This document shows, piece after piece, positions 1-64,000 of a DNA stretch of 64,000 nt. Position numbers and translations under genes: made by a program. Positions within the stretch are counted from its first letter, which is position 1, and every line of letters starts with the position of its first letter. The DNA is from Haliotis rufescens. Lineage: Eukaryota. The notes under the pieces were generated by a model. That model was not told where the DNA came from. It saw only the letters and a list, made by a program, of their open reading frames with translations, and made no database searches. Location: contig NW_025963857.1 of NCBI RefSeq assembly GCF_023055435.1, positions 22,072,001-22,136,000 of the forward strand, in the 5' to 3' direction.

Positions 1-1461
1 ACCCAGACTCCCCACGTGGAGACAAGCATTGGTTGGTTGCCAGGCACCCATATTCTTACCTGGCTGAGTGAGTGAGTTAAAATTTAACGTCGCATCGACA
101 TTATTTCAGCAATATAGCAACGAGAACAAGTTGATATATATATACAAGTGAATACAAAGTTACATTTAAAATAAATTTGTCAAAACATATTTGGGCATAA
201 CAATTTTATTTACAACTGCTTATCACACGGGCTCCAGGCTACAAGTAAGCAAAGCTCGGCCACCTGGCTGGGGGTCATGGGACCTTACGGTGCCTCTGCA
301 TCCAGCACGATACCCAAGCAGGATTTACGTCATCACATTATCCACTGGTGGTTGTGCACAATACTAGCCAATATAAAAGAAATGTTTAGCACTGAGTTGG
401 CTTAAAACATTGGTTGGAGAATTACATGTCACACAGGTGGACAATCATTTTACGGTACTTTTAACCTCCTGGACAGAACCTTCAATAATGTCAGTAAAAG
501 CATCACGACTATGCTTGTCGTAAGAGGCGACTAACGGGATCGGGTGGTCAGGCTTGCTGACTTGGTTGATGCATGTCATCGTATCCCAATTGCGTAGATC
601 GATGCTCGTGATATTAATCACTGGATTGTCTAGACTTGGTCCAGACTTGATTACTTACAGACCGCCGTCATATAGCTGGAATATTGCTGAGTGCGGCGAC
701 AAACAAACAAACAAAACACCAAATTTAAAAACAAGCAATCAGTTATTCACATACATATTTAAAATGTATGATACAGACCAATTTCTTTTTCAAGTAGCTT
801 AAGATGAGATATGCCCGCTTACACGGGGTAAACATATATTTCAGATTAACTGTTTGATAATGTGAATCGATTGCAAAAACCATACAGTCAAGTAAAATAG
901 GCCCGACGGTGAACCTTTCATCACAAGGGATAGACTTTGGAGGTTCGTCGTCATCTGTCTTTAGCACATGTCCGTGGGTAAACCGACTGTCGCCAATATG
1001 AAATCGTCGTCGTCATGTTTTGACTGACAACCCAAGAAGGTATATGACGTATTGTTGGTTTTATTTCGTAAAGTTTATTGATTCCTACCTGGGTATCCCA
1101 CCTTTTTTGCATTAGATGCCGAGTATAACTCTTGATGGTTGGTTTGAAATCACTGTACGGGGGTGGAGATAATGGTTTGTTAAGAGCTGTTTTAGCGAAG
1201 CATCGGCTTTTAAGTTACCTATTATGCCTACATGCAAGCAACATAAGACGATGTCACATTGGCCAGTAGAAAGATCATTACGTAGCTCTAAAATGTCTAG
1301 GATTATAGGTAGATATGACGACACACTTTCAAGTGCCTGAAGGCAAGACAATGAATCTAAAAATATGATGAAGTTTTTACATTTTACATTTTATTGTTAA
1401 TAAAGGTCAAAGCTGTTAACATATAGCTTTGGCTTCAGCAGTAAAGTATGTACTATTATTG

Positions 1462-1774
1462 CAGGGTATGAAACTCCCAAAAATTTCAGCCAGACCACAG
1501 GACTGGCTAGCTGAAATACTTGCCAGCCCTGACCAAAACCTGCCTGCCCACTATAATCATATGTTTCTCAGGATAAGCTAACGGGGTTTCTTTTTGGTTA
1601 CATTTTATCATTCATCTTTACATGTGAATTAATGCTTATCATCGGGAAATATTTTGAATATTTTCACATATGAAATATAACCCGACCGTCGGGCAGGGGG
1701 ATTTGAAAATCTGGCAGCCCGAGTTGAAATCAACCCGTCTCGGACGGTCGGGCAGGCAGGTATTTCGAACACTG
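1462..1774. mobile_element. hAT-like MITE
   Basis: Imperfect TIRs CAGGGTATGAAA / TTTCGAACACTG, subterminal repeats, flanks attattg / gttattg. Confidence 0.55.
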
Positions 1775-2365
1775 GTTATTGCCACTATCCTTGGCCCCGT
1801 CTGTAACATGGATCTATGAGAATTATATTTTGTTCGTCTTTGGTTGTATTCTTGTTGATATACCAAAGGATTTGTTTCGAACCTTTTTTAGCTGGGGGAG
1901 AGTGAGGTCTACCAGGCTCGCTGACTTGGGTGATGCAGGTCATGGTATCAAAATTGCGTGTATCGATGCTCATGACTGGATTGTCTTGTCCAGACTCGAT
2001 TATTTACAGACCGCTGTCATGTAGATGGAATATTTCTGAGTGCGGCGTTAAACAACGAACAAACAAAAACAAACCATCTAAACATAAATCTGGATCCTTA
2101 TGTGGTTTGTATTTACGTCAAATGTGAATGCAGTTTTTTTGGAATTAGAAAATTTGAAGGCATTTTCATTTGACCATTTTTGAATTTTGTTAAGACGGAG
2201 GTGTATAGCTCTCTTTCGATTGTATATATATTCTTACCACAAGAAATGTTGAAATCGTCCACAAAAGTGACCCATCAACAGGTGTTCAAAACTTAAGTGA
2301 GACTGTCAATTTGTTTGCTAAATAGTGTGACAGACACGGTGCGGCCTTAAGGGGCGCCCTGGGGG

Positions 2366-3995
2366 AACCCGCACTTGAAATTGTCAGTTGTTTAAAAACT
2401 GAGATAATTATGAACAGGGGTAAACTGTCCCTTATTCCAAATTCATGCAAATCGTTTAAAATACCATGTTTCCACGTTGTATCATATACCTTCTATATCG
2501 GTCGAAAAGATCGATACAGTACAGTCAAGTCCCGTTAATCCGACATGATTATGTCGGATAAACGAAATTAAGTTGTATCAGCGTTCGTGATCGAAAATCG
2601 GATAACTTCACGATAGATAACGATACAAACACGTTGTAATAATATTAAAAAAATGAAATAGTATATTGTTATGTTACATTGTTTGCGGAATTAACGAGAC
2701 TTGACTGTATGTTTTGTTGTTGTGAAAATGGATTTTATAATAAATGTTTCTAAACGCTCCAAATGGTCAATGGTACTCCTGTTTTTTCGGCAACCACGTT
2801 GGATGTCACTCCGGGGGTTATTCCATGGTCTCCAAGTACAAGACTAATCGATTGCTGACCATGCGCGCCATAGTTTAACAAACACATCTAGTTAATGGTG
2901 TGGGAAAGTAATTGGATGGATCAGTATGATCCCGTCGTGGCTTTAGAATAAGAATAATAGCATTGTGCCAGGAAGAAGGGAAATTTCCGGTTCTCCATAT
3001 TTCATCAAATATATCGAGTTTCCAAACATGAATCGGGCAAGCGTTTCAGGAGCTGATAATGAATTGAATGTTGTCGGCTCCTGCTGCAGTGTCATGAGCT
3101 TGCCCAAGGACAGTATGTAATTCAAGTTAGGAGAAAATGTTTCATTATACTCCTCACCATTCTCAGAGTTAAAATTGACTTTTTTCTTTTCTTGTTGTTT
3201 TGTAACCCTCTGACATTGAGGGTTTGGATGATGATTGTTGGCAATTTCAGATTTAGAGGTTAATCGTGTATTACCATCTTTGAGATGGTGAACTCCAGAT
3301 ATTGATCCATTGCCCTTAATCGTTTGAATCGTGTTCCACACCTTGGACATGGGTGTGCGGGAATAGATTTTAGCTACATAGCTCACTAGGATTGATGTTT
3401 ATTTTGTTTAAAAGTACGTCTCGCTTTGGAGCTGGTGATTTTAACATTATTTAGGTTGTACACGGTAGGGTGTTGGCGGAAATATTTCTTGGCTTTCTTC
3501 CTATTTTTCTAGGTTGTCTACAATCATTATCAAACCATCGTTTATGTAAATGTGTGTTTGCAGAAATGCTTTCGTCTCCAATAGGATTTAACGGATCTGA
3601 AAATAGTTCAAGAGGGTCAGGAACATTCCTGTAAAGTCAAGTTTTGGTTTTTCTGTACGAAGTGTTTGGAATAAAGACGAATTGGTCTTGGTAAAGTTCC
3701 ACCTTGTTGAAGATGGTTCGTCAGCGGGATTGTTTGAAAATGACCACTTACACAAAGTTCATCATGGACCGACCATTCAAATTCGTTTGAAATATTTGAA
3801 TCCGAAAGTGAAAGATCAAGGACAGAGTGTGTGCCAGTGGCAGGATGCAGATAGGTGTTAGATCCATCATTGAAGATGCATAAGTCATTGTTTGAGATAA
3901 AATCTTCAAGGACTTTTCCCTTATTATTTGCATCAGTAATCTCCCATAGGGGATTATGACCGTTCATATCGTTCATGATTATGCAAGGAATCCAG
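2366..3995 (-). mobile_element. Decayed I/Nimb-type non-LTR retrotransposon ORF2 (APE endonuclease plus RT fragment)
   Basis: DMNGHNPLW...GKVLEDFISNNDLCIFNDGSNTYLHPATGTHSVLDLSL (APE domain); RT remnant VYDTTWKHGILNDLHEFGIR near 2430-2495; many stops and frameshifts. Confidence 0.88.
2522..2707. mobile_element. Tc1/pogo-type MITE inserted in the LINE
   Basis: TIRs CAGTCAAGTCCCGTTAATCCG / CGGAATTAACGAGACTTGACTG, flanked by TA on both sides. Confidence 0.85.
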
Positions 3996-4044
3996 AGCTA
4001 ATCCTACAAAGTCTGAAGATCTGATTGACGGAGAGTTGAGGAAG

Positions 4045-4275
4045 GTTTGTTGTTTGTTTGTTGTTTACTCAGCAATATGACGACGGTCTGTTTGTAATCG
4101 AGTCTTGACCAGACAATCCAGTGACTGACATCGTCCACATCGATCCACGCTATTGGGATACGATGACATGCATCAATCAAGTCAGCGAGCCTGACCACCC
4201 GATCCCGTTAGTCTCCTCTTAGGACAAGCATAGTCACTTTTTATGGCAGGCATGGGTTGACGAAGACCTATTCTA
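4045..4275 (-). mobile_element. Family-A short retroelement
   Basis: Reverse complement of the 20342 element. Confidence 0.88.
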
Positions 4276-4931
4276 CCCCGGATTTTCACGGGTCTTCTTT
4301 CAAATGAGGAGCCGAGCAATTTAATATTTGACACATCCACCACGTCCAGTATATCCAACGAACAAGTCATTTTGTTGTAACACATGGGCCCCGTTCAACA
4401 CATCGATCGTAGCGCTACGACTGCCGTAAGTCCATGTTAAAGTGTGGGAGCAACGATCGCTTTATGACAAAAGTCCCTGAGCAGATACGTGTATAATTTC
4501 TTTCCAGTTTTGTTCTGGAAAAAAGTATAATCACTATCTTTTCTTAAAAAAAAAAAAGGCCCCATCAAAAATATTAAAATATCACAATCCCTCACAAACT
4601 GGTGTGTGTTTATACAAGTTCCAAGTGTGGTATGCATGGGTTAAAGGCATGGTACATTGTACATCTGACTATACTTCAGATCATGGATATACCTGAAGCT
4701 GATGTTAAACGTCTTGGCCAAATTCCCTTGTTTTGATTTTGCCAAACTTTGAGTGTTAAATGTTGTGTGTGTAGAGGATTGACGTTTACATACATTTTAT
4801 TACCGTTTTGTGGGACCATCATTTCCATAATATTAAATAAAATAATTCTACCATTGATACGTATATCATATCTTTTACTGCCACAAACAACGTAGAATAT
4901 CAGTCAGCATTGGAAGCTTTACACATAGGAA

Positions 4932-5207
4932 AGGTGAAATGGGGTTTAACGTCGCGTCCAAGATTATTGCACTTATTTAGCGACGTGCATGTACGTGTGT
5001 GTGTATGTGTGGCTGCCTGTACTTGTCCGGACTGATGCCGATTTATAGTGCTAGCTCACTGAGATACCATGCCACAGTTTAACATGAATACCCCATTCAG
5101 ACTCCGAGCCAACCAGTCCTTGTTTTAGCCCCTCAATGCCGAGCGCCAGACAGGGTAACAACAAGTACCATCTTTTTAAAGTCTTTTGGTATGACGCGTC
5201 CGGGGGT
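4932..5207 (-). mobile_element. Family-C SINE, 5'-truncated
   Basis: Homologous to 29793-30110. Confidence 0.8.
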
Positions 5208-8142
5208 CGCTTTACAAACAGCTTTATGTTACATGTTCAAAATCTGAAAGTTCCTCTATGGTTTAACAACCACTAAAGATCCTTTGTGGAGGTACGATGT
5301 GCCTCTGTAATAGATGGAGCCACCCTTTGTCAATAAAAGATGCGCCAAACGCAAATGGTGCGTTTCAAGTGACGGATGTAGCTGGCGTGAGTGTGGCTGA
5401 AGAAGTAGGTCTGTCTGTAGAGGAAGGCGATATGTCTTCGATCTGTAATGCTTACGAATATGGTGAACGAACTTCTCACTGACCTGAAGTAGACGAAGTC
5501 GTTTGGTGTCTGAGATCTTTGAAACGCCCGATGACTTGTCGGAGGGTACGTGTAAGTGCGCAGTCCTTCAGAGATGGATAGCGCATCGTGATCCCACACC
5601 AGTGGGTCCGGCATGGGGGAGATGGACCTCGGTAGTGGAGAGTTGTATATTGTTACAAATAGATCGACTTATGACTTCCAGTAGACTAACATTTAGTCTC
5701 TGAAATCTTATATTACACAATATCCTTCTTGACTCTAAAAATAAAATAAAAATCCCTATGCCGATTTGTTGAATAGAGCGAGCTTGAGCTTGATTTTGTA
5801 TGCGTTTCTAGATTTTTATTTTTTCATAAAATAAATATATTCCACGGTCATGGTGCAGGACTAGGCTTCCAGTAGAGCTGATATGTCCATCGAGAGATGT
5901 CCAGATGGACCTGGCACTACGTCGGAGATGGCTGTTCCGGTCGGGTCGTTGATGCTTGTCGAACATTGAAAGGTCTCTTGCTCCTAACGATCGTTGTGCT
6001 TCTCTACGTCCCCGGGACTCACAAACCGATACTCAGATCGATCCTATGTCGAACGATTGGCCGATGATTGGTTCGTCAAACCTCTAAGTAGATCTTGCAA
6101 AATGCCATCTTGATATGAAGCCATTCAAGGAAGTAGATACCATCTCCACAGAGTCGACTCCAAATCTAGATCACTGATGAGTGAGTGAGTGAGTTAATAC
6201 TTTACGTCACATCGGCAATATTTCAGCCATATAGTGACAGATCACTGATGAGGTTTGGTTTAGGTCTGTCAAGAACGAGTCCAAACATTCTTCCAAGAAG
6301 AGTGATGGACCGGACCGTTGAAGCTATCTTCGCAGCCCCTTTCAACGAACCCAATCGGCAGCTTTTAACGTTGTTCTTTTCGCTTTCTTGGCAGCAGAAG
6401 GCCCATGTTCCTCAGCCTAAGTTAATGTGTATTGTTCATATAAAGTTATTTAATGGTCAAAAGATGTGTAAGTACCATCCATTATGTAGTTGCTATAACA
6501 TATCACCTTTGTGAAAAACATAGAAAATGGAAACGTCAAAACTTTTCAAAACACACTTTTCCGCTAACGTAGTCGTGCTCAACAAAGCTCAGACTCGACT
6601 CTGATTTTTCTAGCGATTTACAATAACTTCCTTTATGTTGCAGATTTGTGTCGTGTGATTTCTTATTAAAGTCGTGTGAACGTTGCATCAATAGCAACCC
6701 ATGCTTGCCGAAAAAGGCGACTAACCGGATCAATACTAAATTGCTCGGCTCCTCATTTCAAAGAAGACCCGTGACGATCCGGGGTACAATAGGTCTTCAG
6801 CAACCCATGCTTGCCGTAAAAGGCGACTATGCTTGTCGTAAGAGGTGACTAGCCTGATCAATATTAAATTGCTCGGCTCCTCATTTCAAAGAAGACCCAA
6901 ATCCGTGAAGATCCGGGGTAGAATAGGTCTTCGTCAACCCATGCCTGCCATAAAAAGTGACTATGCTTGTCCTAAGAGGAGACAGGTCACCGTATCGCAA
7001 TTGCGTAGATCGATGCTCATGATGTCAAACACTGGATCATCTGGTCCAGGATCGATTAATGACAGACCGCCATCATATAGCAGGAATATTGGCGTGAAAC
7101 AAACATACATACAGGTATGGTCATAGATAATGGAATGATTAGCCAAGAAGAATGTTGGCCCGTTTTGGCTTCTTGGAAGTCCCAATGTTACCTTTGATGT
7201 CCATCCACCTGCTTCCTGGGTGTTTCGGATTCGAGACAGGAACGTTTCTCATCTCCATCACATAACTGCTCACAAGTACCTCATGCTAGCCACTAAAACT
7301 AGTGATTGGTGGTCACAATGACTGTAGGTTTTACAGAGTACTTGAATCATTGGGGAAGGTGAAATCTGAATTGTTTGTTTTATTCTAATCAGCAGTTCGG
7401 GTAAAGCATATTTGCAGTGACATATTCAGAGCAATGATACATACTATACAGATATGACACACAGCCAATGAAGTCAGCGAGCTGGACAACTCGATCGATT
7501 TCAGTCTGTGCTTCTGAAAAGCATGAGGTTCTGAGCCTTTTCCAACCTGGAATCCCCCTAGTCATAATCTCTTTGAATGTACCCAATTGCCTCTAGGATT
7601 TTTCCACTACACCCTCTGTAATTTTCTGCTATGATAGGCCTTATTAATTTTTCAAAATGAAACCCAAACCACTTTGCAGCACATCACATTCACTTCCTTG
7701 CTTCAGTCATTTCCCAACTATGTTACAGTTAGCAACTGCAGCGTGTTAATTCATCTAATATCACTGCCTAGCAAAGAAAATCTGTGATAACTGAAAATTG
7801 CACATGGATGATTATCCACAGATGTCGATTTGCTCTTCGAGCATCCATTATCTGAACAACAATAATGAGTGAGTATGGTTTTACGCCGCTTTTAGCAATA
7901 TTCCAGCAATATCACGGCGGGGGACACCAGAAATGGGCTTTGAACAACAATAACAAGGGCAAGTTTTCCTCTCCAGTCAGCAGTATTCCAGCTACATCAG
8001 GAAAGTGTGGACCAGGCAAATCTGAGGGCAACAGTTCAACATGTTGAGCAAGATGAGCCACCAATCATTAGTCTTCTCTTAAAACAAGCATGGGGCACTG
8101 GGGTACCATTTAAGTCCAAAATGCCCATTTGATCTAATGATG

Positions 8143-8485
8143 TGAGATGAAATGGGATTTAATGTTGCGTCCAAGATTATTGCACATATATAGTGACTTG
8201 TGTGCGAGTGTGTGCATTTATCTGTGTCTGTTTGCTTGTGTCTACTCTGGACTGATGCCGATTAAGCGTGCTAGCTCATTGAGATACCCTGCCACAGTTT
8301 AACATGAATACCCTACTCAGACACAGTATACTGACCAGTCCTTGTTTTAGCCCCTTAATGCCCAGCGCCAGACAGGGTAACAGCAAGTACCATCTTATAA
8401 CATCTTTTAGTATAAAAAAAAAAGGGATCGAACCCTGGACCTTCTGCTCTCCAGGCGCACACTCTACCACCAGACAACAGAGGTG
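8143..8485 (-). mobile_element. Family-C tRNA-SINE just downstream of RPL13
   Basis: Homologous to 29793-30110. Confidence 0.8.
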
Positions 8486-8559
8486 GTCTAGGGACCCAAT
8501 GACATAAACACAAATCTTTTTCCTTTTTTTTTAATGTCCACAGCTTTTTACAGTTTGCT

Positions 8560-8763
8560 TTACTTTTCCTTCTCAGCAGCCTCCCTCTTCTTCTTTTCAC
8601 GCTTCCCGAACAGCCTGGCGTTGACGCGAGCACTACGCAGAGCGGCGAAGGGACTGAATCTCTTCTCTCTCTTGCTGATCTTGCGAGCCTTCTCACTTCT
8701 GTGCACCTGTCTGATGGGCATGATGTCTCCCTTGAGTTGGGTGGCTGTCTTGATCTGTTCAGC
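8560..8763 (-). CDS. RPL13: RPL13 last exon
   Basis: gtgttaaag|GCTGAA; AEQIK...AAEKEK then TAA; ATTAAA about 25 nt downstream. Confidence 0.94.
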
Positions 8764-11700
8764 CTTTAACACAAACATCAACTCATTCACAAACAAGAAC
8801 TCAACAAGAACTACCTAGAATCTGGTACATACATTTTTTTATAGCTACTCGATAAATCGCAAATAACAATAAAGAACGATAATTGTTTTGAGTATGTTTG
8901 AGAATTAAACTTAATACTCATTTTTCATTATTTTGAAGTTTATGAGTATATTCAGGATATGCAAAACTTAACACCCCATTCATAAAATAGACTGTACATA
9001 ACGATGACATCTTGTGTAAGAAATAAAAGACTTTAATTGTCTAACGTTCAATGAAACACTGCAGGGAGAATAAACCACTCAGGTGATAAATAGTTCACTT
9101 GCAGAAGTGATGAAAGAATCGAATAAAGTCACTGAATATAAATAGCTCATTGGCATCCTTAGCCTTGGCATAATCTGATAGAAAATACAAACAAATATTG
9201 TTTGAAGAACAGGATATCTAGTACTGCTGAAATGCCAATTCAACCAAATAATATGGTTGATGGTTGTTATATTCTTGTTTAATATATTAGTGTTCATATC
9301 AGTCGATGAACGTCTCGTCCATAATATTACTTACAGGCCGCAGTCAATGCCAGTTATATAATAGCTGGAATATTACTTTGTGCGAAATTGTACGAAAAAA
9401 AATATTTAAAAAATCCAAACTATTTCCAGACTGACCGTTGCATCTCCCTTCTTGGGTTTGCTTTCCTTGCGTGGGAAGAGGATAAGTTTGGAGTTGTACT
9501 CCTTCAGACGCTGCACATTCTGCTGCAGAGATTCCACCGTCTTGTTGCGACGACGGAAGTCAACTGAAATACCAATGGATCTGGCTTGCCTCTTGTTGAT
9601 ACCGGCTTGCTGTAAATAAGAGTCAAAAACTATTACACAAAACAAAAGCCAAAATTACATGATTACTGGCAAAATTTACATTATGGTCTACATAACTAAG
9701 ATTATTCTTGGGAAGAGAGCAAGTTTATTATGTTTCTGCACCACTAGGAGAGGTGATATGGGGTTTAACATCGTGGTTAGGATAATTGCACTAATATAGC
9801 AATGTGTATGTGTGTACGTGTGGCTGCTTGTACTAGTCCGGACAAATGCTGATTTCATAACTTGCTAACCCACTCAGATACCATGCAAATGTTTAACATC
9901 AATACCCCAACCAGATAGTTTTCTGACTCCAAGCCAAACAGTTCTATGACAGATGGCTTATGCACCACAGATAAGAGCACATGCAAGTATCGTGACCGTG
10001 AGTAAGGTATCGTGATATGTATCGGATCACACAGTTGGTGTATCGTCCCAGCCCCAGTGAAGAGTAAATCTAGTGTTTGTTTGTTGTTTAACGCCGCACT
10101 CAGCAATATTCCAGCAATATGACGGCCGTTGGTAAATTATCGAGGCTGGACCAGACAATCCAGTGATTGATATCATGACCATCGATCCACACAATTGGGA
10201 TCGATGACATGCTTCAACCAAGTCAGCGGCCCTGACCACCCAATCCTGTTAGTCGCCTCTTGCAACAAGCATAGTCGCATTTTACAGCAAGCATGGGATG
10301 CTGAAGACCTATTCTACCCTGGATCTTCACGGGTCTCTAGATCTGGTGAATCTGGTTTTACACTACTTGTACTGTTGTAGCACTGTCACCATGGTCACAG
10401 CAGGGCCAACCATGGGGTATTGAGCACCTGAATTGTTGAACTTGAACTTGCAAAATACATGTATCAAAAGGCTTGCACAACTTTTTTTCTACATCTACAA
10501 CATAATGTGTTTTGTTGTCTAATGCCAAACACAAAGGTGTAATAGTATTAGCATGAAAACTAACTGCAGCCAGTGGATACTTGATGTAAAGCTCACTCTC
10601 AAACAGGGAAAGAAACACCTTAAGACATGCTGACACACTGAAAACACTAGACAAAACTTTTGAAAAGTTAACTGGAAGCCTGATGATCAAATAAACAATG
10701 TTTTATAAGATTTATATGGATCAATCTTGTATATGTAGGATATGGTTGCCCAGAGTGTCAAAGACTATTTTGACAACTAGCCCGAACTTGGATATTAGCA
10801 TCATTTTCAGTAGTGTTATTATGTGGACTAGTATTAGCTGAGTTTACTAGAATGAACAGAATTTTACAAGACTCAGTGGCTAAAGTGGTTTGTTTGTCAC
10901 ATGCCATAGACAGCACTATTCCAGCTATACTAGTCATATAATCTGACTATGTCATCGTGTGCTCCACATTATCATGGTATAAGAAAATCTTGCAATCCAC
11001 ACCCTCAGTCGACTGTTGACTTATGCAAATCCAAGCACAATATTTCTTCAATTGATCACATACAGGACTCATTGCGGTATATCACAGCTACTCAGAGGTT
11101 AACACATCAACCTTTTAAAAATAGTTTATGGAATGTTTTTGAATGGAATTACCCCTACCTCCATTCAAAATTGGTTAGAAAAGAACCAATTTGTTTGGAC
11201 AATGTCCCTTGACCCAAACTCGGTCCGAATATTCTGCGATAATATACAGTTGCCCGCCCTTGAGTCGCTCATGGCAGATACTTTGTTTACCAATATCACT
11301 AAAGAAAATCAACATCAACCAATCCAAATTGATGGTCATAACGGTTGAAGAAATAAAAGAAACATTTTGCGTATGACATATTAATAGGTTTGTGAGCGTG
11401 TGCCATTACAATCTATCATAAATTAACTACTGCGATAATATAGCATACCATGCTACAACAGAGCCTGAGAGGCCTGCTTATAATCGAGTCTGGATAAAGC
11501 AGACCAGTGCCTGATACTGTGGGCAATGACCTGTGATGTCAGTGTACAATATATCAACCAAGTCAGAGTCTGACCAACTGATCTATTTGGTTGCCTCTTA
11601 TGTTCGGCAGAGGTTGCTGCCAAATTGCCAGTGACCAATTCTAAGGGGGAATCACATAAGGGGCCTACAATATGAAAACAACAGGTTACCTTCAGTTCTT

Positions 11701-11935
11701 CAAGAGTAAATCCACGACCAGCCCTGATTTTAGTGTTGTATTTGAAGGTTTGGCATCGTGCAATTGGGCGCAGATAACCTTTGACAGGGCGAGGGGCAAT
11801 GGCACGAGCTTTCTGCACACGTGTATCTTGTCTCCTCTGTTTTCTCATTGGCTGGTTGAACCATGTCCTAACACGGCGCTGCCAGTCCTTGTGGAAGTGC
11901 CCATTGGGCACCATGTTGTTCCCTTTTGGAGCCAT
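8560..11935 (-). CDS. RPL13: 60S ribosomal protein L13 (eL13); coding exons 11935-11690, 9609-9436, 8763-8560; 207 aa
   Basis: Spliced translation [29 protein letters not shown]...[10 protein letters not shown]|[23 protein letters not shown]...KKGDAT|[12 protein letters not shown]...[19 protein letters not shown] has the hallmark eL13 motifs. Both introns are phase 0 GT-AG; the last acceptor is AAG. Confidence 0.97.
9436..9609 (-). CDS. RPL13: RPL13 exon 3
   Basis: ttatttacag|CAAGCC ... ACG|gtcagt; QAGINKR...KKGDAT, 58 codons. Confidence 0.95.
10075..10335 (-). mobile_element. Family-A short retroelement in RPL13 intron 2
   Basis: Full-length reverse-complement copy. Confidence 0.88.
11690..11935 (-). 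CDS. RPL13: RPL13 first coding exon (exon 2)
   Basis: Acceptor tctttcacag at 11941, ATG at 11935, donor AAG|gtaacc; 82 codons. Confidence 0.96.
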
Positions 11936-12445
11936 GATTGCTGTGAAAGAAAATGATTTCATTTGTCATTTACTTCCAAACCTTTCATTTTTGGGATAGA
12001 TCTTGATTACTCATTGCTAATATGTTACAAATCACTTATTGTCAGATTGGCAACTGATACAGGGTTAGAAATGGCAACTTGTCCATTTGTCCGAGACTAG
12101 TGAAAATATAACAGATTAGTTTTCAACAAAAATCTAGTTTTTTTACATTAACCACTAGTTGGAAACCAGCTTTGGACTAGTTGGATATGACAAATGGTCT
12201 CAAGACCTGTGATACGGGATGTGCAATGTGAATATCATACTACTTTTCATATAGATATGGACTCAAACACTTCCTTTTCATGTATTACTTACACCAAACT
12301 GAAACATTCTGATAATAATTTTAATAGATGTGTTGTCCATTGTTCAGCACATACATCCTATCATTTACTGGTATTCAGAAGTTCTGACAAACATTGTTCA
12401 TCCTTTGCAAAGTTTGCACCTGCCAGTGCAATAATCCTATGTGCT

Positions 12446-12871
12446 CAGAGCTCCAGATAAGCTGCGTATCTGCGTGAAATACGCATCAGAAAGGCAGAAA
12501 TATGCAGTAAAATAAAATCCAAGCGCACGCAACGAACATTACAGATACGCTACAAAAATAAAACTTGTGCGTATCATCAAAATATTGTGAAGTAACCCTG
12601 CGTATTCGATTAGCAAATCAGCAACTTATTTTGAAATTTCTTGGGGAAGTATCGTGGTATTTTTGAGTCCTATAAAGCTCTAGAACCCACACGGCACCAG
12701 TTTGCAGGAACTAGATGAATAGTGTTTTAAAATATTTAACTTAAATACCCACATGTGTAAAAACTAGTGGGTAACAGAAATTTGAATACCCAGATAGAAT
12801 TACTGATACCCAATGATTTTAAAAAGCATGGGTAAAGTACCCACAATACCAAAAGCTTATCTGGAGATCTG
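12446..12871 (+). mobile_element. hAT-like MITE (TIR CAGAGCTCCAGATAAGCT), copy 1, in RPL13 intron 1
   Basis: 18-bp TIRs; gtgct duplicated on the flanks; reverse-complement homologue at 26572-27078. Confidence 0.85.
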
Positions 12872-14501
12872 GTGCTGCAAATAACATTTATCAAGGTTGG
12901 AAATTGTTTCAATATTGATCATAGGAGATGAAAAACAAATTGAGGATAATATGTTAATCAATCATTATATTGGAACAGGCACTTTTAGCATGTTCAGTTT
13001 CAATCACTTAAATCAAAATAAATAAAACAAGTTTTTTAAAATAACATATTGCAATACACTGCTGGCTATGCAACACAAACAACTATGTGGAAATATGGCA
13101 ATAGCTAAAGATGTTCAATGTTTTTCATATTTAAAGGAATTTAGGTCACAGACTTCATGATTGATGGCTTGGTGGGAAATTGCAGAGGTACATTTCACAA
13201 AAGCAAAATAATACAAGCATAAAAAACTACTTTTAGCCACTGCCAATGTGTGATATTTGATTCAATAAGGTGCTTCTTTGGGTATGCGAAAGTTATCAAT
13301 ATGTTATTGTCATATAGAAAACTCACTTCACAAAACATACAAAAGTTTGAAAGAACTTGAATGCTCACTAGTTACAAAGTCCATACAAAAGCAACTTATG
13401 ACTTAATTTTTTTCAAAAGTATATTCATACAAACATTATGAATGTATGTTACTATTTGTGTCTTTCTTCATGCAAATTAATACTTTTTTGAGGGGGAAAA
13501 AATGTAAAAACAGGCCAAACTGAATTTCTACACAGAGTTATGGGAATTGAATTGCCGCGTGGGCAAGAGACCACCCTAACTGTTTACGTTTCCATATTTT
13601 GAAAAGAATATATGAATATTTGACAAAATCACTTATAAATGATGCCGATTATCTGGAATTGTTTTGAAGACATGATATATAGCCTTTGAGTGCAAGCTTG
13701 CATGGAACAAACTTGCATTCTTAGATAATCTAAGTCATTTATTTACTGTACTAAGTGGTAGAAACGAGTCATGAGTCCTTATAACAGAGCAAAACCCTAA
13801 TAGTAGTTTGTTGGTTTGTTGTTTTACGCCACACACAGCAGTCTGTAAATAATCAAGTCTGGACCAAACAATCCAGTGATTGATATCATGAGCATCAATC
13901 CACGCAATATTGGGATCGATGACATGCTCCAACCAAGTCATAGATTCTGACCACCTGATCCCGTTAGTCGCCTCTTACAAGCATAGTCGCCGGTAAATTT
14001 GTACTAGTCCTTGTGATACCTTAACTATTGGGCTGTTTGGCAAGGACCACAGGGCTAGTGCCAATTTCTACCGCTAACCTCGGTACTAGAGTTTACTCAT
14101 GTTATTAGGACACGGTTATGATATTGTTCACATAAGGACTGCAAATTGTCAGACTCAGCTGTTTTCGAACTTTATTGGAGCGAGTTGGCTGGTTACAGTT
14201 GACAGATTCACCCAAATCACGAAGAAACATATATAAAAATATAATAGAGTCAAAGACTTTTCTGTTCATTACAGCTAACATGCATTTAAACCGACACTTT
14301 TACACGAAGGCATAAACATAAATACCGTGGAGTCACATCAACTCAAGTTCGATTTTACACATTCATATGATAGATATCGTGTAAATATCAACACAGACAA
14401 ATCGTGTTGGTATTTCTTAACATGTATGCGGTGGTAATTATGGTTAGATGTTTATGATGCTTTTGTTTTAACACGATTTCATTCAGGTATATAACACGCA
14501 C

Positions 14502-14535
14502 CTGACTCGCTACGGTTCTAGACCGGAAAAGGAAG
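14502..14535 (-). promoter_or_regulatory. RPL13: RPL13 non-coding exon 1 with 5'TOP/TCT initiator
   Basis: Minus strand reads CTTCCTTTTCCggtctagaaccgtagcgagtcag|gtgcgt: an oligopyrimidine start followed by a donor, the standard ribosomal-protein gene layout. Confidence 0.8.
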
Positions 14536-14642
14536 TTGTGAAGACCGATAGGGGGCGCAACTATTGCGGTTACTTCAAAAACTGGAATGAGTTGGAAAAA
14601 GTTTGTTTACTGTTCGATAAGCATGACAGACAAGAATCTGTG
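14536..14642. promoter_or_regulatory. Bidirectional promoter shared by RPL13 and the 5'-nucleotidase gene; probable nucleotidase 5'UTR exon ending at 14642
   Basis: GC-richer segment between the RPL13 TOP and a plus-strand donor gtg|gtgaga at 14642; the next acceptor (tttttcag, 15486) precedes the nucleotidase ATG. Confidence 0.6.
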
Positions 14643-15527
14643 GTGAGAAATAAAACACATGACAGTTAAGAAGGGCATGCGCATATCTTACACCGAGACC
14701 GTCGATTAGCTAAGTTTTCAAAAGTATTTATGTTAATTCCTAAATAACATCCAGTTAGAACATCGGTCAGAAACATCACTTTAGTGTGGAACATCACCAT
14801 GACACTGCGATATTTAGCGTTCAAGCAGGAACCGTTACAATATTTTTCTGCTGCATCTGAAAATATCCACTTACATTTGATCTTTAGAATTCTTTAAAAG
14901 TAACATGACAGTTGTCAAAAAGTATGTTCTTTCATTTTTGGCCATTTCTCAATCTCATTTCATTGAAAAATATTGTTTGGTAAGATTGGTACCTCATGAC
15001 AACACTAGTGAGTAGTTTGCACTAATAAACTCATTCACTGATGATTATTACACGAAATAAAATACAGATGGCATGGAGCTTTTTCCACAAGAGAATCTCT
15101 CATATTCAGGTTAATTAGTTGTAGGATATATATTGCTGCAGACACAATGTCAGTTTAACTTGGCCACATAACTCGGTTGTGATGAGGCTAAAATATCACC
15201 ACATAAAAACGGCTCCAAATTGGCCTCTCAAAAGTGACACAATGCTGTTTAAGCTATAACCAGCTCGTAATGCCAAGTAAATATTTTAGGCAGATCACAC
15301 AACACAAGACAACTTCTAGAACATTTCTGAATCTCTACAAGCAGTTTCTAGCTTTTGCACAACTATTCTAGATGTGTTTCAACATATCACAGACATGAAT
15401 ATCAGCCAAGTAAAAGCAACAAGAATGAGATTATTAAGTCATAAAACTGTTGCAATTATCTTAATGTTTGATTCATTATTTTTCAGATCATATTAAAGGA
15501 CCAAACATCATATGCACTTGACCCAAA

Positions 15528-15687
15528 ATGTCTTTCACAATAATCCATTTCAATGATGTGTACAACATAGAGCCTCAGTCTGACGAGCCACTAGGGGGCG
15601 CTGCTCGTTTTGCGGGATATGTGGCCATGTGTAAAGAACAGCATCCTTTAGTCCTCTTCAGTGGTGATGCCCTCAACCCATCACTCA
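15528..15687 (+). CDS. 5'-nucleotidase coding exon 1
   Basis: MSFTIIHFNDVYNIEPQSDEPLGGAARF...FSGDALNPSL; donor A|gtgagt. Confidence 0.92.
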
Positions 15688-18600
15688 GTGAGTGACTTTA
15701 ATACATTAATTGTGTAATCATGGCACGAAACTAACCCAATGTCAGGGTTTTATCTAGATATCCTCAATTGCCTATATTCGACCTCAAGTTCAGTAAAAAT
15801 TCACAAATGGATTTGAATATTTCCCAATTCATCATGTTCATGCTGTTATAACAAATGTTTTGTTTTTGTTTGTTTGTTGTTTAACGCTGCACTCAGCAAT
15901 GTTCCAGCTATATGATGGTGGTCTGTAAATAATCGTGTCTGGACCAGACAATCCAGTGACTGACATCATGAGCATTGATCCACACAATTGGGATACGATG
16001 GCATGTCAAACAAATTAATATTCATGCTTTTACAGAAGAACTCTGGTTATGTTGCAGTGAGCATCTTCTTGAAAGGAGAGCAGATGCTGCCCGTCCTGAA
16101 TGGTGTGGGAGTCAATTGTGCTGTCTATGGCAACCATGACTTTGGTAAGGAATTTTCATTATGTTTGTTTGTAATGGTGACATGGCTCAGGTCAATTGAC
16201 AGTCATAGCAAGTTTGATGGAAGTCATTAAAATTCACCTGAACCAACTTTCTCGATATTTCCGGTATGGTGAACATGGGTAGACTCCCTTGGTCAAATCT
16301 AGCTAGTCTGCCGATCATTTTGAACTAGTGGTTTATACATATAATATAACTATATTTTTGGAGAAAACAACTGGTCCGTCTGGATTTTCATCAGTTGGGG
16401 CTAACTGACTTGTGCCTTTGTCTGTCCCTGCTGGAAAGGGGTGTCAGACCATGCAACATAGTCCTATTTGATGTCCAGATCTTATATGTGTACCCCCGAT
16501 CCCCGATTCCATGTATTGCCATGCATGAGGTCCCTTGACTGAGCTATATGGAGTTATCTCCCCTAGTTTGAAAGCTCGGTAGAACCACATATTTGTCTTT
16601 ACAAACCTTGGACTCCTGGCATCAAACTGTGTACATGGGTTTCTTATAAAACCTACCTAAGTGATATGACCAAAATACTCTAAAAGAGCTACTTTAAATC
16701 TTGAAATTAATATGTGAGTGAATTAAATGCGAAAATGCAAATGGTGCTTGCTTGCATTAATTAAACTTTGCATTTATGTCTCAAAATGTCTGTTGACAAT
16801 AAGGCCGCACTGCACATATTGGACAGTGGAAATACCAGCTTGAATATAGAAACAAACAATTATCTATTCCACATCACGGTTTATTGGGCAACAGTTACAA
16901 CAAACACTAGAAATTTTCATAATGGACATCTGGTAAGTTATCATTGCTGGGGTCAAGAATTGAGTACTCCAGCAAGTCCAGACAGATGCCACCCTTGCAA
17001 CAGTGTATTTTGGAGACTGCATCAAGGGCCGATATGACCCAGTGCGTATGAATAGGCTTCATCACACTTATCCTCACATCTACAGCCTTTGTCTTTTCAT
17101 CTGCCTTCAAGTTTGTTGGCACCTTCTCAGCTTACAGAATAAAATAAACATATAATCTATGTGTTGTTTTTAGGGAAGTACTCTACTCAGCGCCAATCAG
17201 CGGTGCTATTGTTATTTGATTGAGGTAATGCTGGATTACTGGGGCTGGAGAGAAGTCACATTAATATTTTTTGCTCGGAGCCAGTAGTCGCATTAATTTG
17301 GAGATGCATTAATTTCAAGATTTACAGTATGTGTTAAAATTTGTAACCTCGCTTTGTTAGATTTATGATATCAAATGTGATGTCAGTGAATAAATGCTTG
17401 TTGATCATGACAAGGATGTCCTTTGTTTCAGATTTTGGTGTGGACCATTTAGAGGATTTTGCTGAGCAGTCATCATTTCCATGGTTACTTAGCAATGTCA
17501 AGGACAATCTGGCAGAGGAACCACTAGCATTAGGAGAAGTAGCGCACAGCTTGGTGTGGAATGACATAAAGGTAGTGTTTACCATTTATCAGATTCTTAG
17601 CCCTCTGGATACTTTTGAAAATTGTGTATTCTACCTCATGTAAATACTTTTGGAAAAATGACATTTGGTGACAGACCTGAAATGAACTTTTGGCTTGTTT
17701 AACACCTCACTCAGCAATATTCCAGCTGTATGATGATGGTCTGTAAATATGTAAGTCTGGGCCAGACAATCCAATGATTGACATTATGAGCATTGATCCC
17801 TTTGATTTAGGATACGATAACAGACCTGGAATTATTTTTTTGGGTTGTTTAAGCCCACACAAAGCAATATTCCAGCTATATGATGGCGGTCTGTAAATAA
17901 TTTAGTCTGGACCAGACAATCCAGAGATTGACATTATGAGCATCAATCCATTCAGTTGGGCAGGCCTCAAAGTTACGACTAAAACCGATGCCAACACGAC
18001 CTAAATTTCAGTTTGTCTACTGTCTAAAATTCAGAGGTAGCCAAATGACTACCTTAAAAAATTTCTTGTGGCAACTTAATTCTATTAAGTAGACACAAAA
18101 ATAAATAACAGCTGATCTTGGAAAACACGTCTGCTTATAATTGTACTTGCAAATAATTCCTCCTAAAGTCGACAATGAACCGAAATACATAAATATTAAT
18201 GTAATAAGTACTTTATTTTAGTTGACAATGCTCATTGGATAAGCAAGGATATACCTGTATGATCTAGTAACATAAATTGCATCATTGTTCGTCATGTTTG
18301 AGTCGAAAGTAACAAAAATCAAGTACAGTTTTCACTAATATACAGTTCAAAGACTAGTGCTATAACTTGTACATATTATAATAGTTATTTGATAAAAGAT
18401 AATTTCAAATGCTTTTGGCTACCTACAATATTGGCTTGACTTCTTGATTTTTCCACTGGCTACCTGGGAAAAAATACTTGTAGCCATATGGCTACTTGGT
18501 AAAAATTTTAACTTTGAGGCCTGTTGGGATACGATGACATGCAATCAAGCAAGTCAGCAAGCCTGACAACCTGATCCATTTAATCACCTCTTTCGACAAG

Positions 18601-21600
18601 CATATTCGACCTGTGCTCTTATTCATAATCACTCGTAGCAAATGGAGGGGCGGTCGGGTAGCCTTGTGGTTAAAGCGTTCGCTCGTCACGCCGAAGACCC
18701 GGGTTGGGTACAAGAATCCTGACATGGGTACAATGTGTAAAGCCCATTTCTGGTGTTCCCCGCCATGATATTGCTGGAATATTGCTAAAAGCAACGTAAA
18801 ACCAAACTCACTCACTCACTCACTCACTGTAGCAAATGGCTGCAAGATTGTTGATGTGATGTCAAGCAATAATCACTCGCTCACTTACTCGGAATACACA
18901 CAGGTTCTCGACTTAGCTACACAAATGGCAGTGTAGAGCATATGTTCATTTAACCTACCCAGCTCCTTCTACACTAAGCATGTTTAGTGCTCTAAAAGCG
19001 AGGGGCCTATGACTTAATGTTACTTGGGCGGTCGGGTAGCCTAGTGGTTAAAGCGTTTGCTCGTCACGCCGAAGACCCGGGTTCGATTCCCGACATGGGT
19101 ACAATGTGTGAAGCCCATTTCTGGTGTCCCCCGTCGTGATATTGCTGGAATATTGCTAAAAGCGGCGCAAAACCACACTCACTCACTCACCTTAATGTTA
19201 CTTAAACACTTGTATCACTTTAAACACTGATTACATTATTTCTATTTTGATAGTTGATTATTGGCTGATGTAAGGATAAGATATATGTTTATCCATACAT
19301 CGTATCCTTGCTTAGAACTCTCAACTTCTACATGCCTCTCAAACAAGACATTTTCTGATGATTATAAAGGGACATAACTCTGACCTGTTCCAGATTGGCT
19401 TTGTTGGTTTGGTGGAGGAGGAGTGGATAGAGACACTGGCGACCCTTGACCCCGAGGATGTCACATACCTAGACTTTGTCACCGAGGGTCAGAGACTCGC
19501 CAGCCTCCTAAAGAAAGAGGTGGGTGGGGGTCACAGAACATTCATCTTCCTTGGAAAACCGACCATCAACCTAAATATTAACTATCGAGTCTCATTAAGA
19601 ATAGATCTTTTATGCCAATACCATACCTCCCTGAATGTGGTGGCACGTGGTACTGTGCACAGTGCACAGGTCACAAATCAGGTGAAGTAAAGCAAGGTCA
19701 GTCGCGGAGAGCCCTTGGATGGGTGACCAAGCTTGGCTCCTGAGAGTTTTTACTATTTTAGGGCTTTGGTCCCCTCCCACACTGAAGCACATGTAACACA
19801 TGTGGCCTCTCCTTGGGCAAGGGACTTTGTTCGAAAATGTGCCTCTGTTCACCCAGCCATGAATGGGTACCCGGTAGGATGAGATGACAATGTGGTTGTT
19901 AACCTAACCTTACAGGCAGCTTGGGTTGTATACTCCCCATGGAGCTGAGAATGATTGTTGAGTGCAAACTGATCCAGTGACCGGGGTAATAATAACACTT
20001 TGAGCATGGTCCTGAGTGGTGTTGAAATACTAGCAATATAAAAAATAGCCTATTATGAATGAAAACACCACCTCCAGAGGACGTGGGTCAAGTGAACACT
20101 GAGCAAACTTTGACCATCCAATCAAAATACAGGATGTGTGGGTTCTTGAGGCAATCAGATGTCAACTTTCTAAAACAAGTCCGCTACATTTGTTTCCCAC
20201 CTCATTTTGAAGATTTAGATTTTAACAAAAGAAACACGCAGAACACAACTGTTCCTTCCTTCAATGGTCCTCTCTTTTGGGTGTAGATGCCTTGGTATTC
20301 AGAAACATCGGATGCAGCCTTTATTGTCTACATTTGCTGGTGACCCGTGAAGATCCGGGGTAGAGTAGGTCTGCAGCAACCCGTACTTGCGATAAAAGGC
20401 GACTATGCTTGTCGTAAGAGGCGACTAACGGGATCGTGTGCTCAGGCTCACTGACTTGGTTGATGCATGTCATCGTATCCCAATTGCGTGGATCGATGCT
20501 CATGATGTCAATCACTGGATTGTTTGGTCATGACTTGATTATTTACAGACTGCCGTCATATAGCTGGAATATTGCTGAGTTCGGCGTTAAACAACAAACA
20601 ACAAACAAACATAAGCTGGTCTGAATGCTTTGCTCACTTGCAGCAAACATTATAAGCCTTGACATTGCTTGGCTGATTAGAAAGTTCACCTGACATCTTC
20701 ATGCAGAGAGCCATCATATCGGAGTAAAAGATCTGATTTTACTGAGATTGTGACTAATCAAAAATCATTTAAAATAATTTTGAGGTCCTCCTGTCACAGG
20801 CTTTTAACTTTTCTTTTTGATGTATGACGTATGTCTCTGGGGCAGCAAGCATGTGTGATTTATTCTTTGAGATACGTCTACATTCAGGGAAAATGCTGTT
20901 TGACAGCACTGACATTATGAGAGTTCTGAATCGTTCTTAACCATGTCAGTTAGGATGGTTTCCATAACACTTTCTCAGGGCTGTATGTTGAACTATGAGA
21001 CACATCAGCCAATATTTCCAGAATGCATTTGATGGTCATTACTAGTCTCCATTACAAATAGTGGTGAGTGTATACTACTCAAAAGAAGTTCAGGATCACC
21101 TGATTCTTTCTATTTACTATAGTTAATCTCTCATGTCATGACAGATTAACTTCACCATTATGAAAGAATCGGGTGATCCTTAACTTCTTTTGAGTAGTAT
21201 ATGATAGCTTCTTCATATTAACTGTAAGTCATGTTAGAGCTTGCCAAAGATTATTTTATTGCGAGCGTAATCAAAGTAAACGTCAAATTGTGACAATGTC
21301 TAAGAATATTTTACATATTATTATTTGTTGTGTTATTTGTCTGTGAATCACTTTTCCAGCAAGGCTGTGACATGGTAATAGCACTGACCCACATGCGATG
21401 GCCAAATGACCGCCGGCTGGCAGAAAGTGTTCCAGATATAGACATCATCCTGGGAGGCCATGACCACGACTATGGAGTAGAGATGGTAAACACACTGCAT
21501 TGCTGAATATCCCTGGGGAGATCATGTGAGGATAGACCATCTCCATGGCCTAGTGGCCGGAGAGTGGAAGGTCCGGGGTTCGATCCCTGTACGCATCACG

Positions 21601-24123
21601 GTTACCAAAAGACGTTAAAAAATGGTTCTTGTTGTTACCCTGTCTGGTTCTCAGGATTTAGGAGCTAAAACAAGGACTGGTCGCCTTGGAGTCAGTAATA
21701 TGGTATTGCTCCCAGACCTGGCGGGTGGCTGGATGCGTGGAAGCTATGCCCAATTTTTTAAAAGTACTGATTTAATTTCGAAATTTTAATTATTGAACAA
21801 TGGGATGGTGTGAATGTTGTCCAAACTGCACGAAATTGCTTAAAATGCAATCAAATGTTTAATGTCTGGCATGCCCCCAGACCCCCCTACAGTTTTCCTC
21901 TTCTTTTTTTTAAAAGCTGCTTACATCCCTGCAGTTAACTGAACTCTCATGCCTTCGGGAAGATGTACACTATTGCTTGTTTGATTGTGTGACGTTCTTC
22001 CCCTATGAGGTGGGACGTTACTCATGGACCTGTGAAGATCCGGGTAGGGAATAGGTCTTCAGCAACTCATGCTTGCCGTAAAGAGGTGACTATGCTTGTC
22101 GTATGTGATGAAATATATAAATATACAGAAAAATCTTTGTCAGGAATTTTTTCTATCATGCTAGTTATAGCAGGGCGTGGAGTCATCCCACAGAAGACAT
22201 CCTTACCTTGTCAGCTTGCTGACGGGGTTAACCTCTTTGGTCATGTGGACAAGGTGTCCGACCTCGGATCAGAAGGTCTGTGTTTCGAATCCTATCACGG
22301 GACTCGGAAATTTTATGGCCGCTACATTGGCGCCCAACGTGGGGCTGAGCACGTTCATATTAAATTTGAGCAAAATAAGCCTGGGGTTAACCTCTTTGGT
22401 CATGTGAACAGATCAGATGAGAAGGTCCTTGGTTCGAATGCCATCACGGGACTCGGAAATTTTATGGCCGCTACACTAGCATGCAACACTCTCTGTTGTA
22501 CAGGTGAACAACACGTACATTGTGAAGAGTGGTACTGACTTCCGGAATCTCAGCAACATCAAGGTGACGAGGACAGGAGATGGGTGGGAGTTCGACATCC
22601 AGAGAGTGGATCTAGACTCTAGTATACCTGAAGATCCCCTCATGAAGGAGATTGTGGATAGTAAACTTGGTGAGTTGATAGTCGGATGAGAGTTTGAGAC
22701 ATCCAGAGAATTTATGGATGAACAACTTCTTAATTACAATTAAGAGCAATGTTTCGGTGTAGGTTCTAACACCGTCATTCAGCAAGTGATATACAGAGTG
22801 TAGTAAGCAAGTATATATACAAGTAGGAGGCAATGTTTACAGTAGAGTAGATATTGTGATACTGGAGTAGAGAAGCCTGTTATGTACACACAAGGGTAGT
22901 GATGACAATCATCGGTGAAGTCAGTGACATAAACAAAGGATGAAGCCAGTAATAAGCTGCTGCTTATATTACTGGCTTCATCCTACATTCGGACTACTTC
23001 CACATTCCTGTTGAAACCCCTGGGAATTCCCTTGCATGAATACATACAAAAGCATTGTTTCTGATCATTTAGACCCTATAATCTTGAATTCAGCTTACAT
23101 TGAGAAATGTCAGAGAGTTTGACTGCGTGACTATTTACCAATATCCTCGCTACGACCCATAGTGAACAAAACATAGAAATGCACATCCACTATTTTAGTA
23201 TTGACTCGGTCCGTGTCTAGACTGACAGTTACAGTCCACAGCAATCTATGAAATTACCTTAGTATGTATTTGTCACATCTTTATTATCACCTTTCAATGA
23301 TCGGCCAACTGATCAATGATGACTAACACATGTAACCGCCACAAGTTCATTAACAACTTCCGTAATCAATCCTGTCACGTTTATCGTGCCGGCCATATTG
23401 ACATCTTGTATTTGATGTGAATGTATTACAACTCACTGTCATTGTGACTGACTTACCTGTGTAGTTCTTAACAGACCTTTCTCACCCAAAGATGGTATTA
23501 TTTGAATGCATTTCTTGTAAACAAACTACAACAGATTTGCTTGATAAACAAGTTGAGCATACATACACTCATGGCACCTCTCTCTTTGGGGAACTATTTT
23601 ATCTCCGCGATACAGCTGGTTGTTGTATGGCTGTCAGTGTAAACAAGTCACATGTATAGATTTAGGGCGACATCCCCCGAGATATAAAAAAGTGCTATAA
23701 AAATTATAAGAATTAACTTTCATATTTGTGTGAGTTCATTGGGAGTAGGAGCCTTCATATAGTGAGGGCCACAGATTGTATGACTGTCGTCGCATGCGCC
23801 GACGTTCATACAGTGTGGCCATCAGTCTTTGAAGATTCATACTCCAAAGTGAAAGTCAATTCTTAATTAAACCTCCCGCTTTGGATGCTCTATTGAAAAT
23901 AATTCTATTGCCACTTAATCAGCCTTGTGGTTTAAGTGTTCGCTCGCCATACCTAAGATCAGGGTTTGTTTCCCACATGGGTACAATGTGTGAAGACCAT
24001 TTCTGGTGTCCCCCACCATGATATTGCTGGATTATTGCTAAAAGTGGCATCAAAACTAACTAACAAACGAACGAACGAACGAACGAACGAACGACTGACG
24101 AACGAACGAACGAACGAACGAAG

Positions 24124-24167
<44 letters not shown>

Positions 24168-27100
24168 CAACAGGTACATTTCTTTTGCATACTTTAAGTT
24201 TCTGTTTTGCTGTTTGTTTTCCAATGATTAAGAATTTGATGTATAATTTTACAAACATCTAAAATGTCAGGCTCAATTCTGAGTAAAAGAATTGTGCTGG
24301 TTTGGGGATATATATTCATTGTGGGATGTTATTTGTTGGTCTGTGCCACCAAGTAAAGCTTTTATTGCTTAACAAATGCTTAAGGAGAGATGGGGTCTCG
24401 TACTGGTGAAACTGTTGACGCATCATTGCCTCTGTTTCATCATGAGTTTCCCTTACTGTGACGTGGCTTGAATACTGTTAAAAATGTTGAAGGACCATAC
24501 TCACTCACTGTTACCATTTCTTCAGAGGCTGTGGGGTCCAGGATGGATGAGGAGCTGGGGGAGATGGCTGTGGAGATGGATGGCCGATTCCAGAATATAC
24601 GTACCCAGGAGACTAATCTAGGTGAGTAGAGTTATCTCCTCTTATTATTACAGGATAGTTTGACTGATAGATGTCTATCACTGTACTTTGTTCAAGATAC
24701 ACTGCTTTTGTGTATGATGTTCCTCTTATTTTCTGTCTTCCAAGGCAACCGTGTCCACTAGCCTATATCAAAGCCTAGTTTCTACCCTTGCCACAACAGG
24801 ATAGTTTGACTGTTAGATGTCTATCACTGTACTTTGTTCAAGATACACTGCTTTTGTGTATGATGTTCCTCTTATTTTCTGTCTTCCGAGGCAAGCGTGT
24901 CCACTAGCTTATATCAAAGTCTAGTTTCTACCCTTGCCACACCAAGGCCACTTTTCTTGGCTCGACCCTGGAACCACCTTGCTTAGTTCACGAGTTGAGC
25001 CCTTTGTAATGAAAACGCGATATCCAATCAGATTGCTGTTCTTATCTCGTATAGCTTCACAAAAACATAGGCAATCGTTGGGGGTTTAAAAGATGAAAAA
25101 GACATATTCCAGTAGAAAGTCACTTTCATACGAAGGTGTACCAGTCGTGGATGTTGATTTTGTGAAACATTCTCTGATTGGACTATGGATATGTGCGATA
25201 GTCCAATCATATTTAGCACAGGAAAGTGGGCTTGATGTGGCAAGGGTGGAAACAAGACTTTGATAAAAAGGCTAGTGGATGCTCTTGCCTCAGGAAGATG
25301 CTTATTTTCAGCTACGATCACTTTGTGAAATAGGGACAAGTGTATCCTTGGTATCCAAATGTTCTATCATCTACAAACTTGATGTTATGAGTAGCATACT
25401 CGTACCTGTGATGATTCCAGGTTAGAATTGGTCCTCGGTAACCCATGCTTGTTGTAAGAGGCGACTAATGGTATCGTGTGGTCAGGCTCGCTGGCTTGGT
25501 TGATGCATGTCATTTATCCCAATTGTGTAGATTGATGCTCATGATGTCAGTCACTGGATTGTCTGGGCCATGATTATTTACTGACCCCCACCATGTAGCT
25601 GGAATAGTGCGGCGCTAAACAACAAACAACAAACAAAAGAAAACTAAGAGCAGCAGAGAAATGAACTTTTAATCACAGACTTTTCAGTATGTCATATTTC
25701 AGTTCACAAAATAGTAGGTTGAAATTGACTATGTCCTCTTTTATGTGTAGTATATGCCAGTAGTATGCTTATTCTGTTTATTTGTTTCCCAGCACAACAC
25801 ATTTTTGGGGACACTCAATAAAGTGGTATGATTTTGTATGTTTCTGCACATTTATTGCTAAACACTTGTGCAAGGAGATATTTTTGGTCACTGTCTGTTT
25901 TATGTCTAACAATTGTTTGCAGGGTAGTTTTTGATGTAGAATTTTGAAATGTTGTGATTAACTAACAGCACCTTTGACAGTTTGACCTTTTTGAGTGGCT
26001 GCTTGTGTCAGCTGTCACACTGTCACACTGTCCAGCAGTGAAATTTAATGAAAATAGAAAATCATACCAAATAATTAAAACTAGGAAAGAATGCTGTGGT
26101 GTATGGGTTACTGTGTACACCCAAAAAATGTTTTCAGTTCCCTTGGCGATAGTGGTGTTTGTACTTAATAGACCTGTGAAGATCCGGGGTAGAATAGGTC
26201 TTCAGCAACTCATGCTTGCCGTAAATGGCCACTAGGCTTGTCGTAAGAGGCGACTAACAGGATCAGGTGGTCAGCCTTGCTGACTTGGTTAATGCATGTC
26301 ATCGTATCCCAATTGCGTAGATCCATGCTCATGTTGTCAATCACTAGATTGTCTGGTCCATATTCAATAATTTACATACCGCCGTCATACAGATGGAATA
26401 TTTCTGAGTGTGGCGTTAAACAATAAACAAACACATGGTTTCATGCTATATTCACACCACATAGTCTCTTTTGTTATTTAACACTGCATGTTGCCAAGTG
26501 CAGCGTTAAACAACAAGCACACAATAAAATAACCCCTGTACCATACAGTGTGCTGTTTGCCGGTAATTACCCAGAGCTCCAGATAAGCTTTTGGTGTTGT
26601 GGGTATTTTACCCATGCATTTTAAAATCATTGGGTATCAGTAATTCTATCTACATATTCAAATTTCTGTTACCCACTAGTTTTTACACATGTGAGTATTT
26701 AAGTTAAATATTCAAAAACACTATTCATCTAGTCCCCGCAAACTGGAGTCGTGTGGGTTCGAGAGCTTTATAGGACTCAAAAATACCATGATACTTCCAC
26801 AAGAAAGAGTGATGGCAAATGATCATGATGTAACTGTCATCGTGGAGTTAAGCAAGGTTGACGGAATGCCCGTTTATAATTTCAAAATAAGTTGCTGATT
26901 TGCTAATCGAATACGCAGGGTTACTTCACAATATTTTGATGATACGCACAAATTTTATTTTTGTAGCATATCTGTAATGTTCGTTGCGTATTTGATACGC
27001 TTGGATGACATTTTACTGCGTATTTCTGCATTTCTGATGCGTATTTTACGCAGATACGCAGCTTATCTTGAGCTCTGAATTACCAGTTTTTTACCGGTAA

Positions 27101-30100
27101 AATAAGGCTAGGACCGGTAATTCATGTGACTTTCAGTCCCTGTGGATCAGCAAATAAAGTACCCTATTTATCTTAGTTGTTGAACAAAACATTGGCGATA
27201 TTTTAAGTATATTTTTCAAACAAAGTCAGCTGGTATATTACCATGATGGTTTCCCCTTGTCTATTTGTAGTGCAAGGAAATAACCTTTTCGCTTTGCTTC
27301 GAGGTTAAATATATATTTGTAGTGACTTAGTCTCGAAATATCAATATTTTGTTTTTAGAAAATTGTGACTGAACTGTAGATTGTAGATCTAGCTAAGTTA
27401 CTTCAGAGATGATGTCATTGCATTGAATATGATATTGAAAGACTTAAAAACAGGTAATTTTCACATTTTAAAGTTGGGACTTACAAAAATTAGGGGGAAC
27501 TGGTAACGTTTAGAGTTGCCAGTCCACCAGGACTGGCAGTTTTAAAAGCCAGTGGGAACACTGACCATAGTAACTTCTATAAACTCTCTTGTAAGATTTT
27601 CCGTCTGTTAAAATTATGATCTACAGTATTATGCATGCTTTCATCACAGTCAGCTGATAGCACTCCCTAACTCACCAATTTGTCGGCCCTCTTGTTTAGG
27701 TCAGCCTCCTATATCAGGCTGACATGACATACAATGACAACCCAACTCACTCACTCACTCATTCAAATCCCCAACTCACCCTGATGATAAATAATATTAC
27801 CTTAGTTTGTTAGTTTCACCATTTAGTTGACATGCTGTGATATAACTGAATATGTTGGTCAAAGTGGCAATGAACCCAACTCACTCACTCACTCACTACT
27901 TAATTCTGCATGCAAACCTTATAGGATGAAGAGAAACCTATGCTTTGATAGGCAGAGTTAGCAAGAGATCTCATACTTTGTTCATTATTGTATGCCTAAT
28001 AACCCCTTTCATATGACTTTCATATATACATGAATGATCCTTATGAATCCTCTACCTCTATTACATCATTGCCATAAATTCTGTATTTTGGCTGAAACCA
28101 CACAATAACTTTATCTTCACATTTTCCACAGAAGTCCTTTTCAATGTCAACTACAAACAACAAGTTGTTCCTGCAATAACTGCAGTAGCCTGACAACTCT
28201 TCCGTGCGCAAAGGCTGGAAAAACCTCACTTCTTTCCTGTGTGCGCTAGAGACAACGCCTTTGGTTTAGCTTACCCTAGCACTTGGTTATGTAGCCACAC
28301 TCTTTAACTAGTATCCCATCGGTACTTAGTTTAAGCGTTACAAGAAAGATTTGTATAGGCAAATTACTAGCTGGTTACATGAGTATTTTCTGCGGTTGGT
28401 TTTTGTGTTATGGCATCGTCTGTCATTGGGGTCCCACATAATTTCTGCTGGGAATTGCAGAGTAAGTGCTGAGGAGGAGCTTTGCACTCATCTCTCCAAG
28501 ACAGCTTTTTCAAAGGTGGATGACTCTTTCACTGAAGTCACGCGTAAGGGGGCTGCTAAGAAGAAAGTCCTTGCCTGATGGATCCCAAGACCATGGCATC
28601 TATCACAACACCTACTAACTCCTCAGCCAGACCCAGCTTCTGGTTTTTCAATCAGCACGTTGGAGAAGCTTTGTGCACAGCAGAAGCCATCCATTGAAGT
28701 CTTCCTTGCCTCCCGTCTATCAGCATAATCATCGGAGGTTGACAAGTTAAAGAAGGCTCAGTCCTTACAGCCTCAAAAGAATCCCCTGGCCAATAGGCTG
28801 CATGGGGGTATGTTTCTAGTTGAGCCCCGACTATCTTCGTCTGCCAGTGCCTTGGTTGCAGGACTTCCGGACAAGCAGCTAGGTAGTGGCGACCATGCCT
28901 TACCCACCGTGACAACCGTCCGTGCCGGTCCCTCCACGGTCCACACCGGTCCCTCCACGGTCCATCTGGATATCCTGTTAGACCTACAGAGAACTGAAGT
29001 TCAACATAAGGGTATGGGTTAATCTAAGGTCCCGTATGGCTCCCACATGGACCACGTTGACCACACAGACTACCAGTCTAATACTAATATGAAACTCATC
29101 ATCACTGCAAGTTGATGCCCATACGCACTGATCAGGCTGGACTTTTTTACAGTCTACTCGACATGGTTGTTTCGTATATAGGAGGATTTACTGACAACAC
29201 AAATCTGGATTCTTCCCAGCTCCTCGCGTTACAGCGCTAGCAGCTCCTTGCACAGATCGGGTCGTTGTCTCCTAAACGGTCTCACGACTCCTCCAGGGAT
29301 TCCACCTTCCTCAAACAGGCTTAGAAGAAGTTCATACTATCAAGGAAGGAGTGCTTTCCGACCTCTCGTCGCTACGATCGTTCCCAGGCACCTTCTGAGG
29401 TTTTTTGTCCCTCAGACCCAGTACTCATCCCTCTCCACCTCCGTCATGATCTGTCCTGGTGGACTCTTTGTGACCTTGTCTGGGATTCTCACCAGATGCC
29501 TATTTTGTAATTCCTATTCTTTGATTGACATTGTTATATACTTGTTACAACTGCGTGAAGATCCGGGGTAGAATAGGTCTTCATCAACCCATGCTTGCCA
29601 TAAAAGGCACTGGATTGTCTGGTCCATACTCGATTATTTATGCTGAGTGCGGCGTTAAACAAAAAAACAAAAAAAGCAAAACAAAAATCCTCTAGTGGTT
29701 TGATGTTTTGGTGAGGATTGCACACTGAAGAGCTGTCAGGCTACTGGTGCTATCCCGGGAACAACTAGTTTGTAGTTGTAGTTGACAGTGAGGTGAGGTG
29801 AAATGGGGTGTAACATCGCGTCAAAGATTATTGCACATATATAGTGACTTGCATGCATTGGCTGCTTGTACTAGTCCGGACTGATGCCGATTTATAGTGC
29901 TAGCCCACTGAGATACCATGAATAAACCACTCAGACACTGACTGACAGACTTATACTGACTCTGAGCCTACCAGTCCTTGTTTTAGTCCCTTAATGCCGA
30001 GCCCCAGACAGGGTAACAAAAGTGCCATCTTTTAACTTCTTTTAGTATGACCCGGCTGGGGATTGAACCCCGGACCTTCCGCTCTCTGGGCGGACCACTA

Positions 30101-33100
30101 GACCACGGAGGAGGACTTCTGTTTAAAATCTGAAGATTTAGTTATAGTGTGGTTGCAACCAAAATACAGGATTTATGGCAATGATGTAATAGAGGTAGAA
30201 TTCTCAGAATTATTACCAATGATAACTATTGAGTTGATGTTGCTGTACTATTACTTTTCTAAGGCCCAGTGAAGAGGCGACTTAGGGATGAGGCAGTCAG
30301 ACTCGCTGACTTGGTTGATGCATGTCATCGTATCCCACTTGCATAGATCGATGCTCATGATGTCAATCACTAGATTGGTTGATCCAGAATCAATTATTTA
30401 CATGCCACTGTCATATATCTGCAATATTGCTGAGTGCCGGGTTAAAAACAATAAACAAACTTTGCTCAGGGAGAGCTTTTGGGGAGAAGCAATTTGTTAA
30501 AAATATTAATGGGTAACAACTTGGTTTCTATGGCAATGGGTGACCTTCAGTTGTGATGTCACATCAGTTCTCACACTATCAGTCACTGGTTTGTTTTGAG
30601 CACTCCGTAATATCCTCACTCATTCAATGTTCTCACGGTACTAAAATTGTCTATACTTTTGCTGTCATAGTTGCATGTGTGCAGAGGTAAAACTGCAAGG
30701 AGACGTAGAAACATAATATGAATTACAATATGCTGGAGTCAAAGGTTTAGTGGTTTTTTTAAAATCCTCAGTATTTATACATTATGTGTTTGTGTAAATA
30801 TCAGTGTTGACAGCAATTTTTGTTGTGGCTGTCTTTGTTGACACTTAACACTGTTGCCTACATATCCAGGTGAGCTACAGTGTTGTGGCACTATTTTTAA
30901 AAGATCAAATTATATTTGTAAAGATAAAATATATGTTAAAACACTGTTCAAAGAAGGGACATACAATTGTTTGTAAATGATTATCTTAAATGTACATGAT
31001 AATGTTTGTTTTGATGTAGGTAATTTTGTGATGGACATCATGCTGACAGCAACCAAGGCTGAAATAGCACTGCTCAACTCAGGGACTTTCAGATCTGACA
31101 AAATACATCCAAAAGGAGTCTTCAAAATCAGGGATCTTCTCACCATATTGCCTCTCGTTGATCCGCTGGTGGTTCTTAAGGTCACAGGTGGGTGTGGAGA
31201 TTACTAGCAACAAGTGTATTGGGACACTAGCATTGGTAACTGTATTTCTGTGCTGCTCCCAATAAAGGATTGTGATGATCAAAATAATTATAGACCTGTG
31301 AAGATCTGGGGTAGAATGGGTCTTCAGCAAATGGTACTTGCCGTAAAAGGCGACTATGCTTGTCATAAGAGGCAACTAACGGGATTGGGTGGTCAGACTC
31401 GCTGACTTGGTTGATGCATGTCATTGAATCCCAATTGAGTGGATTGATGCTCACGATGTCAATCACTGGATTTTCTGGTCCAGACTTGATTACATACAAA
31501 CCGCTGTCTTATAGCTGAAATATTGCTGAGTGTGGCGTTAAACAACAAACAAACAAAATGATTATAGGCAGCAGCACAGAGATACGGTTACCGCAACTAT
31601 TGGTGCACAAGCCTATTAGAAGGGATAGGTAAAGAAGACCAAGCACATCATCACTTGGTCATTATGTACAGTGGGTGACATTAGTGCCAGGCCAGTAGCC
31701 AATCTATGTAATTTGAGTCAGCTTCTGTTAGAAGTGACAATTTTTCAGATTACTCTCACTTTACTTTCCATAAATGGTCACAATAAATAAGCACATTTAT
31801 TCCTATGTGAGTTGGCCTGTCATTACATTCATTACGTCATTATAATTGACTAGCATTAAACAACAGTAACTCACACACACACTAAGTACATACTTCAGTG
31901 TACGGTAAATTGGTCTTTTAGGCAATTATACTCAGATTTAAAATTTTCCTTTGCCTTGATTGTTAATTGCCATTAGTAATTATCACATTAAAAGAAACAT
32001 AGAGTGAATTTTTGGCTTATCTTAAGCTGACAAAGTTGATATTTTCCTGAGTGGTGCGTCAAAGATTGAAAATGTCATGAGATGTGTTAAACATGTTATT
32101 TGACACGAAAAGACAGATTTTTATTTATTATGTATTTTCTTACACAACCGTCTCGGAAAACAAAAGTTTCATAGTGGCAAACTGAAAGAAGTTATGGCAC
32201 TAAGTTGAGTGAAATAGTGGTTTTATATTTGATATAAAATAGTATTTGATCACTAAGTACATGGTAACTATTTATATATTTTCTATATAACCTTCTCCAC
32301 CTTTCCCAGGATCCCAGCTCCATCAAGCTCTAGAGAACGGGGTGTCCAAGTACCCAAAACTGGAGGGGCGTTTCCCTCAGGTGTCAGGGATGGTGTTTGG
32401 ATTTGACCCCAGCAAACCTCCAGGGGAACGTGTGGACTCCCGCTTGGTGAAGGTACAAGGTGGATACCTTGAGCTGGACAGGGTAAGGAACTTGTGGCCA
32501 TGTTATCTGTCAAACCTCCAGGGGAACATGTAGACTCCAGCGTGGTGAATGTGTAGAGGGAATACCTCCAGCTGGATAAGGTAAGGAACTTGTGGCCATG
32601 TTATCTATCAAACCTCCAGGGAACGTGTAGACTCCAGCGTAGTGAATGTGCAGAGGGAATACCTCCAGCTGGATAAGGTAAGGAACTTGTGGCCATGTTA
32701 TCTGTCAAACCCCCAGGGAACGTGTAGACTCCAGGGTGGTGAATGTGTAGAGGGAATACCTCCAGCTGGATAAGGTAAGGAACCTGTGGCCATGTTATCT
32801 GTCAAACCTCCAGGGAACGTGTAGACTCCAGCGTGGTGAATGTGTAGAGGGAATTCCTCCAGCTGGATAAGGTAAGGAACCTGTGGCCATGTTATCTATC
32901 AAACCTCCAGGGAACGTGTAGACTCCAGCGTGGTGAATGTGCAGAGGGAATACCTCCAGCTGGATAAGGTAAGGAACTTGTGGCCATGTTATCTGTCAAA
33001 CCTCCAGGGAACGTGTAGACTCCAGCATGGTGAATGTGTAGAGGGAATACCTCCAGCTGGATAAGGTAAGGAACTTGTGGCCATGTTATCTATCAAACCC

Positions 33101-36100
33101 CCAGGGAACGTGTAGACTCCAGCTTGGTGAATGTGTAGAGGGAATACCTCCAGCTGGATAAGGTAAGGAACTTGTGGCCATGTTATCTGTCAAACCTCCA
33201 GGGAACGTGTAGACTCCAGCGTGGTGAATGTGCAGAGGGAATACCTCCAGCTGGATAAGGTAAGGAACTTGTGGCCATGTTATCTGTCAAACCTCCAGGG
33301 AACATGTAGACTCCAGGGTGGTGAATGTGTAGAGGGAATACCTCCAGCTGGATAAGGTAAGGAACTTGTGGCCATGTTATCTGTCAAACCTCCAGGGAAC
33401 GTGTAGACTCCAGCGTAGTGAATGTGCAGAGGGAATACCTCCAGCTGGATAAGGTAAGGAACTTGTGGCCATGTTATCTGTCAAACCTCCAGGGAACGTG
33501 TAGACTCCAGCATTGTGAATGTGTAGAGGGAATACCTCCAGCTGGATAAGGTAAGGAACTTGTGGCCATGTTATCTGTCAAACCCCCAGGGAACGTGTAG
33601 ACTCCAGCGTGGTGAATGTGTAGAGGGAATACCTCCAGCTGGATAAGGTAAGGAACTTGTGGCCATGTTATCTATCAAACCTCCAGGGAACGTGTAGACT
33701 CCAGGGTGGTGAATGTGTAGAGGGAATACCTCCAGCTGGATAAGGTAAGGAACTTGTGGCCATGTTATCTATCAAACCCCCAGGGAACGTGTAGACTCCA
33801 GGGTGGTGAATGTGTAGAGGGAATACCTCCAGCTGGATAAGGTAAGGAACCTGTGGCCATGTTATCTGTCAAACCTCCAGGAGAACGTGTAGACTAATGC
33901 CTGGTGAAGGTGCAGAGCAAATTCCTCCAGCGAGACTAAGTAGGTAACTTGTGGCAGCATTGTCAAAAGTACAGGAGAATGTGCAGACTCCCTCATTGTT
34001 AAGATGCAACAGGAATACTTGACAAGGATGTACAATAATAAAAACACTGCATTTCAATTCTTTTTTTCTTTTGTCACTCGAGTCAATATCTTATTTACAA
34101 GAGGCCTTTATTTGCTGTACTGAGTTGTGTCCTTGGCACTACCGGGAACTGACAATCTTGGCTTCAAATACAAGAACTGACTTACTCCATGTCCTAGATT
34201 TGTCAGCACCACATCCATGCTTGTGGGCTTCACCGAATTTGTAAAAATGAAAATCTGTGACGTGGCAAGGCGACAAGCTGTGATGGTATTTAACCTAACA
34301 TGCTTACTAACTATATCAGCCATATAGATAATATGTCAGTTTTATTGGTGCCATGTATTCTGTGTAATAATGAAGCTGTCTCTCCTTCAGGTGTACACTC
34401 TGTGTACCAAGGAGTACATCGCTGCTGGGAAGGATGGCTATGATGTGTTCAAGCCTTGTGAAATAGCGGTGAGATTTGTACTAATGCTCATGTACAAAGA
34501 CCCTGAAGATCCGGGGTAGAAAAGGTCTTCAGCAACCCATGCTTGACCTAAAAGGCGACTATGCTTGTCGTAAGAGGCGACTAACGGGATCGGGTGGTCA
34601 GGCTCGCTGACTTCGTTGATACATGTCATTGTATCCCATTTGCGTGGGACCCGTGAAGATCCGGGGTAGAATAGGTCTTCAGCAACCCATGCTTGCTGTA
34701 AAAGGCGACTATGCTTGTCGTAAGAGGCGACTAACGGGATCGGGTGGTCAGGCTCGCTGACTTCGTTGATGCATGTCATTGTATCCCGATTGCGTGGATC
34801 GATGCTCATGATGTCAATCACTGAAGTGTATGGCCCAGACTTGATTATTTACAGACCGCCATCAATCAGATTGAAACACACACTTTTTACATTGAAGATA
34901 AAACTTGTTCCCAATGATCACAGCTAAATCTACTCAGGAGGTTTTTTTAACCACCAGTTAATGGCCATTGTTTTTTTTTAATTAAATGTTGCATATGTAA
35001 ATTCTGTAAACAAGGGGCTCTTGTCATAATCCTAATGTTAAAAGTTAAAGATTTTGGGGCCCCTAACTTCAAATGATGGTACCCCTGGAGAAGACCTGGA
35101 GTATCCCAATGCCCAATGCCCCCCTTAATTTCAAACACTGTAAACACCATGTTCCATGTTTTGCCATATTTTAAATATTCACCTTCATTTGGCCTTAGTA
35201 CTTTAACAAAGTCCTTAAATGCTCTCAGAATGCACTCTGGGCTCTGTAAACATCTTCTCTTGAACTGGCATTCATGTTCCTTTAAATAATGACACCACTT
35301 TGTGTGAGTTGAAGTATGTACATTACTCGGACAACTTGCAGGTGTCTGCTGAACAGTGTCAGTCTCTATCGACGACCGTCAACAACCACTTTGACTCTGT
35401 GAAGATCTACAAGGGGCAGAAACCATGCAAGTCCGGACACAGACAGAGTCTCTTGTGTCTAGCTAGGTATGTACAGTTCAGATTTGTCTCATCCATGTAT
35501 TGCTGTGAGTGAGTGAGTTGGGTTTATGTTACTGTGTGTCAACTTATGTGGGAGGAAAGCCGGAAATGGTGCAGGTGTCACATGTTTACCACTTCGGTGA
35601 AACCCATGAGCATGGGTATGGTGCTGACAAACCTAGAAACATAATTGGGGTGACCGGGATTTGAACCACGATCCTAGATTTCTTAGAGATACAACTCAGC
35701 AAATTGTGGGGCCTTAGATGACTGGTTCACCTGTGCCCTTCAGAAGTTTTGTGTACTTAGACCTTATTTTAAGCACACTAGGGGTGACTGTCAAAACATT
35801 TGTACACTACAATTGAACAAGATATAACTGTTGTTACAATTGATCCAGATTTTGAAGTTACCGGTAGTTAGGCATTTCTGTTTTTATTAGTGCTATATCA
35901 AATCATATTGTGAAATCAGTGATCAAGACAATATATATATAACATTGTAAGGCAAGGGGTAGAAGGTTATTTCAATTCTGAATACATTGTAGCACTAGGA
36001 AAGACATCGTCAATACTTCACTTGTGTACTTGCGTACACATTCCTCCATCACCTCTTAATAGGACTGCTTTGCTGTGAAATCACCATTTTCAAAGAATTT

Positions 36101-38633
36101 AGCAACAGCATGGTCGAGCCAGAGGGAAGTGAGCAAGTGCTTAGATCATTTAGTGTGCAGATTACATTGCACAAAGGGTAATGTTTCTCAACTGACAGTG
36201 TGTGGTGGAGGGGTAGCCTAGTGGTTAAAGTGTTTGCTTGCCACGCCAAAGACCCGAGTTCGAATCCCCACATGGGTACAATATGTGAAGCCCATTTCTG
36301 GCATCCCCCACCGAGATGTTGCTGTAATATTATTGCGTAAAACCACACTCACTCACTCACTCACTCACTCACTCACTCACTCACTCACTCACTCACTCAC
36401 TGTCGGCAATGGTAGGGTTCACCCAATGTTGCTGGATGGGAGCAGGGCACACATCACTATTACTGTACATAGCGGCTGCATGGGTTCACAGCTGATGAAG
36501 GAAGATACTGTACACAAACGTGGGAAGTATTGACGATGGAGGAAAGATTATGTATCAGAATATTACTGTGTCCTGGGTGTTTTTAAACCTGGCTCTCGGT
36601 TAAATTCCTCTAGCAGTGACACTTTGCAACATTAGTCACTGTATAATTATTATGTCAGTGTGAGTAGGAAAACCATTCTTTCATAGACTCTCGTAATTAG
36701 AATTTATATCTTTCCAGTCTGTGCCAAACCTGAACTTGACTCTTGGCATTATGTTCAGTAGATTTCAGTGTTATCATATAGAATATTATTGGCTATACTG
36801 ACCGAACAGAAATTTAGCAGACTGGGATTTCGGACTGGTGGCTAAAGTCGCAGACTGCCTTTGTTCTCTGGGTCTGTGACATCTTTGGTGCAGAAATAAA
36901 GAGTGATTAATTGAAAGGTAGCCTACAGTCATGTAATGTTTGACTTATTTATAACATGGTACGTGTTTGTGGTGGCCAACTACAGGAAGACCTCCATGGT
37001 GAGGCAGGCCAGCATGGATCAGGTCCACAAGCCCTACCCCCTGGTGAGACAACAGAGCATCCATGAGGCAGAGGCGGAGCAGTGCTACCTGGCCCCCAAG
37101 ATAGACCACCGAATCTTCCAGTACAACGACGAGGTGAGACTGCAGGGCTAGACACCACTACAAATCCACAAGCCTGAAACTAGTGGAGATCTGAGGGACT
37201 GGCGGTTTACACTCAGGTCTAGTTGTTTCATTGGGTGGTGTTTTGCTCGCAAAATAAGTCACAATAGCAGGATATAATGAGTGCAACATTAAACAACAAT
37301 TTGTTAAAAATGTGTTGCATGGGCCTGTTCATCTGAAACAGTGGACCCGTTGGATTGATAGTGCTATTATTGACAGACACGTGCACATGCACACACATAC
37401 ACACACATACACACACATATACACTATAGTTTGGAAAACATACATAACTAGTGTGGTGCTTTTTTTGTCACTGTTTCTTTGAAATATATACTGGTACATA
37501 TATGCATATATATTTACCTTGCATTTACCAAACCTTAATATTTATAATTTTACCTTATCCTCATACTAAGTGCTTATCTCATCTCATTCTGAAAAGTTAG
37601 TGGAAACTCCTGTGCTGTGTTCTCTCACAGCCGCACCAGAAGCATGTGACCAAGCCAGAATACTCACCACTGTGAGAAATCTTGAACTGATATCCTAAGA
37701 TCTTACAGACTAGCAGATCAAAGAAAGATATTCAAAGCCTCAGTCTGGGACTTAAATATAGTCCTGAAGCATCTTACCAGTGACGCTTACCAACCTCTAG
37801 AAGAAACTGATTCGAACACCTGATACAGAAAACATTATTTCTACAGCCTTTACCCACGGCTGTCAGAATGTCAGAAATACATGCCACAGATTTCGGTCAC
37901 ACCAGATTCAACCACCGACCGAGAGTCCATGCCTCCTGTTTTACTATGTAAATTTATACTTATCCCGACTCATACGCTATAGCGCCCATCCAGCCATCCC
38001 TGTTTCCAGTATTCGTGTTTCGACCATTAAGGGTAAGCGAGAGGAGAGAGTGATGAGTATACCGGCTTGGTCACATTCCTCCGGTGCGGCTGCACTTTCT
38101 GAGGAGTGTGTTCGGGTGAGAAATATTTTCAGTTCTTGTGAACACAGCAAAGAGTGAGATGAGGTGAGATAAGCAGTGAGGATAAGTATTAATGATATAA
38201 TTACGCTGACAACGGGTGTAAATAGAGGAGTTATATCATGTATAATATATATTTCACTGGAAGAATTCATCCCCATTGTTGAAATACTGGTTGTTATACT
38301 TATTATGTGACAAGTGTCAACAGTAGTTAGAGATGTCGTTGCCACTGTGACTCTTTTACATTGTATACAATTGTTTGAGAATTATTTAGAAATTAAGTCG
38401 CAGGATTCTTTACCCCCATCTTGGGTATGAAGATTAGAAGCAGTAATGCTTTAATCTATGACATCTTCATCCACTCTTCCTGACACAGAGATGAGACGAG
38501 AGTAATTGGCCTCTTTGATACTTTTCAGAAACTGAAGCTGATGTTGGCACTGAAGCCACAGTTTAGCAGGATTCTCAGCAAAGTGTCTGAGGATGCCAGT
38601 GACAGTGTGGAGATGGCAGACGAGGACAACTGA
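15528..38633 (+). CDS. Cytosolic 5'-nucleotidase family metallophosphoesterase (CG11883/YfkN-like; metallophos plus 5'-nucleotidase C-terminal domain), 13 coding exons, 565 aa
   Basis: Exons 15528-15687, 16058-16144, 17432-17571, 19394-19519, 21360-21485, 22504-22669, 24526-24621, 31020-31187, 32310-32482, 34391-34468, 35342-35466, 36986-37133, 38529-38633 join in frame (1698 nt), all GT-AG. Motifs: IIHFNDVY, FSGDAL, GNHDFDFG, ALTH, LGGHDH, RTQETNLGN, NSGTFR, ALENGVS..EGRFPQVSG, GKDGY. No signal peptide; in-frame TGA at 15519 upstream of the ATG. Confidence 0.93.
16058..16144 (+). CDS. 5'-nucleotidase coding exon 2
   Basis: MSIFLKGEQMLPVLNGVGVNCAVYGNHDF; ttgcag acceptor, gtaagg donor. Confidence 0.92.
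17432..17571 (+). CDS. 5'-nucleotidase coding exon 3
   Basis: DFGVDHLEDFAEQSSFPWLLSNV...WNDIK; tttcag acceptor, gtagtg donor. Confidence 0.92.
17961..18523. mobile_element. hAT-like MITE splitting a family-A element
   Basis: Perfect 14-bp TIR CAGGCCTCAAAGTT; TTGGG duplicated on both sides; family-A sequence resumes after it. Confidence 0.88.
18647..18828 (+). mobile_element. Family-B tRNA-SINE
   Basis: Homologous to the 19026 copy; ctcgtagcaaatgg / ctgtagcaaatgg TSD-like flanks. Confidence 0.88.
19026..19190 (+). mobile_element. Family-B tRNA-derived SINE with (ACTC)n tail, representative
   Basis: A box TAGCCTAGTGG, GTC anticodon-like loop, B box GGTTCGATTCC. Other copies at ~7866-7940(-), 18647-18828, 23915-24165, 36207-36400, 55868-55970(-), 62151-62311(-), 62978-63147. 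Confidence 0.9.
19394..19519 (+). CDS. 5'-nucleotidase coding exon 4
   Basis: IGFVGLVEEEWIETLATL...LLKKE; ttccag acceptor, gtgggt donor. Confidence 0.92.
19614..20056 (+). mobile_element. 5S rRNA-headed SINE (SINE3) with CORE-like body and L2-like tail
   Basis: GCCAATACCATACCTCCCTGAA and GAAGTAAAGCAAGGTC..CTTGGATGGGTGACC resemble the 5S 5' end and internal control region; CTTGGGCAAG..TGCCTCTGTTCACCCAG..AATGGGTACC core; tail CTTTGAGCAT..TATAA..TATTAT. Confidence 0.72.
20342..20610 (+). mobile_element. Family-A short retroelement (about 270 bp, (CAAA)n tail), full-length representative
   Basis: About 20 copies or fragments in the window: ~507-715, 1912-2075, 4045-4275(-), 6690-7105, 10075-10335(-), 13807-13990(-), 15860-16005(-), 17693-18605(-), 22028-22102, 25405-25640, 26170-26435, 29553-29680, 30270-30460, 31292-31556, 34499-34860, 39345-39425, 52283-52540(-), 57826-57905(-), 59652-59828(-). 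Confidence 0.9.
21071..21201. mobile_element. Tc1-type palindromic MITE (TACTACTCAAAAGAAGTT termini); relatives at about 41543-41632 and 46646-46739
   Basis: About 40-bp inverted termini with TA flanks; the terminus resembles the Tc1 right end at about 55590-55611. Confidence 0.8.
21360..21485 (+). CDS. 5'-nucleotidase coding exon 5
   Basis: QGCDMVIALTHMRWPNDRRLAESVPDIDIILGGHDHDYGVEM; ttccag acceptor, gtaaac donor. Confidence 0.92.
22166..22475 (+). mobile_element. Miniature LTR retrotransposon (TRIM) with tRNA-Arg(TCG)-derived LTRs and tRNA-Lys PBS
   Basis: Direct repeats 22224-22326 and 22383-22475, both ending GCTACA. TGGCGCCCAACGTGGGGC at 22328-22345. LTR core TGGACAAGGTGTCCGACCTCGGATCAGAAGG..TTCGAATCC resembles tRNA-Arg. 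Flanks ctagt / ctagc. Confidence 0.85.
22504..22669 (+). CDS. 5'-nucleotidase coding exon 6
   Basis: VNNTYIVKSGTDFRNLS...EDPLMKEIVDSKL; tacag acceptor, gtgagt donor. Confidence 0.92.
22938..23870. mobile_element. Possible non-autonomous element with palindromic ends (Crypton-like)
   Basis: Hairpin GGATGAAGCCAGTAATA...TATTACTGGCTTCATCC at the left end and a ~165-bp imperfect palindrome TAAGAATT...AATTCTTA at 23708-23870; classification is inference. Confidence 0.4.
23915..24166 (+). mobile_element. Family-B tRNA-SINE with compound (AACG)n(GCAC)n tail
   Basis: Body homologous to 19026; the tail microsatellite has changed unit. Confidence 0.85.
24526..24621 (+). CDS. 5'-nucleotidase coding exon 7
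   Basis: EAVGSRMDEELGEMAVEMDGRFQNIRTQETNL; ttcag acceptor, gtgagt donor. Confidence 0.92.
   Translation, partial: RLWGPGWMRSWGRWLWRWMADSRIYVPRRLI
24650..24941 (+). repeat. 146-bp direct tandem duplication
   Basis: acaggatagtttgactg...ctacccttgccaca occurs twice. Confidence 0.92.
26170..26435 (+). mobile_element. Family-A short retroelement
   Basis: Full-length copy. Confidence 0.88.
26572..27078 (-). mobile_element. Same MITE family, copy 2, nested in an older CAGTG...CACTG element (about 26546-27563)
   Basis: Same TIRs; aattacc duplicated on the flanks; carries an internal ~75-bp segment absent from copy 1. Confidence 0.85.
28050..30200. repeat. Long inverted repeat: 28050-28210 versus 29718-29792 plus 30111-30200
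   Basis: The arms align as reverse complements once the SINE at 29793-30110 is removed. Confidence 0.85.
29793..30110 (-). mobile_element. Family-C tRNA-SINE with Meta-domain-like core, representative
   Basis: Minus strand has a tRNA head, then AAAGATGGCACTTTTGTTACCCTGTCTGG..GCATTAAGGG..GGACTGGT.GGCTC core. Other copies at ~4932-5207(-), 8143-8485(-), 9750-9940(-), 21540-21705(+), 46375-46505(-). Confidence 0.8.
31020..31187 (+). CDS. 5'-nucleotidase coding exon 8
   Basis: GNFVMDIMLTATKAEIALLNSGTFRSD...PLVVLKVT; tgtag acceptor, gtgggt donor. Confidence 0.92.
31292..31556 (+). mobile_element. Family-A short retroelement
   Basis: Full-length copy; aataattatag / aatgattatag TSD-like flanks. 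Confidence 0.88.
32310..32482 (+). CDS. 5'-nucleotidase coding exon 9
   Basis: GSQLHQALENGVSKYPKLEGRFPQVSG...GYLELDR; ttcccag acceptor, gtaagg donor. Confidence 0.92.
32413..33960 (+). repeat. 97-bp tandem array derived from the nucleotidase exon 9/intron junction
   Basis: GATAAG|GTAAGG recurs at 32580, 32677, 32774 ... 33841 (14 intronic copies), plus the exonic original and degenerate distal units. Confidence 0.97.
34391..34468 (+). CDS. 5'-nucleotidase coding exon 10
   Basis: VYTLCTKEYIAAGKDGYDVFKPCEIA; ccttcag acceptor, gtgaga donor. Confidence 0.92.
34499..34862 (+). mobile_element. Family-A element with a tandemly repeated 5' 149 bp
   Basis: The head occurs at 34499 and again at 34648. 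Confidence 0.88.
35342..35466 (+). CDS. 5'-nucleotidase coding exon 11
   Basis: VSAEQCQSLSTTVNNHFDSV...HRQSLLCLAR; ttgcag acceptor, gtatgt donor. Confidence 0.88.
35506..35732 (-). mobile_element. tRNA-SINE with V-domain-like motif
   Basis: Minus strand has B box GGTTCAAATCC, TCCGGCTTTCCTCCCAC and an (ACTC)n tail. Confidence 0.6.
36207..36400 (+). mobile_element. Family-B tRNA-SINE with long (ACTC)n tail
   Basis: A/B boxes and family body. Confidence 0.88.
36986..37133 (+). CDS. 5'-nucleotidase coding exon 12
   Basis: KTSMVRQASMDQ...CYLAPKIDHRIFQYNDE; tacag acceptor, gtgaga donor; phases match the neighbouring exons. Confidence 0.88.
38529..38633 (+). CDS. 5'-nucleotidase probable last coding exon
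   Basis: cttttcag|KLKLMLALKPQFSRILSKVSEDASDSVEMADEDN TGA; phase 0 fits the previous donor. Confidence 0.72.
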   Translation, partial: KLKLMLALKPQFSRILSKVSEDASDSVEMADEDN

Positions 38634-39434
38634 TAAAAATCACAACCTCTACCCGATCACATTTCCAAGTTTTAATCTTGTTTTAGCTCACCTTGCTGAC
38701 AGCAAACCTTTTGACTGACATTAAGTTTTAATGGCATTATGTGAAAATCATTCCATTGCTGTTGCAACAATTATGAATGCCAAATAGCAGATCTACCTCA
38801 GGACACATCAAATTTGTTCATAACGTTGGTCGAGAATAAGTTGCAGCTGTATCAAGACTGGTATATGTGGTTTTATGGGTCCCATGTTAAAACCACATAT
38901 ACTCCTTGTGATACTGCTACAGCGAATTTATCTTGCCAACATATTTCAATATGCCATTATAAAAGAATTGAAAGAAATTGAAAATTGATAGGAAACAGCT
39001 GTTCAATTGATCTGAGGTGAACTTGTGCTGTGTCATGTGACTTTCATCGACTCGTAAACAATGCATGGCTTTTAGCGTCATAGCGGGGTGTAAGAGATTT
39101 ATCCTCTCACTTAAAAATTCACATGCAGCCTGTGCAGCCTTCGCATCTGGGTAAAAGGGATTTATCAACTTTTGTTCACTTCTTTTAAAACCATTTTTTA
39201 GACACTTATATTTTTGTGACAATCACATTAATTCAGGGACATTATGATGGACTAATGCAAATGATATTAGATTGTTATAAGACATATGAGGGTGATGTTT
39301 AGAACATCTTCAAAATCCTTGAATATGTACCGAACTTCAGCCTAACCATGAAGATCCAGATTAGAACAGGTCTTCAGCAACCATTGCTTTCAGTAAGAGG
39401 CGACTATTCTTGTCATAAGAGGCCGTAAGGTACT

Positions 39435-39628
39435 GTAAGGTGTAACTGCCCAATAGTTAAGGTACCGTAAGGTGTAACTGCCCAATAGTTAAGGTACCGT
39501 AAGGTGTAACTGCCCAATAGTTAAGGTACCGTAATGTGTAACTGCCCAATAGTTAAGGTACCATAAGGTGTAACTGCCCAATAGTTAAGGTATCGTAAGG
39601 TGTAACTGCCCAATAGTTAAGGTATCGT
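39435..39628 (+). repeat. 32-bp minisatellite, 6 copies
   Basis: Unit GTAAGGTGTAACTGCCCAATAGTTAAGGTACC, abutting a truncated family-A head. Confidence 0.95.
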
Positions 39629-40619
39629 ATCGACAAGAATTGCACAAGAAAATTGCACATAGCTTTCACAAGGCACTATGTAAGCATTCAAGGCTACATC
39701 TGTGAAAAATACCATATCATTTTTATCCACCGCCATGAAGTGGGTCAGGGGACACAGGAACAGAGTTCATCCATCTGTCTGTCCGTCCTTCTGTCCGTCC
39801 GCTTCTCAAAGGGGACAAATTTTCTCCAAAATTATTTAAGTTAGAGAAATGAAATTTTACACACTGGTATTACTGGTCATGATTAATTGGTGTCTTAAAT
39901 TAATTTTTTACAGAGTTATGGCCCTTGCTTCGTGTTTTTCAACTTAGTGCATACTGTGTGAAATGGGGACAAGTTTTCTCAGAAACTACTAAAGTTACAT
40001 GAACAAAAGTTTGTGTGCTTATCTAAGAGATACTTGTCCAAACTGAGTTCGAAAATTAGTGCCATAGATTATTTTTCCAGAGAAGGGGCTTTTTGTGTTT
40101 GTTACTTTCACATTTAATCATTTATTCTGATGACATAAAGCAACCCTTAGAACTCTTTCTTATAGTTTATGTTCACTACTAAATGAACAAAAAGATTCTA
40201 ATGTGCCCCATGGCGGGGGGGAGTGATGACGCTGTTTTTTTGTTGCATCTGTCGCAAGGTTCAGTGTATGTGTCCAAGGTTGGAGAATAATAACGTATAA
40301 AGCTATGCCATGCAATGTTATATCTTTATGGTTAATCCTATATGGCATATATGACACTCAAGTTGGGCATTCAATTCCTGCCAAACCAGGACAAGATGAG
40401 AGTGGCGAGGAATACCAAGCTGTGTTACTTAAATACAAGTTGATTGTTAAAGCTTTACTGTCAAACTTAACTATGTGTTTATTGTTGTGTTGGTGTATAC
40501 GTCTGATATACAGCGTTGCATAATGTTTTAAGATATAGAATATCTATAATGGCGTCATTTACCACACCTTTATTTGTTACCTAAAATGGCTTGTTAAGAA
40601 TACTGCTGTGTTATATATA

Positions 40620-40958
40620 CCGTATTCGACGTAATAAGCGCCCTGCTCTGATAAGCGCCCACGGCGATATTTGCTAATATATTGGCTAGTGAACAATCCC
40701 AGTTACCACCCCTTCCGATTGATCAATGTACACAAGACTTATTTATTCGTGTATAATACGTGTGTTATATGCATCCTTAATTATGGGAAATTAGATTCTG
40801 GAAAAATATATCTGTTGTATATAAACATTTCAGGCTGTCAGCATAAACCACAAAATTTACAATCTTTCAACCCTGTTTTTCACCAAAATAATATTCTAAT
40901 AAGAGCCCCCTATTTCTAATTTTGAGAGTGCCCTGGGTGCTTATTATGTCGAATACAG
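40620..40958. mobile_element. pogo/Tigger-like MITE
   Basis: Inverted termini ta|CCGTATTCGACGTAATAAGCGCCC ... GGGTGCTTATTATGTCGAATACAG. Confidence 0.75.
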
Positions 40959-42122
40959 TCCATGTTGATTCAGTAGATGCTGTTGTATATAGAAGGTTAT
41001 ATACTAGTACCTGTCATAGTTATTTTTTATATTTATTATCACAGTATATATATATTTTAATATGTTTGTTTGTTTAAGAGTAATTGTGATGCAAAATATT
41101 GTACGCTACATTGACACATTAGTAGATTGTGCCTCAGTGGTATTGTTATGTAAAAAGAGTGATTGAAGGTTAATGATTTCATTATGTGTTTGTTAGACTA
41201 CAAGTGGCAGGCAAAATGGATATCCTCTTTAACTGGGTATATATTAAAGTGGATTATATTTTCTTTTAATATCTTAATTCTTTTTTACCCTTTATGTGCT
41301 TCGTGTCATTTTTGTGCTCAATTTATTTCAATTACATTCACTGAAAGTAGCATCTGCAATTTCCAGAGCTACAAAAATTAAGAATTAGATTTTCATCCAA
41401 ATTTTAAGAAAATATGAGGTGGGAGCAATTTATTTGTTACTTAATTATTTTAAACAAAGTTTTCAAAGGATAGGTGTACAAAAAATGTATAAAAAGTATT
41501 GATGTACAACTGTAATGTCACTTTGACCAACATATTATAAATACACTACTCAAAAAGTTAAGAATATATGGCATGACGTGAACTATAGTAATATGAAAGA
41601 ACTGTGTAGTCTTAAGCTTTTTTTAGTAGTATATGATCAAGTCCCACATATCAGCAACATTTTTTGTGCATTAAAGCAAATTGTTATGCATATCATATAT
41701 TTTTCTCATTATTGTTGCAATCATTTTCATTAATGGTGGTACTGATGCTGCTATGTTTAGTATTGTTGTTATCCCTCATTGAGCTGGTGTATAGTTCTAC
41801 CTTACCCATGTATCACTCCAAGTCTCTCTCACACAGCTGTCTAATAACGTTCATGTTTTTTACACAGATATTTGTTATGCCATATCTTGCACCAAAACAC
41901 ACTGATAATGTCATTTAGAAAGTGGTCAAATGTAACAAATGTTATATTTGGGATGACACTTTCTTAGTAAACATTTCTAAATTTTTTAGATTTGACCACT
42001 TTCTAGATGGCATTGTGTGTTCATAGCATTCGGTCATGGGAGCCGTGGTAATTTACACTAGCAGAGGGGTACACAGAGTAGGTGATCTAGACTACCAGAT
42101 GTCGGACTTTCATTTTTGTGGA

Positions 42123-42230
42123 AGCCTCGATGGCTGAGTGGGTTAGATTGCTGACTTTGTGTGCTGGCAATTAGGTGCCTCACTCTGGCAATGTGGGTTC
42201 GAATCCCGGATGGGACTCAACCGAAAAAAG
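42123..42230 (+). mobile_element. tRNA-derived (long variable arm) SINE head or pseudo-tRNA
   Basis: A box TGGCTGAGTGG and B box GGTTCGAATCC with a long spacer; no clean cloverleaf. Confidence 0.6.
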
Positions 42231-43257
42231 TATGAGAATCTGTACTTTACTCAGAAAGTGTTATCCCATATACAACATTTGTTACATTTAACCATGTTCA
42301 TTGTGTGTTCATAAGGAGCTGGTATGTAAAGTCAGCCTCAGCGTCAGTCAATACTGTATATTAGACTGCAACTCCATCTATGTGTTCTGAAGGAAAACGT
42401 TTTCGTATTCTTTGAAAATGTATCATGGGTCGGTGGCCCCTTCAGACTAATTAAAAAACAACATCAACTAACCTGCCACATCACATCAATTTCCTTATAT
42501 AACACTGAGTAGTCCAGATACACACCAGCGAGTCTATACTGTTAGATAAACACGTTGTTTCAGCCTTCCTTGTCAACTACAACACATGCATCTATAGTTT
42601 AAAAACCACTGACTGACTCTAAGTTACATTTTCATCACACCGCTTCCTACTCATAAAAAATATCGTATGCAAAAGTAGCTTTGATCTTCGGTAATCTCAT
42701 CAACAGGGTGTCGCAAAACTTTCAGACGCAGTTAGGTTAGTGTTAGACACTCGCAATAATTTCATAGCGCAAAACATTCCTGATTTACTTAACTGTTTTT
42801 CAGCATTTCAACTTTTGCTCGTTATATGTTATTGACAAAAAAATCCACAGTTACTTGGTGCTAGCATATACAACGAAAAAAAACAGAGAAAAGGTGATGA
42901 ATGTTATCCTTTTCCTTGTCAGTATATGAGAGTGTTTTTAGCATGTTAAGTGTCTGAAATTGAATTTGCTGTTACACGTTTAGAACAGCAGTCACACTGG
43001 TTGTTTCCTGATGGTTGACTCTTGCAGGTCTGTCAGTCCAAGTTGTCAGGTGTTTCTCTTGTTGAACATGCGTCGACTACTATTGTGAACTTTCAATCAA
43101 ACCAGCTTTTAATGGTTCTTAGTCATTGTTACACAGTATATGGACTTTTTTGTCATTTGTTGAAGTCCTTGTTGCATTTTGATCAGGCCAGACTGGGAGT
43201 TTTCATGTTAATGTATATCAGGGTTGCAAAAATAGCCCATCCTCACTGTCCAGGATG

Positions 43258-43486
43258 GGTTATTTCCACTAAGGACCGGTGAAATACATGGCTTTATTCC
43301 ACCAAGGACTGGTGAAATACAAGGGTTAATTCCACCAAGTACCGGTGAAATACAAGGGTGAATTCCACCAAGGAACGGTGAAATACAAGGGTTAATTCCA
43401 CAAATGACCGGTGATATCAGGGGTTAATTCCACAAAGGACAATGTAATACAAGGGTTAATGCCACCAAGGACCTGTGAAATACAAG
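43258..43486 (+). repeat. 33-bp minisatellite, about 7 copies, within a hAT-like element starting near 43219
   Basis: Unit TTAATTCCACCAAGGACCGGTGAAATACAAGGG. Confidence 0.9.
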
Positions 43487-46400
43487 TTTACCCGTCCCGT
43501 GGATGGTTATATTTTTTCTGCCAATTAGTAATTAATACAAATCTCCATATGAACAGGTAAAACGACTAGAGTCAGCAGCAAGGGTAGTGATATTGTGATA
43601 GTTTCTCTTTTGTGGAACTCTGGTATCAGTGGTCAGTAGTTGACAAATTGACTGTTATTTATTGTATTGATGGGCAATAAGTGTTGTTACATTGCTGGAC
43701 TAGAAGTTATGTCATTTGTTGTTTTTTGTAGTAACAACCACTGCTATTTCAAGTTCGAAGTACTAGAAATGAAAAAAAGAGATGCATCATCACGTTTGGA
43801 TTCCATAAAATGTGGGAATGGCAATTTTTGACAAGGACTGGTAAGACTTTCAAGTAGCCAGTCCTGTGGTTTCGGGTAAATATATTTCAAGCCTGCAACC
43901 CCGGGATTATCTTACCTTTTATGATTAGTCAAAAGAACAAATTTATTTTAGAAAAGATGACTTGGCAATTATAAATATGCTTGTTTCAAACTTCCTGATA
44001 GGTTCTTCCAATGTCATTTCAAAACACCTTTGAAGTATAGGATAAAACACGTCCAAGGATTGTTATATTTAAAACCTGCATCCCAAGGGATTTTCCGAGG
44101 ATAAGGTTTTTAAATATAACAACCTCAGGGGGAAGTGTTTTATCTTACTTATAAACCGAATTTGAACCTTAAAACAACATTTATCAACATTTCGAACATA
44201 CTTTCCATGAACCTTAGGAAACAGGCGTAAAATATCTGTCGCTGGTGTACGGATCTTGAAAAGGACATTCTAGAAAGCAGTGCGGCTTATCAACACCTCT
44301 GTAGCCTTGTGGTACACTCACTGGGCTACAGATATGAAGGTTGCGAGTTCAATCCTCGGGAATATAAAGAAAACATTTGTCATTTGATTTTACATTTCAT
44401 TGCATTTTACAATCTGAATAGAAGTTATATTAATAAAATACCCAGGACATTATATAAAATCCCTGGGATATAGCAAATATGACTTGAATATCCTATAAAA
44501 TCGCGACTGGAGTAACAATAAGATGACGTCACCGAAGGTTTATAAGGAAAATAAATCTTTTTTGATAATAGGGCATTTACAAGAATAAATATGCATACTG
44601 TTGGTGTTTTTGTGAAAACAAATTATTAGGTTATTTGAAATTTAACTTACTGTTGTTGTTGTTGCACTAAGCGCCTCACTCCAAATAGGTAATCTCAATA
44701 AGCGCATATCACTAAGCCCAAAAATGTACACGTAAATCTGTATTTGTAATCCACAAATCTTGTTTACAGGAAACCCTGCAGTCTAGAAGGCAGTGTATAT
44801 AATTGCCTCGTAACTATATGAAAAAAGTTTCAGTTTCATTGACTAGGTGTGCTATCTACCACTTGATCGCTGACAACAAGTTTTACTTGTGTATGGTTTT
44901 AATAAGGACCCTACTTAGTGAATTTTCTATGCTCCCAGGGCGCTTATTACAGCATGTACAGTAGTTGAAAGAAATTTTCGCCTATGGTTTGTCATATATT
45001 AACTGTATTAACCTCAGATAGATGGGTCTGGCCCAATGACGATTTTTGCTGAGCAAACAAATTGCTGCATAGTTTGTTCTCCACAACAGACAAAACTGGT
45101 GTCTGCAAGAGGGTAGGTCATCAGAGATGGAGCGATGTGGACATTGTTACATTTGTCATGTATCGGAGACAAGGGTACCGGTTAGAGATTATCTCCTCGG
45201 TGAAACCAATCTCAATAAGATCAGAACTTTGTCCAGCTGTAGCAAGTTGATACTTTGTAGTTCTCCCAAATATTAGCCAAAAGAGCTGCTACTTAGAGAT
45301 TTTAATATAAGTTTGTCTTGGATTTACCATTGCATGACATCTTCAGAAGACATTACACGTTAAAAAGGCATTCACTAACATTGGTTTACAAGTATCTCAG
45401 TTTAGATGTGTGTTCTGTGGACTAGTTTTAACTTGTTATTTTAGAGGCATTTTCTGAAAAAAGGCTAATGAGCAGTCAGGTGGGTGTTGCCTGCTCTGGC
45501 TCCCCCCTGTTTAGTCTGTGGGTGTTGGCTGCTCTGGCTTCCCCCTGTTTAGTCTGTGGGTGTTGGCTGACAAAAACTATACAGATGTGGGGTGGGGGAG
45601 GAAAGCTCTGCTTTTATCGGTCCAGTATACCATGCTGCTATGTGATAGATAGGATAGCAGAATAAGGAAGTACTGCATCGGAAAACAGTGTAATGGGATC
45701 TCAACTTTTGTCATTGTATCAGTTCATTAATATTTTTAATATAATGATAATAATAATTAATATATTAACTGGCATTAATTGAAGCCTCTATTTGAAATAG
45801 ACTTTCTGAAATGGCAGGATGTTGATGAATGCTGTCTCTATGCCTTGCTTATTGTGTACCGGTATATTCTTTTGTTAATACCAACTTTATTAAAGTTATT
45901 AAATACTTATCACAATACTTATCATGTTTATTGTTGTCTTGAATTTCAGTTAAGTGTTATGTCATGATTACATCATTATGATTGTTGTGTGATTATATTG
46001 TTACATACTGTCACTGAAACTGGACATTTCCACAAACTACATTCAGTAAAATTCTAAATGACAGATTTGCAAACTTTGCTGAAACACTGAAAACGCATAT
46101 TCAACTTCAACCTGAAAAACAAGAAAATGATTTTAGCAGTAACTATCTAATCCCATAACAAATGACATTTTTGTGTTTGCTCATCTCATTACTAAGTACA
46201 CAAAACAACTCAATTTGGTTTTGTTGTCATTTTGTCAAATATTACAAAAAGATTAATGTGCATCTTCAGAGTGTTTTGGGTACCAGTCCGAATTAAAGCC
46301 TGTTTAATAGTGCTAGACCACTGACAAACCAAAGTTTTACATGACTACAAAACTCAGTCTACTGTATACAGACTCCAAGCCGAGCCGACCAGTCCTTGCA

Positions 46401-47076
46401 CCAGGCAGGGTAACAAAAAGTACCATCTTATCACGTCTTTTGGTATGATGATTAAACCCTGACCTTCAGCTCTCCCGGCAGACACTCTATCCACTCGACT
46501 ACAGAGCCCCTTCACTTGGTATCAAGTCCTAATTAAATTACAGAACATTACAAAATACATGTCCAATAAAAATACTCTGGTGTGGGAGAAATTCACTGGC
46601 AAGTTACTGACGTGAAAGAGGTGTGAAAAAAAATGGATGCAGGGTATATATACTAATTAAGAGAGTTAAGGCCAACCGTTTCTGTCACATTTAGTAACAT
46701 GAAAGATTGAGGTGGTCCTTAACTTCTTTTGAGTAGTATTTCATAATGGTATTGAGATGACATAAACTGGATACTCAAGGATGTAAGAAGATATGAAGAA
46801 AAAGAACCTTCTTTATTGAGGGCTGCATCCAGAGAGTACCTGGACCAGTGACTGTCAACTCAATCAGGGTGTGGAGAAAATATTAAAATTGTGTTTCCTA
46901 TGAAAATGACCAAGGTCCCGGAACTACAGGCCCTACTGTGCTCCTTAAGGCTTGAGGACCAGAAGGCCAAATTCCGCCCCCTTGCTTGGAATTTGAATAT
47001 GGTAATTCTAGGTTTGCAGCGGCGGCGGCGGCGACGACGCATGCACGCACGCACGCACACACACACACACACACAC

Positions 47077-47690
47077 TTTGAGCCCCTCTACTCTTTTTAA
47101 TTTTATGACCTCACCAAGAAAACAATTTTTCTCTTGGCTGTAGCCACTGCGGCACGGGTGAGTGAGTTACGTGCACTTGACATCACCTATGTCCGATTTG
47201 AGCATGGTACGCACGGAGTGATTTATCTGGATTGTGCTCGGATTTCATAGCTGGCCAGTCAACTACCAGGCCAACCCGATCGTTCCTTCATTCCACCAAT
47301 CTCGATCATTGTTGGAGTTGAAAATGAGGGTGAACTCCTCTATTGCAGGGTGCACGCTCATGAGTTTTCAAAACTAGGCGTGGCTCACAGAAACGGTTGT
47401 TCATTCCGGTATCCGGTACGTCCATGACCGAAGTAAGTCGCAACACCATATCTCAATGGTTACGCACAGTCATCCTACAGGATTACGAGATCGACAATCT
47501 TGATCCTCCGTTAGCGAGATGGCTCTACATATTAATTGTTCTATTAGAGCAAACATGGAAGGATGTTTTTGGAGGTCCGACACAGTTTTCGCAAGTCATT
47601 ATATTCTCGATGTGGCTCTTGAAGACGAAGGCGTTCACAGATTTGGGACTCTGGTAGTAGCCCAGCAGGTAACCAACCCCCCACGCTAAT
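47077..47690 (+). mobile_element. Decayed DIRS tyrosine-recombinase C-terminal fragment (older element)
   Basis: FEPL...LTKKTIFLLAVATAARVSELRAL ... LFIP...VSRNTISQWLR ... FWRSDTVFASHYILDV...FGTLVVAQQV across frameshifts. Confidence 0.88.
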
Positions 47691-47849
47691 AATGAACTTG
47701 TCCTGTCCAGAGCCATATTTCCTCCCCGTGCAGCACTGTCTAAGACATGGAAGAAAAGATTGTTTTCAAGCTCTTTTATCAGCTTTGGCTCAGTAACACA
47801 GACGTTTTGCTATCATCCATTATTACACGTGTGTACACGAATTTATCCT

Positions 47850-50800
47850 CAATTTTATTTCGTAAACTGAAATAAGGTCTAAATGTGATTATCCCTTGCT
47901 TCCGGTGGAAGCCACAAGCCTTTCAAAGTCACATGAGGAAAAACGAGATCTCATCTTTGATTCTCTGGCTTCCGAAGATGCAAGACGTTGAAATTTTCGT
48001 GCTCGTCTTGTGTTTTTCATCGTGAGCAATCTTCGATGGTGATTCTCCAGTCTTGCTCTTTTTGTACTTCTCTTCTTGGCATAACTCTTTTCTTCGGTTT
48101 TTAAACCGTCATGAGATCGGATCATTCATCGGGTTCCCATGGAGAGGATGCAATTCCTGTTAGTCAAAAGCATGGACGCCATGTGCCTGTCAGCCATGAG
48201 GCAACCACGGCCACTGGAACCAGCCATGAGGCAAACAATAACCAGAGCCATGAGGCAGTTGGTGACAATGGCAGACCTAATGATGTTGATTTGGAGAATC
48301 GAAGCAGGAAACGAAATAGGAAGGACTGGAAAGGCTTCACAATTCCAAAACGGGACCAAGCCAAATCTCGCCATCGTCATCGCAAAAGAAATGACAGTAG
48401 CACTAGTAGTTCTTCTTCCGATAGCTTGTCATCCAGCTCAAGTAGTGACAGTAGTTCGTCAGAATCGTCAGTTTCGGAAGATTGTGAAACCAACAATCGT
48501 ACTATTAGTACTGACAATCACCTGTATAAGCGTTTTAAGCCCACAGATGATAGGGCTGAACAAGAACTGTCTAACGAACTGCTAGATTATGCACATGAGC
48601 ATTTCAACCACTACATTAAAGATGAAGTTATCACCAAGAACATATAAGAGGGCTGTCCGACCCCAAAAGGATTTGTGCCACTGGAGCTTGATGAAGAATG
48701 GTCAGATATGTTGGAAGAAAAAAGATTTACTGCGGCTAAATCTGTTGAAGCAGGGTTGGGAAAAATCCAATCAAGACTACTCAATGTGATGGGACCACTC
48801 GGTCAAGTGTGGCAGACCGTGGATAAAATCAGAGATAAAGGTGGTGAAGAGATTGATGTGAACGACTTCTTTAAATTAGTTGAAAAGACTGTTTGTTTGT
48901 TGGGACAAGCCTACGTTGCCACTACCTTTTATAGAAGACTGAACATTCTAACAAAGCTAATGAAAAGTCAGAAAAAAGCCCAGAAGTTTCTCTCAAAGAA
49001 TGAGAAAAAGTTTAGTGACAAGAAGGCCTTGTTTGGCAAAGGTTTTTAAAAGAAATTGTTAAAGCTGTCCAAGGACAGAGAGAAGAGATTAGACATTGAG
49101 AGACAGTTTTCAGACTACAAAAACAAGAGCCACTATGGCTTCAAGAGCTCTGCTAGAGGGTTTCACAGAGGAAACAGCCGGCCCTTTCACAGAGGGCCCT
49201 CATCAAGTTACCAGGGTTACAGAGGTGGCGACCGTTACAGTTCCAACTCATTCCAGAAGATGCGATTCACCAACTCGACTAGAAAGCGAGACGGTGGTGG
49301 CAGAGGCAGAGAGTTTTCCAGAGGAAGATATGTATGCTTCACAATATCAAAAGGGAAACACACTGCACAGTCAGTTACAGGACTTAGACTTTCAGGTCAT
49401 TCAGGCAGATCCCAAACTAGGGGGGCGAATAAAACACCTCATAAAAAATTTGGAAAAGTTGACAAAGGATCATTTCATTCTAAATATTGTTCAAGGGTAC
49501 AGAATAGAATCAATCAAATTCCTCAGCAAAAATCAGAACCAAACGAACTAAAGATGCAAAAATCAGAAATGGACATAATGTCTGCAGAGGTAACAAAAAT
49601 GTTAGAGAAAGGGGCAGTGCAGTGCGTTTCTCCAGTAAGAAACCAGTTCGTGAGCACAGTGTTTGTAACACCAAAGAAAACAGGGGGTCACAGACCGGTA
49701 TTCAATGCAAAGAAACTAAACTGTTGTGTTGCTTACCAACACTTCCAAATGGAAGGAATTGTGACATTGACAGAACTCTTAAACAAACAGGACTATATGA
49801 TAAAAATAGATCTCAAAGATGCCTATCCCAGTGTGCAACGAGCACAAGAAATACTTAAGATTCCGCTGGCAAAACAAGCTTTACGAGTTTCAATGCTTAC
49901 CCTTCGGAATTGCTTCAGCACCGAGGGTATTTATTCACAAAGCTTTGAAACTAGTGATATCGTTCTTATGCAGAATAGGAATCCGAGCCCAAATTTATCT
50001 AGACAACTTAATTTTGGCAAATCCCCAGAAAGACGCATTGATGATAGACAAGGATTCGACCCTAGAAATTCTAGAGAAACTAGGTTTTGTAGTGAATTGG
50101 AAGAAGTCAGTCCTAGAATCATGTCCGATAATAGAGTACTTGGGTTTCACTGTCAACTCGATAGACATGACGTTGTCACTTCCACAGGACAAAGTGACTG
50201 GCATTCCTCGACAGTGCGAAATAATGTTGACTTGTTCCCACACAACTGTACAACAGCTAGCGACATTGATAGGCAAACTTACTGCCTCAATGATGGCGGT
50301 GCTACCAGCACCGCTACACTATCGACGTTTACTAATGTTGAGAACGAAAGCTCTCCTACCCAAACAAAACTACGAGACGAAAGTGACATTGACAGTAGAA
50401 TGCAAACAGGAACTGAGATGGTGAATACATCATCTCGCAGATTGGAACGGCAAATCTTTCCTCTCGACAGGGCCGGATGTAGTCATAACTACAGACGCCT
50501 CGAAATTGGGAGGGGAGCAGTGTATGGGAAAGTTCGGACAGGTGGAGTGTGGAGTCTCTCCGAGAGAAAACACCACATCAATGTTCTGGAGCTTATGGCT
50601 GCTTCGTTATCCATTCAGACATTTGCCAAGAGCAGAACAGATGTGCACATCCATCTAAGGATGGACAACCGATCAGCAGTGGCATACCTCAACAAGAAAG
50701 GGGGAACGAAGTCCATGGACTTGTTGACGGTAGCCCAAATGATCTGGGATTACCGCCTTGAGAAAAAGACCATAATATCGGCCGAATACCTTCCCGGGAA

Positions 50801-51505
50801 GGACAATGTGGAGGCAGATTGGGAATCGAGACACCACTCAGACTCCAGCAACTGGAAACTGAAAACAGTTTATTTCAATCAAATAAACAAAATTTGGGGA
50901 CCAATAAATGTGGATCTGTTTGCCGACAGACTGAACAGACAGGTGGACAGGTATGTCAGCTGGCGGCCAGATCCGACAGCATGACAAACGGATGCCTTCT
51001 AATGGAATGGAAGGACATGAAACCATATGCATTTCCCCCATTCAGATTAATAGGCCGATGCTTAATGAAGGTAAAAAAGGAAAAATCAGAACTCATACTA
51101 ATAGCTCCCACATGGCAAAGCCAACCATGGTTCCCTATTCTGATGAGCTTGTTAACAGAGGAGCCAATCCTCCTCCCTCCAGACCCACAGATGTTGTCGT
51201 CTCCAGCAGGGGAGACCCACCCCCTGATGGAACAAGGGTCTCTTACCCTTGCAGCCTGGAGAATCTCGGGAGTTGTAACCAGCCAGAAGGCATTTCTGAA
51301 TCGGCTTCCGAGTTACTCTCCAAATCCAGGCGCCCAGGCACCAGGAACTCTTACAACAGCTCCTGGCAGAAATGGCGTAGTTGGTGCATGGGGTGGGAAA
51401 TTGATCCATTTCAAGCCTCTGTGGCAAATGTGATTAAACTTTCTCACTCATCTGTATGAATCAGGCTATTCTTACAGCACAATCAATGCAATAAGATCTG
51501 CTATT
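47850..51505 (+). mobile_element. Decayed DIRS-type tyrosine-recombinase retrotransposon (ORF1, RT, RNase H, DAM-like methylase, recombinase N-terminus)
   Basis: Ser-rich ORF1 from 48111; KIDLKDAY, LPFGIASAPRVF, IYLDN (RT); TTDAS, HINVLEL, MDNRSAVAYLNKKGGT, YLPGKDNVEAD (RNase H); VDLFA, YAFPPF, APTWQSQPWF (methylase); SRRPGTRNSYNSSWQKW...YSYSTINAIRSAI (recombinase). Several frameshifts and stops; left boundary approximate. Confidence 0.92.
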
Positions 51506-51800
51506 TTTGCATCTTTAGTTCTCCTGGTTCTGATTTTTGCTGAGGAATTTGATTGAATTATATTCTTTACCCTTGAATAATGTTTAGAATGTAATGATCC
51601 TTTGTCAACTTTTCCCAATTTTTTATGAAGTGTTTTAATATCCTCCCTAGTTTGGGATCTGCCTGAATGACCTGAAAGTCTAGGTCCTGTAACTGACTGT
51701 GCAGTGTGTTTCCCTTTAGATATTGTAAAACATACATACCTTCTGCCTCTGCCACAACCGTCTCGCTTTCTAGTCGAGTTGGTGAATCGCATCTTCTGGA
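51506..51800 (-). mobile_element. Inverted fragment of the same DIRS family (homologous to about 49250-49563)
   Basis: Minus-strand ORFs repeat MRFTNSTRKRDG... and LHSQLQDLDFQVIQADPKLG with substitutions. Confidence 0.9.
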
Positions 51801-51966
51801 ATAGTATTAAGATTGTTGTTATTGTTGTGTTTAATTTTTTAGATGGGAAAAAAGATGTCAGTACTCAAAGCAGGGCCTGGGGAGTGCAGTTGCGGCTCTT
51901 ACGGGGCAGGGTCTGTCATATAGGTCGACATCAAAACTATCCAAAGTACCCACCATGACCACCAAC

Positions 51967-51968
<2 letters not shown>

Positions 51969-52054
<86 letters not shown>
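51969..52054. repeat. (GT)n microsatellite
   Basis: Uninterrupted GT run of about 86 nt. Confidence 0.98.
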
Positions 52055-52055
<1 letters not shown>

Positions 52056-52282
52056 TGACGCACAATCCAACCAAAGTGCTGGCGGAGGCGGGGGTTAAAT
52101 ATTTAAATATATTAAATACTTTAACTGACCTGTTTAATTCTGCTGCCACGTTACCTGTTGTTGCCACATGTACTGTGCTGTGACTGTGAGGTGGTTAGAT
52201 TGGTGCAGAGGAAATATCTGAGTTTTGAAATCAGCCAATGAGAAGCTAAGAATTAGGGTTTGATTCTCGTTCCAGAATGCTG

Positions 52283-52540
52283 TTGGTTGTTTGGTTGTTT
52301 AACGCCGCACTCAGCAATATTCCAGCTATATGACGGCGGTCTGTAAATAATCAAGTCTGGACCAGACAATCCAGTGATTGATATAAGAGCATCGATGTAC
52401 GCAATTGGGATCGAATACATGCATCAACCAAGTCAGCGAGCCTGACCTCCTGACACCGATTGTCGCCTCTTACGACAAGCATAGTCACCTTTTTACGGCA
52501 AGCATGGGTTGCTAAATACCTATTGTACCCCGGATCTTCA
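52283..52540 (-). mobile_element. Family-A short retroelement
   Basis: Reverse-complement copy; partly duplicated at 59652-59828. Confidence 0.88.
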
Positions 52541-53568
52541 CTAACCATAGCTATTACTAAATAACCTTTCAGATGAATGGAATTCATTTGAAAATCCAAG
52601 ACAAATATAACAGAATGTCAATATATAGAGGATATTTAATGTGTTTTCTCAAATAACACTTTTATCTCATCGAGTGAAGTGGGGAGAGTCTAATATTTTC
52701 ACGAGTGAAAATATTAGACTCTCCCCACTTCGGAAATTAAAGCGGGCGCTTCTCGCCTCGGCGGTACGTCTCGCTGTCGCCAGTTGTGCCAAATGTCTGG
52801 CGAAGCATGTCCGGCGCAAGAGTGATATTAACATTGCCATAGATGTTATTTCCAGACATCAGACTCGTCAAAAAGTTCCTGTGGTCAGTTGAAGAGAAGC
52901 TATGCACCTGCGGTTGAGACAGTCGGCATCTGACGTAAATCCGAATTTTGATTCAACCAAATACAAATAGACCATGATTCCATGGTTACCCGGAAATCCC
53001 GAACACCTTCGTAAGTGTCAGTAGATTAAAGTCACGAGACACCATGGTTTCCCCTAACCTTCGTCACTTACCGTTACTCCTTCGATGATTTCCGGTCATT
53101 TCCGTGACGTTTCAGGAATGACTAGGTAAATTTGCACTCAATTTAGCAGTGTGGACGTAGCTCAGTCGGTTAGCTGTCGCGTCCGACGGATTCTCACAAG
53201 TGTAACTTGTCTTATACGTGACCTACGACAGAGATCGTCTTCACGAGAAGTTGTGGTACTGTATTCTCATATTGTATATACATATTTTCATATTGTATGA
53301 CTTCAATGACACAACACTTCGCATGAGCTATTTTAGTCTGCATTCAGAGCAGAACCTTTCTACTAAGCCTGTCGGCTCAGGTACACGGTCACATTGACAT
53401 TGTCACCACCACATTGCCAGGTGAGCCCCCGACAACGCATATAAAGTCAACATTAAACATTACGCGAATGTGAAATATTCTTATTCCCAGTTCAGTGGCT
53501 GCAAGATCATCAGCAAAGTAAAGCCATCGGCGACAGTTATTTATAAGAACCTGTCCTTGTTTAAGACA

Positions 53569-53727
53569 TGTTAAGGAACAAAAGGACCGAGGATAGTTTA
53601 AAAGGTGAAAACCTTCTTTTCAAAGAGTAATAAGTAATCAGACACCGTCATACAGGTGGAAGACCACGAGCTTCACGTGGACCTGATCGTAATCTCTCTG
53701 ATGTCCCCGACACAGGCGAGTGAGTTT
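53569..53727 (+). pseudogene. Partial upstream duplicate of the BTB N-terminus (copy 1)
   Basis: SDTVIQVEDHELHVDLIVISLMSPTQASE, preceded by stop codons. Confidence 0.75.
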
Positions 53728-53908
53728 ACTTTACGTGGAACGTTTCCAGGAAAAGGCTCGTTTCTCGGAACTTCTTGTGTATGGTTCATTGTGGCATTTT
53801 CTTATTTCCAGAATACAAAGGCTTCAAGACCAGCAGTAAATTGACACATCATCTCCGAAAGTTAGCCATAGGAATTGGGAACTTGTTTTCGACACTTCTG
53901 TCACCAAA

Positions 53909-54347
53909 ATGTCTGAGTCACGTTTAAAAGAGGCGAAAACCTTCTTCACAGAGGGGAATAAGAAATCAGACGCTGTCATACAGGTGGAAGACCACGAGCT
54001 TCACGTTGACCTGATTGTAATCTCTCTGATATCCCCGACACTGGCGAGTGAGTTCCAGCCACGCCCGGACCCCCAGTCTCCTCCTAGCGAAACCAACAAA
54101 GCCGTGGCCAAGTTGGACGGACGTGTTGACCACATTGTGGACATGCTGGCCTCCATCTACCCCAACTTTAGGAGCGTCAACGTTGTTGATAAAGACAATG
54201 TCGAGTATCTACTCCCACTGGCTGCGAAGTACAAGCTGCTGTTTCTGGTGGAAACATGTAAAACATTGATAATCGAGCGGTACCTCGCATGAATGCTCCC
54301 AACATAGGCCAGATACGAATAACAAATGAAGGATACAAGGACGAGAG
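53909..54347 (+). pseudogene. Truncated paralogue of the BTB/POZ gene
   Basis: Nearly identical to the 60992 copy up to ETCKTLII. A 1-nt loss (atcgag vs attggag) then gives a stop at 54292, and homology ends at about 54347 at a G tract followed by Tc1 sequence. Confidence 0.85.
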
Positions 54348-54380
54348 GGGTTGGGGGGTTGGGGGGGGGGGGGGGGGGGG

Positions 54381-55609
54381 TGTCTCACCCAAACTGCTGT
54401 TGCCAATCATTTTAATGTTCACCGTAGCGTCATCTCAAGAGCGATAACTCGATACCATCAAACTGGACTGATGACAGAGAGACCACGCACAGGTCGTCCA
54501 AGGGTGACAACTTCTTGTGAGGACCGGTATTTAGCCACCCTAGCCCGGAGAAACAGGTTTACTACGGCCAGATCTCTCCAGAATGACCTTCAGAGAGTTG
54601 CAGGAAACAGAGTCTCAACATAGACAGTAAGAAACAGACTTCACACTCAGGATCTGAGGTCCAGACGACCAGTATGACGTATCTCACTGCCTGCACACCA
54701 TCGACAACAGAGACTTGCTTGGGCCAATCAACGCCGTAACTGGAGGGTCAATCGCTGGCGTAACGTTCTCTTCACAGACGAGTCAAGATTCTGCCTTGAC
54801 TTCAACGATGGTAGGGCACGTGTGTGGAGAAATCCTAATGAACGATACGCCAACTGTACAATTGCTGAACACGACCAGTACGGAGGTGGAAGTTTGATGA
54901 TCTGGGCTGGCATCAGGGTTGGACACAGAACTGATCTTGTGGTCATCAGACGTGGTACCATGACTGGAGTACGGTACAGGGACGAGATTGTCACACCTGT
55001 GATCATTCCCCTGGCACAACAAGCGGGTCCTTACTTCATCTTTATGGATGATAATGCTCGTCCACATCGAGCAAGAGTTGTCACTGATCTTCTTCAGACC
55101 AACATCACGCATATGGACTGGCCTGCAAGGTCTCCGGATCTTAATCCCATTGAACATGCATGGGACATTCTTGGAAGGCGTGTTTATGATCTTCATGTTC
55201 GTCCTCAGAATCTGGATCAACTTGAACAGGCCTTAAGGAGAGAATGGCAGAACATTCCACAACAGACGCTTGATAGGCTTATCTGGTCAATGCCAAGACG
55301 TGTAGAAGCTTGCATTCAAGCCAATGGTGGACATACACATTACTGAACATTGGATCATTGTTTCAAAATGACTTAAACTCAAATTTAAAGATTTCATCCT
55401 CAGTACAGCACATTTTGCACGACTGTTTTCATGATACTGTTTTTGATCATTTGTAAACCTGTTAGGCATAAACGCTTTTCAGTTCCCTTTGAGGACAATG
55501 TGTGTTTGTGCTCTTTCTTTGTATTGCTTTAGTCAGTTTTTAGGTATTGGAATATATGAACATGGACTGACACATAATAGATTTGTTGCTTAACTTTTTG
55601 TGAGGAGTA
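54381..55609 (+). mobile_element. 5'-truncated Tc1-family transposon with transposase pseudogene
   Basis: HTH plus GRPR; VLFTDESRF; FMDDNARPH; WPARSPDLNPIE; GGHTHY* at 55346. In-frame stops at 54621 and about 54675; right TIR ends GAGGAGTA/TA. The D-to-E spacing here is 33 residues, probably a codon lost from DD34E. Confidence 0.93.
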
Positions 55610-56100
55610 TACATTAACGAATGCATTTTTTAATCTTGAAGTGAGCCAACAGTACAGATTGATCCTTTTCACTCTTGCTCTAATCAATCAACTCAGCCAC
55701 CTTGCTCAACGTCATGTCACATAATGAAAAAGATCAACATTTTTGTTCAGGGCCACAGCAATAAGCCCAAATAATTAACTCGGTGTTTTCGTTTTGGCTG
55801 CACTCTCTTCACGTTTAAGCAGTTATCCGTTCTAGATTGCAATCTTGTGATGGTTGGTTTGATATAGTGAGTGAGTATGGTTCTACGTCGCTTTTAGCAA
55901 TATTCCAGCAATATCATGGCGGGGGACACCACAAATGGGCTTCACACATTGTACCTATCTGACCGCCCCGGTTTGATAAAGAGACCAATGTATTTGTAAA
56001 ATGGGTTCACATGAATGTACACGGTTGATAACAAAGATGAAATTTGAATGACATTCCAACGCACGTATACACTCACTATTGTTAAATACGAAATATAAAT

Positions 56101-58556
56101 ATAGATGCAAAGCAGCAAGGGCGGGCTCCAAGCTATACTGTACACAAACGTCCATGTTCGAATCCTCAAAGGGTTTCCTTGTACCAAATCCCTCAAATGT
56201 AGGCACCACTTGCAGGGTATGGCTGCTACGAAATTGTTGTGAGCAGGGGTGGTGTCCAAGTATGTTCTTAACCCATTTCCGACCTTGATCATGTTCGAAT
56301 CCTCAAAGGGTTGCTTGTACTCCGTCCAAACAATGTCACCGGACATCGCCTCTTCGAAATTGGCTCGTTCCAGGAGTGTCCCAAATATATATCAAATATT
56401 ACCACCAAGCAGTATGCAACCAAGAACAAACAATAAGCTGCATATGGCACACTAACTTCATGTAAACTTTCAATAGTTTCTGTGGAGAACCTTACAAAAT
56501 ATGATCTTTAAAGTAAAATTTCGGTGAAAAAAATCATCAAAATCAAAATCCAATAGGTCCGTCGATATAAAAGATATCCAAAATCAGCTAACAGAGTGTG
56601 ATGTGGTATGTATGAAGACAATTCTCAGAAAGTTTGAAAGCATTTCATGCAATGGATTCAGGGGAGTATGCATTTAAATACCCAAAAGACACTGTGAAAA
56701 CCTTTAATCTAATATGGCTGCCAAACCACGTGACCAATGACCAAAGTCAAAGAACAAAAAAATGTCAAGCACCCAAAGCAGCAGACACATCTAAAGTTTA
56801 AAAGTAATCGGACAAGCGGTTGCGAAGCAATAGGGCAAAATATAGGTTTAAAAATTGCTTGTTTTTCAGTTATCTGCCCTTGGTCTTTGGGCCTACGGCC
56901 TTTGAATTTGTGTGGTTTCTGGTACTTAAGTATCTGGATATACATACAACATTTGAACCGAATCAAGGCAGTGGTTATTATGCTAGCTCTGGTACAAAAA
57001 TCGGCGGAATAATGATAATATTAAATCGAACGATAACACTGGGACTCTTCAGGTTTTCGGCTTGGTGACTCTTTAACAGGCTGTAACTTCTTTGTCAGTT
57101 GAGCTCCAGTCAAATGGATGAGCATTCCGAGTTCGTCAGGGCCCCGGGTTTCTGTCGCATTGCTGAGATAAAGTGTTAAACCTGTTTCCGACCGCGTCCG
57201 TATTCGAATCCCCAAAGGGTTTACCTGTACCAACGCCGTCAAATGTAAGGAACCGCTTATGAGACATCACAACCACGAACTTGACATGTGCTTGGGTGTC
57301 CCATGGTGTTTTAACCAATTTCCGACTTCGACCATGTTCGAATCCTCAAATGGTTTGCTTGTACCAACGCCGTCAAATGTAAGGAACCGCTTATGAGACA
57401 TCACAACCACGAACTTGACATGTGCTTGGGTGTCCCATGGTGTTTTAACCAATTTCCGACTTCGACCATGTTCGAATCCTCAAATGGTTTGCTTGTACCA
57501 ATGCCGTCAAATGTAATGAACCGCTTGCGAGACATCGCCGCTACGAAACTGACGTGTCCCAGAATGTCCTAGGATGTTCTGAACCCATTTCAGACACTGT
57601 CCATGTTCGAATCCTCAAAGGGTTTGCTTGTACCAACTCCGTCAAATGTAGGCAGCGGTTGCAGACATCACCATTACGGCATTTGCATGTGCCCGGGTGT
57701 CCAAGGCCATATCCAACCTCAAATCCTCATGTGCAAATCCTCAAAGGGTTTGCTTCTAACAATGCAATCAAAAGTAAGGTACGGTAGCATTTGGCAATTG
57801 GGAAATAAAGTACCAAGTCGGGGAGCCTGACCACCCGATACCGATAATCGCCTCTTCAGACAAGTATGGGTTGCTGAAGACCAATTCTAATCCTCATCTT
57901 CAAGGGTAGTATACATTGTGCAGAAGACACGTGACAGTGAAAGGGAGATAACCCTAAGTTATCTGAGCTCTTTCTGTGAAAAGAAATCATCAAAATCAAA
58001 ATCCAATAGAGCCGTCACTTAGAAAGATATCCAAAAAAGGCTAACAGTGTTTGATGTGTTATGTATGTAGACAATTCTCGGAAAGTGTGGAGGTGTTTTT
58101 GTATGCAGTGGATCCAGAGGAGATAGCATTTGAAGACATGTACACAATGAAAATCTTAAATCAAATATTACCACTAAACGGTGATACTTTAACCATGCAA
58201 ACCGAACAGAAAATGAGGTCCATATGGTACACTAACTTCATGCAAACTTTCAATGGTTTCTGTGAAGAACCTTACAAGATATTATCTTTTAAAGTAAAAT
58301 TTATGAGAGAGAAATGATCAAAATCAAAATCCAATATTGCCACAACTAAAAACGATATCCAAAATCCAAAATGGCTGCCAAACCACGTGACCAATGACCA
58401 AAGTTTAAGAATATGAAAAGTCAAGCACCTAAAGCTGCAGACACATGCAAAGTTTAAAAGTAATCGTACAAGCGGTTCTCGAGCAATAGGGCAAATTATA
58501 CATTCCAAAACTTTAGTTATCTGCCCTTGGTCCTTGGGCCTACGTCCTTGGAATTT
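56101..58556. mobile_element. Non-autonomous Helentron-like composite element with internal tandem repeats
   Basis: Lies between the two duplicated blocks. Internal repeated blocks (56441-56590 ~ 58221-58360; 56711-56910 ~ 58369-58556), short GGCC-TAC-GGCC hairpin at block ends, and a 134-bp array. Family assignment is inference. Confidence 0.5.
57195..57780 (+). repeat. About 134-bp tandem repeat (4-5 units; related units at 56150-56330)
   Basis: CCATGTTCGAATCCTCAAA-like anchors at about 57197, 57331, 57465, 57600 and a degenerate one at 57726. Confidence 0.9.
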
Positions 58557-58732
58557 TGTTGGATACTATTTTGGTGAAATGGGCATCTTGTGTGTTCAAG
58601 ACTGGTTTACCATGGTTTTACAAGTTGACTTTGTTGTCTTCGAACTCGGGTGCAGGATCTGATACTTGGGCCGGTGTCATAGATATTCTAAGACGTTCGG
58701 TTTAGTTGCTGACACGATATATACTGTACCAG

Positions 58733-59643
58733 TGGGGCTTCCACGAGTCCAAATTTTTGGACTCGAGTACCCGAGTGGTGAAACTCGACTCGTACTCGAG
58801 TACCCGAAAACAGGACGTCCTTTAAGAATATTGGTTCATTACATCAAAATTGCCATCTAAAAGTATTAAAACATGTTATAAGTATAATTGCACTGCACTG
58901 AAATGTAAATAGAGAGCGTCCAAGGAACTTGTTTATCTGTCAAAGTGTATGGAAGTGTTCAGTGTTAATGTTTGCTTTTAACTGCACTAATCTTAATCAC
59001 GACCTTCAAAAACATTACGTCACGTCTACAAATACTACAATACATATTGAACATTTTTCTGATGATCAGCGTTTCATTCGTCACCTGCCAACAAGCACGA
59101 ACAATAATTCGCAGGAAGAAAATCGATAATGTGCATCACGTGACATGCACGTACACACAGCTACTGGGCTGCAAGACTAAGGCCGCTAAATATGGAAATG
59201 AAGTACTATACGTTCCTTCATTCATGAATTGGTCACGTTTTCAAACTGTACCAAACTGTCGACCTGTCGCTTGATCTGTAAGCACTGAAATAGCACATAT
59301 ATATCAGCTAATCAGTTGTTCATCTGTGTAAGGGAATACACTTGGCATTTGAGTGGGAGCAAAGAAGCAATAATCGCCTTCATACATTCAATTTCTTAAA
59401 GTCGGGAAGGAAAAACAATAATTACGTCTATTTTATGTGACATTCTCAATTGTTCTAATGTACATCTACTTTCTACAAAGAATACATTATTCAAACAATA
59501 TTTTTTGAAGCTTTAATCAATATATTGATGAACAACTGACAATTGAAACAGAGTGATCTCCCCTTATCGAGTACTCGAGTCCTTGATAACGGACTCGAGT
59601 CCCAGTAAAACCGACCCGGCCCCGAGTACTCGTTGAAGACCTA
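58733..59643. mobile_element. hAT MITE
   Basis: TIRs TGGGGCTTCCACGAGT / ACTCGTTGAAGACCTA, ACTCGAGT subterminal motifs, 8-bp TSD TGTACCAG. Confidence 0.88.
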
Positions 59644-60652
59644 TGTACCAGTATTGATTGATATCATGAGCATCGATGTACGCAATTGGGCTCGATGACA
59701 TTCATCAACCAAGTCAGCGAGCCTGACCTCCTGATCCCGTTAGTCGCCTCTTACGACAAGCATAGTCGCCTTTTTACGGCAAGCATGGTTTGCTGAAGAC
59801 CTATTGTACCCCGGATCTTCACGGGTCCATCATACTAACCATAGCTTTTACTAAATAACCTTTCAGATGAATGGAATTCATTTGAAAATCCAAGACAAAT
59901 ATAACAAAATATCAATATACATGTATCTACTAATAATTAGGTTTTTGAACCTATGAATTACTTTCGTTCGATAATCCGAATTTTGATTCAACCAAATACA
60001 AATTTTCCTATTTTCATATTGTATGACTTCAATGACACAACACTTCGCATGAGCTATTTTAGTCTGCATTCAGAGCAGATCCTTTCTACGAAGCCTGTCG
60101 GCTCAGGTACACGGTCACATTGACATTGTCGCCACCACATTGCCAGGTGTGCTCCCGACAACGCATATAAAGTCAATATTATTATACATTACGCGTTTCT
60201 TGCCATGACAAAGGGATACTAGTATACACATCACAACTGAACACGGCTGTTGGGGGTAGATGAATTTTACCAAGACGTCATTGACAAACAAATTCAAGTA
60301 TTTTACATGTGAGGTAAGATAATGTTTCTTAAGCTAGGACTACCCAGAATATATTTATCTGTCTCGGTTCACGGAGGACAATAAACGCGTTATGACATGA
60401 GCTAGCCACTTTTCATAGACAAGGTTCGTGGCTCCGTGCACAAACCCTTTGTGCAGCAGAGAGTCGGTAGAATAGCTCCAATCGACTTTACGTGGTATAT
60501 TTCTAAAAATAGGCGCGTTTCTCGGAACATCTCGTGGATGGTGACTTGTGGCTGTAAAATATTCTTATTCCCAGATCAGTGGCTGCAAGATCAACAGCAA
60601 AGTAAAGCCATCGGCGACAGTTATTTATAAGAACCTGTCCTTGTTTAAGACA

Positions 60653-60810
60653 TGTTAAGGAACAAAAGGACCGAGGATAGTTTAAAAGGTGAAAACCTTC
60701 TTTTCAAAGAGTAATAAGTAATCAGACACCGTCATACAGGTGGAAGACCACGAGCTTCACGTGGACCTGATTGTCATCTCTCTGATGTCCCCAACACTGG
60801 CGAGTGAGTT
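60653..60810 (+). pseudogene. Partial upstream duplicate of the BTB N-terminus (copy 2)
   Basis: SDTVIQVEDHELHVDLIVISLMSPTLASE, preceded by stops; part of a ~325-bp local tandem duplication. Confidence 0.75.
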
Positions 60811-60991
60811 TACTTTACGTGGTACGTTCCAGGAAAAGGCCCGTTTCTCGGAACTTCTTGTGTATGGTTCATTGTGGCATATTCTTATTTCCAGAATACA
60901 AAGGCTTCTAGACCAGCAGTAAATTGACACACCATCTCCGAAAGTTAGCCATAGGAATTTGGAACTTGTTTTCGACACTTCTGTCACCAAA

Positions 60992-61672
60992 ATGTCTGAG
61001 TCACGTTTAAAAGAGGCGAAAACATTCTTCACAGAGGGGAATAAGAAATCAGACGCCGTCATACAGGTGAAAGACCACGAGCTTCACGTGGACCTGAATA
61101 TAATCTCTCTGATGTCCCCGACATTGGCGAGTGAGTTCCAGCCACGCCCGGACCCCCTGTCTCCCCCTAGCGAAACCAACAAAGCCGTGGCCAAGTTGGA
61201 CGGACGTGTTGACCACATTGTGGACATGCTGACCTCCATCTACCCCAACTTCAGGAGCGTCAACGTTGTTGATAAAGACAACGTCGAGTACCTACTCCCA
61301 CTGGCTGCGAAGTACAAGCTGCTGTTTCTGATGGATACGTGTGAAACATTGATAATTGGAGCGGCACCTGGCATGAATGACTCTTACCACACATGCCAGA
61401 TAGAAATAACAAATGAAGAATACAAACACGAGAATAAAGATCGTCTCATGCGGTATTTCGTGTTGGCGCATAAACATGAATTAGATGTAGTGAGGAAATG
61501 TTGTATGGACAAGTTAGTAAAATGCTCTTATAGCATACAGACCAATCATCAGACTAGAAGGAATCCAACACGACGCACTGCCGCCTTCCAGCAGCTCGAC
61601 CCAACTACAAGATGGGAAATACTGAGAAATCGATTATTTTACCTGGAAGGTGAGTTATTGTTTCGTGCTTGA
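60992..61672 (+). CDS. BTB/POZ-domain protein, intact uninterrupted ORF, 226 aa
   Basis: Fits the BTB pattern: FF...SDAVIQVKDHELHVDLNIISLMSPTLASEF...IVDMLTSIYP...VDKDNVEYLLPLAAKYKLLFLMDTCE, followed by a helical C-terminus. ATG in AAAATGT context after an acceptor at 60893. Confidence 0.85.
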   Translation: MSESRLKEAKTFFTEGNKKSDAVIQVKDHELHVDLNIISLMSPTLASEFQPRPDPLSPPSETNKAVAKLDGRVDHIVDMLTSIYPNFRSVNVVDKDNVEYLLPLAAKYKLLFLMDTCETLIIGAAPGMNDSYHTCQIEITNEEYKHENKDRLMRYFVLAHKHELDVVRKCCMDKLVKCSYSIQTNHQTRRNPTRRTAAFQQLDPTTRWEILRNRLFYLEGELLFRA

Positions 61673-62150
61673 CAATGAAAGTTGACTGGGCAGGTGTAGC
61701 TGACCCTGTTAGTGACTCAGTATTAGTAGTTACTGTGATGAAGAGACTATGTTGGTGCGATGATGAATATACTACATGTATTACTTATGCATGTTTGGGG
61801 CTAACTGGAGGGTCAACTGTATTCTGTAATGTATATATACCATCTTTTGACCCGGAAACGCCTCAGATAATGAATGTATACTAGTATTACATTAACGAGT
61901 GCAGTTTTTAATCTTGAAGTGAGCCAACAGTAGAGATTGATCCTTTTCACTCTTGCTCTAATCAATCAACTCAGCCACCTTGCTCAACGTCATGTCACGT
62001 GATGAAAAAGATCAACATTTTTGTTCCGGGCCACAACAATAAGCCCAAATACTAGAAATTAACTCGGTGTTTTTGTTTTGGCTGCACTCTCTTCACGTTT
62101 AAGCAGTTATCTGTTCTAGATTGCAAGCTTGTGATGCTTGGTTTGATATA

Positions 62151-62311
62151 GTGAGTCAGTATGGTTCTACGCCGCTTTTAGCAATATTCCAGCAATATCA
62201 CGGCGGGGGACACCAGAAATGGGCTTCACACATTGTACCCATGTCAGGAATAGAACCCGGGTCTTCGGCCTGACGAGCGAACGCTTTAACCACTAGGCTA
62301 CCTGACCGCCC
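62151..62311 (-). mobile_element. Family-B tRNA-SINE
   Basis: Reverse complement; ggtttgata duplicated on the flanks; its paralogue at 55868-55970 has an internal deletion. Confidence 0.88.
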
Positions 62312-62977
62312 CGGTTTGATAAAGAGTTCACATGAATGTACACGGGTTGTTCGATAACAAAGATGAAATTTGAATGACATTCCAACGCACGTATACACTC
62401 ACTATTGTTAATTACGAAATATAATAATAATGTTGGATTGCCTGGATGCTAGTTATCAATGCACCTTTACCCTAATCATGTCAACGAAAACGTACAAGTA
62501 TTCAGGAAAGTACATAATATATATACAGAAAAAAATGTCTCAGTGAGCAATGACAATGTACATATGTTTCTATGTCTCTTCTTTCATTTCTGTCATTTTA
62601 TGTATTCATTGTAAATAATCATTTCTGTTAATCGATGGGAGATGGGAAAGTTTTGATCATTTGTGCTCAATCATTTTCATGTGGATAAAATAATATCAGT
62701 TTTACCTAAAAGCCAATATCTCTTTACTTAATCCGAGAATAATGGAACGTACTGTGTTTACAACTTGGAGCTAGCTTATCTGTAGATCGAACAGTGCTCA
62801 ATTGAATTTGGAACCGAACGCGAAGCTATAGCCATTACTTGGAAACACCATCGACAACAATATCGACAGTCTGTGTTGAACTGTGGGACAAAGTAGACTC
62901 AATTTTTATGGATAACAACTTCTTTAATACTGTAAAGGCAAAAGAAAATACAAAACTGTGGGAGTTACAAATGTAAT

Positions 62978-63147
62978 AGGGGCGGTGGGGTAGCCTGGTG
63001 GTTAAAGCGTTCGCTCGTCACGCCAAACACCCGGGTTCGATTCCCCACATTGGTACAATGTGTCAAGACCATTTCTGGTTTCCCCCGCCGTGATATTGCC
63101 GGGATAGTGCTTAAAGCGGCGTAAACAATATTCACCCACTCACTCAC
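62978..63147 (+). mobile_element. Family-B tRNA-SINE
   Basis: A/B boxes; TSD tacaaatgtaata on both sides. Confidence 0.9.
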
Positions 63148-63359
63148 TACAAATGTAATATTTAGCTCAAAGATCACAACGAAGCATGTTGTCATGACGT
63201 TTCTTTCTCCATCCTCCAGGTAGCTACGGTAAAGTGACTGACAAATTGGAAGACCTTTGAGGACGTGAGACATCTTGTGGCTACTTACAGTTCTTGTTAA
63301 TCTGCACACAATATGGCAACGGCTCCCCCAACGTAGATATAATATATTCATTCGCTACC

Positions 63360-63560
63360 ATAGTTTCGTTTTCAGACGGATTCGAAAAGCTCGACGCTAA
63401 AAACAGCCCTCCAATAAAATTAATGTCGCGAGCGAGATAAACTCGGTGCAAAGTCAGAGAAGGGAACGTTGGAGGTGGTGACGTCACTTCCGAAACGATA
63501 CTGTGATCGCGAATAGGTCCACGTTATGTATGACAATGGACCGGAGATGTCATACACTGG
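63360..63560. promoter_or_regulatory. Probable CpG-rich promoter
   Basis: Local CpG enrichment, composite TGACGTCACTTCCG (CRE plus ETS) at about 63479-63492, and two TCGCGA motifs. Confidence 0.5.
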
Positions 63561-64000
63561 ATAATCGAGTATATGTTCATTGATTCTATATATAATCTGT
63601 GCTGCGGGATGATTTTCAATTCTTGTCATCGCCGCCCTCTCTAGGCTAGGACGTGCTACGTGTTATATACACATGCACAGACTTGTCACAAGAATGTGCC
63701 TAGATAGACTGCATACGTACATTTTCGAGAGGATTGTGTATATATACTTTAATGACTCCCATTACGAAATCAAGACGCTGGTAATATTTGTGTCTTTGTG
63801 TTGATGCTTGCCCTCTTCCATATTTCCCCTATACTGCTACAGTTACTCGTTACTAACAAACTTAAGAAAGGTCACCTTGAAACGGCATAATGCCATAATA
63901 GTAATGACTGAAACTTAACATATATACCTTTACAAGCTGCTTATCTTCAGTTATATCACAGGCCTATATGACAAGTCCGTGGTTATGTCTAAACTTAAGG

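What the first reader, a model, noticed from the sequence alone, without database searches (positions are those of the whole stretch)
22166..22475. Miniature LTR retrotransposon whose LTRs are built from tRNA-Arg and which is primed by tRNA-Lys
Seen: two direct repeats ending ...GGCCGCTACA (22224-22326, 22383-22475). One base after the first is TGGCGCCCAACGTGGGGC, the exact 18-nt tRNA-Lys(CUU) primer-binding site known from retroviruses and LTR elements. The repeat contains TGGACAAGGTGTCCGACCTCGGATCAGAAGG...TTCGAATCC, which aligns to metazoan tRNA-Arg(TCG) and so supplies Pol III A/B boxes. The left end TATAGC (22166) is a one-change mirror of GCTACA, and the flanks are ctagt/ctagc. Inference: a non-coding ~310-bp TRIM that carries a Pol III promoter in its LTR, a SINE/LTR hybrid. 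The 3' LTR has lost about 58 nt of its 5' end together with most of the polypurine tract. It parallels plant Cassandra (5S in LTR) and, as I recall, the recently named Helenus group (tRNA in LTR); I cannot tell whether this family is catalogued. The apparent TSD is 5 bp. The element ends only 28 nt before the nucleotidase exon starting at 22504, so it may supply the branch point.
Basis: partly seen in the sequence, partly recalled or inferred. Interest (0 to 1): 0.8.

Follow-up and report, generated by a model that had tools for sequence, protein, structure and literature searches.

The report
Abalone mini-retrotransposon and its Gypsy helper
This is a worn copy of a tiny non-coding jumping gene with a tRNA-like promoter, a known type not listed before from snails, and hybrid insertions elsewhere in the genome point to the larger retrotransposons whose machinery it borrows to spread.

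Summary
22166-22475 is a decayed, internally deleted copy of a 428-bp TRIM: 161-bp LTRs, 106-bp interior, 18-nt tRNA-Lys(CUU) PBS, and 967 exact matches to one LTR 26-mer genome-wide. The TSD is 4 bp (48 of 55 insertions), not 5. It meets the testable features of animal Helenus (Kojima 2024). The host is an abalone-like gastropod, a class absent from that paper's tables. The new part lies outside the window. A young Ty3/Gypsy family with open reading frames shares the PBS, the first 10 LTR bases, the GCTACA end, the 4-bp TSD and a TG-NNNN-CA target bias. Ten loci are TRIM/Gypsy hybrids involving three Gypsy families; eight are bounded by one matching TSD, so they recombined before integration. 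This is direct genomic evidence for a helper, which the Helenus paper inferred only from PBS likeness. Pol III transcription is inferred, not shown. The start site (LTR nt 59) was not resolved by controls. The branch-point idea is untested, and the normal acceptor is used.

The parts
22161..22164 (+). Left 4-bp target-site duplication (CTAG), followed by one extra base at 22165
   Evidence: family TSD 4 bp in 48 of 55 insertions; site fits the TG-NNNN-CA bias
22166..22326 (+). Complete 5' LTR, 161 bp, 154 of 161 identical to young copy L004
22205..22228 (+). U3 hairpin (LTR nt 40-63)
   Evidence: fold; a similar hairpin lies upstream of the A box in oyster Helenus LTRs (by eye)
22224..22235 (+). 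12-nt self-complementary stretch (LTR nt 59-70); candidate RNA 5' end and dimer signal (inferred)
   Evidence: strongest self-duplex 12-mer in the predicted RNA, -17.2 kcal/mol; several truncations start here, controls not decisive
22238..22248 (+). Pol III A-box-like motif
   Evidence: alignment to host tRNA genes
22246..22274 (+). tRNA-Arg(TCG)-like block; not a functional tRNA
   Evidence: 26 of 29 nt to host gene L052 in the intact copy; ARAGORN calls no tRNA in five loci with intact copies or here
22282..22292 (+). Pol III B box, one substitution in this copy, perfect in young copies
22311..22314 (+). T4 run, candidate Pol III terminator; the only run of four T's in each LTR, none in the interior
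22328..22345 (+). 18-nt primer-binding site for tRNA-Lys(CUU)
22327..22382 (+). First 56 of 106 nt of the interior; the rest, with the PPT, is missing
   Evidence: 56 of 56 identical to L004
22383..22475 (+). 3' LTR remnant (LTR nt 59-161) with a 10-nt internal loss
   Evidence: 88 of 103 columns identical to L004
22476..22479 (+). Right 4-bp target-site duplication (CTAG)
22504..22669 (+). Host exon of a 5'-nucleotidase-family gene (PF00149/PF02872); the element sits in the intron before it, same strand
   Evidence: spliced piece 22503-22669 in run X1

Best explanation
The window holds a dead, partly deleted copy of a Helenus-type TRIM. SHOWN: the family is a 428-bp LTR-PBS-PPT-LTR element without coding capacity, inserted with 4-bp TSDs, recently active, with tRNA-like LTRs. 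STRONGLY INFERRED: it is copied and integrated inside the particles of tRNA-Lys-primed Ty3/Gypsy elements, chiefly one young family (B) and at times two others (C, D). It mimics what their enzymes read (PBS, LTR tips, G-rich PPT) and shares nothing else with them. INFERRED, about 70%: its RNA is made by Pol III from the internal A/B boxes. Probably it starts near LTR nt 59 (about 50%), reads through a leaky T4 in the 5' LTR and stops at the T4 of the 3' LTR, giving an R region of about 90 nt. The window copy's join of interior nt 56 to LTR nt 59 is either a template jump from the RNA 5' end or a later genomic deletion at a hairpin edge; the data do not decide.
For: Structure, TSDs and LTR pairs with 0-9 differences. 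Family B: ORFs of 533 aa (PNMA-like Gag) and 1391 aa (RT-RNase H-integrase), LTR pairs 99.8-100% identical where aligned, LTR starting with the same 10 nt and ending GCTACA, same 18-nt PBS, 4-bp TSD in 11 of 11 and the same target bias (G at -1 or C at +1: TRIM 61 of 96, B 15 of 22). Hybrids bounded by one TSD: L074 (TRIM LTRs with 0 differences around B sequence), L090 (B LTR left, TRIM LTR right), L092, L159, L167, L060, L067, L093. Head-to-head joins break at the end of the 18-nt PBS, as expected for plus-strand strong-stop DNA. Perfect B box in young copies; no T4 in the interior.
Against: No RNA evidence for Pol III use. The T4 in the 5' LTR must be read through, and the A box is imperfect. 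Breakpoints at LTR 58-59 (6 loci, two found outside the test pattern) are not clearly more frequent than at control positions (3 at 68-69, 2-3 at 45-46). One captured LTR piece starts at nt 86 (L167). The L084 and L092 junctions have 5-nt microhomology. Two of ten hybrids could not be tested for a TSD. Hybrids show shared particles but not which family supplied the enzymes in each case.
Confidence: 0.8

Rival explanations
1. Same element and helper, but the RNA is made by Pol II (from U3 or by read-through from neighbours), and the tRNA-like part is a vestige.
For: The T4 just after the B box would stop Pol III before the PBS; the element is found in transcript-like contigs that could be read-through.
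Against: No AATAAA in the 161-bp LTR, whereas B's LTR has one. Perfect B box in young copies. A T-run after the tRNA-like part recurs in many published Helenus LTRs (by eye).
Confidence: 0.15
2. The hybrids come from nested insertion, ectopic recombination at the shared PBS, or mis-assembly, and say nothing about the helper.
For: L075 and L084 are complex loci with internal duplications; 18-24 nt of shared sequence could seed recombination.
Against: Eight hybrids have one matching 4-bp TSD at their outer ends, which recombination between two loci would not give. Inner joins fall at the PBS, LTR tip or microhomologies rather than at whole-element boundaries. Inverted LTR-PBS-LTR forms fit cDNA mis-priming.
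Confidence: 0.07
3. This copy has been co-opted as the branch point of the nucleotidase intron.
For: The insertion moved a TNAY candidate at -31 away, and the element offers a YTNAY match at -40. The 3' junction is present in another run (X15).
Against: Motif matches only. The acceptor at 22504 is used in X1 and X2 with no shifted form seen. No empty allele was available for comparison.
Confidence: 0.12
4. Two ordinary tRNA-Arg SINE heads beside an antisense tRNA-Lys fragment.
For: Gastropod MESC SINEs have tRNA-Arg-like heads (PMC4758252, passages).
Against: Fixed TG...CA ends, constant 4-bp TSD, PPT, solo LTRs and 267-bp arrays. Of 8 fetched of 9 matches to the Arg core, 7 were these LTRs and 1 the tRNA gene.
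Confidence: 0.01

Closest known systems
Helenus, animal group (Kojima 2024, PMC10886601)
   Same: TRIM under 1 kb; tRNA-like sequence in both LTRs; PBS and PPT; 4-bp TSD; Lys(CUU) primer; solo LTRs and tandem arrays. By eye, the hairpin and GGGTTAACC motif before the A box match Helenus-1_CGi, -2_CVi, -3_SaGl and -6_SaGl, and the PPT end matches Helenus-3_CGi and -1_LiLo.
   Different: Gastropod host (none in Table 1 or S1); Arg(TCG)-like core where molluscan Helenus were aligned to Lys(TTT); full 18-nt PBS, which none of the published consensus sequences has; helper supported by shared LTR tips and hybrids, not only by PBS likeness.
Cassandra (plant TRIM with 5S rRNA in its LTRs) and Ajax
   Same: Small-RNA-derived Pol III promoter inside the LTR; long tandem arrays.
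   Different: tRNA-type, not 5S-type, promoter; 4-bp TSD (Ajax 5 bp). Cassandra's partner is described as unknown (PMC7215508, PMC10886601). Cassandra's R region is 18 nt; here about 90 nt is predicted.
Template-switch complex LTR insertions (Sabot and Schulman 2007, PMC1950507); TRIM-TRIM chimeras in sugar beet (PMC13570524)
   Same: Hybrids made during reverse transcription and integrated with one TSD.
   Different: In the passages seen, those join related autonomous elements or two TRIMs. Here a tRNA-LTR TRIM joins unrelated coding Gypsy families, including inverted LTR-PBS-LTR forms.
Ty3/Gypsy LTR retrotransposons (family B)
   Same: Gag, then RT-RNase H-integrase order; no room for env; 4-bp TSD.
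   Different: Clade not assigned; no named reference sequences were available to compare.

Membership tests
Helenus (animal) | Non-coding LTR element under 1000 bp (TRIM) | tested here: met
   428 bp: 161+106+161
Helenus (animal) | tRNA-derived sequence with A and B boxes in the LTRs | tested here: met
   alignment to host tRNA-Arg(TCG), score 56 against shuffle maximum 27; perfect B box, imperfect A box
Helenus (animal) | PBS complementary to a tRNA 3' end, just inside the 5' LTR | tested here: met
   host tRNA-Lys(CTT)
Helenus (animal) | PPT before the 3' LTR | tested here: met
   G-rich tract in intact copies; lost in the window copy
Helenus (animal) | 4-bp TSD | tested here: met
   48 of 55 insertions with both ends; 6 had none, 1 had 2 bp
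Helenus (animal) | tRNA-like part is not a functional tRNA and is not the primer | tested here: met
   no ARAGORN call; no cloverleaf fold; Arg-like core versus Lys PBS
Helenus (animal) | Mobilised by Gypsy | tested here: met
   genomic evidence only: shared ends and single-TSD hybrids
TRIMp3 (proposed class) | Transcription by RNA polymerase III | not testable with these tools
   the one raw small-RNA run laid gave 0 reads, which the tool marks as no test
A published Helenus family | Sequence identity to a listed consensus | tested here: not met
   four family motifs absent from the whole supplement; none of the molluscan, brachiopod or nemertean entries read by eye is this family. Repbase and Dfam could not be searched
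tRNA-derived SINE | Head at the 5' end, tail, variable-length TSD | tested here: not met
   tRNA-like part is internal to TG...CA repeats; TSD fixed at 4 bp

The most novel reading that the evidence does not exclude
The TRIM is a Pol III RNA that begins with a 12-nt palindrome used for dimerisation and is packaged by at least three distinct Lys-primed Gypsy families. It swaps LTRs and interiors with them often (5 of 19 young B-type loci are hybrids, one placing the tRNA-LTR at the head of a complete B interior), which gives a visible route for Helenus families to change helper and primer. Shared upstream motifs with oyster and ribbon-worm Helenus would put the lineage before the gastropod-bivalve split, or mark a horizontal transfer.
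Probability: 0.35. Interest if true: 0.75.

Novelty: new member of a known kind. Interest (0 to 1): 0.55.

Why it matters
The Helenus paper says it is not known how a TRIM's dependence on its autonomous partner is maintained, and that Cassandra's partner is unidentified (PMC10886601; also PMC7215508). This genome holds a young small-RNA-promoter TRIM, young coding Gypsy families and recombinants between them. That names candidate helpers and shows which cis features are shared: LTR tips, PBS, PPT type and target bias. It makes the Pol III and packaging questions answerable by RNA and particle sequencing in a farmed animal group. It also extends Helenus to gastropods. The window copy itself is an ordinary dead insertion.

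Tried and rejected
Rfam found no tRNA or other family at the element. RNA test: no RNA holder was listed on record; miRNA run X19 laid 0 reads, no test; contig runs cannot show starts or strand. Start-site test: exclusion pattern at LTR 59 gave 22 hits, of which I inspected 11 (9 fetched plus L084 and L092); most of the rest are G-run variants by their listed letters. True 5' breaks at 58-59 total 6 including the window and L177, against 3 of 10 hits at 68-69 and 2-3 of 6 hits at 45-46; not decisive. The idea that the palindrome pairs with B's leader was rejected: that site is not among B's or C's eight best duplex sites. A deleted subfamily was rejected: the window junction is unique. A donor SINE was not found among 9 pattern hits (8 fetched) or in 719 kb held; this is not a genome-wide exclusion. 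A 5-bp TSD was rejected. Ten PBS+T hits were mostly TRIM variants, with one family C element and one hybrid. L161 (TRIM-TRIM head-to-head) has no matching TSD; L073 (C-C) had no right end in view. Two look-ups in earlier scan findings were empty.

Full report
1. Observation. A search of the own genome with 22166-22475 returned 98 matches from 40 scored of 1817 candidates, at 92-98% identity, in pairs and in arrays with a 267-bp period. The top 30 loci define a 428-bp element: LTR 161, interior 106, LTR 161, ends TG...CA, LTR pairs differing at 0-9 sites. One LTR 26-mer has 967 exact matches, arrays and segmental copies included. Of 40 loci taken down the list on contig C1 (one large array and loci already held were skipped), 20 were two-LTR elements, 18 solo or partial single LTRs and 2 rearranged. 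Of 55 non-redundant insertions with both ends, 48 have an exact 4-bp TSD, 6 none and 1 two bases; target sites are biased to TG-NNNN-CA. The window site reads ATG-CTAG-CAT, so the TSD is CTAG and 22165 is an extra base.

2. The window copy. Its 5' LTR is 154/161 identical to young copy L004, the interior 56/56, and the 3' remnant 88 of 103 columns. Interior nt 56 is joined to LTR nt 59 with no microhomology, removing the PPT and U3; this junction is unique in the genome. Both B boxes are mutated. It lies on the sense strand in an intron of a 5'-nucleotidase-family gene with exons from about 15528 to 38630. The exon peptide is 98% and 93% identical to two Haliotis proteins and 55-65% to other named molluscs, so the host is taken to be an abalone-like vetigastropod.

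3. tRNA parts. Host tRNA-Lys(CTT) genes supply the primer (197 pattern matches). A host tRNA-Arg(TCG) gene (L052) matches the LTR at 26 of 29 nt from D-loop to variable loop; Thr(AGT) scores nearly as well overall, while Lys and an Asp-like head do not beat shuffles. The anticodon arm is broken and ARAGORN calls nothing. The only T4 runs lie 19 nt after each B box. I infer Pol III initiation upstream of the A box, leaky read-through of the first T4 and termination at the second. That A-flanked T4 runs terminate weakly is recalled, not tested.

4. The helper. I searched for the same PBS followed by a non-TRIM base (41 and 10 hits). This gave family B: about 9.2 kb with 871-bp LTRs, ORFs of 533 and 1391 aa with PNMA-like Gag and RT, RNase H and integrase domains. 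Thirteen non-hybrid two-LTR copies were seen; ten have both frames at full length. B's LTR begins with the same 10 nt as the TRIM's and ends in GCTACA, but is otherwise unrelated. Its TSD is 4 bp in 11 of 11 copies tested, with the same target bias. Family C is a Gypsy 74% identical to B inside; a third, D, is 35% identical to B in the protease region.

5. Hybrids. Ten loci mix TRIM and Gypsy sequence. L074: identical TRIM LTRs enclosing B leader, a B LTR piece and TRIM interior. L090: B LTR on the left, TRIM interior and LTRs on the right. L092: B element whose middle is replaced by TRIM LTR 59-161 and part of the PBS. L159: TRIM LTRs around 348 bp of B pol (found as 1 of the 40 unselected loci). 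L167: inverted TRIM LTRs around D gag and protease pieces. L060, L067, L093: a C LTR joined head-to-head to a TRIM LTR through the partly palindromic PBS. All eight have one matching 4-bp TSD at their outer ends. L075 (a TRIM LTR heading a complete B interior) and L084 are complex and could not be tested. Among the 41 hits, 19 loci hold young B sequence and 5 of them are hybrids. Normal reverse transcription makes two identical LTRs, and recombination between loci does not keep one TSD, so these are best read as cDNAs recombined inside shared particles and then integrated. Template-switch insertions of this general kind are described in cereals (PMC1950507, passages).

6. Start site. The window, L084, L092, L094, L099 and L177 break at LTR 58-59, 14 nt before the A box, at a 12-nt palindrome that is the best self-duplex in the predicted RNA. 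Controls at two other positions gave 3 and 2-3 breaks, L167 breaks at 86, and hairpin edges may attract breaks, so this stays at about even odds. By eye, many published animal Helenus LTRs have a palindrome of differing sequence at the same place (for example Helenus-1_CGi, -1_MyGa, -1_BaPl, -1_AcRu, LTR2_Lch); others lack it, and I did not count.

7. Splicing. Contigs from X1 and X2 (RNA by the tool's guess) begin the exon at 22503/22504; X15 holds the element's 3' junction exactly. Branch-point motifs exist both in the element (-40) and in the inferred empty site (-31). Co-option is untested.

8. Comparison with print. PMC10886601: whole main text read, supplement parts 1, 5, 6, 7, 10 and 11 of 11, and two term searches over the whole supplement; parts 2-4, 8 and 9 were not read. 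It lists bivalves but no gastropod, gives 4-bp TSDs for animal Helenus, infers Gypsy mobilisation from PBS likeness, and leaves Pol III use unvalidated. Passages only: PMC12859917, PMC13570524, PMC1950507, PMC4758252, PMC7215508. Listing only: PMC6238403. Searches showed no gastropod Helenus and no Helenus/Gypsy hybrids. Repbase, Dfam and subscription journals were out of reach, so the family may be catalogued there.

9. Verdict. A real feature and a new member of Helenus. The window copy is unremarkable; the value lies in the genome-wide evidence for its helpers. Interest 0.55.

Noticed in passing
G000:C79:12773898-12803913 (L043-L045): Tandem array of tRNA-Lys(CTT) genes with a 297-bp period; 197 matches to the tRNA 3'-end pattern genome-wide, 99 of the first 100 listed in this array. 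This is the primer for the TRIM and its helpers.
   Followed up: partly
L073 (G000:C112:24421737): Family C LTR joined head-to-head to another C LTR through the PBS; L161 is the TRIM-TRIM equivalent. Such inverted forms would look like MITEs.
   Followed up: partly
L176:1101-1392; joints: Tandem repeats of LTR nt 1-49, a small satellite derived from U3; depth over LTR 17-45 in X15 is about ten times that over the B-box region.
   Followed up: no
G000:C112:51216460-51220624 and C1:43919625-43988014: A 15-unit array of the 267-bp TRIM unit, and a 2250-bp-period array that carries TRIM LTRs.
   Followed up: no
L169 and L170: Two more unrelated elements with the same 18-nt PBS, preceded by ...TTCAT; not classified.
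   Followed up: no
window 21541-21700: Abundant tRNA-headed SINE-like repeat, with copies at about 5087, 8333, 29954 and in many fetched loci; possibly a MESC-type SINE (untested).
   Followed up: partly
window 21071-21201 and 22937-22984: A 65-bp-arm inverted repeat with other genomic copies (MITE-like) and a perfect 18-bp-arm hairpin in the next intron.
   Followed up: no
window 22037-22103 and 22704-22790: Short high-copy repeats flanking the element and the exon.
   Followed up: no
window 11690-11935 (-), 49050-50984 (+), 54678-55346 (+), 60923-61672 (+), 42124-42218 (+): RPL13 exon, an RT-like ORF (weak RVT_1), a DDE_3 transposase piece, a BTB-domain ORF, and a 95-nt ARAGORN tRNA-Thr call that may be a SINE head.
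   Followed up: no
Helenus supplement: A T-run after the tRNA-like part and a variable palindrome before the A box recur in many published Helenus LTRs; the main text, read whole, does not discuss them for Helenus.
   Followed up: partly

Follow-up and report, generated by a model that had tools for sequence, protein, structure and literature searches.

A probably silent exon/intron junction minisatellite in a 5'-nucleotidase-family gene of Haliotis rufescens

The window analysed here is a stretch of 64,000 nucleotides from Haliotis rufescens, and all positions refer to it. It contains a 5'-nucleotidase-family gene whose predicted protein is identical to H. rufescens XP_046354535.2 (0/565 differences). 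The gene and the exons around the region of interest are:

15528 to 38633, plus strand: host gene, 5'-nucleotidase family, with 13 coding exons and a 565-aa protein (Metallophos and 5_nucleotid_C)
31020 to 31187, plus strand: exon 8, its tail joined to exon 9 in 3/3 RNA runs
32310 to 32482, plus strand: exon 9, with the authentic phase-0 donor AGG/GTAAGG at 32482/32483
34391 to 34468, plus strand: exon 10, spliced straight onto exon 9 in 3/3 RNA runs

The boundary of exon 9 and intron 9 lies in a tandem array, reported by Tandem Repeats Finder at 32413-33955 (period 97, 15.9 copies, 94% matches, score 2656). It is by far the top-scoring of the 23 rows in the window, and none of the remaining 22 overlaps an exon of the nucleotidase gene. 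An initial annotation had described a 97-bp array of this junction amplified 14 times; Tandem Repeats Finder and a motif count agree with that description, the 14 copies being near-identical, and two decayed edge copies are now added:

32413 to 32510, plus strand: unit 0, formed by 70 nt of the exon 9 end and 28 nt of intron
32511 to 33869, plus strand: core array of 14 units, the first of 98 nt and the others of 97 nt, each with an AAG/GTAAGG pseudo-donor at 32580 + 97n
33870 to 33962, plus strand: decayed edge unit 15, with 28 differences from the core consensus, the donor lost and the exon-type AAG at codon 404 kept
33963 to 34061 (boundaries approximate), plus strand: strongly decayed edge unit 16, with 55 differences from the core consensus

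As first described, the last exon-like base recurs at 97-nt intervals from 32580 to 33841. The acceptor-9 nt-donor motif occurs in 14 exact copies, and the donor is intact in 14/14 core units. The segments between motifs, given as 88 nt, have that length in all cases except the first, which measures 89 nt. The interior of the array is homogenised and its edges are diverged, i.e., core units show a mean of 3.5 pairwise differences, versus 15, 28, and 55 differences at the edges; because the edge copies are decayed, the array is old rather than recent. Within unit 0, 15 of the 70 exon sites differ from the core consensus, compared with none of the 28 intron sites (Fisher p = 0.005). The array is not an assembly artefact: contigs of DNA run X12, which carries another organism label, pile up on the first unit (contig depth ~470 versus ~32 on exon 9, depth not being equal to copy number). 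Unit variants are common to several runs at the level of contigs, which give no array length. Searches for dispersed copies of the unit elsewhere in the window, for the junction motif among metagenome contigs of JGI (0 matches), and for proteins resembling the 62-aa array frame gave no candidate. Stretches of 88, 89, 97, and 291 nt folded no better than their shuffles (z = +0.5 to +1.4), and an Rfam search of the array returned 0 matches at E <= 1; a mirtron or structured RNA was ruled out on these two results.

Splicing across the array was followed in assembled contigs of three runs with three organism labels from three studies, chosen from 10 rows classed as "RNA" or "RNA?"; the RNA status of the runs is a guess (six rows were RNA by guess, of which three were examined), and their tissue is unlabelled. 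The contigs were gathered on exon 9 and the first unit, so that the exon 10 side is visible just via loose ends. They represent spliced RNA, since the tail of exon 8 adjoins exon 9 in all three runs. At the contig level, exon 9 is joined directly to exon 10 in 3/3 runs, and a joint to an array donor or acceptor occurs in none of the 8 contigs. Array-derived contigs in runs X15 and X17 are unspliced, with the intron-type spacer retained. The suspicion that the array might be silent is thereby upheld, and low-level use would fit the same data because contigs lose rare forms. At the protein level, Haliotis RefSeq holds one protein per species, without an insert, in 4/4 entries (isoforms are listed for a Mytilus cluster), and the length across the junction is the same in 187/189 anchored homologues; one of the 189 has 4 additional residues in the junction loop, and PDB 2z1a aligns with 2 additional residues.

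Most probably, then, the array is a silent junction minisatellite, with splicing proceeding normally from the first donor and with mRNA and protein unaltered. A 98-bp duplication across the exon 9/intron 9 boundary would have given rise to the intronic minisatellite, and the originally proposed origin by tandem amplification of the junction is right. Unequal exchange would presumably hold the 14 interior units near-identical while the 3' edge copies are left to decay, and unit 0 would be homogenised as far as the splice site, its exon part being restrained by selection on the protein. With a donor present in every unit, the spliceosome would pick the most upstream one, because it is the sole donor preceded by a full exon and a strong acceptor, and mRNA and protein would therefore be normal. 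By analogy with human F7, such first-donor preference is the probable reason for the silence, and the array itself presumably has no function.

Silent donor arrays have been known as a class since the 1990s. The abalone array is a further case of the junction-spanning minisatellite kind, here in a mollusc, and its first unit lies across a working exon-intron boundary, as this class and that of the "mirage" repeats require. In the parts of PMC1557585 available, human F7 IVS7 is described as a junction-spanning minisatellite of 37 bp in 5-9 copies with the authentic donor used, and LMNB2 (100 bp, 10-15 copies), PDGF intron 4 (81 bp, 16-18 copies), IFI6/6-16, and CBS intron 13 are summarised as similar cases. 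As far as these accounts go, the human and abalone arrays share a first unit that crosses the boundary, a donor repeated down the intron, and use of the authentic donor, and LMNB2 has nearly the same unit size and copy number. Unlike F7, where 4 of the 37 nt are exon-derived, 70 of 98 nt are so in abalone; the F7 scanning experiment, as described there, has no counterpart for the abalone array, and, unlike the human cases, the abalone one lies in a mollusc gene with an exon unit diverged by 21% from its copies. The amphioxus mirages (globins BflGb6/9, Adh3, troponin C, and PGBD5; PMC3087553, PMC3902484) resemble it, in the portions available, in tandem exon-boundary copies, concerted evolution inside, excluded or decayed cluster edges, and normal splicing, whereas the globin mirages have 3-6 copies compared with 14 here. 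They were proposed there as raw material for intron gain, and the same portions describe no transfer from a copy to a coding exon. The accessible part of PMC10078293 contains nothing on this array architecture. The abalone case extends first-donor preference to gastropods and warns of the errors that such loci can cause in gene finding and in assembly polishing.

A silent array may not be an inert one. The contrast between intron and exon differences in unit 0, the exon-type inner units in related arrays, and certain residues of H. rubra suggest, at the level of sequence comparison, that an old array may have been trading sequence with its exon. In this tentative and somewhat doubtful reading, the array would predate the basal abalone split (two main lineages), exon tails would be exchanged in both directions, array-type changes would, in most lineages, have been purged from the exon, and array-derived V402 and N404 would have become fixed in H. 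rubra. Record 13 of X17 has a core-like unit, an intron-type spacer, and an exon-type tail in that order, the tail with 2 differences over 49 nt, and record 6 of X12 gives a hint of the same; such inner units are indicated in the array of two relatives and seen in none of the units of the window, the two contigs being short and that of X12 having its 9 letters upstream not displayed. A splice from the X17 exon-type unit to exon 10 was also considered and then dropped, as contig graphs cannot phase it. Five of the 12 H. rubra-specific changes fall within residues 392-414 (rate-weighted p = 0.0001 for these residues, 0.012 for any 23-residue window, and 0.0002 for four in a row), and V402 and N404, both equal to the array core, occur in 0/167 unique non-Haliotis homologues. 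However, an exchanged tract would have to be short, since H. rubra has kept G407 and carries D411 at sites read as R and Q in the array; H401 and M403 differ from the array consensus, and K414 is common among outgroups. The H. rubra comparison is post hoc and made on protein sequence only. V402 and N404 could also have come from convergence, or from polishing with Racon and Pilon, as was applied to the H. rubra assembly (PMC6774278) and could put array bases into the exon. A literature search, with subscription journals largely uncovered and supplements excluded, found nothing published about the locus and no report of a junction minisatellite passing sequence into its own exon, which is weak evidence of absence. 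If exchange is true, a protein would be rewritten by gene conversion from an intronic minisatellite, which would serve as a store of pseudo-exon tails; supposedly harmless repeats would then supply clusters of amino-acid changes locally, with a one-locus test in abalone genomes. If the H. rubra residues are instead a polishing error, they would be a clear example of an artefact mimicking accelerated evolution.

Returning to the silent minisatellite, a low-level leak from it is an unlikely reading, in which the first pseudo-donor or a pseudo-exon of 58 nt enters a few transcripts, meets a stop, and triggers NMD, such that array length slightly tunes expression. Sites were scored with an acceptor model built on 12 sites. 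This pseudo-exon begins behind the most acceptor-like site of the unit, e.g.:

32911 to 32968, plus strand: 58-nt pseudo-exon, with a stop codon inside, absent from RNA contigs

Its acceptor scores 7.1-7.6 (97th percentile), and the pseudo-donors fit the consensus at 8/9 positions versus 7/9 for the true donor. Both products carry early stops; read-through of exon 9 meets an in-frame TAG at 32531-33, as first annotated. Leak RNAs would escape contigs through rarity, and proximal pseudo-donors are used in IFI6 (6-16) and CBS according to the accessible part of PMC1557585. Against this, the 8 contigs hold no matching joint or loose end, and silence is described for F7, LMNB2, PDGF, and the amphioxus cases in the portions of their sources available. 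The nearest pseudo-donors of IFI6 and CBS stand as a counterpoint to silence, as do the strong pseudo-donor, the high-ranking acceptor, and the insertion-tolerant loop at this locus. An NMD dial, if real, would likelier work via the acceptor 58 nt before each donor, a site unmentioned in the initial annotation.

That annotation had proposed instead a Leu-Asp-Lys microexon of 9 nt in each unit, e.g.:

32960 to 32968, plus strand: proposed 9-nt microexon, frame-preserving, with a weak acceptor, absent from RNA contigs

The YAG before it is indeed created in the array, whereas the AG itself is already present in the exon as GAG. A regulated (Leu-Asp-Lys)n ladder, perhaps in nerve tissue only, is very improbable. 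The unit falls in the neural microexon range of 3-27 nt, preserves the frame, and has a strong donor, like SRRM3/4 (eMIC) microexons in the accessible part of bioRxiv 10.1101/2024.09.17.613571, where weak sequence beside the AG is also a trait; a UGC lies 20 nt upstream in 4/14 copies, and the junction loop accepts insertions. Unlike those microexons, however, as described there, it has no upstream pyrimidine tract, UGC is limited to these four copies, and inclusion is not seen in contigs. The strong tract, with a branch point at some distance from the AG, is lacking: the pyrimidine share is 0.41 versus 0.53-0.88 in real acceptors, another AG lies 13 nt upstream, and YTNAY has no match in the 50 nt upstream. 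The acceptor scores 1.8-3.2 (13 copies scored) compared with 2.8-9.0 for the gene's 12 real ones, at the 39th percentile of 543 decoy YAGs, i.e., like a random intronic YAG. The splice motif shows no excess conservation (intactness across copies, p = 0.10), and its intactness is what homogenisation gives. The insert is absent from 8/8 contigs of the 3 RNA runs (tissue unlabelled, rare forms lost in contigs) and from 4/4 RefSeq proteins.

A recursive splice site has an acceptor-quality YAG directly followed by GT. That the AG/GT points of the array are such sites, or that introns are being born between units, is scarcely credible: an AG/GT stands at every unit, and one X15 contig has a donor GT as its very first bases (RNA starts not being readable from contigs), but the AAG scores 0.3 in 13 copies and 1.4 in one as an acceptor, and the array is old. 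As in the potato RdRp gene, where the accessible part of PMC4974935 describes intron gain by tandem duplication, a duplication across an exon boundary has brought splice signals with it; there the new intron is spliced, whereas removal of a new intron between duplicated units was not seen in the abalone contigs, the array contigs of X15 and X17 being unspliced. Intron 9 as a whole spans only 1.9 kb.

The exon 9/intron 9 junction of the host gene, whose 13 coding exons give a 565-aa translation identical to Haliotis rufescens XP_046354535.2 (domains Metallophos and 5_nucleotid_C), is confirmed to be repeated in tandem. The array occupies 32413-33955 (period 97, 15.9 copies, 94% matches), as the initial annotation had placed it; the last base of exon 9 is 32482, in phase 0, and the first of exon 10 is 34391. 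From the protein match, the window is abalone DNA, in all likelihood of H. rufescens or of a species very near to it. The acceptor-9 nt-donor motif recurs unchanged in 14 copies, whose last exon-like bases lie at 97-nt steps from 32580 to 33841; this bears out the described ladder of 14 donors, and the in-frame stop at 32531 was likewise found. The array is very probably a minisatellite with unequal exchange that is passed over by the spliceosome through first-donor preference. By analogy with other systems, its copies would be turned over by unequal exchange, and the spliceosome would ignore them because the most upstream donor wins. Four of the five defining features of a junction-spanning minisatellite or mirage (an amphioxus tandem repeat of an exon boundary) were tested here, and all four were found. 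A repeat of human F7 intron 7 is described in PMC1557585, which also lists silent repeats in LMNB2 (100 bp, 10-15 copies) and PDGF (81 bp, 16-18 copies), as well as 6-16 and CBS, where the nearest pseudo-sites are in use. According to PMC3087553 and PMC3902484, mirages are spliced normally, are homogenised inside with the edges exempt, and have been proposed to contribute to intron gain.

The divergence pattern is directly visible: the mean difference among the 14 core units is 3.5 nt (range 0-6), and differences from the core consensus number 15 sites in the exon-bearing unit and 28 and 55 in the two decayed copies at the 3' edge. All 15 lie within the 70 exon bases of the exon-bearing unit and none within its 28 intron bases (Fisher p = 0.005); on the simplest reading, this unit would have been homogenised with the array as far as the splice site, its exon part being guarded by selection. 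Relative to the exon, the core consensus has a changed residue in 7 codons, one codon of the core is TAG in 10 of the 14 copies, and a single base is missing from 13 of them. E408 is found in the array, in H. asinina, in H. rubra and in most outgroups, and since the array keeps it where the exons of H. rufescens and H. cracherodii have G, the array is older than that change. It is thus old, and intron gain by a duplication caught in progress, as suggested earlier, is unsupported.

Sequencing runs containing part of the stretch (20 of the 24 found, from 10 studies) were represented by X12, X15, X17 and X19, which were compared as contigs with 31600-32592, i.e., exon 9, the upstream intron and the first unit. 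X15, X17 and X19 (organisms A, B and D; three studies), whose RNA type was assigned by guess, hold spliced RNA, because their contigs join the exon 8 tail to exon 9. In all three, the contig leaving exon 9 runs into letters identical to 34393-34422, so exon 9 is joined to exon 10 without an insert. No joint from exon 9 to an array acceptor and no exit from an array donor occurs in the eight contigs of these runs on the stretch, at a contig level where rare forms drop out, tissue is unspecified and units 2-14 are seen only via their likeness to unit 1. Array sequence is present in three contigs of the RNA runs (depth 3.1-3.9), which are unspliced, since the intron-type spacer is retained. One array-type contig (X15 record 11) starts exactly at a donor GT (window 32483); contigs cannot show starts, and the coincidence may be fortuitous or mark the end of an excised intron. 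An insert is also absent from all four Haliotis RefSeq proteins, with one protein per species in their clusters; 9-nt exons can escape annotation pipelines.

In a rough acceptor model built from the gene's own 12 acceptors, the real sites (leave-one-out) score 2.8-9.0, and the acceptor of the 9-nt microexon scores 1.8-3.2 (13 copies scored, 12 of them at most 2.1), at the 39th percentile among 543 decoy YAGs; its pyrimidine share is 0.41 versus 0.53-0.88. Length across the junction is the same in 187 of 189 anchored homologues (from 218, of which 29 could not be anchored), and the variable core positions (9/97) all fall outside the 21-nt motif, which would happen by chance with p = 0.10. The proposed Leu-Asp-Lys microexon is favoured by the pseudo-donor, which fits the consensus at 8/9 positions versus 7/9 for the true donor, by the frame being preserved with 9- and 24-nt inserts, and by loop insertions of +4 residues in one homologue and +2 in the aligned PDB 2z1a; with a weak acceptor and three of three RNA runs lacking the insert, it nevertheless finds no support. 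The same applies to recursive splicing, as the AG|GT points score 0.3-1.4 as acceptors. The best acceptor-like site, 58 nt before each donor (score 7.1-7.6, 97th percentile), would yield a stop-bearing pseudo-exon, and the array sequence gave neither an RNA fold signal nor an Rfam match.

In X12, a DNA run of organism C, summed contig depth is ~470 on the first unit versus ~32 on exon 9, which, depth not being copy number, is consistent with an array of multiple copies under a second organism label. The core unit variants of the window (32517, 32528, 32541, a one-base gap at 32521) also occur in the compared runs. In a unit of organism B (X17 record 15, aligned to 32487-32589), the spacer lacks two bases relative to the window. 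X17 record 13 passes from a core-like unit through an intron-type spacer to an exon-type tail (2 differences in 49 nt), and X12 record 6 has 9 unmatched letters followed by 60 nt that differ from the exon tail at 2 positions; as the window's array has no exon-type inner unit, these contigs suggest a renewed copying of the exon tail into the array in both lineages. In both runs, the contig of the true exon and that of the exon-type inner unit stop at 32472, and the following contig begins at 32443; this implies a difference between the two at 32442, the second base of the CGC codon for Arg-401, a residue that is His in H. rubra.

Among the first 550 residues, 5 of the 12 H. rubra-specific changes, four of them consecutive, fall within the 23 residues covered by the repeat, as do 2 of 14 in H. 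asinina. Weighted by site variability in 23 invertebrate orthologs, mainly molluscs, the H. rubra cluster has p = 0.0001 for the repeat-covered window and 0.012 for any window. Its V402 and N404 both equal the array core and are absent from all 167 unique non-Haliotis segments. Convergence could explain these residues, with somewhat less than an even chance. A polishing or assembly artefact is unlikely; short-read polishing, which was applied to the H. rubra assembly (PMC6774278), could import array bases, and even this would imply an ancient array. Real conversion, by which array codons would have been transferred into the H. rubra exon, would account for the clustering at the repeat and for V402 and N404, but is slightly less likely still: G407 and D411 differ from the array type, H401 and M403 disagree with the array consensus, and the match was spotted post hoc. 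H. rubra and H. asinina are placed in the other main abalone lineage (PMC12627906), so the array would be tens of millions of years old if shared by descent; PMC13544226 places 39.9 Ma between H. iris and H. rufescens and works with >84.9 Ma between H. iris and H. rubra. A literature search, with most subscription journals outside its reach, found no report of transfer from a junction minisatellite to its exon, and exon-array exchange is a testable lead that goes beyond the known kind.

The window contains several other features.

Other features of the window
8560-11935, minus strand: gene exons, arranged head-to-head with the nucleotidase gene
24650-24941: minisatellite, 146 bp x 2
31293-31540, 34499-34860, 20340-20600 and elsewhere: abundant dispersed repeat of ~250 bp
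39426-39629: minisatellite, 32 bp x 6.4
43257-43486: minisatellite, 33 bp x 7
48100-51870: broken retroelement, reverse transcriptase PF00078 with frameshifts and stops
53560-54290 and 60644-61137: intronless BTB-domain frame (PF00651) and related block
54330-55346: Tc1/mariner-like transposase remnant (DDE_3, PF13358), split by a frameshift
57185-57650: minisatellite, 134 bp x 3.5

The translation of the head-to-head gene resembles ribosomal protein L13, and the retroelement, in which 49230-49570 has an inverted copy near 51500-51860, is presumably DIRS-like. The ~250 bp repeat, probably an abalone SINE-like family, is tandemly doubled just 3' of exon 10. A partial duplicate of the start of the BTB frame lies immediately upstream of it (89% over 133 nt), and ~7 kb further downstream the block recurs (96.5% over 201 nt). 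The minisatellite at 24650-24941 starts 28 nt past the exon 7 donor, the donor itself lying outside the repeat.
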